From positions 28,770,001-28,834,000 of the forward strand of contig OZ076409.1 of assembly GCA_964187785.1 (NCBI GenBank): a DNA stretch of 64,000 bases. The letters run 5' to 3'. Below the pieces are notes generated by a model that made no database searches, was not told the origin of the DNA, and saw only the letters and a list, made by a program, of their open reading frames with translations. Below are positions 1-64,000 of the stretch, in pieces. A program made the translations under genes and the position numbers. Source of the DNA: Amphiscolops sp. MND2022 (lineage: Eukaryota). Every line of letters begins with the position of its first letter. Position 1 is the first letter of the stretch.

Positions 1-219
1 TGAACTGTACTACTACTTTTTTTCAATTAACTTCACTAAGATCACACTTTTAGAGGTATTTTCTAGAGTTTGCATCTTTTTGGTGGTTGAATCCTCTAGT
101 AAGTAAACCCCGTTCTGTGACAGAATCTAATAGTCACGATGCAGTAGTCAACTTGAAGTCAAAAACAATGAATATAAAAAATAAAAAAAATTGTCGAGAA
201 CCTTCCACGAAATTTTTCT

Positions 220-357
220 CCTTGGAAGAATCTTGCAAGGAATTTTTTTTCTTGCAAGATTCTTGCAAGATGTCTTGCAGAAAAATGCATTATCTTGCAA
301 AACCTTGAAAGAAAATCTTGCAAGATCCTTGCAAGGAACTCATTTTTTCAACCAGGG
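220..357. repeat. Cluster of TCTTGCAAG(A) palindromic repeats ending in ...TTCAACCAGGG|TA; probable end of a non-autonomous DNA transposon
   Basis: About seven TCTTGCA(AG) units at 231-334, then a CCC/GGG-type terminus and TA. No matching other end found in the window. Confidence 0.45.
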
Positions 358-1201
358 TACTGTCAGTTGCTTTGCTTCATACTTGATGTCTAATGTACCA
401 AAATGAATAAAATGAATTCCGTTTCACTGTATTGATTATAGTTTAAAAATGAGATCGGGTTAAAATTAGTTTCAGTTGCACTTGTCCTCTCTAGGCTTCA
501 CATTTCTTCCACGGTGCCATTTATCTTTGTCCTTTCCTTTATTTTAACGGAAACGCAATACTGAATGCAATACGCCTGTCATGCATCGGGATATTTTCCG
601 CTTTCAATGGGCTAACGACAGACGCCTAGTCAAAAATTTACCTCCTCCTTGGTAAAACGCAATTCAATTCGCATATGACGTCAAAACTCGGATACAGCGC
701 AACAGTTTCTAACCTTCGCCGCTTCCTCGTTTGTAAAACACATTTTTTTCGGATATAACGTCAAATTTTTGGATATAGAGTGCTGGGTCAAACGGATTTT
801 CTCGAATCTCAGCCTCCTCCTCAGTAAAACGTAATATAGCTCGTATTCAATGTGAAAAATTCGGAAATAGCGCAAAATCTTCGAACTTCTGCTTCTCCCT
901 TGGTAGACCGCAATTTACGTCCCAAATTTTAAAAGCTACAATTAGTCTCCAATTAATTGCCAATTTATACCTTTGTAATAATGAATCCGGAAATATTACA
1001 TTCAGAGGCAGGTACCAACAATTAACACAAATTAATAGGACCTCATTTTGGGAAACTGGATAATCATCTTTTACATTCTTCAGTATTTCAAGACCAGTAC
1101 GTAAAATGCTATACTCAATCATTTTTACTTTTGGAACTATTTCTTCAATTCTTTACTTTCAATCTTCTAAAAGTTGTTAATTAGCTGATCAATTACCCAA
1201 T

Positions 1202-1327
1202 TTGGGACTAATTGTCGCTTTTTACAAAATCGGCGAGTTGTCGCCTTTTCGAACTGTCGCTTGGGACGAATTGTCGTTTTTTGGAATTTTGGACAAATTG
1301 TCGCTTGGGACGAATTGCCGCCCAGCC
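1202..1327. repeat. MITE arm built of short GGACGAATTGTCGC-like units
   Basis: Six to seven degenerate (TTGG)GACGAATTGTCGC units ending in ...CCCAGCC. Same style as the MITE at 42961-43507. Confidence 0.55.
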
Positions 1328-1756
1328 TGAACAAAATATTTCATCTCAGATTACACTCAGAATACAAGCAAGGGAGACGCTTTTTTGCAAAGATGTCATT
1401 TTTGGATTATTGTGAGTTGAATCAAAAAGGTGACTAAATAGCCAAATTTCTTTGATCATCCAAAGCCTGCTGTGTTTCTTGATCGAAACACTTTCAGTCG
1501 TAATTGCTCGGCAACAATTGCTAAGTTCTTTCCATTTAGAGATTAAATATACGTCACCATTTTAGACTCTTTCTTAGTGTATAGATGCAAAACATGAAAA
1601 ATTTTAGATTAGAAACTGCGGAAAACGCAATATCCGGTATATTATCTTGCACGAAGCTATTACACGGAGGCAATTGCTTAGGAATCGTGTTCCTTTAAGA
1701 ATAAGCGAGAAAAAAAGAGAGATGTGAATTGGTTGCCAATTTGGTTAAAGAAAACG

Positions 1757-1871
1757 GTGGCAGGACATTTCATCCTATGCAATTTCAACCTATGCAATTT
1801 CAACCGCTGCCATTTCAACCGCTCACAATTTCAACCTATTGCATTTTCAACCGTCCGCAATTTCAACCTAA
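1757..1871. repeat. MITE arm with 15-16 bp GCAATTTCAACC tandem units
   Basis: Starts GGTGGCAGGACATTTCATCC, then six ...ATTTCAACC-like units. A second copy lies at 1966-2075. Confidence 0.6.
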
Positions 1872-1937
1872 ACTAGTTTTGGCTAATTAGTTATATCTAT
1901 TTAGGGTAAATTTCATTTTCATATGAAAATGAAATTT

Positions 1938-2452
1938 ATCGTGCAGTAAATTCAGTCTTTTATGTGGTTACATGACATTTCGTCTTATGCAATTTCAACC
2001 TATGCAATTTCAACCGTTGCCATTTCAACCGCTCACAATTTCAACATATTGCATTTTCAACCATCCGCAATTTGATATGCTAATTTTGGCTAATTACTCC
2101 TAATTCGGTTGAGTAATTATTTCAGTACAATACGTAACGTGTAAAACGTATCAAAACTTCCATAAGAATTAGCACAGTTGGATTTTGAAATGTATTACAT
2201 TTCAAAATCCAACTGTGCTAATTCTTATGGAAGTTTTGATACGTTTTACACGTTACGTATTGTACTGAAATAATTACTCAACCGAATTAGGAGTAATTAG
2301 CCAAAATTAGCATATCAAATTGCGGATGGTTGAAAATGCAATATGTTGAAATTGTGAGCGGTTGAAATGGCAACGGTTGAAATTGCATAGGTTGAAATTG
2401 CATAAGACGAAATGTCATGTAACCACATAAAAGACTGAATTTACTGCACGAT
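1938..2452. repeat. Perfect 515-bp palindrome (257-bp arms, 1-nt loop at 2195)
   Basis: 1938-2194 is the reverse complement of 2196-2452; I saw no mismatch. Confidence 0.9.
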
Positions 2453-3835
2453 CCGTAAGAAGTCCAATTTCGTCAAGAGTTTTACTTTATTTGCTAATAG
2501 AACCCACTAATTAAAGTAACCACTGCCTGCTGAGAAACTGACTGATCTAAATTTGTAACAACTGAATACCAACCACCCCTCAATTCCTCTGCCGCTGTCC
2601 TCAAGTCCTTCTTTTTTCGATGTATTTCCCTTCATCTCCGTCTAATTAAATCCTATCCTTTTACTCCATATCTGACTAAAGGTGACTTCCATCGCCTCCA
2701 AGCAACACGTAAGAATCTCTTTTTGCTTTTTGCTTTTTTGAAGCACTCAGGTAGTTTCTTTCTTTGAAAATTATCACTGAGATTTCAGAACAGCAAAAGT
2801 AGAATACTTCAGTAAACTACTGAAACTGCATTGTAAAATTTAGATATTTTAGGATATAGTTTTCTTCCAGACCATTTTTTTCTTGTGGACGTTTCGGGAC
2901 AAGATCTCACCTAAACACAAACTAGTGAAGGAGATTAATGTTTGATGACATGAACTTGCCCCAATTGTAAAAGATTTAAGAATCAAAGATAATTTCGTTT
3001 CGGATTTTGAGAGTTTAGGTGTTACGAAACGAAACAGGAACTTAGATAAAATAGAAGAGGAATTAGCATGGATATGTCAGACAGATTTATTCGAAATCTG
3101 GGAATTTTTATACTGGTGAACTGCAGTGTTTGTTTCACAGAACAACAAATTTAGGGAGACGGAGAGAACCAGTAGAACTGCCAAAAAATCTTGAGAGACG
3201 TATTGGATCATGAAAATTATGAGAATTGTTTTAGGGGAAATCTTCTACCTGAATGTCTAGACAGATAAACAGGTAGTGGATACAGTTAATGCGCAGATAC
3301 AGGTATATAAGGCTAATTCGTTGCTGAGCAGTGAAGACTTTCACAAGGAAGACAATTACAAAAAAGACTGAAATTGGAAGGCTACTTGAGTAAATGAGTG
3401 CTTTGAAAAAGTGTAGAAAGCAACGGGTATTTATACTCCAAAAAGTAAACTTGCATTTCATGCAAGTTAGGGACTTTGGAAGAGCGTGGAAGAGCACCCC
3501 TTTGACGTTTTAATAGAATGTTCCGGAAGGACTTTTATATCACGCCATCATAAAAAATGTAATGCTTCAATGCAAAATCATGAACTTCAGAATCGCCTCA
3601 TATTCCATTTTTGAGGCCATAGTTGGGTGTGAGATCTTTGATATTTACGATACTTTCGACAGAATGAACTTGAAAGAATAAATATCAAAAAGTGATTTAG
3701 TTCAACTAGCACCAGAAAACAAAGTTTTCTAAAATAGCAGGATGGTTTGTTTCTTCACGATTTTGAGCTTCTAAAATATGAAAGTTTAAGTTTTGTATCT
3801 CAAAACAAATTTCACTAAGATCATTTCCGCAACAA

Positions 3836-5300
3836 CCCCACTCAGATTTTTCAGGAAGTTGTAGGAAGAATCTGCATTTGATCCAGTAGTTGCTTTCGAT
3901 GCTGCTCCATTCGCTTGCGGAAGTGACTTCGTCAAAAGATTTGCTGCCAGTTTATTTGTTGGGGTATAAACCAGTTGAACTAAGTTGTCACCAACTTTCT
4001 CGTGTATGAAGTGAAAATTCATGCTAATATTTTTGGACCTCTCGTTTATCTTTGGGTTGGTCGCCAGTTTGATGCAACTTTGACTGACTTCCCCAACGAC
4101 GATTCCCAAGATTGTTCAAAGCCGCTTTCACACAATCACATAAGAGTGATCGCAAGAAGATGGCTTCCTGAACTGTACCGCCCAGACCTTTATACTCAGG
4201 TCCGCGCCACTGTCTGCTGCTTCTTAGTTTTCCAGCTCACTGCTCTCCCACTTAACCTGAGAAAAAATAAGTAGCCAGTGGTTGAACGCCTGTCATCAAG
4301 ATCACCACGCCAGTCGGCATCGCTTTCGTGTTGTAGAGTGACGTCTCGCTAGTAGACAAATTTGAGTGACTTCGTGGCTTGAAAATAGGGAAGACACGTT
4401 TGCCAGCCAGCCAGTGAGTGTTAGTTGGGTTATCCATGATTCGAAAGATCACAATGACGATCCATACTCTATGTGGCCTAGTCTGCTTGGCAATGTATAG
4501 TAGGGAGCCTACCAAACTACTGTATGGCCTCTCATCAACAAATGACTCTCAGTTGCCTCAACTAACATCAGAATATTCACCGCTGGCGTTTTGAAGGATT
4601 ACTGTCCTGCCTTCTAAAATTTTCTAGGTAATTCTAACTTATTTGCATGCATAGGAACCATTGAAGTTTTCCTCGATCGTCCATCTTAAGTTTCATGTCA
4701 AGAGTTCTTCTAACTCCTCTGTGTCCTCAACGTTGTTTCCAGCGGTTGCTAGGTCGTCTACCCAGCTTGGAACGTACAACTCTATTTTGTCTTTTTTTTG
4801 AAAAAATAAAAAAGACAGTAGGTAAGTTTACAACGAAAGAAAATTTGTTGTTCCAGGAAGTTGGCGATTTCATCATACCGATTTTTAGCGGCCTACGTTT
4901 TTCTGTGAATTGATAATTTCAACTTACAGACAGATTTTTTTCTGAGCTATCAAACTCGTCGAACCAGGTGGTTGCTCGACATTTACTTCCCTTTTAGTTT
5001 GTGATTGTAAGTAGGCTGATTTTACATACATTTGTCGCAGCAGAAACTTTCTTTTGCTGCTAACGAAAAACTGATTCGAATTTTTTCTGATGTACTGGTT
5101 GGAGCAAACTTTTCGGAAACTTCTATGACTTCAACTTGCTTGAAGTTTTTTGCCGAGTACTTTTCAATGCTGCCGTCAAGCTTTCGATTAATTTTTTCAA
5201 ACCCATTTTCCATGGATTACGTTTTTTCTGACTTGGACGCTGGACTAAATGCCACGTTATGGTTTCACGAATCCAATTGAGCTCAGATTCCACTGCTTCT
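3836..5300 (-). pseudogene. Degenerate Ty1/Copia pol (RT and RNase H)
   Basis: Minus-strand fragments RKLDGSIEKY...FAPT, VGSLLYIAKQTRP, HWLAGKRV and QSCIKLATNP...FHFIHEKV...LLTKSL. A polypurine tract followed by TGTTG near 3834 suggests the 3' LTR start. Confidence 0.85.
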
Positions 5301-7258
5301 TGCCATTTGTCGCTATCACTGGAACTTACCGCTTCTCAGTAAGTAACTTTCTCCATATCTTTGTTGAGGATTTCGTGCACTCTCATCTCGCTTTCTTCCC
5401 TAGCTTCTCTTCTCGCAACTGTCATCTCATAGTACTTGTCCCATCGCTCATCTAACAATTTTACGCTCGATGAGTCGGCAACTTTCATATACTGTCCAGT
5501 AAGCTGCAACTTACTGGGTACTTCAATTGAGAACCTTGAGAAGAAAACGCACTAGAACGTGAACCTCGCTTTGCACTGGTCCCCTTAAGGTTGGCTAGAT
5601 AGGATTCTTAATTTGATCGGAAAAATGAGGAAAGAGCAGATTTTACAGTGACTAGTTTTTAGTCGGCGGGTGCCGAGTATTACTTTTTGAGCATTTTGCA
5701 TTTTTACCATAAGTACTTAGTACAATTTCAACGCATCCAAACCCTGTAAAAAGAAATACAACCCTTCCAAAGCAGAATGGTCCCTACTTTCTAATTTGTT
5801 TTTGGCCCTATGAGACTTTCCCCGCCCTTTTTCTGCTTTATGAGGCTTTTTCGAAAAATTTTTAATATCTCCGAAGGGTAAACCAGAACGAACCCTTTTA
5901 GAATTTTCGGCATTGTAGAATTTTTCAAAAAGATCGAACGAAGCCCGAACGACATTTACCAGAAATGAAAGGTTTTGCAAGCATAGAAAACTCCTAAGGG
6001 TCAATTGTGTAGTGCCTCGTCTACTTTCAGCGTCAAGCAAGCCAGTTACCTCATCACACACTACAATCACTGTTTCATTTCTTCGGAACATTTCTTGCAG
6101 ATGTCCACTTGCCGTGTGACCGTCATCGAGGCATTTGCGGTCAACACAGTAGCGCCGGATCAACATCAGTGTTTTTGAATAGAGAATCGTCGCAAGTTAG
6201 CACCACAGTGTTTTTGCTTTTCTCCTTTTCATCAAGATCACGCCTATGAGCTGCTTGAGGTGCGTCGTGATCAGTGCGGGCCTCATCAGTTGCGTCATTC
6301 CCAAGCTGCACAGTTGGGGTTGGGGGTCGCTCATCGCCTTAAATCGCTGCAAGGCATAGAAGGGTCTCATGGGATTTCATTTCTACATGCTAATTTTTTC
6401 CAAATTTTCTCACCAAGGGGTCCCTCTTCGACGTTTCATTTTGCTTTCAGTTACAAAAATGTAATGCTCGATCCTAAGGTAAGCCAATTTCTTTCTGGCA
6501 ATGTTTATTCAAAAAATTTACATTGTTTTACTCTTTTTAAGCCGTCAAGCAGGGATGAGGCCAACTGAAGATTGTCACGTCTCATTCATTTTCTATTTCA
6601 TGATAATACAAGATGCGAATATGACCATAAATCTTCATGACACAGATGGAAGATAAACAAAAGGCACAATGGGATTGTGCTCTGTTTTGTATAATTTTAC
6701 ATCTGAACATCTCCAATGGGGATCTTTCGTGATTAAAAAAATTTTCCTATATGAAAATATCACAAGTACCGAAGTTTGCGTCCTTTACCGAAAACATTTG
6801 GCCAGAGAAAAAGTTGCAAATTGCTAAATTATAATCAAAAGTGTGATCCTTTAGACTCGAGCAACATGCTCCGTAAACTGAAAAAACTTGAACGGGCGAA
6901 CCTCAAGTGAGAGAAAATCATGAAAAGACGCACAAAGCCGAAACACGTCGTTCCCACAATTTTTGGAAAAAAAATTACCCTCAAGACTGGGAAAACGGTT
7001 TTCCTTAAGACAAACATCAGTTTCTGTCGAATCCGGTATAATGTATAATTTTACACGGTCTTTTTCTTGTTTCCCGTTAGTATTATTGTCTTCTGGTCGT
7101 TTTTGTATCAAAACAGTTCCCGCTGTATTGTTTTCTAGCAGCTTCTGCATTACAGTTTTAAAATTTTCCTCGATGCGGTCTTTTGTGACCTTGCTTCTGT
7201 TTTGTCCGCAAATCATGCTTTTTGATAATGACTCTGGGTCGCCCTTGAGGTTCATGTT

Positions 7259-7433
7259 AGTAGTATACGAATTCCCGATTCGGGCCAGTCAAATATTTTT
7301 TTTTAAAAAAATGTTAATTAATTTTTTTTAAAAATCAACGTTTTTTTCACAACTAACTGTTAAAAAATAACATATTTTCAAGGCAAACCATCTAAAAATC
7401 AGCCTTTTTTCGCAACTGAAAAATTAACAAAAT
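7259..7433 (+). repeat. Polinton left terminal inverted repeat
   Basis: AGTAGTATACGAATTCCCGATTCGGGCCAGTCAAATAT... matches the reverse complement of 20596-20761, imperfectly after the first ~38 bp. Confidence 0.93.
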
Positions 7434-7453
7434 TGATGAAAAATAACTATTAA

Positions 7454-7827
7454 ATGAATTATTTATCATTCAAAGAATTTGTTAATAAATATGGATTAAA
7501 AAATGAAGCAACTTCCATATAGAAATAAAAGAAATCTTAAAACTCATGAACACATCTTGTGGAATATATATGAGAGATGATAAATTTATAACAAGCAGTG
7601 GTATAGTTAACTTACATCCAACTAAAGGAACACATTGGGTTATGTTTAAAAACCAAAACTATTTCGATTCATATGGCTGTCCACCACCACTAAATATAAC
7701 AAAACAAATTAATAATGGTATCTATTCAGAATGTCAAATCCAGAAAGACGACAGTTATTGTGCAGCGTATTGTTTGTATGTGTTGTATCTCACAAATATA
7801 ATTGCAGTTTCAAAAATGCAATTTTAA
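7454..7827 (+). pseudogene. Adenain-like (C5) cysteine protease, frameshifted near the N-terminus
   Basis: GTHWV (His), YFDSYG (Asp), QIQ...YCAAYC (Gln/Cys). The frame from ATG 7454 stops early; the catalytic part is in ORF 7546-7827. Confidence 0.85.
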
Positions 7828-7857
7828 ATTTATACTACCAAAATTTATAATTCCTAA

Positions 7858-8052
7858 ATGAAGAAAATTAATAATTATTCAGCTCAATTTAAAATTATTC
7901 AAAAACCAATGAATACCAATGAGAATCAATTTGATGAGAAAATAATAGAAAAAAATAATCCAAAAAATAATCAAAAAAAGAAATTATCAAAACAAAACCA
8001 AGACTTTATAAATAAGATATCCGCAAGTGGATATAAACAATTTTTCGCTTAA
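7858..8052 (+). CDS. Small basic hypothetical Polinton protein (64 aa)
   Basis: Fills the gap between protease and penton; starts at the TAAATG motif shared by neighbouring genes. Confidence 0.5.
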   Translation: MKKINNYSAQFKIIQKPMNTNENQFDEKIIEKNNPKNNQKKKLSKQNQDFINKISASGYKQFFA

Positions 8053-8055
8053 TAA

Positions 8056-9096
8056 ATGGATCTATCAAATTTTGTAACCTATGATAAAAAAGAATATCTT
8101 TTATTGAGTATTGCAAAATCTAATCAAGAAATTGTTGAAAATACACATTCTAAACCACAAGAAACTTTAGAATTTAAAATTAATAAACAAAAAGAATCTT
8201 TTTCGTTCGATGTTCCCTTGGAGCTGCCAGAACAATGGATGATGGGAGTAACAAGTTTAGAAGTATATAGCAGTGTATATAATATAACCAACAAAAATAA
8301 CTCATTCCAGATACAACTAACAGACGAACAACTTAATGGGATTGATACAAAACTTGCAATGAATATTGAATACCTTCATAAAACCAATCAACCAAATTTC
8401 AAAAAAACAGTTTATGGTTTAATAAATACCACTTTCAAAAATAAAAAGAAGCTTCTAAAAAATTATCTTGATAAAATCAAGGATATAATTAACCAGCATG
8501 AAAGTGAAAACCTTTTTAATAAACTCAAAATTTTCGAAGTTATTGATCTCCCCATTATGAATGAATAAATAGAAATAAAACTCCAACCTGGAATATATGA
8601 ACTAAGTGATCTGAATACAGCAATACAACAAAATTTACAATATTATCAAGATCATCGAGAATATAAAATAAATGGTGTAAATATTAACATTGAAGCAGAT
8701 ACAGTATCAATGAAATCACTTTTAACAACTTCTAATCCCATTAATTTTAATTCAAAATTAAATGAACTTCTAGGATTCACAAATACACACTATATACAAG
8801 GAACTCATAAATCAGAAAAACCAGTTATGATAACAACCACAGACAAAGTTCATCTGAAATGTGATTGTGTTGATGGTTCAATTGTGAATGGTATACGAGA
8901 ACAAACTTTATTTTCATTTAATCTTAGTGCTCCTCCAGGATATAAAATTATAAAAGAACCTAATATTATTTTATATAAAAAAATAAACAAAACAAGGTTA
9001 GATAGTATTCAATTTTTCCTTGAGGATGACAACCATAATCCAGTTGATTTCAACGGGGAGACATCAACATTTACAATTCAAATCATCAAGATTTAA
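8056..9096 (+). pseudogene. Minor capsid protein (penton, single jelly roll) with one premature stop
   Basis: FDVPLELPEQWMMGVTSL...YNIT, PGIYEL, LLGF, VHLKCDCV and FLEDD...PVDFNG motifs. ORFs 8056-8568 and 8710-9096 share a frame separated only by TAA 8566-8568. Confidence 0.82.
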
Positions 9097-9105
9097 TATA
9101 TATAA

Positions 9106-9508
9106 ATGAGCTTTAGTAAATTTAAAAATAATTCATATTGTGTTGGTGGAAAACATTATTCCACTACCATAAATATTCGTGGAGATATTACTCAAAATAA
9201 AAAAAACAGGAGCACCTGTTAAATTATTAAGAGGTACTTGTTCAACTTGTAAAAGAAATAAATCACTTATAGTATCAGATCAAACTATACAAGCAGAAGG
9301 ATTAGGTGACTTTTTCCGAGGTATAGGAAAAGCCGCCAAGAGTGTCGGAAAGAAAATTTTGAATAATCCTGGACGAGCATTAGAACTCGCAGCTAATATC
9401 GGTACTGAAGCAGCAAGTAAAAATCCAAAACTTATTGCCGCAACTGCTCCTGATATTATAAAATTTGTTCATCAAGGAAAAGGTCTGTACTTGGGTAAAA
9501 CTCATTGA
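9106..9508 (+). pseudogene. Putative core/membrane-active precursor protein with a Cys-rich N-terminus and an amphipathic helix; one frameshift
   Basis: MSFSKFKNNSYCVGGKH... from ATG 9106 joins ORF 9179-9508 (CSTC, GLGDFFRGIGKAAKSVGKKIL) across an extra base in the A-run near 9200. Confidence 0.6.
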
Positions 9509-9557
9509 TTTACAGCCTTGCTGTAAATTAAATATTATTTTTTATGAATAATAAATT

Positions 9558-10534
9558 ATGTATTCAATTCATAATCGAGATGATTTAGAAAAATTAAAAA
9601 AATTGCAAAAAACAAAATCTTCTTTGAAAGCTGAAAGATTGAAAGAGAAACTAGGGAGGCAAGACTTTCATTATGATATGGAAGAAGTTTTTGAACCAGT
9701 TACTGAAAATCAGAAAAAAAGCCAAAACCAAACCGAGCTAGAATTTGAAAAGCAGATTCAAGCACTACGTGATTCTACCCAAACTACAACACAAGCAATA
9801 CAAGACCAAACTAGAGCAATACAAGAATCGAGTAATACTCTTAATAAAAAATTACATAAATCAGTTAAAGAAGGAATACAAGAATATGATAAAATTACAA
9901 ATCGTAATAATCAAATTGTTACAGATCTTGTTAACTCAAACCAAGTTGATTCTAGTATCGTTAAGACAGCTTCTAATTTGCTTAATGACAACAACAAAAG
10001 TCAATTTAGTTTAGAACCCGTGGAAGGAAGTTCCAATTTATTCATAATTAATCCTTTTACTAATCCTCAACAGGTATTAATCAAAGGTTCAACAATGACA
10101 TTCCAAAATGGTAACACGTATTATTTGAATGATCCGGATCTTTCAAATTTTATAACGAATACACAAATAGATAAAATACCACAGAATACGAATATAATTT
10201 ACAGTTTTTAATTGATATGAAATATAATATAAATTATGGAGATAAAAAATCACATAGATATTATTTTATTAAAGCTATGTTACAACCACAAATAGGAAGT
10301 GGATTAGATTTTATTTTCCTTCCATCTGATCCAGATGAACTTGTAGATCAATTAAAACTACTTTATTTTGAAAAAGTAGGAGGAAATGATAATCCTATGC
10401 TTAGTGAACAAATCATAGCAATTGCTGATAAACTTTTACAATACCAATGCATTACAACAAATCAACATCAAAACCTGCACAGCACCTTCGGTCTTATAAG
10501 CACACTTACTAAAAAGGATCAGTTTGGGGACTAA
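9558..10534 (+). pseudogene. Coiled-coil Polinton protein with a GSG...LPSDPDELVDQLKLL...GGN C-terminal module; one frameshift
   Basis: ORFs 9558-10211 and 10217-10534 join by one missing T near 10208. From memory, the C-terminal module resembles one conserved in animal Polinton/adintovirus proteins. Confidence 0.6.
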
Positions 10535-11504
10535 ACACCTGATATTGCGGATTAGATTCATTACATATCATATACTTACTCCCATTTTTATCTTCTAACC
10601 TATTTATTAATAAATAATTATACTTATCCCGCCATGCTTCTTTACACAAACTTTTGAATTCATCATAAGACATATCAAAACCAGCAATATCTCTATAAAT
10701 GTGTTCAACATCTTTCAATGTTTGTTGAAATAAAATTATAAAATTACTATTGTTTCTAATTGTTCTTTTAGGCAAATCAAAGTATGACTGTGATAAAAAA
10801 TAAACATCCAGATCATTATGTCTTCCCCTAGTAAAAAATGGACCTATTAATTTCTGTGAAGTGTCCAACATATCATCAAATACAACACAACAATTTTGAA
10901 AATCTTGAATACTTTTGTCTTCTAGATCTTCTTCTACTTTAACTTGTTCTATTTCTATACCGAAGGCCAGCAAAGCTGTGTTGCTGTATTGCTCAGGACT
11001 CCTTGTGATAATGTGAATTTTCCTTGTATTATCATCCTATCGAATTAATTGTAATTTGTTTAATAACAAATGGGTCTTACCACAAAATGATGGGCCAACT
11101 ATCAATGTCCTATTACATTTATTATGCAAAGCCAGCGTAGCTGTATCAATTTGATTATTATTATCATCAATTTGACTATCATTATCATCAATTTGATTAT
11201 TATCATCATCAATTTGATTTTCATTATCATCATCAATTTGATTATTATTTAAAGAATATACATCTTCTAAGAATTTAATACATCTTTTTAAATGTTTTGA
11301 TAAATAAGTTTTATTGAATTCCTTATTACAAAATTCACATTTACCTTTTTTATTGAAACATTCTATACATGTACTATACAGTTTACCACTTTTATATTTG
11401 TAAAAATCTGTTTTCAATATATTACATTCCTTAAATCTTTTTTTATTCTCACAATCGGAGCAGATAGATTTTTCATTACTTTTTCCACAAATTATACACT
11501 TCAT
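10509..11504 (-). pseudogene. A32/FtsK-like packaging ATPase 1 with N-terminal Cys-rich domain and NNNQIDD repeats; one premature stop
   Basis: Walker A GPSFCGKT, Walker B VVFDD, RGRHN...LSQSYF. ORFs 11037-11504 and 10509-10973 are in frame across TAG 11037-11039. Confidence 0.88.
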
Positions 11505-11668
11505 TTATTTAGTAAAAAATCACTAAATCACTAAGCAAATTCACTAAGAGCATGATCTTTTAAGTGTAACTTATTTGCTTAGTGACAAAAAATGCTCTTA
11601 GTGAATTTGCTTAGTGATTTTACTAAGAAAATTACTAAGAAATCAAACCCATTTTTTGGGTAATTAAT

Positions 11669-12695
11669 TCATTTCAAACTATTCACGATGCCAGCTTTAC
11701 CGTAACTATTTGCTTGTTCCATTATTATATTTTTAAAATCTTCTTTAAGTTTGTCTGAAATTAATGGTTATTGCATTCTATCGATGTAATTGTCTATTTT
11801 AGATTCTTTTACTTTAACTTTATTTTGTTTACAATAATATACATAATAATAAGCTACATTAAATGGTGTTATTTCAATTGTTTGATCTGACATATCTTCT
11901 AGGAATATTTTAAGTTTATTATATTCTTCACCTGTAAAGAAATACCTTTCATATTTTACATAATTCTCGGGACCCCATTTATGTTTAGTTGTATCGTAGA
12001 CTAGTTGGTATTTGTGATTGAGTATTTTATACTTTTGTGATCTAGTATCAAATTCAATTACACCAAATTCTAACTGATCACGATATTGTTTCCAATTAAG
12101 TTGTTTGATACTATAACAACTCATCATTGTTTCGAAAAATGTATCTGGATTATTCATTGTGATATATAACTTAAAACAATTTTCTTTTACAACTGGAAGA
12201 ACATCCTTTGCATAGTGTGCAAGATAAATAACTTGTATATTATGATGTCTTCCAAACCGGAATAAGTCTTCTACTTTTGTTTTAAGGTTTTTATATACAC
12301 CTGCATCTTCTAAGATGATTGTTTTACGAGCAAGTGATTCAATGGTAAGATTTTCTAACTGCAACATTTGTATAAATCTACCCGAGAATTCGGCTTCATC
12401 TCTACCGAATACTATAAAATCACTTTTAGTTTGATCTAAATAATACTTCAGGAAACTAGTCTTACCTGATCCACTAGTACCATACACCAAAAAATGACAA
12501 TTAGTATTTGTGATTGGTTTGACTTGTGGCTCGTCTTTTGGTTGATCAGTTATATGGGATTTTTTAAATCCCTTGAATTGTTTTAGTTTTTGGTATAATT
12601 TTTCGTAATGTCTAAGGTCTAATATAATACCAATAAATATATAAAACTATAGTAAAGATTACACATAACAAACCTATATAAAATTTTTTATTCAT
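11669..12695 (-). pseudogene. A32/FtsK-like ATPase 2 with a predicted N-terminal transmembrane segment
   Basis: Walker A GTSGSGKT, Walker B IILED, RFGRHHNIQVIYLAH. ATG 12695 encodes MNKKFYIGLLCVIFTIVLYIYWYYIR, joined to the rest by a frameshift near 12615. The frame continues past the stop at 11768 to TGA 11669. Confidence 0.8.
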
Positions 12696-12709
12696 TTATT
12701 AGGAAATAA

Positions 12710-13564
12710 ATGAGTGAAAAGAAGAAAGAAATTGCTAAAGAAATATTCTCTCCTGTAATCAAGAAGTTTCAAAGAATTCAAATACAAACTCACTATAAAG
12801 ATGAATGTTGGAGTATTGATCTGATAGACAGGTCTAGCTTAGCAAAATACAACAAAAACTACAAGTTTATTTTCACAATAATTGACAACCATACTAAATA
12901 CGCATGTGCGATTCCTCTTAAAGATAAGTCAGGAAAAAGTACAACAACTGCATTCAAGAAACTAATAGAAACTAGTGAAAGAAAACCACACAAAATATGG
13001 AGTGATAGAGGTAAAGAGTTTTACAACCAGACATTTCTACACTATTTAAACGAGCAAAACATTCAAATTTATTCAACGAATTCAGATTTGAAGGCTGTTT
13101 TTGTTGAACGTTTCAATAGAACACTTCTGGACTTAATTAAAGAACCCATGTACATTGAAGGTAAAGCTTGTTGGTTGAATCACCTTGATGCTGCAACGGA
13201 AAAATATAATAATCGTGTTCATGGTACAACAAAAATGACACCTTTTGAAGCTAATAATCAACCAATAGATCCACCTTCTTTTGTTAATAAACCGAAACAA
13301 CCCAAATTTCAAGTGGGAGACTATGTAAGAGTTCCTGATAAACGCAATTTATATAGTAAAGGTTATACAACAAATTGGAATAGAGAACTTTTTAAAATAC
13401 ATAAAATTAACAATACAAATCCCGTTACATATGGTTTAATAGATGAAAACAACGAACTAATAGAGGGCAAATCTTATGAACAAGAACTTTTAAGAAGTAT
13501 ATTCAATTTTAAATCTAAAAACAAAACGTTAGAAAGTATGAATATTTTCCATCGTTATGAGTAA
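12710..13564 (+). CDS. Polinton retroviral-like (rve) DDE integrase
   Basis: WSIDLID, WSDRGKEF and VERFNRTL catalytic triad; KFQVGDYVR...KGYTTNW C-terminal domain; uninterrupted 284-aa ORF. Confidence 0.95.
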   Translation: MSEKKKEIAKEIFSPVIKKFQRIQIQTHYKDECWSIDLIDRSSLAKYNKNYKFIFTIIDNHTKYACAIPLKDKSGKSTTTAFKKLIETSERKPHKIWSDRGKEFYNQTFLHYLNEQNIQIYSTNSDLKAVFVERFNRTLLDLIKEPMYIEGKACWLNHLDAATEKYNNRVHGTTKMTPFEANNQPIDPPSFVNKPKQPKFQVGDYVRVPDKRNLYSKGYTTNWNRELFKIHKINNTNPVTYGLIDENNELIEGKSYEQELLRSIFNFKSKNKTLESMNIFHRYE

Positions 13565-13581
13565 TTATACTTAAATAAATA

Positions 13582-14307
13582 ATGTCAATTCATAAATTTG
13601 ATTATAGTGCCGAGAGCCTACAAAAAGATAAGATTGAGAATCTTGAAAAAGAAATCGAATCACAAACCAAATTAATCATTATTGATCAAAACTTATTGAT
13701 ATGCAATGCACCATAAATGGTATGACTGATAACCTACAAAATACCGAAGGCGCCTTGCGTGTACAAGATAGTAATTTTGATGATGGTGAAACCAAGGTAG
13801 TAGTCAATGCAAAGTTATTCTTAGACATAAATAAAAATATGGAAGACTTGAAAATCAACATGAAGTACTTAGAACAAGATGTTAAAAAAAATTTTAGAGA
13901 AGAAAGAAGAAATAATTTTGGTTGCTGCCAAGTTTGTGGAAGAACAACAAACCATTTTACGTAATCATTTTGAGAGAAACCTTATTTCGAAATTGGAAAA
14001 ATGTAAAAATCAAGCAGTCAAAGATGTTATACAACTATTGTACAACAAAGGATTGTTTGACTCATTTGAAAATAAAGACCAAATATTTAATGAGTACTTA
14101 TATTTTAGTGATGAATACTTGTTGGAAAAATACGGAAAAGAAATAAAGACATCAGATGGTGTGTATTATTTATCTGATTTAGATTATTCAACGCGAGAAG
14201 ATATCGTGTATTCCCTAAAAATAGATGAATATAAAGATATTGTTGACCTTAAATATAGAATGAAACTAACAGATATTGAGATTAATTTTATACTTTTTGA
14301 AAACTAA
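13582..14307 (+). pseudogene. Hypothetical Polinton protein broken by frameshifts
   Basis: ATG 13582 plus overlapping ORFs 13701-13964 and 13879-14307 in successive frames; no recognised domain. Confidence 0.45.
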
Positions 14308-14361
14308 TTGGTAAAATTTAAACTAAATACTTTATAAAATTAGGTTTTTATTTAAAGTTAA

Positions 14362-14883
14362 ATGAGTGAAAAATTGTACTCATGTTTACAACCAAGTGAT
14401 AGTCTTGATTTGCGACTGAAAGAAATAAATAGTTTTAATAATTCATTTCAAAATATAAAAGATATTCAAAATTTTTTTTATCATGAAGCTAAAAAGTATA
14501 AAAAGAAATCTAAAATATATAAAATTATAAACGGTTTAATTCTATCTATTGATGGAGTTTCAGTACTAGCAGTATCATCAACATGTGTCACGTTGAGTGT
14601 CACAGGAGTTGGACTTGTTGTTGTACCTATAGCAAGTGGTATAGGTGCAGGTTTATGTATAATCAGTAAAATTGCTGGAGAGTACATGAAAAGAAAAGAA
14701 CAACACAATATTAAAAAATATACTCTTGCTGGTAGAACACTAAATGATTTCTGTAAACTACATTCAAAATGTTTAGAAGACAATAAAATTGATCTGAGTG
14801 AATACAACAAATTAAAACAAACTTACGATCTATATAAAACAAATAAAACTAAAATAAATTCTGAGTTTACTTTTTTAGGATAA
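14362..14883 (+). CDS. Two-transmembrane Polinton protein (173 aa)
   Basis: Basic helix, Gly/Ala/Val-rich hydrophobic hairpin (VTLSVTGVGLVVVPIASGIGAGLCII) and KCLEDNKIDLSEY tail; open ORF with a TAAATG start. Confidence 0.75.
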   Translation: MSEKLYSCLQPSDSLDLRLKEINSFNNSFQNIKDIQNFFYHEAKKYKKKSKIYKIINGLILSIDGVSVLAVSSTCVTLSVTGVGLVVVPIASGIGAGLCIISKIAGEYMKRKEQHNIKKYTLAGRTLNDFCKLHSKCLEDNKIDLSEYNKLKQTYDLYKTNKTKINSEFTFLG

Positions 14884-14944
14884 ATTTATTTAGTAAAAAT
14901 AAAATCAGTATAAAATTTAAATCCTAATTTTTATTCCTATTTAA

Positions 14945-15390
14945 ATGGAATTATTTTCATTGAAAAATAAATATGCTATGGAAAAACCTACTCATAAAAT
15001 TGATTTTATTAAATACTCACCTAGTAGTTTAGCTACAATCAACAATAATAATTCAAATACTTCCATCATCTTCCCAAGAGAAGATGCATATATTTGTTTA
15101 CAAAACTCATACATATCATTAGAATTTGAAGTTCCTTAAAAATGATGATACAAGATATGCAGATGGTGATCAAATAAGCTTGGTCAACTTTGGACCTGTT
15201 GCTTTATTTAGTGAAGTTAAGTTAACTACTAGTTCAGGTAAACATTTAGAAAAACTTGATAATCTACACCCAATTCCATTGATGTATAAACTTTTAACAT
15301 CTAATCAACGAACAAGTCAATTGATGTACGGATTTGAAGAATCACAAGCAACTAGAAGACAAGAACTAACAAACAATAAAACAGAAATTT
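14945..15390 (+). pseudogene. Major capsid protein (double jelly roll), N-terminal ~145 codons only
   Basis: YSPSSLATINN...PREDAYICLQNSYISLEFEV / LVNFGPVALFSEVKLTTSSGKHLE resembles a Polinton MCP N-terminus. Frameshift near 15135; ends abruptly in an AT tract. Confidence 0.72.
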
Positions 15391-15502
15391 ATTATATATA
15401 AATTTATATATATATATATAAATTTATAAAATGATATTTGAAAAATATAATACAGTTTCGCTGATCTTTGATAAATAAATTTATAAAACAATATATTTAT
15501 TT

Positions 15503-18500
15503 TTATAAAAGATGTGCTCGATCATTTATCAGTTTTAAAAGCTGTTGATGGGTTAGATTTTCTTTTTGGTACCAAATATTCAAATAAATTTCTCCATCTG
15601 TTTTCTTGCTACCGTCAACAATTATAGTTAAATCTTTATAATACAAACCAATTAATTTCAAACAATATATACAAGGACAATCTCCTTTTTGAGTGTGTTT
15701 ATCCCATGGTAAACTTTGTACTGGATTTATATACAAACGTTTATCGTCAAAAGGATTCAAAGCTAGTTTGTTTTGTTTTTCAACTGTAAGGTTGTGTAAA
15801 TTAGATCTAATTGATATATTTGTAGAACTTGATGTTTCTGAATTAAACAATGAATTTTTGTAGTGTTCACATTTGGGAGCTTTTTGTATTCCTTTTTGTT
15901 TGGCTTTTTGAGTGATACCATTCGGACTATTATAACCAAAAGAATACGACTGTGATCGCAATGCTGTGAAGGTATCTAACACCAAAACTGGACTTGTTTC
16001 AACTTTCATTTTTCCTATAACTTTCTTGTTAATAGGATTATATAATTCATGAGATTTGTGTAATTCACTGAAATCAAATACATCTTTGTTTTCTTGTAAA
16101 AAGTTTATTATTTCTTGGTTGTTTGTATCAAAACTCAGAATAAAACTATCAATATCCATGTAGTGTAGTTGTATGGCTTGTTTCCAATATGGTTGTAATT
16201 TGTTACAATAAAATTCATACATTAATAGTTTTGATAGTTCTAAAACTGTAAAACCTAAATAAATTGGTTTATCAAAGACTGTTTTTTCTTTATCAAACTT
16301 GTACACACTAAACTTAGAATAATGATCCACAATGCCTTTGAAACTTAACTTGGATTGTCTTTTTATTATTTGATCTATTTGAGAATGATCAGTGAATTCT
16401 AGATTGATTCTATCTCTTACATTTTCCATTGTCTTGCCGAAGAGAGCATTGTTCATTAATTTATAAAGATCCTTTTCAAAGTTTGTTTTCGCTACTGTGC
16501 GTTTTTTGGTGTTATGATCAATGTATTTTGCTAACCATGGACTTTGCTTGAAGCGGTAGATTGTATGTATCTTCGTTACTTTCATCCCTTGGTTAAGATA
16601 AAACTTAAACATCCTATAATGTATCATATATTTCGATTTATTGGTTACATCACACATAAGTTTTGATGTTGGTTTGTAATTAGGTTGATTTACATTGTTC
16701 ATATAAGCTGAGAATAAGTCTGGATCTGCTTTTGTTTAATACGGACAAAAAGGAAAGTTTTTTGTTTTTTCTTTAATTTCAACAGGATTTTCTAAATCAC
16801 ATTCTATGAAGTAACCATATTCATTATCATCAGGTATTTGTAATAAATCTTCTACTAATTGCTCTAGTATTAGTATTGACTCATTGCCCATCCATATAGA
16901 TTATTTGCATCGATATATAAGATTTGTTTATTTTCATCAGATTGCACGTGACGATCTCCCATTACACTTGAAATTCCTCCACGGATATTATTTTCAAGTA
17001 GTAGTAATAATTCTTTATCTTTTATAAAGTCTAACTTTATATTAGTCAACTTCAATCCTGCTTTCCATGTTTAACCAGGTAGAGAGTAACTATACAAAGG
17101 ATTAATTTTATATTCTCGTGTAGAACTTTCCACAAAGTTTTCGAATACATCAGTTAATTGAAGAACATCCTATTTTAAGTATAACATAGTTAATTGTTGT
17201 CCGTTCTTTATATTATTTTTATCAATTAATTCTTGGGTTCTATTTATATCATCATCTGATGGATAAGATTGTGTTAATGTTGACCAATAATCTTCTTTGG
17301 TTAGATTAAGTGGTTTATCAAAATTATCCAAGTTAAAAGGTTCATATGGATAAGCTAACTTCTTCTTAAATAATTTATCTATAAATCCATTTTCATCCAT
17401 TATCGGTAAGCTGTCTAAACTCTTAACTAATTTATCTAAACTACTACTTAGAAAACGGTATGAATCTAAGAATCTTAAGCAACCTACTTGAATTGATACA
17501 TAATTTTCCATTGACTTTGGGATTATTTTTGGTTCATACCCCTTTTCGAAAGCTTGCATTAAGAGTTCTTGAAATATAAGATGACAATCATACCCAGAAA
17601 AGTTATGGAAAAATATAGGAACAAAACTTGATGACCTTTGTTTACAATTTATGTTACATATTTTATGAGCTGCTCCTCTGTATTTTCCTGTTAGATGATC
17701 ATGATCTCTTACCTTATCTTCTGTAAAAAGCTCTTCGCAAAGCCAACACTCTTCTGTAAGTTTGAATGATTCTTCTTCTTGAGGAGTTATTTGTAATTCT
17801 AAGTTTGTTTTAAAATATTTATTTGCTTCTAGTTATAATTTTAACATTTCCTTTACAAACCACTTGGTACAATCTGTTCCAAAGTATGAATTATACTTGC
17901 TTTCAAATGGTGAAATTATATAATATCCTACTGTAATTGGAATTTGTTTAAATAATACTTTGGGGTTATTTTGAGGTTGATTAATACATTCAAAATCTGC
18001 AAATACTCTAATAGGTAAAGGTATTTTCATGTGATGGTCTTCAAATTTTAGATGATCTTTATAACTGAAACTGATTTTAGTTGGTTGTTGTTTTTGACAA
18101 CGGTCAATGTGTTGACTGAGAATATCCTCAGAACTAAATGCAGTTAGACATCTTCTACACACCCATTTCATGTGTGAATCCTTATTTAGTAAGCAATGCA
18201 ATTTTGTTATTAAGCAATAATGATTTTCAAATAGCAGCAAGTCAATTTGTGATTGTAAGTAATTTTTGGTAATATGAATTGGTGTTAAAACTGCTCCCGT
18301 GAGTTCAAAAACATTTACGTTTAAATTATTTAAGTTTTCGAACTTGGGAATATCTTTAATTTTCATGGGGAATTCTAAACCATTTAAAATGAGTTTGTTC
18401 GTGTGCATTGAATAACTTGATGTTCTATTTTTATGATCCTCAACGGGAAAAAGGTGTGCTAGGATGCACCACAGAAAGCAAAATTGATCATCATTTTTTA

Positions 18501-19213
18501 TATTTAAAATTGATTTATTATTCTTATACTTTTCTGGCAACTCAATGTATGAAGATGCTTGAATATCATTAATTTTATATGTTTCTAATATAACTTCTTC
18601 TATTTCTTGAAACACAAAACCTGATCCTTCTAATTGTTCATCATCTAGTTTCTGCATTAATGTGTTATGAGTATCTTGTTGTGTACCGGATTGCATGTGA
18701 TTATATATTAAATCTGATTTTATCCATCTTTTAAATACTTCTTCTTCTCCATTGACTATTTTTGAGAATTTAGCTAGATATCTCATTTGATATTTATATC
18801 GGAGAAAATAATTTTTACTAAGTAAGTCATTTATGTTATGTTCAAGATTTTCAGTTGGATTTATTTTAAGTTTAATGTATGTATTTTCATTCATAATTAT
18901 TTCTACTCCATTACCGAAAGTGTTTTGTATATTGTTTTGTTGACGGTTTTGACGGTTTTGTAAATGAGTTTCACTTTGGAAATGCCTTGTTTTATCAGAT
19001 ATATATCTATTACAATCTTCACACCAAACACGTCGTTGTTCGGTTTTATTTTTATGTTCATCTGAATTTAGATGACTAGACTTACCTGAATTTATTACAT
19101 TTAATTACATTTAATACATTTAATTTTTTTTGATGACCTATTGAATATATATGATCGGATTTATAAGCTTTTTTATAATCAGAATTACAGATACTACAAT
19201 TCTCCATTTCCAT
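15503..19213 (-). pseudogene. polB: Protein-primed family B DNA polymerase with N-terminal zinc fingers and an endonuclease VII-like insert
   Basis: ADFEC (ExoI), RDHDHLTGKYRGAAH, FFHNFSGYD (ExoII), FLDSYRF, IRGGIS, YIDANNLYG (motif A), KLMNNALFGKT (motif B), YMDIDS (motif C, normally DTDS), FDDKR. Several stops. Confidence 0.95.
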
Positions 19214-19399
19214 TTATTAAGGAAAAAATAGTTTAATTAAAATTTTTCAATATGTCTTTTTTTAAAAAAATGGAATTTTTTAAAATTTTTCTCACCTGTG
19301 GGTTCAAAATGAAAAAGTTTGTTAGAAACAAAATTTGTTCATATTTTGGATGTCTCCAATTTTAGTTACTGACTTTTCACGGTAGGACCAACCAGTCAC

Positions 19400-20075
19400 G
19401 AGTAAAATGAGAAAAACCCAATTTTCACACCTGTTTCATCACATGGTAATCAGTGTGTCCAAGAAACAGAAAACTTTCCTTCTGAAAAAAAAGTTTGTCT
19501 TGTTATTGTCTATAACTTTGATATTCTGCGTCGGCCTTGTAGGATGACTCAATTTCGAGAAAATTGGGAAAAACCCATTTTTCACACCTGTTGGGGCAGG
19601 TGGTAATCAGTGGGTTTTCAGTAACGAGCTGAAATTTGGTGGAGAGACTTATTTTCTGACGCCCTACATTTTTGGTCCTTTGAGTCATCACGCTAAGACT
19701 AACGGTTGAACGAGTTCCTTTGATCTTGCAAGTTTCAAGGTCAACCCTGATCTCAACACCTGTTCGGGTCACATACAAGCTGAGTATACCATAAGAAAGA
19801 TCATATATGAGAGTGGACCTAATTTACAAGTGTTACTGGTCTTACTCCAACCATTTCCGAGAAAATTGAGAAAAACCAATATTTTACACCTGTTGGGGCA
19901 GATGGTAATCAGTGGGTTAAAGATACAGAAAACGTCCTTGTTGAAAAAAGTGTATCATGCTATTGTCTACAATTTTGATCTCCTATGTCATTTCGCTGGG
20001 ATGAGTCAGTCTCGAGAATTTTGAGAAAAACCCCATTTTCACACCTGTTTTAGCACCTGGTAATTAGTGGGTTGA
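19400..20075. repeat. Four dispersed ~60-bp subterminal repeats in the Polinton right arm
   Basis: GAGAAAAACCC(A)TTTTCACACCTGTT...TGGTAATCAGTGGGTT-like units near 19408, 19565, 19868 and 20023. Confidence 0.8.
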
Positions 20076-20595
20076 TTTTAGAAAAAACGTTAAGAGACAA
20101 AATTTGTGTAACTTTTGATTATCTACAAGTTTTGTTTCTGTGAACTTTGTCTAAAATTGTTTTCCGTTGAGATATTAAACAAAAAATGTTTTCCCATGTA
20201 TTAAGATTAGGTATATTTCACTAAGTCATGAAATAACTTGCTTGGAAATTATACTCGGTGAAACAAAAATGCAAACCGAAATTCAAACCAAAACCAAAAC
20301 TCAAACCAAAACCAAAACTCAAATAATTTCAGAAATTATCAGAATTTCCGACTTGGTTTAAATGCTTTGATCTTTTTTCATGTTTCTCGAGTGTGGAATG
20401 TCACTTTGTCATCACTGCACACTTCACTGCAAAAATGAATTGAATTGCACATGTTACACTTTTAAGCCAGCGTTGCTGTAATTCATTCCAAAAAATTTTT
20501 GCTACACAAATTTTCTCTATTACCATAATGGAGGTTAGTGAATTTTTGCTTCATGACAAAATTGTTTATTAATAAATTTTGCTCATTGATTTTTA

Positions 20596-20761
20596 TTTTG
20601 TTAATTTTTAGTTGTGAAAAATGACTACTTTTTAGATGGTTTGCCTTGGTTATTTTTTAACAGTTAGTTGTGAAAAAAACGTTGATTTTTAAAAAAATAT
20701 TAATTAACATTTGTTTAAAAAATATATTTGACTGGCCCGAATCGGGAATTCGTATACTACT
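20596..20761 (-). repeat. Polinton right terminal inverted repeat
   Basis: Ends ...GACTGGCCCGAATCGGGAATTCGTATACTACT, followed by the TSD CATGTT. Confidence 0.93.
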
Positions 20762-21800
20762 CATGTTTAACGCCATTTTTGTTTTGCCATAAAGGCAACA
20801 GTTGATTCTCTCAAACCTAAATCCAGTGATTTTTTTTCAAGACTGTCCGCTAATGAGTTTTGCGTTGACAAGGTTTATCATTTCTTTGGAATGCCTTTTT
20901 AAAAAGTTCAATATGAACATTATTTGTATTGTAACTGGAAACGAGCAATCAATTCCAATAATGCAGTGTGAGATCTTCGAAAAATATTGATACGCTTTCC
21001 GCTGATAGGTCCTGCGCACATTATTTAGAGTGGCTCAAGACGTAGTGGATAAAATACCCAACTGCTTTTATTCTATGGAATCGAAACAGAGAGCTAGGCA
21101 TTTCAGATCAAGACTACAAATATTCAACCGCCGAAAGGAGTGACGTGCCGCTTCCTGACCAAATTCCAAGGCTTACAGGTATAACGGTTCCAAATGTATT
21201 GACAATTCCTCGCCTGAAAAGGGACTACAGTAGTGACTCTAGAAGAAGCAACATAAGGCAAATCTCAAAACCATCCTCTCAAAAACGGGAGTGCTTCTTG
21301 AAAATTAGTGAACGTTTTTTGTTAAAATTATTTTGATAACAAAAAAGTTTGACAGGGGTCAAAAATTCACAACAACTAAAAGAAATGATGTTTTGAATGT
21401 AACTTTCGATGAGTACAATGAACGCGTCAGACCTAATTAGCCAACGAGATTTGTTCATTTGCTTCCTTTCTGCGTGCCGAGTAAGTAGCTTCTTCTAAAA
21501 TCAGTACTCTAGTTATTTTCGTACCGGCTAATTTTTGAAAGAAGCGAAATATGACTTCTCTGAATGCATTACCCAGATTGACGATTCAATTTGACACTTG
21601 CGCACGAAAAGTATTTGTTCAGGCAAAATTAAAGGGTCGTGACTAACGCAAATTAATAATGTTACCTGCCCAACCTGCAAATGTTTGCGTTGGTTTTGTC
21701 TTCAACTTCCTCTATGTTGCACTGAAATCCGACAAAATGAATGGAAATGTTGAAAAATGCCTGAAGAATTACCGAAGCAGCATTAAATTTGTGAGCATGA

Positions 21801-22806
21801 TAACCCCTAGTTGAAACTGCAGGAACTTTTTACATGCTGCAGGCCAGCATGCAGGGTAATTTTTCATAAAAACTAGAAAATTCAGTGTACTTCGGGTGGT
21901 AAATCATGCACAATTACACTGCATTTTCCACTTCGGCAATTAAATTTGAAAATGAATTCCACTACATTACCGACCCGATCACTTTGTATTCACACTTTGT
22001 TTTCTCAACCTTGGTTGAAACTGCTTGAACTTTTTACATGTTTTTGTAGGTTACCAACCTAATTTTCCATGATTTTATAAAACTCTCAAAGAAACGTCCA
22101 TGCAACAAAACTTCACTGATTCGATTTAATTATATCAAGCTGCCTATAAAATGCATCCTGAAGTTGGCGGCAATTTTGCGCCGCAACGTTTCGCAGGTTT
22201 CATTTAGACGCCGTTCTAAGTTTGATTCATCAATTTTACCGCGCTTTCAATGCAAATGAACTTCAGTCACATTATAAGTTTCAAAGTAGCGTCATATTCA
22301 GCGTGCAATTTGACTAACGGTGATGACATAAGGTACATACTTGAGAAACTTACGCGTGAAAACAAAGTGATCGCGGCTGTGAAGAAGTGGCATTGTTTTC
22401 AGTTTTAATTGAAATAGTGGAAGCTGCATGTAAAAAGTTCAAGCAATCTCGACTATGGAACTACTCATCTGATGTGATCACCGGTTCTCAAATAGCACGC
22501 TAACTTGACGCTAATTTGCAGTTTATTACGATACTGAAGTTATTTTGCATTAAATTAGCGGTAAAACTGATATCAACTTATCTGCTTTCAAACTTATAAC
22601 TGCTGCTTAATGAAACCTGTAAAACTTCAAGGCTTAAAATTGCCGTCAAAACTTTGATTATTCTTTCAAGTTAAAGCTTGATAAAAGTTGAATAAAACGG
22701 AAATATTTCCACATGAAAGTTTCCGTAAGAGTTTTTAGAAAATCATAATAAAAGTTGCTGGCAACATTAAAGTACATTCAAAAAGTTCAAGCAGTTTTAA
22801 CACGGG
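21801..22806. mobile_element. Degenerate foldback/MITE-like element
   Basis: GTTGAAACTGC..GAACTTTTTACATG at ~21810 and ~22014, with inverted copies at ~22425 and ~22775. 22010-22290 is a diverged inverted copy of 22500-22806. Confidence 0.55.
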
Positions 22807-24010
22807 ACTTCACTTAGTAGCTTCCATAAACCTACGGCATTAATCTCACTCTCTAGAAAAGCGTGTATCAAATTTGAGCACTGCAACAATGACGTAACCC
22901 TAACGTATAGCCGGGAGTATAATGTCTTTCTTCCCTATGGTTGTTTTCCAATTTACTACTTTTATACTCCCAAGATGAATCCGTATCCATAAAATTCGAT
23001 GGCAAAATTTTTTCTAGAAATATGTTTTGAAGATATCAGAATATTTGACAGAAATAAAAACATTTTAAAATCTTCCAAAAATCTCCTCTCTAGATTTTCA
23101 GCTGTTTCATGCAAGCTTCAGACAACTTTCGAATGATTGTTGTCAAGATTTACATTTGAATAACATTAGCCAATGATGCTTGTATTTTTCAATAACCTAG
23201 AAGAATACATTTCCAATTTTAGTGACATTTGCTTACTTGAAGTTTTTTTTCGGAATAATCAGCGAAGCTTCAATTAACATCTACTTTACCTTTGATTAAC
23301 AGCTCCAATTTCACTTTTTTCCCAAGTTGAGACAGGCCGTGTCGATGACTTCGAACAAAGTTTTGCCTGAAACGCTTCTGTATGAACGTTATTGATACAG
23401 ACACGAAGCCATGCTTCGCAAACACTTGCAAAAAAATGGCGAAATTTTGAAGGGTAAACTAAATTAGCAATATTACATGGAGAACCAAGGGTTAAGGAGT
23501 CGGACTATTTTTCTACTAATTGATCATCTAAAAAAACAGCACAAACGACTGAATTCGTGTCCCGAAATGAGAATTGCTTCTTATCATCAAAGCTGCTTTT
23601 CAGATCGAAAGTCTAATTGTCATGCCAGCATGATGGAAATGTAATCTACTAAATATCTGTAATGTAAATATTATGTCTTATGTACTTAGATATGGGCAAT
23701 ATGATGTCATATAATAAGGGCCATGGTTGTGAGCAACCCTACGTTACTTGTACTTTAATCCCTTCCCCTTTTTGAGTGTGAGTTATATATATTTACTTAA
23801 TACTGAGCGCTCTAGTTCCGGTGTCCGCATAAATGATCTTGCCAGAATCTGGCCTTGAAAGTGCTATATTTCATAAATATTGGTTTGTCACGATAAGGGA
23901 GAGAAGTTTTCCGGTCAGACTGGACCGAAGAATATTGGAAGTAATGGAAAGTATAACTTCTACTAACTCCCCGCCTCAGAGTATGTAGTTGTGACAAATT
24001 CCATTAAATT

Positions 24011-24836
24011 CATCACAAATTCATCGTCGAAGTCGATGACGATTTTGACCTGATCAGAAATTTCACTTGGATCCATCCAGCGGATTCAACGGTGCTTTTA
24101 ACCAAAGTTCATCGCATTCCCATCCTTAAAGTTTGCGAATGAACAAAACATGGGACTTTAAACTGACTTTCATCATGAATCCATCAGCGGATTTTATGGG
24201 ACTTATTCTAGGAAAACTCATCTTTAATAAATCGTGATTATTTCGTTTAGTAATTCCTGAATGTGCTTCTCATTTCTAAAGAACAGTAGTTCATCCTTTA
24301 TTCATCGCGTTCACTAGTACAGAAGGGAAATGAGAAAGTACATCCTTAATTCATCCTAAAAAAGAGTGAAAGTGCTGGTTATCTGATTTGTTTAGTAAAC
24401 CCATCCTTAATTCATCTTGATTTCGTTTGTGCTGAAAATTAACCATTTTAGTGGGTGAGTTCATCCTAAACTCATCGCTAAATCGAATTGCTTTGGTATT
24501 CGGTGTTTTAATTGACAAGTTCATCCTAAACTCATCGCTAAAATTCTCCTGTACTAGAATTAGCGTTTATCGACTGAATTCATCCCGAATTCATCGTCAT
24601 TTGAATCTGTGCTGGAAATTGGCAAATTATGCATGGAGTTCATCCTTTTATCATCGTCAGTTTGAATTGTGTTGATTTCCGAACGAGAAAGACTACCATT
24701 CATCGCATTTTCATCCAGAGCAAAACTAGACTTGGAAATCAGCAAATATTCTTACAAGTTCATCGCATTTCCATCTTCAAGTTTTAAACCATTGATTTTG
24801 GCGCAGGAATCAGCGGAAAAACATCGTTTTCCCATC
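24011..24836 (-). repeat. Phased CATC-N7-CATC motif array in the LTR
   Basis: Motifs at 24011, 24110, 24171, 24292, 24341, 24402, 24462, 24522, 24581, 24641, 24701, 24761 and 24822; 60+/-1 bp period from 24341 on. Confidence 0.9.
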
Positions 24837-25027
24837 CCAAAGTGTGCTTTACCTTAAATTTGATTGAAATTAGTGCGTTATTGAATGATTTGAGTCCATT
24901 TTAGTTGCTAAAGAAACCATGATGTTATGTGCAGGCAATTGCGACATTGTAAATTGATGACTAAACACCATTAACACATGTAGATGTACCATGGTGCGTA
25001 GCCACTTTGCGGCAGTTCACAACACTG

Positions 25028-25146
25028 GTCACGTGACTTACCATTTTAGCACCAGCTGGTAACAGCCAATGAGAGAAGGTTGGTAAGAGATTTAGCGTCT
25101 TACCAACCGAAAAGACACGTGAACTGCTGTAATTTGGGCCGCCATT
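25028..25146 (+). promoter_or_regulatory. Candidate LTR promoter (E-boxes, CCAAT, YY1-like site)
   Basis: GTCACGTGAC 25028-25037, AGCCAATGAG with CCAAT at 25066, a second CACGTG near 25116, GCCGCCATT 25138-25146. Motif matches only. Confidence 0.45.
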
Positions 25147-25496
25147 AAATATTACTCAGCCCGAATTGCGACAAGCTACCGACCAGTTGGATATTTTAAC
25201 ACGCGAAAGTCAGAAAATACATCTCTATTTCATCGTCAGAAATTGAAGAATTTGAACTGAGTAATTTCCTTGGTACATCTACTACTGTGATGAAAATTGG
25301 ATGAACTCCTCCTGAATAACTTGCTAGTTCCCTTCTCCTTATCTAACTGCTTACTTATTTGTACGACTTCTTTCTAAAACATCTCAGTTTCAGATTAGTG
25401 AATTTGAGATTGAATATTCAGTTAAATCAGCAGAATACATTGAAACAACATCTCAGATAATTCAGTCTTCACTCATAATTCTTTTCTCTCGAATAC

Positions 25497-27002
25497 ATGA
25501 ACCCAGACCAAGGTACCGAACTTAGAAGCGGTAGAGTCATACATTCCTCGTCAGGAACATCTTCGCCAATAGATCCAGACATGGCTCAGTCATCCGCCAA
25601 TGACTCTGACAACAACGAAACTTCAGATATCTCGTCCCAGTTGTCTGAAATAAGAGAGAACTATGAGAAGAAGATAAATGAGTTATAAAGCGAATTTAGT
25701 CAACTGAAGAACTTATTAATGGCAGTTATTAGTAAAAATGACGAAAATAACTTACCTTCGGCATCGCAAAGTTCTTCAAAGCCGACCCACAGAGTCGGGT
25801 TCGACATGGTGACAGGAGTTACAGAAACCCGCTCCACCCGCCCGACATCCAGCTTCACAAACTTCAGGAGATACCAAGAAGACGACTCGGACGAAGAAGG
25901 TGAATCAACTCCTAGAAGCAATGAGGAACGACTACTCAATGCAATCGAGACGATCCCCCAACGAATCAAAAGCACCACCACCAACACGAAACTACTACAG
26001 ACACACGTCCCAAATTTCAGAGGCCAAAAAGACAAATTCGTGGAATTCGAGCACCTTCTCCTCAACCACCTTAGCCCGCTGGCCAACAAAATCACCGAAG
26101 AGAACAAACTCCACTTCTTTCAAAGCCTTTTGAGAGATGATGCAATAGAGTACTGGCAATCCATCCAGATAACGCCACTAACAACGCTGAAAGATGTGCT
26201 CGACCTCTTCAGGAAAGAATTCGCGAAAGAGGACCTTAAAGAAGTAGCTCGATACAAATGGGATCAAGCCCGTTACGATTCCACCACAGAAACATTCAGC
26301 GACTTCCTCAAAAACTTGAAAAAGATTGCGAAACAAGCATTTGGGGAAGAAGCGGATAAAATCATCAAAATGTTCTTGTTCGGTAAACTCCCAGTCGAAA
26401 TACAACAAGAACTTACGATGGCCAATAAGGAGGAGAGCTCACCAGAAGAAATCAAGACATACTTGATGAGAAAGTACCAGTACCAACAGTACGTTGCGCC
26501 ACCAACGGCAATTCAACCATTTAACGCGGTCACCTCCTCGGTCCCAACGACCAACACAACGATTAAACCAGCAACAACGACGACAACGCAACCGACAGAA
26601 CGAAAACGATTTGAGGGACAATGCTTCTACTGCGGAAAGACAGGTCACCGCAAAACGGAATGTCGCGCCCGACAACGTGACGACGCAAACAGCATTAAGA
26701 AAGAGGATGCAATTCCGATGAAGAAAGCAACCGACCCAGACAAACCGAAATACAATCCCAAGCTGGTTTGCCAGATTTGTGGATACACCGGCCACTCTGC
26801 AAGAGACTGCAGACGACGCATTCTCAAGGAAAGCAGCTCTGCATATGGAAAGATTCCATACACAACGAATTCACAGGACGACAACAAGGCTAGACGACAA
26901 GATTTAAAACGACAGCAAAAGCAGATGAATCCAATGCAAGCAATTACTGAGGACGACGAACAACTAAGCTACTCTGATGAAGACATTAACCAGGGTTTTT
27001 GA
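25497..27002 (+). pseudogene. gag: Gag with two CCHC zinc knuckles; starts inside the LTR; nonsense codon at 25686
   Basis: CFYCGKTGHRKTEC and CQICGYTGHSARDC. ORFs 25497-25688 and 25719-27002 share a frame; the 3' LTR has CAA where the 5' LTR has TAA. Confidence 0.92.
25807..25819 (+). other. Primer-binding site TGGTGACAGGAGT (probably tRNA-Leu)
   Basis: TGG immediately follows the LTR-terminal CA; resembles the TGGTGTCAGGAGT Leu-type PBS. Confidence 0.7.
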
Positions 27003-30000
27003 TTCAGCCACGATTTCCGCTCGCTAGAAATACAACGCGCGACAAACGACTTTCGACTCAACCGACTACACACAACCGTCCAATGAAGAAATGGCAGCCT
27101 TCACTGGACAAACGACCAAAAGCTGACGACGTCTATCAGCGAAGACTTTCCAACGATGAAAAAGCGATGGGAAATGCACGTCAACGCAACAGCAGCCGCT
27201 TTTCTCCACTCTCTGAAATCAACGATGAACAAACGATGAACTGGCACCAAAACACCATGAGGCAGGTGGACGATGCCAAAGAGATGGACACCAACCATCT
27301 AGACGACGACTCGACTTCATACTCAACAATCGACAAACGGCTTAGTATTAAAAAACATGCAAAACATAGTAGTATTAACATTTCAAAAGCTAACAAACAT
27401 GCAACTAAAACAGAAATTCACGTTCTTAGTCCCACTTTACATTTAAACAAGAAAGATAAAATGCTGTACGTCCCTCTTCAGTTTGATAAATACGAAAATC
27501 ATGCACTGTTAGACACAGGCGCAATTCAAAGCGCAATGTCTGAAGCAGAATTGTGGAAAATAACAACGGCTCATCCAGAAGCCATCCTTCAAGAACTCCC
27601 CCCTCCGAATTTCAAAATTCAAATAGCAAACGGGAACTTAGTCCCAGTGCGTAAGCAAGTCTTACATAGATTTTACGTTGCTGGAAAAGTCTTTGAAGAA
27701 ACGTTCCTAATCCTTCCAACAATGGGCACAATTTTAATTGGAATGTCATTCTTTGAAAAGTACTCAGTCAACTTAGACATAAAAAACCACCTTGTCCACT
27801 TCCCTAATCACATGATGTCCATGCAAGTTAGACAGCAAAAGATCAACAGATTCAAAACTGGTTTAATTGATTTGTGTTCCAGTACTAGAACAGTGATCCC
27901 TCCTCTCCATCAAGTGATGATACAGGTCCACAGTGACGCAGACATCTCACTTACATCTGGTACAGTTGAGGGCTCACCTGGATTCATGCGAAAGACGTGT
28001 TTGCTTGTTTCCCCAGCTTTGGTTGACCTAGATGAGGGCAAGACGACAATCCAAGTCACCAACCCGAACAACCACACGTTCACACTTGATGCCAACACCA
28101 CTCTGGCACACTTTCGCATACCGACACCACATCAGGCGGCAAACATCACACCCATGCCAGTCGAACACTTGAACCTGATCACCAAGTACCCAGATGAGGC
28201 GGAAGCGGTGATCAACCAACTGTTCGTGAACCCTGAAATGAAGTCAACTAAGTGGTACCCAACTCCCGAGACGTGCAGTGAGCCAGACAAACTCAACGCA
28301 ATTGAGCGACGAATCTATGATGAGATTCTGGCACTGCGAGAGCTCGAGAAGCTTGACCCGTCCCAATCCGATGAACAACGGATGAACTTCCTGAAGAACT
28401 TCAACTGGGACGACTCGCTTCTTACTCCGTCTCAACGGTTACAGGTAGAGGAGTTGCTGGTAAAGTACAACTCCATTTTTGCTAGACATCGTTTTGATAT
28501 TGGCATGAACACTGATTTTAAAGTTAAGCTAACACCCCAACATGAAGAACCTGTTTATTCACAAAGTCTCCCTACTCCGACAAATTTGAAGGACGATTTG
28601 CTCGTGGAGTTAGCCTTAATGCAAGAGTACGGGATCATAACTACTTTGCCTCATAGCAAATACTCATATCCGATATTCGCTCAACGTAAACCTAATGGTA
28701 AATTGAGGATTTTAGTTGACTTGAGAAGAATAAACCACTTGATCAAAAACGATTACGGTGAACACAACCATCCCGTAACAACAATTGCTGACGCTGCCCA
28801 ACACATGGCCGGGAAAAAGTACTTCTGTAAACTTGATTGTTCCCAGGCCTACCATTGCATCCCAATGGCCGATGAGCAGTCTGTCCAACTGTTATCGTTT
28901 AATTTTGGTTCTAGAACTTTTGCCTTTTTACGCCTAGCACAGGGCCTTAATCGTTCTTTGTCAGCATTCACAAGTGTAGTCCGTGAGTATTTGGACCCCC
29001 TGGTCAAAGCGGACCGATGTGCTCAATATGTTGATGACATCGGAATTGCAGCACACACCCCTGACGAACTGATTAATAACCTTGAACTTGTTTTTCAGCA
29101 GTTGAACAAAGCTGGTCTTAAGCATGAGTAAATGTGAATTTGGACAAAAGCAAATTGAGTACTTGGGAAAAACCATTTCTAGCACCGGTATTGCTCCCAT
29201 TGAGAAACGAGTAACTGACTATCTGACCAAATTGAAACCCCCAAACTCAGTGAAAGCGTTGCAACGTTATCTTGGTTTTGTAAACTTTTACAGGTCTTAT
29301 ATTCCCCGCCTAGCTGATAAAACTTGTTGTTTACAGGAGTTGATCAAGAAGGACGTCCCTTTCAAACTGAATCAACAACATAAAGATGCTATTTTTGAAA
29401 TCAATGAAAGTTTGTTAAAAGCAACAAAAGTGTCCCTGAAATTGCCATTACCTGATAAACAATTGGTAATCATGTGTGACGCCAGCGAACACGCTGCCGG
29501 CTATGTTTTGTTAATTGAGGATTATGCTGACCCGTCAGTCAAACAAACATACGCCCCTGTTGCATTTGGCTCTAAGAAATTTCAGGGCGGCCAGATGTCT
29601 CTAACAATGTATGCCAAAGAGTTTTTAGCTATGCACTTTGCCTTCGATGAATTTGGCCACATTTTGTGGGGTGCGAAAAAACCCATCATTGTTATGACTG
29701 ACAATAAGGCCTTGACTAGATTTTTTCAGGCGAAGCATATCCCGCCTTCACTTTGGAATTTTTGCGATCAAACCCTTCAGTTCAATTTTTTATTAGCACA
29801 TGTTCCAGGAGTTGAAAATCCCGCAGCGGATTACTTATCTCGGCTTGAGATTAGACCTGAAGACCGTGTACATTTAAATTTGACTGATATTATTCCAATT
29901 CACAGAATCGAGATCGACATCGCCTCCCGTACACCAAAACAGGAGGAAGACGAGCCTGATTACTTTCCCACGAGCGAACCACTCAGATGCAAACGCCAGA

Positions 30001-32087
30001 AGGATGTCAAAGAGATGAAATTGGCAACTGGCACTGACGTGGCTCATGACGATGGGAAAGGGATGAAGTTCACCAACTGTGAGAGAACAGCGGCCTCAGA
30101 TGACTTCGCGACTGACAACCATCTGACGTACCGCCTCACAGACGTGGACGAGCCGATTCAACTCTCGCAATTCATCCGTAAAGTATCATTATCACACCCG
30201 GTAATGAGTCAGGTTAGCCCCGCTGAGGGGATCGATCTAATTCAAGTCCAGAAAAATAACTGGGTTATTCAAAACATGATTAGATTTTTAGAAGGTACTG
30301 AAATTTTAAAACACCCAGTTAATATGCAAGATCAGTTTTTTCAAAAGTTGCACAAAAATCGAAAACGCCTACAAGTTGTAAACGGTGTCTTGTACAGACA
30401 GTTTTTTGATCACACGGGACTGGAGTCTCACAAGCAGTTAGTCGTTCCTGAAGACTGTATTTTGAAAATAATTAGGACTCTACATAACAGCCCGGTACAA
30501 GGACACCCTGGTTTAAAGGAAATGTTGTACGAACTTCGTAAAAGATATTACTCTCCTACCTTAGCCTGTAAAGTTCAAAAAGTCCTTGACGGATGTGAAA
30601 ACTGCATGAAATCTAAAAGTGTAAAAGAAACGCAACTACGTCCACCGTTACAAAAAATCTACGACCCGTGCGACGGACCAGAAGACCTGTTGGAAATAGA
30701 CATCGTTGGTCCACTCCCGGCGTCGAACGGTTTCACACACATTCTGACGGCTGTTGACGTTTTTTCACGCTACCTGTTCGCCGTTCCGCTGAAGAGACCT
30801 GATACACATTCCGTAGTCAGAGGATTACTGTCGATCTTCACGAAACACGCGTATGTGCCCAAGCACATTCTGACGGACAAGGGCACGGCGTTTACGGCTG
30901 AACTTCTGTCTGAAATCGCGAAAGCGGCTGAAATTCACATCTACCATGCCACGATAAAGCACGCACAGACAATAGGCATGGTAGAGAGAACGCACGCGAA
31001 ACTGAAAAAGATCCTTAAAATTAGTGTAAACGCAGACCGACCACAATGGGACCGCTATGTCGACATAGCAATCATGGCCCATAACACAACGTATCATGAT
31101 TCACTGAAATGTTCACCAACTGAAATTTTCCACGGAAGAACACCATACAACCCACTAGATCTGCAATTCCGAAACGCAAACAAACCGGCTGAAACAAAGT
31201 GCAAGGACGTGAACGAAATTCTAGACAAAATGAACTTCATCTTCAGAGACAATCTAGATAACATCATTTCCGCCTATCATAAGTACAAAACGTACTCTGA
31301 TAGAAAAGCACGAGCACAGCCACTGAAGGTGAATGAATTTGTGTTCCTACTAGATCCTAAGTACGACTCTCAGAGAAGCAAAGAAGAGTTTAAAACTTTC
31401 CATTGGAAAGGACCGTACAAGGTGATGAAAGTGCTATCCGATAGCAACTACATCATCCGCAAAGTAGGCACACACCAAACTCAGTGCGTACATCGCATGC
31501 GACTGAGATTGTTTAAACCGGAATTTCCGATTGATGACATCAACGTGTCCAAACATCTCTACCCAGACACTGAAAGGGTTGAAGACACGGACATTTTCGA
31601 CTCGAATATTCCGACGACTGACGAAGTAGATCAGAATGAGAATGACAATCTAGATCAAGACTTAGTCGAAGAAGAGCCTTCAGAAGAAATAATTCCGCAG
31701 GTACAAGAACAACACAGTCCACAAGTAATTCCACCAAAAATAACCACGAGAATAGATTATCAGCAAGTAGAAACTGACCACAACAACTTTAGACCACCTA
31801 CAGTTAGATTCGGAACACAAGAGGAAATTATTCTACCGCCCCCCCACGATGAAAGTAGGATAAAAGTACCTCTGAGAGACGAACAACACGAAAATCAGTC
31901 ACAACAGACAAACACGCAAACTGAAGATGAGGAAAGGATGAGTTCTAAACCGTCTAGAAACAATCAAAGTAGGTACAGGTTACGCGAGAACCCTACACCG
32001 AAAAAATATCCTGACTTCCTTATTCATGAGATTACATCAGCCAGAAACTCTCTGAGAAAGACCAACATAGTAAACGTAACGAGTTAG
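26999..32087 (+). pseudogene. pol: Pol (protease, RT, RNase H, integrase with GPY/F motif); one frameshift near 29123
   Basis: LLDTGA; YVDD; CDAS...KEFLA...TDNKAL...AADYLSR; H..GH..CENC; IDIVG, TDKG, VERTH; WKGPY. ORFs 26999-29131 and 29124-32087 break inside RT. Confidence 0.95.
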
Positions 32088-32115
32088 CCAAGAAAAACAA
32101 CATTTCAAAACACAC

Positions 32116-32650
32116 GATGTGTTAAAGATGAACAATTCACAAAAACGAGTCAATTACATGCAATTTCAATTTAAAATGAACATGAAGATGTAAAATGGAT
32201 GAAAAGTTACTAAAAATCACATGAAAAACGCATCAAAATAAAACACGATGTAAAACGGATGAAAAACGACCAAAAACCCAGAAAAAAACAAAACACAAAA
32301 TTTGAGATGAAAAAAGGATGAAATCACATGAAAATTTATCCCAGACACACGAGAGATGAAAAAGTGATGAACTCAGTCAAAAATTCGACCAATCAACATG
32401 CAATATTTACTAGCGATGCATTTGAGATGGAAAATACCATCAGAATGCGAACGCACTCACGTTCATGCTATCATAATACTCTAGCTCGGCTAGAGGATGA
32501 AATAGCGATGAACTCGATCCAATTATTCAGAAATTACATGAAATCAATTAACGAGATGAATTTGTGATGGACACTACCATCAAATCGTTACCGAATTTAT
32601 CGTTAGCCTGACACAATACTCTAGCTTCGCTGGAGGATGTCGAAACGATG
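32116..32650 (+). repeat. GATG-N7-GATG array downstream of pol
   Basis: Nine motifs at 32116, 32187, 32247, 32306, 32355, 32415, 32496, 32555 and 32636. Confidence 0.9.
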
Positions 32651-34043
32651 AATTTAGTCTAAATGGAAATTCGAAAATATTAAATGACTTACCAAAACCT
32701 CCTTGTGATGGGAAACACCATCAACATAACATCACAATAAATCAGCTAATTCTCAAACAACATGTAACTCCACGAAACGATAAAAAACAGCCGACTTTAT
32801 TTCGAATCATGCAAATAGAATTATGCGACACAAAAATGAAATGATCAATACATGTACGGTTCAAAGACCTGCCAAATCAATGACGTCACGAAAGAAATTG
32901 ACAATTCCAAACTACATGCAATACAAATGAGCAACACACGGAAATATACATGTACCGTTTAAAAATGAACGAGATAATATATGCAATTCACACCAAAGCC
33001 ATCCAAACCTAGACGAATAAAAATGAAACGAACAATCGAAAATACATGAAGCCTACTAACTTACATGCAAAATATAAGAACTGACGAAACACCCACAAAA
33101 CGAATAAAGGAGTGAGCACCCCCCAGTAAACATCAGTTCATAACAAACAAAATACCCCTATCGAAAAGCCAAAAACATTCCTTCGTGCTGGCTGGCATTT
33201 CTCTGAAAAGTGTGCTGGTTAGTTGAGGCGGGGAGCACACAACCATATTCGGATGAAGCTTGCTGCGTTGGTTATCCAGCGGCTAGTGGATTCTCAGTTA
33301 GTTTTGTAGGGGCTTTGTGACGACAAAGCCCTGTCCAAATGAACGAAAATAAAAACACCAAATTAAAATACATGAAACTAACACCGGACATATAACAACA
33401 TGTCGATAATGGGGCAACCCATTTAAAGGAATACATTATGAAAACACGCAAACATGAAACCACACAATATCACAAAACTTAATAATTCGAAACATGCAAA
33501 GCCGTAGATGTCAATCACCTTGATTGATCAGATTAAATGTCAAATGGACAAACCCAGTTCGACGTCTGATGACAAACAATTGACCGTAAAAATAACATGA
33601 AGACTATATATAGCTCAAAACTGAGAGATTTCATTCATCTGAATGGAGCGGAGCAGCTCCACTCACCCAGCTTTGGATTGGTACCTCAAGTACCTTGCAC
33701 GCCTACGGGGTTCCAATACCATTGCTGAGTGAACATCTCTTCGACTGCCACGCAAGCGGCAGTCACAAGAGTCCGAAAATTGATTCATGCAATAATGTTC
33801 AAACTATGACAAATCCGAAACGCAACGAAAATGAGTATAACACATGTACACTAAATTTCATGCAATTTCAACAACCTAACAAACGATCAACACCATATGA
33901 CACTAAAATACATGAAGAAAACACTCCCAAAATACCGCAAAATTGATAAAATACCCTCATCTACCATGAAAAAAGCAACTCTCGATCACGTTATAGTAAA
34001 ATAAACACGAAAAACACGCAAGATAAATATTTTCCAAAATCAC

Positions 34044-34422
34044 GATGAAAAGAAGATGAACTATGCAGCAAAATGAGCAAAATTCGACAAGTCAAAACTT
34101 GCGATGCAAAAACGATGGACTACAGCAAATAACTCGCCAAAATGATAAAATGAAAACGCAAGATGAAAAAACGATGAACTTTGCAGAAAAACACATGAAA
34201 CAACATGCAATGATTTCCACACAACGAAAGATGTAAAAAAGATGAGAAAACAGTTTTCGCGACGTCGCTCGGTCGACTGAGGAAAACAAGATGAAAATGA
34301 GATGAGACATCACAATGAAACACTGATGAATTAGCCACACCTACACGAGATGTAATAACGATGAACACCGTAATAAAAGTTATCTAAAACGCGCGAAAAT
34401 AAAAAGTGATGAGAAAGCGATG
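34044..34422 (+). repeat. GATG-N7-GATG array downstream of the antisense gene
   Basis: Seven motifs at 34044, 34103, 34162, 34230, 34290, 34349 and 34408 (~59-68 bp spacing). Confidence 0.9.
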
Positions 34423-34685
34423 AAAACTATCCGCAAATCTAACCTATCCCTATCCTCACCTAAAAATGTCTCAAGAGAAAAACAAATTTCGGGTGCCAAA
34501 CACTAAATTTGTATATATCTACGCTACCGAACTTTCCGACGTAGCATCTGTTGTTCTCCCCCCCCCTGTAAATTCGTTTAATTGGTCACCCATTTGCTAG
34601 ATACAATACTATAACATACAGTAATATAAAATAACATGAAAGATACAAACAGCTTCAAACAATAGTAATAAACAGCAAGTCAATT

Positions 34686-37600
34686 CTAAACCTCAGGGCT
34701 AGCTGCGCGCTCTCCAGCAGCTGTAAATCCGATCGCATCGTACAACGACTGACGGTATTCTTCATCCGCGACTACTCCTACATCATCCCACAGCATCTCT
34801 TCTGTCAAATCGGCTAAAGCTGTGAAATGACTCCGTAACCTCCTCCAGTAACGGCCCACTCACAGTTTCGAACTGTCTGATGGAATGCGTCCTCAAATAA
34901 CTTAGAATACTTGAGCAAACACTTGTCGTGACATCACTGCTCAACCCTCCCACGCTGACGCAACTGATACCTGCTGGGAATACAGGTGTCTCACCCAGAC
35001 ACATCAAGAAACGGAAGAAGCGTTGACACGATGAACTCTCACATGCCCGCAAAATGTCCACTGCTGAACTTGCACTGTCTACGGACATATCAACTGCATT
35101 CTGCCTGAAGTTGGTCACGAATGAGACGAAGCTCCCATCCATCCGTCTCTTCTCAGCGAGTCCTATCCTCCCCAGATCCAGGAGCAATCCAGTAAATTGT
35201 TCAGCTTCATTTCGTAACACGTCAATTTCACCACGCAACAAAAGAGCAGGGCAACCCACACTCAAATGATATGTCACTTCTTCTTTCATTCCGGGAGCAG
35301 CTAGAATGTCTTCAACCACTACAAACATGAAGCTTTGCACCATCGCCAAGTGTTCATCAATTACGGCAGCTTCTGCAACTTGCCCTAAGTAGGGACCAAA
35401 TTCATCCCTCATGATTCGCAACTTGGCATGTGACACAGTCAAATTGTCCACGTCCACTTCCAAGCAAGCCCGCACCTCGGTCACACTAGGCAGGTCATCG
35501 TCGTCTATCAGCTTGACTAAGATTGCGTGCACAAAACACGCACTCTCGTACGCCCAATGGAAACTCCTCGATGGACAACTGCTGAAGCTCCAGCGATACG
35601 AATCGACGACTGAAAACAACAAAATTTAATGCAAAAAAAACATAGTCAAGTCACACGCTCTTTACTCGATTCCCGAACCAAATATCTTTTATTAAATTAA
35701 GACACTGTAAATAACGAAACGATATGCACCAAGAAAACAAAAAAACATACATACGTGCACGAAAGACACTAGCTAAGGCCTGCAGACGGAAAGGGATAGC
35801 ACGATCCCCACACAGCACAAAGTCCAAAGACTCAATGATGCCGGATCCACTAGGCACTCTCAACAGATTCGAGACCTCTGCCCAATTCTCAGACAACTCA
35901 GCCAACACGTCCGGTACGTCCCAGAGGGTTACCTCTCCGTCTAACACGGACTAAAACAAACAAGAATTTATAAAAATAAAAAAATTCCTAAATTACACAC
36001 GATACAACCACGAAAAGCATCACCCCCAAAAAATCGACAAATCAACAGCAGTGAAAAATAATCGAGAAAATAGGAAATAGTTACCTGCAAGAGCTTTGGA
36101 CGAGCTAAAAAGATTGGGTCCTGTACGAATTCTTTTAGCCTTGATTGCAAATGGTTCAATATCGTATGTACATCTGTCCCGCCCATCACACGAATGCTCG
36201 CATCCACCAGACGCTTGTTTAGCTCGGTAAGTTTTAACGACACAAGTGAGACTGTCCTTGGTCCAGAGCGGCTGACCAACACTCTTTCCAGCCCAGACAA
36301 CAGTCGACAATTGAGGCCAACAGGTGCCAATTGCCCCACAGCGCAACACAACATATTGACAGCCCACGAGACCACTCGCTGCTCCCACTCTTGTCCATAA
36401 GCAAATGAAAAGACCACAAAGTTCGCAGGCCCTTCCGAGGTACATACATTCAGCGTGCCCACCACTCTGTCAGCCACTAATGTGACACCGAAACTACTGT
36501 ATTCTGTTTCGGACCATGAACCAATTACTCGTCTCATCACAAACGGCCAGAGTCCAAGTAGAACAACGCTCAATCATCGTTTTAATTTCTCATATAGTTA
36601 CCTACTCACCACTCGATTAACACACACCCCAACCTTGTAGTTTTTAACAAAAAATAAAAATTTTCATACAAATACCCCAAAATTATCGGAAGTTTCACAT
36701 GTAACATACAAATAACAATACATGCAACATGTAATTATTTCATGCATCCGGAAAAGATTCATAATAACCAGAACGTCGGATTCTCGACAAGTCGCGCCAA
36801 ACATGATAGCATGCTGCGAATTGGAGGCAACCATCAGGTCCCAAAGATGTCGCACACTTGCAAAATTACAGTCCCGATAGATCGCATCAATCACTAGACA
36901 CACGAACAATCGAAAACTGTCAGTGTGGTCGTCATCCTCTGCGACTCGCCTTGTGCCCCACACTGAACCATCACTCGCCTCGATCTGCAGTGCCTCCAGA
37001 ACAGTCACATCTGGACACGTCTCAATCAACGGCACTGACTCACCACTTAGTGCGGCACCACACACGTCTGCCTCGGCTTGGGACATCAGTGTCCCATCTC
37101 GTCTGCGCAGCGGTAGGCCCCGTCGCAATCGCGTCAGACAGTCCAGCCGGTGGTGTCTGACTCCCCGGCAGTGTTCAAAGAAGGTTGTTATCCCGCGGCT
37201 ACCGATCTTGACATCTTGCCTGCAGAGTAGACATCTCGCGTACGAATCGCGCGTAAGGTGATCCTTCGGGAAGCCGAGCGCCAATCCACAATAAGCATGG
37301 TTAAACCACGCTGACTTGAGAATTTTCCTTCCCGATATCAAAAGAACAACGAAAAATGTTAACCCCATCCTCTACACATCCTAGAATACCGAAAAATAGA
37401 AAATCAACTGAACATTTCAAAAAAAAACAAACAACTCACCCGGAGTGATGAAAACATGATGTAAAATAATATTTTCATTGGAAATATAAGCGAAAAACGA
37501 AGAAAAAACGAAAAGATGAAAAAGAGATGTGTTTACAAGCCACCAGGACAGAAAATTGAAACTTTAAAAGACGAAAGCCTCGAACGATGAAAAAGAGATG

Positions 37601-39425
37601 TATAGAACAACGTTGAACCAAAATTGAGATATTTTAGAGCGAAAATGACTTAACGATGAAAAAGAGATGTAAACTGAAAAGAAAACGACAAAAATGGCTA
37701 AAGACCGAGCAAGAAAATTTTAAGGATGTAAAAGAGATGGAAACTCCTAAAAAAATGATCAGAAAAGAAAACGCTATACTCAAGACTTTTAAGGATGAGA
37801 AAGTGATGGGAAATGAAAAACTGCAGAAAATCATATGAAAAACAGAAAACGATGGAAAATAGATGGAAAAGAAGAAAGACGTGAAAACACTGGTGAAAGT
37901 GGAAGTGAAAAGAAATGAATAAAAGTTACCGATCAAATACTTCACAGAGTTAAAGATGTTTAAGTAACCTGGCAAGCGAGACGCAATGGGCTCGTCGTCG
38001 GAATCCACGAGGCTGGGTCCCATGGGAGATGTCTCAGAAGACACAGGAACCAGACCAGGAACAGCACCTTCTGGAGCAGGCTCTGCAGACAGAGGATCAC
38101 CAGCAGGGACATTCTCGACTGCCTCTAGTAGGGTACCAGTGCTGTCGGCTGACGGCACGTCAGACTGCTCGACGTCAGCCTCCAAAGTTCCAGAGACGCT
38201 AGCAGCTGGCGAAGAAGGAGCAACCGGAAGGGTGTCCACGGGAGGATCATATTCTGTGGATGTCTCGCCAGTTTCCACAACGGCCTGAACAGACTGATCA
38301 GCAACAGCCACGCAGGCATCTACCGCCACATCCACAGGAGTGACGACGGCACTGACTCCTGTCTCTACGGTGATACGAACAAGAGGAGGAGGACTTTGAG
38401 TTGTTGATTCACGGTCCAGAAATCGCTGAAAGCTTGGCGAGAGCACAGACACTGGGGCACGTGCCACAGGGGAGCTGATCGCGCCCAGAGACAAGTTCTG
38501 GAGGAACGAGGACATCTCCAGGGAAGAAGGCCCTCCTTGGGTAGCAGCGTCAATCTGTGTTGCACCAAAGTCGCTCGTTCCTATACCCACGGAGTACGTA
38601 ATAGGGCGAGGCCTTGGGGCATGGATAGGAGTCGGGCCTGAAAGAAGAAAACAGAAATCAGACGACGACAGATGATGAAGAGAGTGCGCGTACGCCGCGC
38701 GAAGAAAGAAAACAGGAAACGAAGTCACCAAAAATTTCACCCTCAAAATGGAATTCGGAAAACGGATTAGCCACGAAAGGACGGTGAATGTCCATGACGC
38801 ATCCCAAATTCATCTTAAAAAATGAATTTTATAGGTAATCGACCGTGAAGGGCACTACATGCAGATGAGATGTTTACATCGGAATTACATCGGAGTGTCC
38901 GGACGGTACCTTAGTACAGACGGAAAATGTGAAAAGGAGTCAACTCACTGTACTGCTGGATGCTATCTCGTAGCATGTCCCGCATGTGACGATCATACCA
39001 CTCGAAGGTGATGCTACCCAGGGAGGCATGCCAAGGATAGTGATCTAAACATCAAACGGAAAGAGTCAACGTCTGAAGGGACCAGAGATGAGAAATGAAG
39101 AGATTGTGGACTGAATTGAAGATCTGGAGGGACAGAACTTACACTGCGGAAGATACGGGACATTGGGAGCCTGACCAAACGGTTGGTCAGGTTGAAGTTC
39201 AGGAGCTGCTGCTTGAGCTTCGGGAGCCTCTTGGGGCGGCACGTTCTGCAAAGTGGTCAGCTCAGAGACTACACCGACAGATTGAACTGAGTCCGCTAAA
39301 AGGCCAAGACGCGTTTTCAACACCTAATTGTTCCCCGACCCGTTTGTGAAAGAAAAGAAAATGGTGCACTTACTTTCTGTAGCTTCGGTCTCTGGAAGAG
39401 AATGAACGAAATGGATGTCAGACAT
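34686..39425 (-). pseudogene. Antisense multi-exon accessory gene (~1000 aa) with a Pro/Ser-rich region and a BED-like zinc finger; a few disabling mutations in this copy
   Basis: GC-rich minus-strand coding blocks bounded by GT/AG sites with matching phases: ~39323-39143, 39072-38949, 38637-37969, 37331-36769, ~36570-36085, 35950-35755 and 35609-34686. Finger CLLCRQDVKIGSRGITTFFEHCRGVRH. The start exon and the 36769-36570 junction are uncertain. Confidence 0.72.
37447..37865 (+). repeat. GATG-N7-GATG array inside the predicted intron of the antisense gene
   Basis: Seven motifs at 37447, 37515, 37586, 37655, 37725, 37794 and 37851 (~70 bp spacing). Confidence 0.9.
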
Positions 39426-39926
39426 CACTGTAATTTGCAAAGCAATCTGAAAAGGAACGGAAGAGAGTGAGGAAGGAACGAAATCGAAGAATCTGGTGAC
39501 AAGAATTTGGTCAGTAATTAAATGGCCTGATCAACCATGATTGCGGGATACAAATTCGCGGAAAAATCTCAAAGAGCGCGGATGCAGCTTGAGTGCCAGG
39601 ACAGACCAAATACTTGAAATTCAGAACATGGAAAATCGATGAAAAACTCTCCGATTTCAATGACTGCCTACACTTTTCTTCCTAAATCAACCAACTTAAC
39701 AGTTTTCTCTGAAAATGGATCACCCCCCAGAATTTGACTACAAAAGCTTCAAGTATTTGATTTTGATGACAGCTGCCAGTCTCAGATCAATACCGACGAA
39801 GTTGAGCGGAAACGCGCAGAGGGAATCGTGGCGATTTTCAAACCGACTTGACGGAAGATGATTCAAGGATGAGAATATTTGTTGACAACCGGTTGGATTT
39901 CTTTCAGTTCAGAAAATTCAGTTTTC

Positions 39927-40047
39927 AACCAATCAGAATTAGCAGTGATTGCTATGGCAACAGGCCATCTCTTTCTCATCGCTGAGAGTTCAGACAGCGG
40001 AAGTAGCTTCAACAGTTACTATGGCAACGACTCATCTCTTTCTCATC
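39927..40047. promoter_or_regulatory. Candidate promoter of the antisense gene: two RFX X-box matches and a CCAAT box
   Basis: ATTGCTATGGCAAC 39948-39961 and GTTACTATGGCAAC 40015-40028, each followed by CATC-N7-CATC; AACCAATCAG near 39927. Confidence 0.5.
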
Positions 40048-40558
40048 ACGGAAGCTGATAGCAAAGCAACGGCGCCAGTCGTCTGCTAAATCAACATCGA
40101 TGCCTCGCTGTGTAAACAATTCATCGTTCATTCATCCCCGACTCGCTGCCAATTTGTCAATGAAGCTAGTCGAATTGTTTATTCAGTGTAGGCGTTTTGG
40201 AGGGAATCTTTTCTCCGAGAAATCAGCTTCTACCGAAAATAACCAGCCGAAACTCCCATCAAAAGCATGACAGCCAATAAAATGCAGATCAGCGGACATT
40301 CGATAGACCAAGAACTAGAGTTGCCGCGTCGATAAAATTTAACCGAAATCACCCAGAATGAAACCAGATATGACGATTGCCGAAAGTCCTCTTCTCAAAG
40401 AAGATTTGCATAGGACGGAACAAACGAAGGACATGCCAATTCAGAACTAACGAAGGCCATTTTCTCCCCAACCAAACGAAGGTAGCAGTCGAAGCCAACG
40501 CCGAGACAACCATTCTCTGCACATTTGGCCCCTGCACTCTCAATCCAAATCCCGCCCC

Positions 40559-40564
40559 GGGGAG
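40559..40564 (+). other. Short polypurine tract GGGGAG before the 3' LTR
   Basis: Directly precedes TGTCATG at 40565. Confidence 0.65.
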
Positions 40565-42753
40565 TGTCATGCCAGCATGATGGAAATGTAATCTACTAAA
40601 TATCTGTAATGTAAATATTATGTCTTATGTACTTAGATATGGGCAATATGATGTCATATAATAAGGGCCATGGTTGTGAGCAACCCTACGTTACTTGTAC
40701 TTTAATCCCTTCCCCTTTTTGAGTGTGAGTTATATATATTTACTTAATACTGAGCGCTCTAGTTCCGGTGTCCGCATAAATGATCTTGCCAGAATCTGGC
40801 CTTGAAAGTGCTATATTTCATAAATATTGGTTTGTCACGATAAGGGAGAGAAGTTTTCCGGTCAGACTGGACCGAAGAATATTGGAAGTAATGGAAAGTA
40901 TAACTTCTACTAACTCCCCGCCTCAGAGTATGTAGTTGTGACAAATTCCATTAAATTCATCACAAATTCATCGTCGAAGTCGATGACGATTTTGACCTGA
41001 TCAGAAATTTCACTTGGATCCATCCAGCGGATTCAACGGTGCTTTTAACCAAAGTTCATCGCAATCCCATCCTTAAAGTTTGTGAATGAACAAAACATGG
41101 GACTTTAAACTGACTTTCATCATGAATCCATCAGCGGATTTTATGGGACTTATTCTAGTAAAACTCATCTTTAATTCATCGTGATTATTTCGTTTAGTAA
41201 TTCCTGAATGTGCTTCTCATTTCTAAAGAACAGTAGTTCATCCTTTATTCATCGCGTTCACTAGTACAGAAGGGAAATGAGAAAGTACATCCTTAATTCA
41301 TCCTAAAAAAGAGTGAAAGTGCTGGTTATCTGATTTGTTTAGTAAACCCATCCTTAATTCATCTTGATTTCGTTTGTGCTGAAAATTAACCATTTTAGTG
41401 GGTGAGTTCATCCTAAACTCATCGCTAAATCGAATTGCTTTGGTATTCGGTGTTTTAATTGACAAGTTCATCCTAAACTCATCGCTAAAATTCTCCTGTA
41501 CTAGAATTAGCGTTTATCGACTGAATTCATCCCGAATTCATCGTAATTTGAATCTGTGCTGGAAATTGGCAAATTATGCATGGAGTTCATCCTTTTATCA
41601 TCGTCAGTTTGAATTGTGTTGATTTCCGAACGAGAAAGACTACCATTCATCGCATTTTCATCCAGAGCAAAACTAGACTTGGAAATCAGCAAATATTCTT
41701 ACAAGTTCATCGCATTTCCATCTTCAAGTTTTAAACCATTGATTTTGGCGCTAGAATCAGCGGAAAAACATCGTTTTCCCATCCCAAAGTGTGCTTTACC
41801 TTAAATTTGATTGAAATTAGTGCGTTATTGAATGATTTGAGTCCATTTTAGTTGCTAAAGAAACCATGATGTTATGTGCAGGCAATTGCGACATTGTAAA
41901 TTGATGACTAAACACCATTAACACATGTAGATGTACCATGGTGCGTAGCCACTTTGCGGCAGTTCACAACACTGGTCACGTGACTTACCATTTTAGCACC
42001 AGCTGGTAACAGCCAATGAGAGAAGGTTGGTAAGAGATTTAGCGTCTTACCAACCGAAAAGACACGTGAACTGCTGTAATTTGGGCCGCCATTAAATGTT
42101 ACTCAGCCCGAATTGCGACAAGCTACCGACCAGTTGGATATTTTAACACGCGAAAGTCAGAAAATACATCTCTATTTCATCGTCAGAAATTGAAGAATTT
42201 GAACTGAGTAATTTCCTTGGTACATCTACTACTGTGATGAAAATTGGATGAACTCCTCCTGAATAACTTGCTAGTTCCCTTCTCCTTATCTAACTGCTTA
42301 CTTATTTGTACGACTTCTTTCTAAAACATCTCAGTTTCAGATTAGTGAATTTGAGATTGAATATTCAGTTAAATCAGCAAAATACATTGAAACAACATCT
42401 CAGATAATTCAGTCTTCACTCATAATTCTTTTCTCTCGAATACATGAACCCAGACCAAGGTACCGAACTTAGAAGCGGTAGAGTCATACATTCCTCGTCA
42501 GGAACATCTTCGCCAATAGATCCAGACATGGCTCAGTCATCCGCCAATGACTCTGACAACAACGAAACTTCAGATATCTCGTCCCAGTTGTCTGAAATAA
42601 GAGAGAACTATGAGAAGAAGATAAATGAGTTACAAAGCGAATTTAGTCAACTGAAGAACTTATTAATGGCAGTTATTAGTAAAAATGACGAAAATAACTT
42701 ACCTTCGGCATCGCAAAGTTCTTCAAAGCCGACCCACAGAGTCGGGTTCGACA
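40565..42753 (+). repeat. 3' LTR (2189 bp), retaining the open gag N-terminus from ATG 42444
   Basis: Direct repeat of 23618-25806, followed by the TSD CTAAT. Confidence 0.96.
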
Positions 42754-42960
42754 CTAATTTAGAAAATATGTCGCATACTCAAAGAAAAACATTCTCATGA
42801 ATCGCATTCGGTATCTTTCACTACAAGCTGCCGCTAGACTGCTTGGATGCAGCACGGCTTGTAAAAATATTACGCATACGCACCGGTTCGAACGCGAAAC
42901 GTCTGAGCTGTAAAGCAAGAATCTTACCACTAGACCATGTAAGCCTGAACTGGAGATACA

Positions 42961-43507
42961 GGCACCACGACAATTCGTACACACGATATTTCGTACAATA
43001 GCCAAGAACCCGACATTTCGTACACGGACAATTGGTACAAAAATGAAACCGGACATTTCGTACAAAAGACATTTCGTACAAAATTAAATTGAACAGATTT
43101 GCAGAATAGGTCTCAAACAACAGAATTACTAGCTTTTAGTGCTGTTACAGCCAAAATGTATGAAACTTGATTCAATTAAAGAGGCTAGCATATATGTTGT
43201 ATGGCTCGGTCACTTCGCTCCCTTCGCCAATTAGCAACATTGAGGCATGGCCAAATGGCACGTCGCTCCACTTCGCTTCGCTCCTGCATTTAGGGCACTA
43301 GGGGTATGTGAACATAGCTGACTACGTTATAATAATAAGTTGTATAATATAAATTGCACGAAATGTCGGGTTTCATTTTTGTACGAAATGTCTGGTTTCA
43401 TTTTTGTACGAAATGTCTGGTTTTGCTTTTGTACGAAATGTCTGGTTTTGGTTTTTGTACGAGATATCGTGTGTACGATATGTCGTGTGTACGAACTGTC
43501 GTGCCCC
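42961..43507. mobile_element. Mutator-like MITE with TTTCGTACA tandem subterminal repeats
   Basis: Inverted arms CACGACAATTCGTACACACG / CGTGTGTACGAACTGTCGTG; flanks TGGAGATACA and TGGAAATACA (~10-bp TSD, one mismatch). Confidence 0.72.
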
Positions 43508-43515
43508 TGGAAATA

Positions 43516-44279
43516 CAGTAGCGTTCTAAAATATCGAAACCTCATTGCTTAAAAGGGCCAAATTCAAAACCAAATATCTCGTAAACTGTCTCGATTACAA
43601 AAATTTGCCATCTACAAAAGTTTCTTAGAATTTTATCTAGTTTACAAAAATGTTTGTTTGAGAATTCTGCGACAAAAATTGCAAAAGTTAGAAATTGTAA
43701 ATTTCGACGATATTTTATCAAATTTGCACTTTTTCCCGATTTTCACAAAGTTGAGAAAATGTTTTTGAAATATTTTCAGTCGATCATATGCCCCCAAATC
43801 TCCTGAGGATGTCGGTACAATTTGATTGAACTATTTTATTCGATGTCCAATAAAAATCATCAAATTTTCTAAATACAATTTTTATAGCCTATCTTAAAAC
43901 ATGTGTTGCAGTGTTCATCGACACAAAATGAAGTACATTTTTTCCGATTTCAAAGTAATTTTCGGTCAGCACAATTCAATGAGTTCAGGAGATTGTAAGG
44001 AATCTCTGAATATCTTTAATTTCCAAAATAAAGTTGAATTTAAGCATCTCAAATATCAAGAAAAAACCCAAAATTCAATTAAATTTCCCCAAAATTGGCT
44101 ATTTCCAACTTTCTTAATATGGGTCGTAAAATTTTCAAACAAACATTTTTGTAAACTAGATAAAAATCCGAGAAACTTTTGGAGCTGGCAACTTTTTGCA
44201 TTCGAGACAGTTTACGAGATATGTGGGTTTGAAGTTTGCCATTTTAATCAATGGAGTTGCGATATTTTGAACGCTACTG
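43516..44279. mobile_element. Tc1/mariner-like MITE
   Basis: TA|CAGTAGCGTTC...GAACGCTACTG|TA, ~155-bp imperfect TIRs, no transposase. Confidence 0.82.
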
Positions 44280-44416
44280 TAGTGAACAAAGTAGAAATCA
44301 GAAGACGCACCCTCAAAATTATTTTTTTCATGCATGCATGAAGGCGGATGATCATTTCCAAAACGATCATTCGACAGAAAAAAAACTTTTTCATTGCTGT
44401 TGTCTGTTATCAATTC

Positions 44417-47400
44417 TGGCGTAGTTCAGTTTTTGATGTTTTGCTCTTTTCTCTGCTGTTCGTTTTCTTTGCGCTTCTTGGTTTATCCAAAGTTACCCAA
44501 GTACTCAAGACGAACGAACCAAAGATCAATGACGACAACCAAGAATAACATTGCTACCGTACCTCGAAGACAATGGACTTGACGGTAAAAAACTGTACAC
44601 CCCTAAAGAATGAACCGAGCGACTACGACACTACATATAACGAAACTACAACATCGATATAAAACCGGCCTTATCCGGGGAAACAACTCATTCAACTATT
44701 CAAAGACTATTACATGCCAAAACGAAACACATACCACAGCCGAGTAAACTTCTTCTGGGCAAAACGAGAAGAAAATGAGACATCGGAAGAACACTGGCGA
44801 AAGTTAGTATCCCTAGAAAGGAAGTGCGAATTCAAAGACATCAAACAAAAAGATCTATTAATGTCAAAATTCATTAACAGCATAACCGACAAGAAATTAC
44901 GGGAAAAAGTCATTCGCGAAAAGACACTAAACCTGAAAACCACAATGGATCTGGTAACCCAAGACAGTTATGAGAGAAGACATAAACAATCAACAATACC
45001 ACCAGCACTTGCGAAAGAAACAGAAATAAAAGAAGAACCAATACAAAAACACAACCGCGAAACAAACAAAACTACCGGGAAAATGCCGAAACAGCAACGA
45101 AGAATAACAACTGTGGATTCTACGGACAACAAAACTGGTCACCATCACAATAATGCCCGGCAAAAACGGTAGAATGTAACAACTGCCACAAAATGGGACA
45201 CTTTGCGAGAGTGTGCCGCAGCAAAACCGACAATACAAGAAAACAAAAACTTAACTACCTCGAAGAAACATACAACGAAGAGGAAGAAAGTGAACCGGGA
45301 GAAATACAACAAATCACGCAAATCAACAGGGTACTACCAGACGAAAATGACAACTATGGGATAAAATTGAAAATCATCGGCAAATACCAGAACTTCACCA
45401 TCGTCACCGGTTCTCCGGTCACAATAATGCCAAAAAACCCATAACTTTACGACCAAAAAGATATCGAGCCGTTAAAAAAAAGACATCAAGACGTAAACAA
45501 AAACGAAGTTAAATTCCTCGGGAAAATATGGGCCGATATCAAATACAATGGGAAAACAACAAATTTACCAATCCTGATCACACAAAGAAGCGACATCACA
45601 CCATTATTAGGTGTGAATTGGCTGAAGCAACTACCAATCACCATCATAATATCCAATTGGACGAATCTATCAACCAATCGAAAGCCATTCACGCGAAATT
45701 TAGCAAATTATTCGAAGCAAACCATACAACCAAAAACATAGAAATGAAATTCCGAATAAATCCAGGATGTTACCCAATCCTACAAAAAGCCACCACGATA
45801 CCGTACCTTTTTCAAAAAGATCTGAAAAACGAACTAGACCGAGTAATAAAATCCGGACATCCCAAACGACTAGAAACCGTCAAAAAAGAATGTTTTGTAT
45901 CACTCGTAGTAATTACGGTGAAATAAGACAAGACAGTGAAAATCGCATTGGATGCCCGAAAACTCAACGACAGCTGTGTGAAGAAAAGACCACACATGCC
46001 AAACATATATGGATTACTGAGCCAAATACCTGCCGAATCATCCAAGAATGACCGTGACCCAATCTGGATTACCGTAGTAGATCTCGACTATGCATACGGA
46101 CAGATGAAACTGGCACTGGAAACCAGTAAACACTGCAATTTCGCGATAACAGGCGAAAAAATTAACGGAAACTTCCGATTCCTAAACGGGTTTTATGGCC
46201 CTGCTGATATACCAACGATTTTCCAACAGAAAATAGACAGAATATTGAGCCATCAAACAAATTATAGTCGTCACACGTGGAACAAAAGAAGAACACACAC
46301 GAAAATGTTTTTCGGTACTTACAGAACTGGAAAACGAAGGATACAGAGCAAGCAAAAAATCAAAGTTTTACCAAAAAAACAATATGGCTTGGACATGCAA
46401 TATCGCAAGACGGAATCAGACCAAACAAAGAAAAAACCGATGTGATAAGTAAGTTAGAACCACCAACGAACACCAAAACACTGAAGTCTTTTCTTGGAGC
46501 CATACAAAATTTTGCAAAATTTATACCAAACCTGTCTGAGAAAACAGACAACATGAAACAACTACTCAAGAAAGGGAAAAAATGGGAATGGACCGACCGA
46601 AATTCAGACTTCAACAAAAAAAAGTAAGAACTAACAACACTACCCTGCCTGGCACACTTCAACGATAATAAGGATAACATCGTCACTACAGATGCGTGCA
46701 AAACCGGTTTAGGAGTAGCACTATGGCAAAGGCAAGGAAGTGGAGAATTTGAACCAATAGCCTTTGCAAGTCGCTACCTAAACAACGCCAAAAAGAAACA
46801 TTCCATCGGAGAATTAGAATTATTAGCCGTTGTTTGGGGTTTAGAAAGAATCCGATTTCACTTATACGGTAAGCAAGTCCAACTCTTTTTGGACCATCAA
46901 GCACTGGAACTACTTCTAAAACGAAACATGATGAACAAACAATACAATGCACGGCTAATACGATGGCTAGACAGCCTGAATCACTTTGACATCTCTTTAA
47001 AACATACTGCCGGCGAAGAAAATAATATTACGGACTTCATTAGCCGAAATCTTACCGAGAATCCAGAACCGGAAAAAAACTACGAAGAGGAATTTGTTAT
47101 CAACGCCATCGCGCAACTAGCAACAGCAAGCGCCCGAATAGGACGGATTTTCGACCAGTGAAACGGCGCGGATACGGCCAATGAACCAAACATGAATGAT
47201 ACGCGCTCGCTAATTGATACGCTAGGCTATCAAACAAACAAGCCATTTTAATAAAAATCACCGCATACAACAGTACTCACTTGAAACCGACCATTCAAAA
47301 AAGAATAACAAAGAAAATAACGCCGTTTCTTCCGAACTGACGGACAGTAGGGCCACCACTGGGCTGCAGATAACGATATTATGGCCATCGTAAACAAAAG

Positions 47401-49874
47401 AGACAAATCACCCGAAACTGCGGAGTTAGTGAGGAGGAGAGTGGAATTGGCGAGACAAGGCGCAATGAGACCACACTGGATTAAAAACTTGGGCTGGGAA
47501 ATTTATATACCAAGAAGACCCGAAGAAGATGAGAGAAGCAAAATCAAACGAATCGATATTCAACTAAGGATAAAAATTAGAGACTCCACATTGGCGGAGG
47601 ATATTTCCAAAACTTCGGGGATGAAATACCGCAGAGACAAGCCACAAAACAGCAAAAAAAAACAGAAAGGAACGAGCCGCCCCGAGAAAACGAGACCAAT
47701 AGGGACACAGAATCCACCACCACAAACAACTCTGAAGACGCGGTAGCAACACATGAATCCGGGACATACCCAACAATACCGGTCCAAAAATACAGAGACG
47801 GACCAATCGAAGAAATTGCCGTACATTACGTGAGGATCAACCGCGTAGTTGAAGAGAAAGAAAAACGCAATAAACAACAGTAGGACAATGTCAGATCAGC
47901 AGACTTGGACTTCATGCTAGACTTGGAAACAATAATTAAAGAAACAGCCGCTGACCTCGACCTTATCGAGCAGAACTGCTGTATCGAAAACAACAAAACA
48001 CGGAACAAATCCCACACAACTACAGAACCGGAGCCATAAAACTAACCACCGCTGAGGCCTCATAATGGTTGACGACCGCATTGTGGAACCAAAGTCACTA
48101 CGATACGCAGCCCTCAATGCACTACACTTTGGACACCCCGGAATAAACAAAATGTGCAGCGACGCAGCGATATTCTGGTGGCCGAATATGCGGGAACGAT
48201 CAACTAATCCGCTCTTATTAACTGCGGTCGACAAGAACAGTCGATATCCAGAAGCAAAAATTTGCAAAAATACAAACCACAAAACCGTAATTTCATTTCT
48301 CAATGAATACATAAATGCATACGGAGTACCGAAACAAATAAAGTTGAATAGAGCGGCGCCCTTATCTCTGAAGAATACAAAGAATTTTGTAAATCACAAA
48401 ATAAAGACCGCGTATACGAAACCGCAAACATACATACCGGCATCGGATTGGTCGAACAAACCATCCAATCACTAAAAAAACTTGATACTGGCGAACTTAG
48501 AAGACGACCAAAATCTCCGCGAAAGTGTTAACAGAGCACTATATATCTTAAGATTCACAGTACACTCGGAAAACAAGAAAACTCCGTTTGAACTACATTT
48601 TGGACGGACACACAGAACTAAACTATCCAACATAAAAAATTCTATTTCAGTGGATTCCAAAGACCTCTCGGTGTACATCACCCGAAACTCAGCCGGACAA
48701 AGCACCGACCACTTGGTAATGTCAAAGAAAAAGATGGCAGAACCAAAATACAAGCGAGGGTTGACATTCTCGCAAACAAAAAAAAACGACCAGTTCGGTA
48801 TGTATAAATAAATTTGAATTCCCTTTCTAATTTTAAGAAGCGAACTACAAAAAAGGATCCATGGAGAGTAAAGTCAAGAATAAAATACAAACCGCCGTAT
48901 TGGAAACGCAACACACCGTGACCACGGATAAAAATACACAGAAAATTGATTTCCAGCGCGTTGCCTTTTCAGCAAACTACTACAACACCGGCAAAAAGGA
49001 TAAACACACGCCAAAATGCCGCAAATAAGCCGACTTGCTCCAAAACATTGGACATTGCGAACAACGGCGGAGCCCCTATCGTCTACAGCAGGAAAGAAGC
49101 ACCAAAAACCATCACAAACTATGAAAGGAGCGAAGACTGGTTGAAGAAGAACGACCAACCCAGAAACAACAGGGGAAAGTTTACGTCACCCAACAAAAGT
49201 GCCAACAACAACGCCGACTTAAACTGAGCATTATATCAGACGACGACGACTTTGAGTGCTACAACAAGTCAGAAGGTAAACGAGTGCAAACAAACATTGA
49301 CGACGAGCTCCAACTCCTTCCAAAAGAAATCAACCTAACACCGGAACAAGGTAGATATAAACGAAAAAAATTAGGAAAAACCGACAGAATCGGTCAGAAG
49401 ATCTAATGGACTACCATTTGCAAGACAGACCGAAAAACTAGTCGGAGTACTTTATTATACAAACAACAAGAAGGAAAAATTAATTAATAATTTGTTACAG
49501 GAAACAGCAACGGAAACTGCGGAGAGAAATGAAGAAGAAAACAACCGTTCAATACGGAAAAACAATGAAGAAATCCGTTTCATACGGTCATACAGAAGGA
49601 TACATCAAACCCTCACGGACCACTCCGAAGAGGGGGAATGTAACATCCCAATACTATGACCTTCACAATTGCCGTAAAATACGGATCTAGACAGAGAGAC
49701 CATTATTGTTTACTAACATAGAACTCTAAATGCTGTCAATTTGTGTTATTGTGTTATACCATAGATACTGATCATTATACTTGAGATAGATACTGAAGTT
49801 TAGTTGATAAAGAAGATACAGTTTAGTCTTCTAGAGTAGAGAACCTTTTTACCATATAGACCGAGATTACTACA
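44417..49874 (+). mobile_element. Degenerate Ty3/Gypsy element (second family): PBS, gag, pol, PPT and 3' LTR
   Basis: TGGCGTAGT PBS at 44417; gag and CCHC remnants; DARKLND, DLDYAYGQ, GFYGPAD; TDAC...ELELLA; LHFGHPG; PPT GAGGGGGAA, then TGTAAC...ACTACA (49639-49874). Many frameshifts. Confidence 0.85.
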
Positions 49875-52800
49875 GTTATTATCATAGAAATGCTCATGTG
49901 AAGAACAAAAATTCGGTAACTGAAGAAAAATTCCTTTTTACAGACAGAAACTCCGTTTTTGTTGCTAAGAAATTTTCTCTTTCTAGAATTACGTTGCGCC
50001 GAAAATGTTCAATATAATATCGCGTTGTTTTGAACATTCATAAGTTTAAGCTTTCTAATTATGTAAGTCATTGTCTTGTTTCTCATCTCATCGATTTTCA
50101 AGGACTTTTACTCGCATTTTTATTGATTCGAGACGACCAATTGTTTAATATCGGCCAGTTTCGCTTCACGCATGAAACGTAAGTCGGTTCATGAAGGCCG
50201 CATGGTATAACTTTAAAAAGAACCGTTTTCGTCTGTAGTGAGTCAGTGTGACGATTTCAGTCACTGTGCATGAAGAGAAATTATGCGCTAACAACACTCG
50301 AAATGAAACAATAGTAGCTCAATCGACAAGCGTTTGAACCAATTGGTACATGCTTCGACGGAAGCCAAGATAAGAAATGCCGAAAACAGGTCATTGCATT
50401 TCGCTCTTACTAAATTCCACGACCAAGTCACATATGTTATTTTGGAACTACAAATGTCCAGTATTAATCTTGACTGAAGAAAAACTTTCATACCTAGTGA
50501 ACTTTCTACCCGCATTTTCTGCGAGCGCTTGTAGAACGTATCCAGGTACGTTTTGATTTTCTGCAGAAGACATTTTCTCCATAGTCTTTCGGAAGTGGGT
50601 TCCCATTGTTCGGAGACTTGCTAGTATGGAGACTGGCGTTATTGTGTTAAATACGTGACATTCCATGTTTCTCATCTAGGCAACCATGTCAAAATTCTAA
50701 CGAAACCCTCTCATAACTGCGCTTGGAAGTGAAGTTATAAAGCATGTGGCAAGACGCGAAAATCTCGGAAAAAGAAGTACTTCAAAATGCGCGTTTCAAA
50801 AAAATTCCCTGGAATATTTAAATTACGATCTGATCAAGGTTAAAATGACCTGGATAAATATGAGAAATTTTCGTGTTCAGAAATCCGTGTGAATCCTTTA
50901 GTTTTGAATTTTTGTAGCAAGTGACTGTTGTATTCTGCTACTAAGGGTAAATACAGAATTACTAAAATGGTATCCTGCTATAGGTTAACTATATCGCAAC
51001 AGCACTATCTCATATGATGAGTTTCTAAGTCTGAGTTTAATGTTTATCAACAGTACGGTAGGTACTGTCTGAACCGAAGCTCGGCAGCGGTCATCACGGT
51101 TGAACCGTTTAGCAGCGACTACCACTAATTTTAGAAAGAGTTGCAGGTTTTCGAACACTGGGTTAGTATTTGCCAAACGTTTATCGAATCATGGGAAAAA
51201 TGAAATAGAACCTACTAAAATAATTGAGAATTTTAAACAATGGCAACTCTTGACGATGATCACAGTTGTTAAATAACAGTGATTACAATTATCCATTATT
51301 GACTTTTGAATTCTCGATAGCCTCGAAAACCTAAAACTTTTTCTAAAGATTTTCACACAGAAAGCATTGATAACGAAAACAAGTGTGATTCATTTTTGGC
51401 TGCTTCGATTTTGAAAGAAAAAATAAACGTGCCTCGCTGATTGCTATCACAATTGCACTTTTACAATTCCTGCCATTCAGTATACTTTACAGTAAAATGT
51501 ACCATTAACTTAGCACCCTTAATGCCCTCTGCGCCCTTGCCTGCTGTCGTAAGAATTACATCACATTTGCGAACAAGTTACGTACTTTGAAGGAATTTAC
51601 GAGAGAAGATTATTATATACTAGCTGTGCTGCATTCAACACCTCTGCTCGAAAAGCTTTTCCTGATTAGTAGTAGTACTGCGAATGAATATTCTGCATAT
51701 ACCTACTCGCATTTGCGTAGTCAGAATACACCGAGCAAGGAAAATCTTAATTCTTTTATGTGAGGTATTGCAATCGCATTGCTGTGCTGCTGCTCCATAT
51801 GCATCCAATGTGTTTTTTCCTTTCTCGTTCTTTTTGCCTGGCAGACAAAATTTCATTCCCAGCTTTTCCTGATGCAAATTGATGCGCGTTTTATTTTCAA
51901 GTCAGTTTAGAAATGGCTCGGAAGGAAAAGCGGTGAACTAATACTTTGCTCAATCCGTAGACTGTCACTTATCCTTCGAATTGCATTGGATTATTCCACA
52001 AGATGAGGAAAAATCTGTTATACTTTCAAGGAGACTTTATTATATCGATGACACTATTTTGAGTCACTGGCACATCAAAGAAAAATTTATAGCTGTGCAA
52101 CAAATCTAAACAGAGGGGAAACAAGTTAGTAACTTTTATTATCATTGACTTCAATTTTTACTTGAGCAGTATATTTGTTCTATTGACTGCAGTCGTGAAG
52201 CCAACAAAAAATTGGAAATGTTTCCATTTTTTTGTTTTTTTTTCAACAAAACGAAAAACCGAGTTCTTGCTTCTCCTTATTTCAACGATTTCTGTTTTCA
52301 ACAATAGTATTCTGTAGCTAAGTCCCGAAACGTGTTCCAGTGGTTAGTGTATGTTGTTATCCAATCCGTGGGTCCGAAATTTCTTCTAAGTTTCCCAATT
52401 AATGTACTGAAACTGTTTTCTGATATATAGCAAAAACCGCACTATATTCCAACCATTGACACTATTTCCGGACAATATTATATCTTGCCAAAACGAAAAC
52501 ATTTTGCCGGGTAAAAGTTTCAGTTTGGAACTGCCAGTTCGAAATCCAATTTGTATAGATGCAGGACAAGGATTTCCAGTCTGTAGATACATTTTTTATT
52601 TAGATTTTCAGTTATGTTTTCATTGTCAAACAAGTGAAGATGGAATGTATCCGGACTTTTTACAGACCTCTCGTGAAAAGGGGAGAGGCTCACTATGCAG
52701 ACGGTTCACTAAGCCGACAACAGAAATTCATTCTCAGAGCATGATTAAATTCATTCTCAAATTTGATTGGAGAAATTTACTGTGGAATGCCAAGGTAAAA

Positions 52801-53010
52801 CTGCCACATTTCATAACCTGAGTTACTTGTTACTTTAAAAAGAATTGTTTTTTAAATACTATTTACATACAAACTCTAATTGATTTCTGTCGCATTTGTG
52901 TTTACGTGATTTCTAACCATACCATTCGTTTGATAGACCAGGATAAAGATCAGTTGGAAAAGATACTTACTCCCCAACACTGTTTTAATAGAAACTCTGA
53001 GACGTTAACA

Positions 53011-55150
53011 TGGCGCAGTAGCAAAATTTTTATTTCATTCTTACACTCTAAAACCTTTTCAACTTTCGATCAACATAACATGGCCGTGGCAACAAAGATA
53101 AAACTACCATACCTAGAAGACACTGTACTTGACGGGAAGAAACTATACACACCCAAAGAATGGACCGAACAATTTCGGCATTACATAAAAAGAACCCACA
53201 ACATCGACATCAAACAAATATTAACGTACGATACGGCACCCACTGACGACAACTGGAACACAAAGAACAGGACAAGATTTCAAAGAACAGACAAAGAACA
53301 CACAAGAATCAGACAAGATTTCATATGGGGCGCCGGACCATCGGGGATCGAAATGATTACAAAAAGAGAGTTCAACACGGATCCCGACACAATCAAAACC
53401 GACATACTAATTGTTATTCCGGGACTACTTCATGCCAAAAAGAAACACCCACCACAGCCGTGGAGATGTCTTCTGGGCAAAGCAAGAAGACAACGAGACA
53501 CCCGAAGAACATTGGAAAAAGCTAAAAAATTCTAGAGAAGAATTGCGATTTCAAAGACATAAGACAGGATGACCTCATATCAACGTTTATCACGATCAAA
53601 ACCGACAAACAAATTCGGGAATAATTTATACGTGAAAAAACCATAGACTTGAAAATAACCGTAGAACTTGTCACCCACAATAGCCCTGACCACCGACATA
53701 AACAATATACTATACCACCCGCGTTGGCAAAAGACAAAGATATAAAGCAAGAACCTATCCGATAAAGTCAAGCAAAAGAATATCGAAAACAGCGAAATCA
53801 ACCAAAGAAAAACAATTGTGGATTCTGCGGACAACAACTGCCTGGCTAAAATGGTAAAATGCAATAACTGCCAAAAAACAGGGCACGTTGCACGGTTGGA
53901 CCGCGAGAAACCAAAGAACAATACAGCAAAAAGCAACTATCTAGGGGACATGGCATCAGAAGAGGACAACGAAGAAAGCGAGCCCAGAGAAAGCGAGACC
54001 GAAGAAATACGCCAAATCACACAAATGAACAAAGTAATAGCGGACAACAACGATCACTACAGCGTCGAAATAAAAAAAACGGATAAAAAAATTATCATCG
54101 ACACTGGCTATCCGGTCACGATTATGCCTAACATTTCGAGCATATACCATCCAGAAGATAACTGGCCATTGAAAAAGAGATACCAAGATGTGAACAAAAA
54201 CGAAATCCAATTCTTGCAGAAAGTATGGGTAATACTTGCATCAAAAATAGACCGCACAAGCCAAATATGGACGAACTACTCAGCCAAATCTCATCCGAAC
54301 TATCAAAAAACAAGCTAGACCCAATCTCGATATCAGTAACAGATCTGGACTACGCTACGGACAAATGAAACTAGTATCGAAAACAAGCAAACACTGCATT
54401 TTGGTCATTTCGGGAGAGAAATTAAACGGATATTACCGATTTCTGAAGGGTTTTTACGGACCAGCTGACATACCAACCAACTTTCAAAAAAAGATAGGTC
54501 GAACATTCGGCCACCAAATACCGGTGTGGCTGGACGATATAATTATCGTAACACGCTGCACAAAAGAACAGCATACACAAAAACTGGAGTCAGTCCTAAT
54601 AAAACTAGAACTGAAGGGTACAAAGCCAGTGAAAAGAAGTCAAAAATCTAGCAGAAAAAATTGTGGCTGGGACGCACCATCTCACAAGATGGAATCAGAC
54701 CAAACGAAGAAAAAACAGACGCAATCAACAAACTGAACCCACCTTTGCTAGCCGACACTTAAAGGATGCAAAAAAAAACACTCCGTCGGTGAATTGGAAC
54801 TACTAGTTGTAGTTTGGGGTCTTGATTTAAATTCCACATCTACGGCAAACAAGTTCAATTATTCTCAGACCACCTAGCTCTGGAACCCTCACTGAAAAAA
54901 AAAACAAAAACGAAAAAACAAAATAGCGCCCGATTAACACGGTGGCTAGACATATTGAACCACTTTGACATACCACTAAAAGACACTGCCTGTAAAGGAA
55001 TTAAATTCGCCAATTTGAATAGTCAAAATTCAACTGAAAACGCTGTGTCGGAGGAAAATTACGAAGAATTTGTCATCAACGCCATTGCGCAGCTTGCAAC
55101 GGTGAATCGCCGTGTTGGACGGATTTTTAAACAATCAGAAAACAGAGTTA
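53011..55150 (+). mobile_element. Degenerate, internally deleted Gypsy copy of the second family
   Basis: TGGCGCAGT PBS; LPYLED..LDGKKLYTPKEWTE gag start; IDTG protease; GFYGPAD...WLDD RT; RNase H remnant. Confidence 0.85.
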
Positions 55151-55199
55151 CGGACAAAAGGGCAATCATGCTTGATACGTTGACTGTGAAAAGTGGATC

Positions 55200-58100
55200 G
55201 AGTGGGAATTACGTAAAATGCGGGTCGAAGAATGGAAGCAACGGCGGAAGGCCACGAGAAAAGAAAAATTGGAGCGCCTGCTCGCCGAGCAGAAAACCTC
55301 GAGACCAAACGGGCCAACATGAAAAGGTTTTGAAAAAAAAGAGAGGTGGCGGAAAAAGGTAGAACAGAAGTTAGTTAGTACAGCAGTGCAAGATACGAGT
55401 TGACGGACGTGGCCGCATACAACATATCCTCAGAAAGATTGAAGAACACAAATGGGACGTGGTCCCTCTCTCGGAGATAGCTTCGAAGGAACCAGGGGTA
55501 TGGTGGTATGAAGAGAACGCTGATCTTATAAACAGTAACAGAGCCGGGTTCCCAGGGTCACCGTCTACACAAAAAAGGTTATTGCCGTTTACCAGCCTGT
55601 GTCTCCGATTGAAAGTGAGGTTGATAGATACAGAAAAGACTTGGGAACGGCAATGAGATGCGGATGAAGAGATGAAATATTGCTGGTAGGTGGAGACCAC
55701 AGTGCCCAAATAGGACGCCACGCCAATGAGGGCAGAGAGAACACCATATGAAAATGGGGCCTACGTATCAGCACCGAAGCAGGCACAGGGTTAGCTGAGT
55801 GGGCAGAATGAATTGTTCGTAGTCGACTTTTTGGAAACGAAACCGCGGCACATGGTGTCACCCCAAGACAGGCAAGTGGTATGAATTAGATTTCTTCCTT
55901 GCATAAAAACACCCGAATCTCCAAGTCCAGAACATGACAGCTGTATCTGAGGACAGATGGTCGGACCACAGACCGAAAGATATTCGATTTCATTTCGGAA
56001 AGAAAAACGAACAGTTCAAAATTTCCAAAACAGAACACCTTGATTTGAAGAAACTCCGTAATCAAAATGCCCAAGAAGCCTATCGAGAGGAGATAGTGAA
56101 CACCAGCCTGCCGGATGAACCATCATGGAGCGACCTAGCAAACGCTATGAAGAATGCGGCTAAAAGTGTGCGCGGGCTGCACGACACAAGGAGCAAAACT
56201 AATAAATGGATGGTAGGTCATGAAGATGAAGCCAGCGAGTTCAAAGTGAAGATTCAGACACTATTAAAAGAAAGAAATGCGACTAAAGAGAAAAAAGAGG
56301 AAAGAGCGAAACCGAAAACAACACGTAGAGAATACAAGAAGCTGAAAACATGAGAGGACGAGCGGTGGAACAAACTCCTGAAAGATTGCGAGGAAGCGAT
56401 CTTCAGACAAGACATTGGCAAAATGTACAGCATACTAAAACAATTGGGGTTGAGAGACCAAGTGATTACTAACTCAAACATCCCTAATTTCAGCAGAAAC
56501 GTTCAAGAAATATTTCGAAAGAAATCAAGAAAAACGTGATGAAAACTCACTTGCACAAAATGTGCAAGCCAAGAAAAAAATCACGAAGTTCGCAAAACCC
56601 TGGTCAGATAGCCAGAGAGGCGCCCAGGAAGTAAACAATTGCCCTTCGGAGGAGGTCATGAAAACGTGGAATAAAATCAAGGAAAAGGCAGGGGATTTAC
56701 CTGAAGTCGTTCCGCTCGAGCTCAAAGAAAAAATTATTCATGTTGTGCATAAGATGTTCGAGAGTCCCGCAGAGGAATTGAATGACAAAGTGAAGATCGG
56801 GATAATGATACATCTGCGCAAAAAAGGACCGAAGGAGAGACTGGATAATTAGAGACATTTGCCTCTTATCCATGGTGAATCGCTTCCTAGCCAGGATATT
56901 GGCATTACGAGTGCGGGAATGGAGCGAGGAACATGGGGCGCTGGATGACAACCAGGATGGGTTTGAGTGTCATAGATCATCAGCTGATACCACACAAGTC
57001 ATGGTCCGATTACATGAAAACAATCGGCGTTTAAATGTAACTGGATGTCTACAGAGGCATGCCTGGTGGACTTGACCAAAGCGTACCCCAGAGTTGATCG
57101 GCCTTTGCTCGGGAATATTCTAGAGACTTACGGCTTCAGTGGGACTTTTCTCCAGAGACTCCAGGACCTACATAAACAGACTGCTTACAGGAGCAACCAA
57201 GAAACCAGCAGCGAATGGACCCTTCAACGTGGTCTCAGAGAAGGTCGCCCTTCATCTTCGATCTTATTTAATTTCTACCACCAAGGCTGCATGAGATGCT
57301 GAAGACAGAAGAGGAGGTTTTGGGGTGAGCATAATATCTTTGCCAGGAAACCCTTGCATGATGCAACGCCGAGACCAAGAAAACGCTGAGAGTAAGGAGA
57401 TTATGATCAGGAACGTCCTTTTCGCAGATAACACCACTATACTAGGTGAACACCAACATGTATAGGGAGCAGAAAGTATCACCAAAAACCGTATGGATCT
57501 CATCGAGGAACAGGCAAACGAAACAAAAGTCAATCTGGTGATCCGAGAGGCCGAGTTGGCTGGGTGAGAAAGAAGAAATGAAAGTTCGTATCCAACGAGG
57601 AATGGGTGCCTGGAGTAAGGTAAAAACAGGCTGAATCACTAAAGGCTCTCCAAGCGCACTCAAGCTAGGGTCATCGAAGCCGTCTTTGAAAGCACTATGA
57701 TGTTAAATTGTAGCACTAGGACCTGGAATGCAAGGTGAGATAAATCGTCTGCAGAAGAAATTTGATCAATGCTACAGATACATATGGAGCTCTAAGACGA
57801 AGCTCTTTTAATGGAAATGAAAAAGAAACACATGAACCGCTGCAACGTCCGAAAAAAAACTACGACTGAGATCCATTAGACATAAAATCGAGAAAAGAAT
57901 CCTAGAACGGTCAGGCTATGTCCTCGGTCCGCGTGCCCGATGACAGCAGAACCAAACAAGCAACTCTCGGTTTGCAAAGTAAACTGGAGCGCACTGATAA
58001 AGAAGAAGAAATTCAAATGCACGCCTAGACACTGTTTGAAACTAGCAAAGGAAGCTGGTTGGGACCCTCTGAAACAAAATGACACCGCTCAAGATCGAGA

Positions 58101-58400
58101 AAGATGGAAAGACCTCATTCTTGAGAGAAGCCGAGACATAGGAAAGTGAAATCTTTTCAAGAGTGGTTGGGAAGGGAATTTGGTTACAAGAACGGAACAT
58201 GTGCACCTGGCTACAACAGCCAAAATCCAGTGTATCCACTGTGGGAAAGTGGGACAGCCTCGCGAGCTGGCCTAGCAATACACATGAAGAGAATGCATAG
58301 TCAAATCAAAACCGAACACAAATGTACTACCTGCATTACGATACACTTCCCGGTAAAATGGATTTCACTCACGCAGCATAATCTGTGTAATCCGTAAAAT
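55200..58400 (+). mobile_element. Degenerate LINE (RTE-like): AP endonuclease, RT and C-terminal C2H2 finger
   Basis: VGGDHSAQIG, ELDFFL, SDHRP; VDLTKAY, RGLREG..SS..LFN, LFADNT; RAGLAIHMKRMH. Many stops and frameshifts. Confidence 0.82.
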
Positions 58401-58506
58401 GGTCATTCAGCGTAAGTTAGTCAAGACGGTCTATGCTTCAACGGTGTAGCTGTGTCAACGCGCGTAATGGAAAATAGTGTAAACTGGTCAAAGCACGTAG
58501 TTAGTG

Positions 58507-58641
58507 AAAAGTGGAAGTAAGTCCAAAAATACTCTTTTTCGTAATTCAGTCAAAACTTTGACTAACTTCCACTTTTTGCAAATTGCAGATCGCTATTCTT
58601 GCAAAAAGTGGAAGTTAGTCAAAACTTTGACTAACTTCCAC
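58507..58641. repeat. Duplicated GTGGAAGTTAGTCAAAACTTTGACTAACTTCCAC hairpin units
   Basis: Palindromic unit at ~58608-58641, with partial copies at 58510 and 58548-58577. Confidence 0.7.
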
Positions 58642-59372
58642 CATGTTTATATGCATTCAAAACTCAATGTTCATTTTCATTCCAATTCATACCACAGCAT
58701 CGTAAACCAGTCAAAGTAAACAATGATTCAAGAAATAATTAGTTCTCATTACTAAGCTCTACCGTGCATAGTACGTATAAACTGCATTCAATGCAAGTTA
58801 CGCACGTGTAAACGTGTGTTTCATCCACGCATTTACGTGCAAATAAAATACCTTGTAGCTTCTAATTAGTACAATTATAACAATTGATTGATCTGTCACA
58901 GGGTTTCCTATTATACGAAAATATACTTTCAAAGCAGCCCTCATTAATAGTTGCCTAACTAATTTTAATTTTGGTCCCTGTCGTGAGCAAAACACGGTCA
59001 CCGGAATGATTGGTTAACTTGTTATTTTGGTCTGGGTATTTTGAGCCAGGGTATTGACAAGGATCTATTTTGATCCCTGTCGTGAGCAACATCAAGAAAA
59101 GTTGTAACGAATAGTTAATGAGTCATCACATCAATTCCAGGAAACGAAAAGCTCCACCATTTTGAGGCTAAAGGCAAAACAGTTACCAATTCGAGTTAAA
59201 AAATGCTGTTTTTTTGGAAGCCGAGAACTGCATAACTTCTAATTCGATTCGTGTTTACTGACATTACGAAAACATTACTGTTTTCGTACGACATGTTTAC
59301 GAAAACACTACTGATTCAGTAAAAGTGAAAGATAATTATATAGCTTAAGCATTTGCTAGTATATTCCTTGAT

Positions 59373-59761
59373 GGTGACTTCCCATAGCTCCGAATATCCA
59401 TAGCTCCGAAAACAAAATCGAGTGCCACAACTCCGAAAATCTGTTTTAGTTGATAAAATAAGCAAATCAAGCAAAAAAAATCAAATGGTTCTCTCGTTCC
59501 GGTCCCACGTTTTAAAAATCCTGAAATTCTGAAATTATTGAAATGCAAGCTTTGAAGATTGTTAATTCTAAGCCAGGCGAAATCGTTATTTTCGATATAA
59601 AACCCCAATATCGACGTTGTAATTGAATTCAAATAAATGAAGTAAATTCACTTTTACTTTCGTAGCTGTGGCACTAAATTTTAATTTCGGAGCTATGGCA
59701 CTGTGTTTTAATTTCGGAGGTATGGCACTGAATTTCATATTCGAAGCTTTGAATAGTCACC
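59373..59761. mobile_element. Mutator-like MITE with a 9-bp TSD
   Basis: GGTGACT...AGTCACC termini; exact TTCCTTGAT duplication at 59364-59372 and 59762-59770; inverted CCATAGCTCCGAA subterminal repeats. Confidence 0.85.
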
Positions 59762-60859
59762 TTCCTTGATCTACTTGATCGATATACAAAATCCATCGCA
59801 CTGTTCGTCAATTATACATCTACATTCAATGGCATACATTCGCTTTGGAAACTATATCACTTTACACCGACCAAAAGTTCCTTCATCGAAAAGAACTGCG
59901 GAACTGTTGACAAAAATATGAATAAATATAAAAATTTCTTGAGTTTTGAAATCGAAATGCGTTCAGCTATAGGAAATTTGATATTATCTGTCAACCGGTG
60001 CTTTAGTGAAACTGCTTCATTCACAAGATTTTAGATCGGATCCAAGAAAATCGTTTAGTGACATGACAAACTTGTCTACGTACACAAATTAAGGGTATTT
60101 CGGAATTGGTTAATGAGCGTTTCCTCAAATAAGGAATGAATCAAAGAGGCCTAAAGAGCAAGTACCGGAGAAAAGAATGATTTATGCTCACATAGGACTT
60201 TGAGGAAAAATTGAGGTCGGCATTTTATGAAACAAACTTGTTCATTTGCTATTTATACTGCCAGTATCCTCCCTATGCCATGTGCCTTATCCTCCCTCAG
60301 ATAAATACTGTTTCTTATCCAACAACACCCCCCATCCAAGTCTCCCCAAACAATTGAATGTAGGTCTCATAATGAAGTGGCGATTGCTTCATTGAACTTG
60401 GTGATTTTGGTCCTTGTAGTGAGCACTTCCATTAGTAATCAGATTGACTGTTTATGCGATTTGATACTGTGTATGCGAATCAAGCAGTGTAGTTATGAGT
60501 CGGCGTGTGTAGCTTACCAGAACAACCCGTAATTACGAGAACTATGTGTAAATATGAGATGCACAGTGTAGTTAGTCAAATTCCGTAAAAACGCTGTTTG
60601 GTGTAAACTAGTCAATTACTGTACTATCCAATGGTGTAAACTAGACAAAGTACAAACCTGTGTCAACTAGTGTAAAGTCCTATCAATGCGCGTAATGTGT
60701 AAAACTTCCAAAAAAATTATTCGCGCTCTGATTGGACAAAAATCGAACTAGCAGGATCCTGCTAGTTCGTTACCGGGATGTGTATCGTAATGTGCTGCAG
60801 AACCTTCAGACGAAATGGAAATCTGAAGAACCAAGCGAAGAAATGTCAAATGCTATTCC

Positions 60860-63180
60860 GAGGCCGGTTTTGCTGGCATTCGTGGTGACTATATTTTCTT
60901 TGTTGTCGTTATAATGTGCTAAGCATGGGTATGTGGTGAGTTCTCTCTTTAGGTTGTTGAAATCCGTGTTGCGTTCTTACGTCCATTCCCAGTTTGTTCC
61001 TCTTTTCAGTAGTTGTCTCATAATATCCGTCTTTTCTGAAAGGTTTGGAATGATTTTTACGAAGTATTGTATCGCTCCGATGAAGCTTTACAGCGTCTTC
61101 GTGTTTGTTGGTGCTTCTAAGTTATTAATTGCTTCCGTCTTTTCTCGGTCTGATGCCGTCTTGTGAGATTGTATGTCCCAACCATACGGTTTCTTTTTGG
61201 CAGAGTTTTGATTTCTTTTTGATGTCTCTGTAGCCTTCGTATTCTAGTTTTGTTAAAACTGATTGCAGTTTTTTGATGTCTTGTTTTTTGTTCCGCGTGT
61301 TACAACTATTATATCGTCTAGCCATACTGGTGTTTGGTGGCAGAGTATTCGGTCTATTTTCTCCTAAAATATGGTCGGTATGTCGGCTGGTCTGTAAAAC
61401 CCCTTTAGGAAGCGGTAATATGCGTTGACTTATTTCCCGTTATTGTGATATTGCAGTGTTTGCTGGTCTCTGGTGCCAGTTTCAACTTGCCGTAGGCATT
61501 ATCCAGATCTATCACCGATTTTCAGATTGGGTCTGTGTCAATTCTTGATAGTTCGGCGGAAAATTGATTTAATAGTTCGTCCATGTTTGGCCTATGTGGT
61601 CTTTTTTCTTGCAGCTCTCGTTTAGTTTTTGGGCATCTAGAGCTATCTTGACTGATTTACCTTTTTAACCGTGAATACTACCGGGGGATACGAAACAGTC
61701 TTCTTTGATAGTTTCTAGTCTTCCTATGTGTCCGGTTTTGATCATCCGGTCTAGTTCGTTTTTCAGGTCGTCCTGTAAGTGATAAGGTATTGCTCGTGCT
61801 TTTTGTTGTATTGGATAGCATCCCGGTTTTATTTGTATTTTTACTTGGTCATGGTGTATTGTATGGTTGGTCTCGAATAGTCTTTTGTATTTTGTGTAGA
61901 TTGTCTCTGATTGGTCGGTTTCTTTGTCCAATAGGATTTGGTTAAGTAGTTGTTTCAACCAATTTACTCCAAGGAGGGGTGTTATATCGTTCCGCTTGGC
62001 TATTAGTAGGGGGACTTTGAATTTTGTTCCGCCGTGTTCTACGTCTACCCATAGTTTCCCCAGTAACCTTTTCTCGTTTTTGTTTACATCTTGTTATCTC
62101 TCTTTTATTGGTCTGATGTTTTCCATTTTGTATAGGTTTGCATTATTCGGCATGATGGTGACCGGAGAGCCGATGTCAATGGTGAAATTTTGTTGTTTCG
62201 TTTATTTTCAGTTCAGTACCGTAATGCTCGTTGTTTTCCGGTAGTATTTTGTTGATTTGTGTTATTCGGCAGATTTCGCTTTCATCTTGGTCCTCTTCCG
62301 AGGTCATATCTTTCAGATACTTTATTTTCTTATGTTGCTGTGCGGTTTCCCGCGACATACCTGTGCGAAGTGTCCTATTTTCTGGCAATTGTTGCATTTA
62401 CCGTTTTTGCCGGATAGTTGTGTTGAGGTGACCAGTTTTGCTGTCTGCAGAATCCGCAGATGATACTTTTGGATGTTTTCCGTTGTTCCCGGTATCGTTT
62501 TGGTTGGATTTTCTGGTTTTGTTCTTGTTTTTTTTCTTTGTCTTTTGTCAACGCGGGTGGTATGGTAAATTGTGTATGTCGTCGGTCGCAGCTGTTTTGG
62601 GTGATATGTTCCACGGTGGTCTTCAAAGTTATTGTTTTTTCACGGATGAGTTTTCCCGGAGTTTTTTTTCGGTGATGCTTCTTATGAATTTTGATATCAG
62701 TAGGTCCTCTTATTTCATATCTTCAAAGCCGCAGTTCGTTTCGTGTGTTATCAATTTCATCCAATGATCTTCCGGTGTTTCGTTCTCTTCCTGCTTTGCC
62801 CAGAAAAAGTCTCCGCGGTATTCTCAGCAGTATTTATTTTTTGGCTATGTAGTATTCCCGAAAAAACGATTAGTTTGTCAGTTTTGATGGTTTATGGGTC
62901 CGTGTTGAATTCCATTATTTGGTGATTATTTCTATTGCTGACGGTCCAGCGCTCTCGATGAAATCTTGTCTGATTTCAGGTTCTTTTGTATCCGACGGAT
63001 CGCCGGTTGGTACCGTATCGTCCGTTATTATCTGCTTGATATCCACATTGTAGATTTTTTTGTATAGTGTCGGAATCTTTCGGTGCATTCTTTTCAGTTG
63101 TACCATTTTTTACCGTCAAGTCCGGTATCTTCCAGGTAGGGTAGATTTTATTGGTGGTCGTCATTTGATAGTAAAAAATT
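60860..63180 (-). mobile_element. Degenerate Gypsy copy of the second family (gag to start of RNase H)
   Basis: Minus-strand MTTTNKI..., EPEIRQDFI, QQKARAIPYHLQDDLKNELDR and VWLGHTISQDGIRP, homologous to the 44417 and 53011 copies. Confidence 0.85.
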
Positions 63181-63399
63181 TTGCTCACTGATAAAAGAAA
63201 GATGATAGGTCTTATGATTGCTAAAGCTAAGTTTAAAATGGTTGCAGAGAAGTATCTTTAATCAACTGTAGTATCGTAGTTTTCACAACAGCAATGATTC
63301 TATATATTTGAACAAAAAAAGGTCAGCATTTGATTGGAGTTTGTTTGCAACTATGTACTAAACAACTCTCAGATTATGTCTATGATTGATGGCTTGACC

Positions 63400-64000
63400 T
63401 CTGCACATCACAGGAACCCCGTCGGGGTGATTACCTACGAAAAAAAAAGAATGCCGCGACACACACTTGAGGGCAGATACTTCAAAGATTTCAACGACGA
63501 AGTCTCACCGGCACCAGGAACATCAACCGAAACTAATCCATACACAATCAGCACGCAAAAATACCAAGATACCGAATCGCCGGTCTCCTCAACTCCGGAA
63601 GAACCGACAAGCACACAAGAACCGGAAACGTACCCAGCAATCCCCGTACAAAAATACCGCGACGGCCCAATCGAAGAGATAGCCGTCCACTATGTGCGGA
63701 TAAACCGAGTCATCGAGAAAAAGCAACAAGAAACCGACAGCATGAGGACAACATCCGGTCAGCCGAGTTGGATTTTATGCTCGACCTGGAAACCCTCATC
63801 AAAGAAACAGCAGCAGACCCGGATTTGATGGAGACACAGTGCTGCCAACACGCTTGCAATCCTTGAAGATTACAAACATGTGGCAAAGAAGTCAACTCAC
63901 CGCTGGGGAAAAACTATGGTCGACGACCACATTATCGTCCAGAAGAGCCAACGTTATGCCCAACTAAATGCACTACAATTCGGCCACCCAGGATTTTACA
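63400..64000 (+). mobile_element. Fragment of the second Gypsy family (RNase H-integrase linker to integrase zinc finger), running off the window
   Basis: YPAIPVQKYRDGPIEEIAVHYVRINRV and LNALQFGHPG match 47760-48140. Confidence 0.8.

Follow-up and report, generated by a model that had tools for sequence, protein, structure and literature searches.

The word CATC-N7-CATC, two direct CATC half-sites with seven bases between them, is a selected double-stranded DNA site that tolerates either orientation, is helically phased and is confined to a single element within the window, i.e. the whole 64-kb stretch of DNA that was analysed. The carrier is a 19.1-kb Ty3/gypsy LTR retrotransposon at 23618-42753. 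It holds 73 exact copies of the motif and the remaining 44.9 kb of the window hold 0; the window as a whole was expected to contain 1.59 copies, and in 100 shuffles the count never came to 73, with a maximum of 7. As judged from the sequence, the motif very probably has a protein-binding role, and its reader is probably encoded by the element itself, the link between protein and motif being their co-occurrence in one element.

The carrier element and the distribution of its motif

The element belongs to Ty3/gypsy. It has LTRs with TG...CA ends and is flanked on both sides by a CTAAT target-site duplication, and Pfam matches place gag before protease, RT, RNase H and integrase in the expected order. 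The 5' LTR (23618..25806, + strand, 2189 bp) carries 15 exact motifs, 14 on the + strand and 1 on the - strand, and the 3' LTR (40565..42753, + strand) carries 16; the two LTRs show 11 differences over 2189 bp. In the sequence, a primer-binding-site-like stretch that starts with TGG lies immediately 3' of the 5' LTR (25807..25824, +), and a short purine/GC-rich tract in the PPT position adjoins the 3' LTR (40553..40564, +). Gag, which has CCHC knuckles, occupies 25497..27002 (+), and pol, with protease, RT, RNase H and integrase, occupies 26990..32087 (+). The alignment of gag relatives of 501 aa starts at 25497, within the LTR, and the gag frame opens about 310 bp inside the LTR (25497-25806), upstream of the primer-binding site, so that the first ~100 codons are present in both LTRs. 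This copy of the element is recent yet broken in three of its genes: gag has a stop near 25.69 kb, pol lies in two frames that are split near 29.1 kb, and the accessory gene has a frame shift near 34.8 kb. The family comprises 1482 sequences in the pol cluster and 188 in the gag cluster. To judge by the intron-like structure and by the LINE-like and Polinton-like elements nearby, the host is a eukaryote and probably an invertebrate animal. CpG observed/expected is 0.89-0.99 across the element, which means that CpG is not depleted.

Array A (24011..24836, +), with which the original prediction was concerned, contains 13 exact copies of the motif, and its second copy lies at 40958-41783 in the 3' LTR. 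The array indeed sits in an LTR, as was predicted and as is now evident from the paired LTRs, their TG...CA ends and the CTAAT duplication. Nine consecutive motifs at a spacing of 59-61 bp had been described between 24341 and 24822, and all nine are exact (24341, 24402, 24462, 24522, 24581, 24641, 24701, 24761 and 24822, with spacings of 61, 60, 60, 59, 60, 60, 60 and 61 bp). Four upstream copies (24011, 24110, 24171 and 24292) had been called looser, which holds for their irregular spacing but not for their sequence, as all four are exact; it is a fifth upstream copy, at 24219, that has one mismatch in the 5' LTR, and this copy is exact at 41166 in the 3' LTR. The seven-base core does not differ freely, as had been supposed, since A/T makes up 91% of its three middle positions (57 copies), and array A includes two neighbouring motif pairs with identical cores. 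Nor are the spacers largely unrelated: those of array A are weakly related, with an ungapped identity of 0.34 vs 0.27 after shuffling (z 6.5) and a gapped score of z 5.6. Because of this weak relatedness, array A can be taken to have begun by tandem duplication. Tandem Repeats Finder did not report array A, because it has decayed too far.

Array A is only a part of what is an element-wide, both-strand feature. Array B (32116..32650, -), directly 3' of pol, has nine motifs at spacings of 49-81 bp; array C (34044..34422, -), which like array B lies downstream of the antisense gene described below, has seven at 59-68 bp; and array D (37447..37865, -), in a predicted intron upstream of the finger exon of that gene, has seven at 57-71 bp, mostly 68-71 bp. 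Four further copies, at 39857 (-), 39966 (+), 40033 (+) and 40122 (+), span 39857..40136. One copy lies in gag (26706, -) and nine lie in the coding DNA of pol (27155, 27224, 27272, 27572, 27943, 28370, 30003, 30051 and 31926). The longest motif-free gap in the element is 2.7 kb and the first exact copy lies 393 bp from the element end. The orientation of the motif shifts along the element, from + in 14 of 15 copies in the 5' LTR to - in 8 of 10 copies in gag and pol.

The enrichment concerns one arrangement of the half-sites only. In one LTR plus the internal region, a gap of seven bases gives 57 copies vs 0-3 at every other gap from 0 to 30, and inverted arrangements of the half-sites give at most 5 copies, so that it is the direct arrangement alone which is enriched. 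Among the gapped 4+4 words of the element, CATC-N7-CATC leads by a wide margin (57 copies vs 1.8 expected), and single CATC is unenriched (7.8 per kb in the element vs 6.9 outside). Copies with one mismatch number 26 inside the element and 24 outside. The restriction of the motif to the element was judged on this one 64-kb window, in which the motif-free 44.9 kb include other gypsy fragments, a LINE-like element and a Polinton-like element.

Three decayed gypsy-like copies (44500-49700, 52800-55400 and 60850-63900) are 67-75% mutually alike and stand far from the main element in sequence (27% over RNase H); they contain no CATC-N7-CATC and no match to the accessory protein. Three CCGT-N5-ACGG palindromes lie within 140 bp (49545-49690) at the 3' terminus of a decayed gypsy element, and these are possibly another element-specific site. 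A decayed LINE-like insertion at 55375-58330 has endonuclease- and RT-like frames that were recognised by eye from the translations. The Polinton-like element (7259-20761) is AT-rich, has terminal inverted repeats at 7259-7433 and 20595-20761 (90%), and its frames comprise two A32-like ATPases, an rve integrase and an endonuclease VII match. Its CpG observed/expected is 0.58 vs about 0.9-1.05 elsewhere, and it holds four CAGC-N3-GCTG palindromes, at about 9513, 10968, 11133 and 20468. A perfect 257-bp inverted repeat of 15-bp units at 1938-2452, with 1 base between its arms, is either a foldback element of very recent origin or an artefact of assembly. Long terminal inverted repeats also bound two small elements, at 42966-43503 and 43514-44281, the first of which is built of 16-25-bp GTACGAAATGTC-type units. 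Clusters of the words GTAA-N4-GTCA / AGTTAGTCAA, partly in inverted pairs, occur at 58394-58720 and 60570-60680, about 2 kb apart, and may represent the subterminal repeats that belong to a small DNA transposon.

Selection on half-sites, spacing and codons

That half-sites and spacing are kept by selection, rather than left over from neutral tandem decay, was the central claim of the original prediction. It is borne out by the invariant columns of the arrays, by the enrichment at N=7 only, by a 10.2-bp spacing ladder and by the imprint of the motif on gag and pol, where tandem duplication cannot account for it. Firstly, eight columns show no variation, and they are the same ones in each of the four arrays (A-D). 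The LTR array has 9 invariant columns out of 49, of which 8 are the half-sites, with 1.0 expected under uniform decay. Across the four arrays, 9, 9, 10 and 11 invariant columns were seen vs 1.0, 1.4, 3.4 and 5.0 in a uniform-decay star model matched to mean identity, and the numbers seen were reached in 0, 0, 10 and 33 of 5000 simulations. As this is a simple model and the motif itself served to choose the units, the test is not decisive alone. Exact and one-mismatch copies in the element stand at 73 to 26. Of the 11 differences between the LTRs, 1 falls in a half-site and 1 or 2 fall in cores, which is too few to test half-site conservation.

Secondly, the motifs are helically phased. The same-strand distances between neighbours of at most 130 bp (n=38) fall at 48-49 (4), 57-61 (19), 67-71 (9), 77-81 (3), 89, 99 and 121 bp. 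The best period of this ladder is 10.2 bp (R 0.78), which 0 of 2000 random sets match, with a null range of 45-100 that was our own choice and with distances that are partly dependent via duplicated units. The ladder remains without the 57-61 class (R 0.75) and also persists when only distinct values are counted. The half-sites themselves lie 11 bp apart, about one helical turn, and the minimum same-strand distance between motifs is 48 bp. Together, the one-turn distance of the half-sites, the ladder, the 48-bp minimum and the occurrence on both strands suggest that a protein occupies the duplex DNA, with its neighbours bound to lie on the same face, and the use of both strands favours DNA over RNA.

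Thirdly, the motif is imprinted in coding DNA. Gag and pol contain 10 motifs vs 0.93 expected after synonymous shuffling (0 of 1000 shuffles, maximum 5), and 8 of the coding copies translate as D-[GAVED]-x-x-M. All 8 occurrences of D-[GAVED]-x-x-M in gag and pol encode Asp by GAT and have a fourth codon that ends in G, which is what the motif requires; with the codon use of the element, and with sites treated as independent, the joint probability of this is 2e-9. The peptide is over-represented as well (8 vs 0.83, maximum 6 in 2000 shuffles), and thus the DNA word has left its mark on the amino acids too. Among 30 listed family proteins (15 of 1482 for pol and 15 of 188 for gag, three of them from the window, all 86-99% identical to the reference), a compatible peptide is kept at 62 of 65 site instances and lost at 3. 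The original prediction named half-sites that mutate as fast as spacers across the family as the observation that would speak against it. In the protein-level counterpart of this comparison, the Asp and Met columns are off the majority in 1 of 131 cells and the flanks in 64 of 1336, the cells being not independent. As far as can be read from the codons, selection is strong enough to shape both codons and amino acids of gag and pol.

The antisense gene and its BED-like finger

In the stretch that separates pol from the 3' LTR, the element holds an antisense gene that is conserved, apparently spliced and equipped with a BED-like C2H2 finger. The predicted upstream exons (37969..39450, -) are acidic, rich in S, P, A and V and probably disordered; their structure, drawn from ORFs and splice-like sites, is uncertain. 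They are followed by a predicted exon (36760..37325, -) with the finger and a conserved helical segment, in which a motif copy lies at 37084, and by middle predicted exons (35755..36573, -) with an alpha/beta segment at 36085-36570 and a small exon near 35755-35950, the limits of which are predicted only, from donor-like sites and a low-confidence model. The last predicted exon (34680..35625, -) encodes a conserved all-helical domain that, according to alignment, tblastn and the model, has about 300 aa in relatives. There were 84 matches for 36667-37371, 29 for 35971-36573 and 49 for 34786-35625, the last 49 at 48-96% identity. One of the 84 matches of the finger exon, P0082, is unrelated and was rejected as a relative. 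The motif site in the accessory gene is compatible in 12 of 51 rows only.

The finger has the pattern C-x2-C-x8-RG-x6-H-x5-H. BED zinc fingers have the pattern C-x2-C ... H-x(3-5)-H/C plus an upstream aromatic residue, and the finger fits this pattern of zinc ligands, the aromatic residue included. Of the aligned rows that cover them, 40 of 45, 39 of 45, 38 of 45 and 40 of 46 retain the respective zinc ligands, at overall identities down to about 20-25%, and many of the aligned rows resemble decayed copies. In library searches the finger matched BED domains best, though always weakly. It is under the gathering cut-off of Pfam zf-BED (PF02892; 13.2 bits vs 20.6, E 0.094), 3 of 57 family members match BED at E<=0.05 (best E 0.019), and the match to ZBED2 (2djr) has an E of 0.4.

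By eye, the succession of finger, helical segment, alpha/beta segment, T-L-W stretch and long helical domain is what we take to be the layout of a hAT transposase. The last-exon model has a confident helical fold over residues 20-210, and a comparison with PDB and viral structures gave no clear match (best Z 5.7, rmsd 2.9, 72 aligned, to XerD, which is background). The middle-exon model, with a helix, three strands and a helix (pLDDT 52), gave no known fold in the fold search (best Z 5.0). A hAT transposase was absent among the rows listed by the fold searches and also from the sequence searches. The PDB sequence search with accessory alignments A2 and A3 gave 0 matches at E<=10, Pfam at cut-off gave no family in the 7 accessory frames scanned, the ESM Atlas gave no usable match for the finger exon, and 0 of 7998 candidates scored when longer proteins were sought with accessory alignment A1. 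ESM Atlas matches of P0106 (scores 0.82-0.83, low recognition; an 'RNA silencing suppressor' cluster) were treated as chance. Translations of relatives that run through introns were uninformative for motif footprints. DNA relatives of the element were found in none of the metagenome, genome or viral contigs; a three-motif pattern matched 30 loci in viral contigs, and these were mostly 11-bp minisatellites or short repeats, as seen by eye in the first 75 bases of the match, and no locus could be linked to the element.

Possible readers of the motif and comparison with known systems

If a protein reads the motif, it could come from the host. A dimeric or two-domain host transcription factor or chromatin protein could bind sites that the element gained as an enhancer or insulator, with the antisense gene doing something else. 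Selection, phasing and double-stranded recognition fit any binder, LTRs often bear arrays of host-factor sites, and Drosophila gypsy, which carries Su(Hw) sites, is a precedent for a host-factor enhancer or insulator. However, the motif has 0 copies across the 44.9 kb of flanks, other retroelements included, and the element has a finger protein of its own. Moreover, a host enhancer needs sites in the LTR, but not in gag/pol linkers or in three internal arrays around an antisense gene. It seems unlikely that a host factor is the reader. Rather improbable is also a self-encoded reader that coats the cDNA, for assembly of the pre-integration complex, nuclear entry or target choice in the manner of hAT BED domains, or that auto-represses copy number. 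Such a role would fit with sites that span the full length and both LTRs (largest gap 2.7 kb), with CpG that is not depleted, and with the remainder of the protein, which is presumably hAT-like in its layout by eye and is modelled as helix, three strands and helix. Yet the arrays are found inside the LTR and around the antisense gene and not at the ends on which integrase acts, and the large family (pol cluster of 1482) fits activation better than repression, if weakly.

An RNA signal, be it for packaging, for export or as the site of an RNA-binding protein, is very improbable. Accessory proteins of retroelements are reportedly able to act on RNA, CERV of Cer1 being an example, but here the orientation flips within one transcript (14 of 15 LTR copies +, 8 of 10 gag/pol copies -), the exact 11-bp distance of the half-sites and the 10.2-bp ladder are properties of duplex DNA, and an Rfam scan gave 0 matches. 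Neutral tandem decay, with the motif picked out afterwards and the coding copies being a peptide motif, hardly deserves credence: duplication did build arrays, as spacers are weakly similar within and between some of them (z up to 6.5), and the invariant-column test is weaker in arrays C and D, but the identical eight columns in all four arrays, the excess of exact over one-mismatch copies and synonymous positions that match the motif 8/8, beyond any peptide constraint, largely refute it.

Returning to a reader encoded by the element, there is about an even chance that the antisense-encoded protein binds cooperatively to the motif and maintains the activity of its own family, much as VANC and TnpA do in plant DNA transposons. 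The family-specific site would consist of two direct 4-bp half-sites one helical turn apart, with an A/T-rich core between them, and would be read by a dimer or oligomer of the antisense protein with one BED-like finger per half-site. On a ladder of ~10.2 bp and at distances of at least 48 bp, successive complexes would lie on one face of the DNA and could bind cooperatively. The arrays would have arisen by tandem duplication first and then by loss of all but half-sites and phase, and the single sites in gag and pol would have been gained by point change. The arrays that crowd the LTR promoter and surround the antisense gene, together with the scattered sites, would allow the protein to mark the whole element, and this marking may act in trans to maintain transcription of the own family or to prevent its silencing, while feeding back on the accessory gene. 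Since CpG is not depleted, a VANC-like escape from CpG methylation is unsupported in this element, and any silencing that is opposed is probably not CpG methylation. The weak BED scores count against this reading, as does the palindromic rather than direct arrangement of the Hermes pairs; so do the 3 of 65 coding sites at which relatives lack a compatible peptide, the 12 of 51 compatible rows at the site in the accessory gene, and the broken state of this copy. More tentatively, a large clade of giant gypsy elements in an animal may have captured a hAT-type transposase as a spliced antisense gene and co-evolved with it a private, phased bipartite motif that extends across the element and into its coding DNA, which would result in subfamily-specific pairs of finger and motif and in anti-silencing self-recognition.

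The element may work like VANC or TnpA. As the accessible part of the VANDAL study describes, VANC21 binds a nine-base motif that accumulated via tandem repeats in non-coding parts of VANDAL21, related VANCs recognise other motifs, and coding probes of VANDAL21 were without the motif (PMC5735166). As in this Arabidopsis system, insofar as the source covers it, a short family-specific motif occurs here in tandem non-coding arrays and an extra protein is encoded beside the transposition genes. Unlike VANDAL, which is a Mutator-like DNA transposon, the carrier here is a Ty3/gypsy LTR retrotransposon without a sign of CpG methylation; and unlike the motif described for VANDAL21 in that part of the paper, the one found here is bipartite (4+4 bp), helically phased and also present in coding DNA, and its candidate protein has a BED-like finger. 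In the available text on Spm, TnpA binds family-specific motifs of its own element, the clusters of which are needed for specificity, has HTH domains, binds near the termini and is proposed to derive from a transposase DNA-binding domain; the word 'retrotransposon' occurs 0 times in this text (10.64898/2026.08.24.746577). The candidate cognate motifs found here are clustered in a similar way to those which that text describes, and it would be a class I element that has acquired such a gene.

Antisense genes of gypsy elements offer a second comparison. According to the parts of the sources at hand, plant Retand elements have antisense ORFs with predicted DNA binding and family-specific arrays, and antisense accessory genes of gypsy elements are suspected regulators without a known target (PMC7264820; PMC11963269). 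Like Retand, Grande and RIRE2 as presented there, the element has a long region from pol to the 3' LTR, a conserved antisense gene and tandem arrays nearby. The arrays of those elements are recognisable tandem repeats for which the same parts describe no binding motif, whereas here the units have decayed save for a motif that also marks LTR and gag/pol. TRP28 (PF04195) of Retand gave no match at E<=5 in 7 frames, nor at E<=0.05 in 87 alignment members. The BED domain of Hermes, in the accessible part of its description, reads AAGT followed by A/T-rich DNA, and paired sites are bound cooperatively; the pairs form a quasi-palindrome near the ends, for cut-and-paste transposition (PMC10368747). 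The motif resembles these Hermes sites in having a 4-bp word beside A/T-rich DNA in many copies, and differs from them, as described there, in that direct repeats occur throughout an LTR element; a hAT ancestry of the accessory protein body is unproven.

Self-encoded sequence-specific regulators with matching motif arrays are established in plant DNA transposons. In the literature searched, with most subscription journals outside it, no LTR retrotransposon was described that encodes its own finger protein and also carries a motif to match. The element described here offers a candidate reader together with a sharp candidate site of defined geometry (4+4 bp, 11 bp apart, on a 10.2-bp ladder with a 48-bp minimum), and the diversity of the accessory family, down to about 25% identity, provides natural finger-motif pairs for co-evolution. 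Even with a host reader, an element-wide phased motif would be unusual. If the more tentative reading, with a captured hAT-type transposase, is true, sequence-specific self-recognition and anti-silencing would occur in an animal, and there in a class I element.

Follow-up and report, generated by a model that had tools for sequence, protein, structure and literature searches.

An intron-bearing antisense gene, probably derived in part from a hAT-type transposase, in a lineage of Ty3/gypsy retrotransposons

The window, a stretch of 64,000 nucleotides of DNA analysed as a whole, contains a 19-kb Ty3/gypsy element (23618–42753) that carries an eight-exon gene on its opposite strand, in the interval separating pol from the 3′ LTR. 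This gene is real and under purifying selection, and it is a fixed part of the retrotransposon lineage across three clades. Sequence comparison suggests that exons 5–8 probably derive from the transposase of a hAT-type DNA transposon. By analogy with known systems we favour, at a probability of roughly 45%, the reading that this captured, dead transposase is a predicted DNA-binding self-regulator, which would bind the element's own arrays of short repeats and would promote expression or counteract silencing through its acidic half.

The carrier shows the features of a Ty3/gypsy element: paired TG...CA LTRs, a target duplication (5 bp, CTAAT, on both sides), a primer site and a polypurine tract, the last located on the plus strand at the LTR end of the region 39426–40564. 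Its parts outside the antisense gene are the following.

23618–25806, plus strand: 5′ LTR, 2189 nt, TG...CA
25689–27002, plus strand: gag with zinc knuckles, its frame beginning inside the LTR
26990–32087, plus strand: pol, with protease, RT, RNase H and integrase in Ty3/gypsy order
32088–34685, plus strand: non-coding spacer, with GATGAA arrays at 32127–32647 and 34044–34419
33175–33345: conserved GC-rich island in the spacer
39426–40564, minus strand: conserved upstream region, predicted promoter and 5′ UTR of the antisense gene
40565–42753, plus strand: 3′ LTR, with 11 mismatches to the 5′ LTR (99.5% identity)

Within the 5′ LTR lie a TTCATC array (~60-nt period) and the opening ~100 codons of gag. 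In the window copy gag is broken by a stop at 25686 and pol is frameshifted near 29120. The distance from pol to the 3′ LTR is 8.5 kb, and the region upstream of the gene keeps 80–94% identity in 37–45 of 46 divergent copies. Rfam gave no match over 32000–43000. A Maverick-like element lies near the retrotransposon; together with the hAT transposons of the genome, which has a size of 1.07 Gb, and the style of the introns it points to a probable animal host.

The gene model comes from an alignment of the window copy and 34 relatives out of 35 retrieved; L032 was dropped for a missing anchor. The model has 3153 core columns, corresponding to 1050 codons and a stop, and is interrupted by seven predicted introns.

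39374–39425, minus strand: exon 1, with a conserved ATG start
39143–39295, minus strand: exon 2
38949–39044, minus strand: exon 3, 96 nt, with a corrected acceptor
37969–38637, minus strand: exon 4, an acidic, Pro/Ser/Thr/Ala-rich region of low complexity
37332–37968, minus strand: intron 4, with a GATG-core array (~70-nt period), between two independently shuffled gene halves
36769–37331, minus strand: exon 5, encoding at about 37150–37233 a BED-like C2H2 zinc finger
36085–36570, minus strand: exon 6, a predicted helix, three strands and a helix, weakly matching the transposase where its RNase H-like core begins
35755–35950, minus strand: exon 7
34686–35609, minus strand: exon 8, helical, matching a hAT-type transposase over the latter's C-terminal half

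An earlier note on this DNA had proposed a gene with five introns. Four of its junctions recur here with the same phases (38949/38637, phase 1; 37969/37331, phase 1; 36085/35950, phase 0; 35755/35609, phase 1), and its five donors (GTAAGT, GTGAGT, GTTACT, GTAACT and GTATGT) and the GG that replaces AG at the intron-4 acceptor of the window copy are all found in the sequence. Its acceptor at 39072, following the donor at 39143, is replaced by 39044: the former would give an exon with three stops that leaves in phase 2, and its AG is missing in the divergent copies L026 and L028–L031, whereas at the latter 34 of the 35 aligned copies have AG and the 96-nt exon is open. The TAG near 39015, which had been taken for a lesion, is therefore out of frame and does no damage. 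Two introns had been overlooked, 39373–39296 and 36768–36571, the second hidden in the window copy by a 27-nt deletion that takes away its acceptor. The frameshift placed near 34800 corresponds to an 8-nt deletion, relative to the other copies, near 34825. The window copy of the gene is thus broken at three places: the intron-4 acceptor, the intron-5 acceptor (the 27-nt deletion) and the 8-nt deletion. Two further models were rejected: a coding tail read through into intron 4, where the first stop follows after anything between 1 and 166 codons, and a start codon just upstream of exon 5, against which frame-breaking indels in L023, L024 and L033 speak.

The distribution of the gene was followed in several samples. 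A genome search with exon 8 gave 147 scored matches listed, of 1789 candidates; in 20 divergent ones the gene is always antisense to integrase, and its eight exons are complete in 19. A second sample, which avoids choosing by the gene itself, comprises 20 elements spread down the 140 integrase matches listed. Each of the 20 has at least some of the gene; the eight exons are complete in 16, 11 copies appear open throughout, and four lack large parts of the gene. Exon 3 is the most conserved exon in these integrase-picked copies, with a median amino acid identity of 94%. The gene occupies the same place and orientation in 10/10 sampled copies of clade B and in 9/10 of clade C, and both clades retain introns 4–7. 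Relative to the window copy, clade B shows 96% identity in the RT core and 47% in exon 5, and clade C 82–87% and 30%, respectively. A profile search found 97 relatives, and the ten examined are ENA proteins. For two of these relatives the best match in this genome reaches at most 48% and at most 34%, and the gene family is therefore probably present in other species. A scan of JGI metagenomes with exon 5 returned 39 pattern matches, none of which was confirmed.

Conservation of the splice sites makes it very likely that the seven introns are spliced. In the 16 complete integrase-picked copies, 224/224 splice dinucleotides are canonical, and in seven of the 35 copies of the alignment every exon is open and bounded by GT/AG. 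At one and the same donor position some copies have a weak GTT donor and others GTAAGT or GTGAGT, and the doubtful intron-4 donor has GTAAAC as its counterpart in clade B. In-frame stops directly after this donor occur in 3 of 54 copies. In L140, a genomic relative, the region that aligns with exons 5, 6 and 7 is free of introns.

Purifying selection acts on every exon, in agreement with the stable, intron-bearing antisense accessory gene of the earlier note. The dN/dS test, which had been named in advance as a check, gives 0.09–0.26 for all exons over ten copy pairs and, exon by exon, values under 0.41 wherever one was obtained; the refuting outcome named with it, exons free of purifying selection, is not what is seen. 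Shared indels follow the same pattern: in exons six are in frame versus three that are not, and those three are adjacent and sum to multiples of three, while in introns 17 are in frame versus 137 that are not. Among 20 young copies, variants confined to one copy have a pN/pS of 0.82 and shared variants one of 0.20; selection therefore acts during replication of the element. Copies decay after insertion, and the lineages that still replicate keep the protein. As the earlier note had proposed, the product is not an envelope protein: the gene runs antisense to pol and has no consistent transmembrane stretch (19-residue hydropathy reaching 1.8 in 0/32 sequences of exon 5, 12/30 of exon 6, 2/25 of exon 7 and 3/34 of exon 8).

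The relationship to hAT transposases is clear in sequence for the zinc finger, weak for the rest and absent for exon 7. The C2H2 ligands of the finger are near-invariant in 32 sequences, and its best Pfam match is zf-BED, obtained for 8 of 23 members with a best E value of 0.012, a weak match that does not reach the cut-off. When the exon profiles were compared with 847 fragments, genomic hAT-like frames were matched by exon 5 at E 2.6e-5 and by exon 8 at E 8.5e-6; this hAT-like group had been found through a hAT motif suspected beforehand, and the test is therefore not blind. The group includes a full-length member, P0101, which carries DUF4371 and whose neighbours in the Atlas belong to hAT families from rank 3 onwards. 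Exons 5 and 8 match P0101 with 19.9 and 8.5 bits, respectively, scores that 0/500 shuffles equalled in either case, and the finger aligns to it by hhalign with a probability of 83 (E 8.7e-6). Exon 6 matches P0101 weakly (E 0.02–0.05, with 29/500 shuffles as good) and exon 7 not at all, either with P0101 or in profile and profile-profile comparison. In the profile-profile comparison the matches are collinear on the transposase, with exon 5 at 9–176 (E 7e-5), exon 6 at 194–241 (E 0.04) and exon 8 at 461–714 (E 4e-4), and for each of them 0/30 column shuffles score as well. For exon 8 the signal depends on the depth of the profile: deeper profiles reach E 1.5e-4 to 4e-3 against the transposase, a shallower one of clades A and B gives E 0.13 against P0101 alone, and single sequences stay below Z 4.

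Other searches returned little. Pfam gave no match for the acidic, Pro/Ser-rich exons 1–4, no PF05699 for exon 8 and no TRP28 domain (PF04195); PDB sequence searches with the exon alignments found nothing below E 0.9; an Atlas search with exon 5 yielded no usable match; and a word-based search found no long homologue of exon 8 or of L121. Sixteen classical hAT frames of this genome gave no match beyond a faint one to the finger, and a DUF4371 search of the genome matched nothing, the controls included. The structural models are folds of low confidence: exon 6 has a pLDDT of 47 and a best Z of 4.8, and exon 8 a pLDDT of 57 and a best Z of 6.3, with no Foldseek match at E 0.001. These uninformative folds, a strong match that is limited to the finger and the lack of any match for exon 7 would fit a real gene captured from the host or a virus, which would have only the type of zinc finger in common with transposases. 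We consider such an origin unlikely, since exons 6 and 8 fall in the expected order on the transposase, both with the three-clade profiles and with profiles built from clade C only, and since no other family was found for the exons in Pfam or PDB sequence searches.

The probably transposase-derived protein is likely without cutting activity. The alignments, which are weak and make the mapping of columns approximate, show no invariant acid at the columns of the catalytic Asp-Asp-Glu, and no terminal inverted repeats surround the gene in the window copy; the gene is therefore not an active transposon. A hAT-like protein and introns, normal in DNA transposons, are also what a nested, still independent hAT transposon would offer, and the gene might otherwise be neutral baggage. 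Both are highly improbable in view of these two absences, of the strong purifying selection and of the fixed place and orientation in 20/20, 10/10 and 9/10 sampled copies of the three clades.

The non-coding parts of the element offer candidate binding sites. In hAT transposases the BED finger binds short repeats in subterminal position. TTCATC/GATGAA occurs at 8.7 per kb in the LTR and 8.1 per kb in the spacer, versus 0.87 outside the element, in arrays with a period of 60–70 nt that are also present in intron 4. The arrays are oriented: read along the genomic strand, the spacer and intron 4 show GATGAA and the LTR shows TTCATC. In clade A, GATGAA arrays were found in 7/7 spacers tested; clade B has a related GATG-core motif and a finger similar to that of clade A; clade C has a different finger and no GATG-core arrays in the stretches sampled. 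The genomic hAT relatives carry a different repeated motif. This correlation between finger and array over three related clades may reflect shared ancestry only.

In the favoured reading of a self-regulator, the gene would have been captured from a hAT-type DNA transposon and would then have lost its cutting activity. Since its introns are antisense in the genomic RNA, they would be spared by splicing there and kept through reverse transcription, as established biology leads one to expect, and the gene would presumably require an antisense transcript of its own. The exon-5 finger would bind the GATG-core arrays of the element, the dead transposase body would serve as a scaffold, and the acidic N-terminal half, 330 residues additional to the hAT-like part, could act as an activator or as a shield against silencing, thereby raising transcription of the element. 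A trans-acting activator would be a shared good, which makes strong selection in each lineage harder to explain.

Strand-oriented arrays also fit an RNA signal. The protein could thus be an RNA-level accessory factor, for Rev-like export, packaging or small-RNA protection, with its finger on the genomic RNA; the fingers of the hAT relatives have faint U1/jaz-type Pfam matches (E 0.6–0.9), and the island at 33175–33345 folds better than its shuffles (z −2.2). However, the flip of orientation between LTR and spacer suits double-stranded DNA, the finger itself matches zf-BED best, and the likely ancestor is a DNA binder, which together make such a role improbable. Strong selection in each lineage would be accounted for by a cofactor of integration or of the pre-integration complex that acts on the element's own cDNA, binding the LTR arrays and guiding nuclear import or target choice. 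This role agrees with a transposase ancestry, which brings binding of the ends and synapsis, and with the presence of arrays in the two LTRs. We hold it to be distinctly improbable: the spacer and intron 4 have arrays too, at a distance from the ends, four of 20 elements dispense with large parts of the gene, and the acidic N-terminal half is left unexplained.

The gene is highly polymorphic on a nearly uniform background. The integrase cores of the integrase-picked elements are 98–99% identical, and exon 8 of elements with near-identical integrase is 36–59% identical to the window copy; an 80% amino acid cut-off separates 10 exon-8 classes among 17 integrase-picked copies, and 39 module combinations occur in 76 copies. 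Pairwise identities of exons 5, 6 and 8 covary (Spearman 0.80–0.88), whereas that of exon 8 is uncorrelated with exon 4 (−0.01) and with the integrase tail (0.01). Exons 1–4 and exons 5–8 are thus exchanged independently across intron 4, most simply through template switching. In 20 copies picked for divergent exon 8, synonymous sites of exons 5–8 are saturated versus an integrase pS of 0.04–0.34. The finger is conserved while the body of the protein diverges, and within clade A the many alleles are not accompanied by differing arrays.

Such a series might reflect allele-specific exclusion or conflict, with oligomers of like alleles repressing or poisoning unlike elements, or with escape from a host factor, so that rare alleles are favoured and many of them are maintained. 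The number of classes and combinations, the saturation and the conserved finger on a diverging body are in line with it, but an equal pattern is expected, without selection on alleles, if template switching had made pol uniform across many old families, and no partner gene is seen; as an account of the protein's role it appears rather unlikely. A broader synthesis is advanced only tentatively: the lineage may have domesticated a DNA-transposon transposase as a multi-exon regulator, antisense storage would let the seven introns survive reverse transcription, and diverged alleles would be shuffled half by half at intron 4 onto near-identical gag-pol under frequency-dependent selection. The alleles form a natural series that can be used to study conflict between elements or between element and host.

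In its predicted order of parts, a BED-like finger and then putative core-like and helical C-terminal regions, the protein resembles hAT transposases and their dead host derivatives (ZBED, FAM200 and ZNF862). The derivatives are kept by the host, whereas the present gene is kept by a retrotransposon, and it differs from the transposases by the extra acidic half and by the lack of conserved catalytic acids. Penelope-like elements also retain introns through an RNA intermediate; they are of the non-LTR class with introns in the core gene, whereas here the introns lie in an antisense accessory gene. The present case suggests that a fully intron-structured gene can persist through an RNA intermediate over long times. 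HBZ of HTLV-1, a small spliced bZIP protein with few exons, is similar as the product of an antisense accessory gene in the 3′ part and as a nuclear regulator, a role predicted here, and differs in not being transposase-like. The antisense genes of deltaretroviruses are mentioned in PMC11963269.

Antisense ORFs between pol and LTR are described, in the accessible parts of PMC11963269 and PMC7264820, for plant Retand/Tat elements (Grande gene23, RIRE2, TRP28 ORFs) and fungal Boty. The origin and function of these ORFs are stated there to be unknown. Excerpts of the latter source, a 2020 review, describe them as without similarity to other transposons and urge a search for spliced antisense transcripts; introns go unmentioned in the passages of the former. 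These are simple ORFs, whereas the present gene has seven predicted introns, a traceable hAT-type source, shuffled alleles, a likely animal host and no TRP28 match, and the resemblance is an analogy only. An antisense accessory ORF of an LTR retrotransposon is thereby traced to a likely source in another class of transposon. Excerpts of PMC6431247, PMC4402516 and PMC12477816 describe no such gene in an LTR element, and full-text searches of mainly open-access literature outside Repbase listed no multi-intron, transposase-derived antisense gene in such an element; a prior annotation is possible.

The predicted finger and the GATG arrays form a candidate protein-target pair for self-activation encoded by a retrotransposon. 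The nearest functional parallels, as far as the accessible text of the sources goes, are VANC of VANDAL transposons (PMC5735166) and TnpA of Spm, reported to be transposase-derived (10.64898/2026.08.24.746577), both accessory proteins found beside tandem short motifs. The likeness consists in repeated short motifs in the non-coding regions of the element, here in clades A and B. VANC and TnpA belong to plant DNA transposons and were demonstrated experimentally, whereas in the present case a retrotransposon carries the gene, the donor belongs to another class of transposon and binding is predicted.

The stretch between pol and the antisense gene of the Ty3/gypsy element carries two non-coding islands. 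The first, which is GC-rich (33175-33345), is maintained at 96% identity across 45 of the 46 divergent copies and terminates in a 10-bp hairpin (z -2.2). It has no match in Rfam and is a candidate packaging or dimerisation signal. The second (33600-33800), found in 23 of 46 copies, has a TATA-like run ahead of it on the plus strand and could be an internal sense promoter directed into the antisense gene.

Further splice-like signals lie upstream of the start codon of the antisense gene:
39446, minus strand: acceptor-like site, just 5' of the ATG
39613, minus strand: conserved donor-like site, upstream of the ATG
40352, minus strand: conserved donor-like site, upstream of the ATG
40451, minus strand: conserved donor-like site, upstream of the ATG
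These sites suggest that the gene has additional non-coding 5' exons. Just inside intron 4 (37950-37968), about 11 bases are common to clades A and B, two of the three element clades carrying the gene, even though the protein encoded alongside is poorly conserved; these bases are possibly a splicing or polyadenylation element.

Among 20 elements chosen by integrase alone, four, at the loci L171, L177, L187, and L185 of the same genome, lack half of the antisense gene: three have exons 1-4 only and one exon 8 only. The clade C gene (L113:6677-7910) differs in its N-terminal half and then continues into the shared exons 5-8. Adjoining a clade B antisense gene, a 433-codon frame without a Pfam match occupies the expected pol site (L038:2778-4079).

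The window also holds other repeats:
8056-19104: remains of a Maverick/Polinton-like element, comprising an A32-type ATPase (two frames), an integrase core, and part of a type B DNA polymerase
19380-20091: a 98-nt unit present in four copies at a spacing of about 155 nt
43898-56852, beyond the 3' LTR: two more, degraded gypsy-type elements, with fragments of RNase H, an integrase zinc finger, and a knuckle

Within the Ty3/gypsy element itself, a faint dUTPase-like match (E 0.061) lies between protease and reverse transcriptase (about 27870-28110). The first ~100 codons of the gag frame (25479-25806) are inside the 2.2-kb LTR, and because the LTR reaches this far into the frame, the primer-binding site falls within the gag coding sequence.
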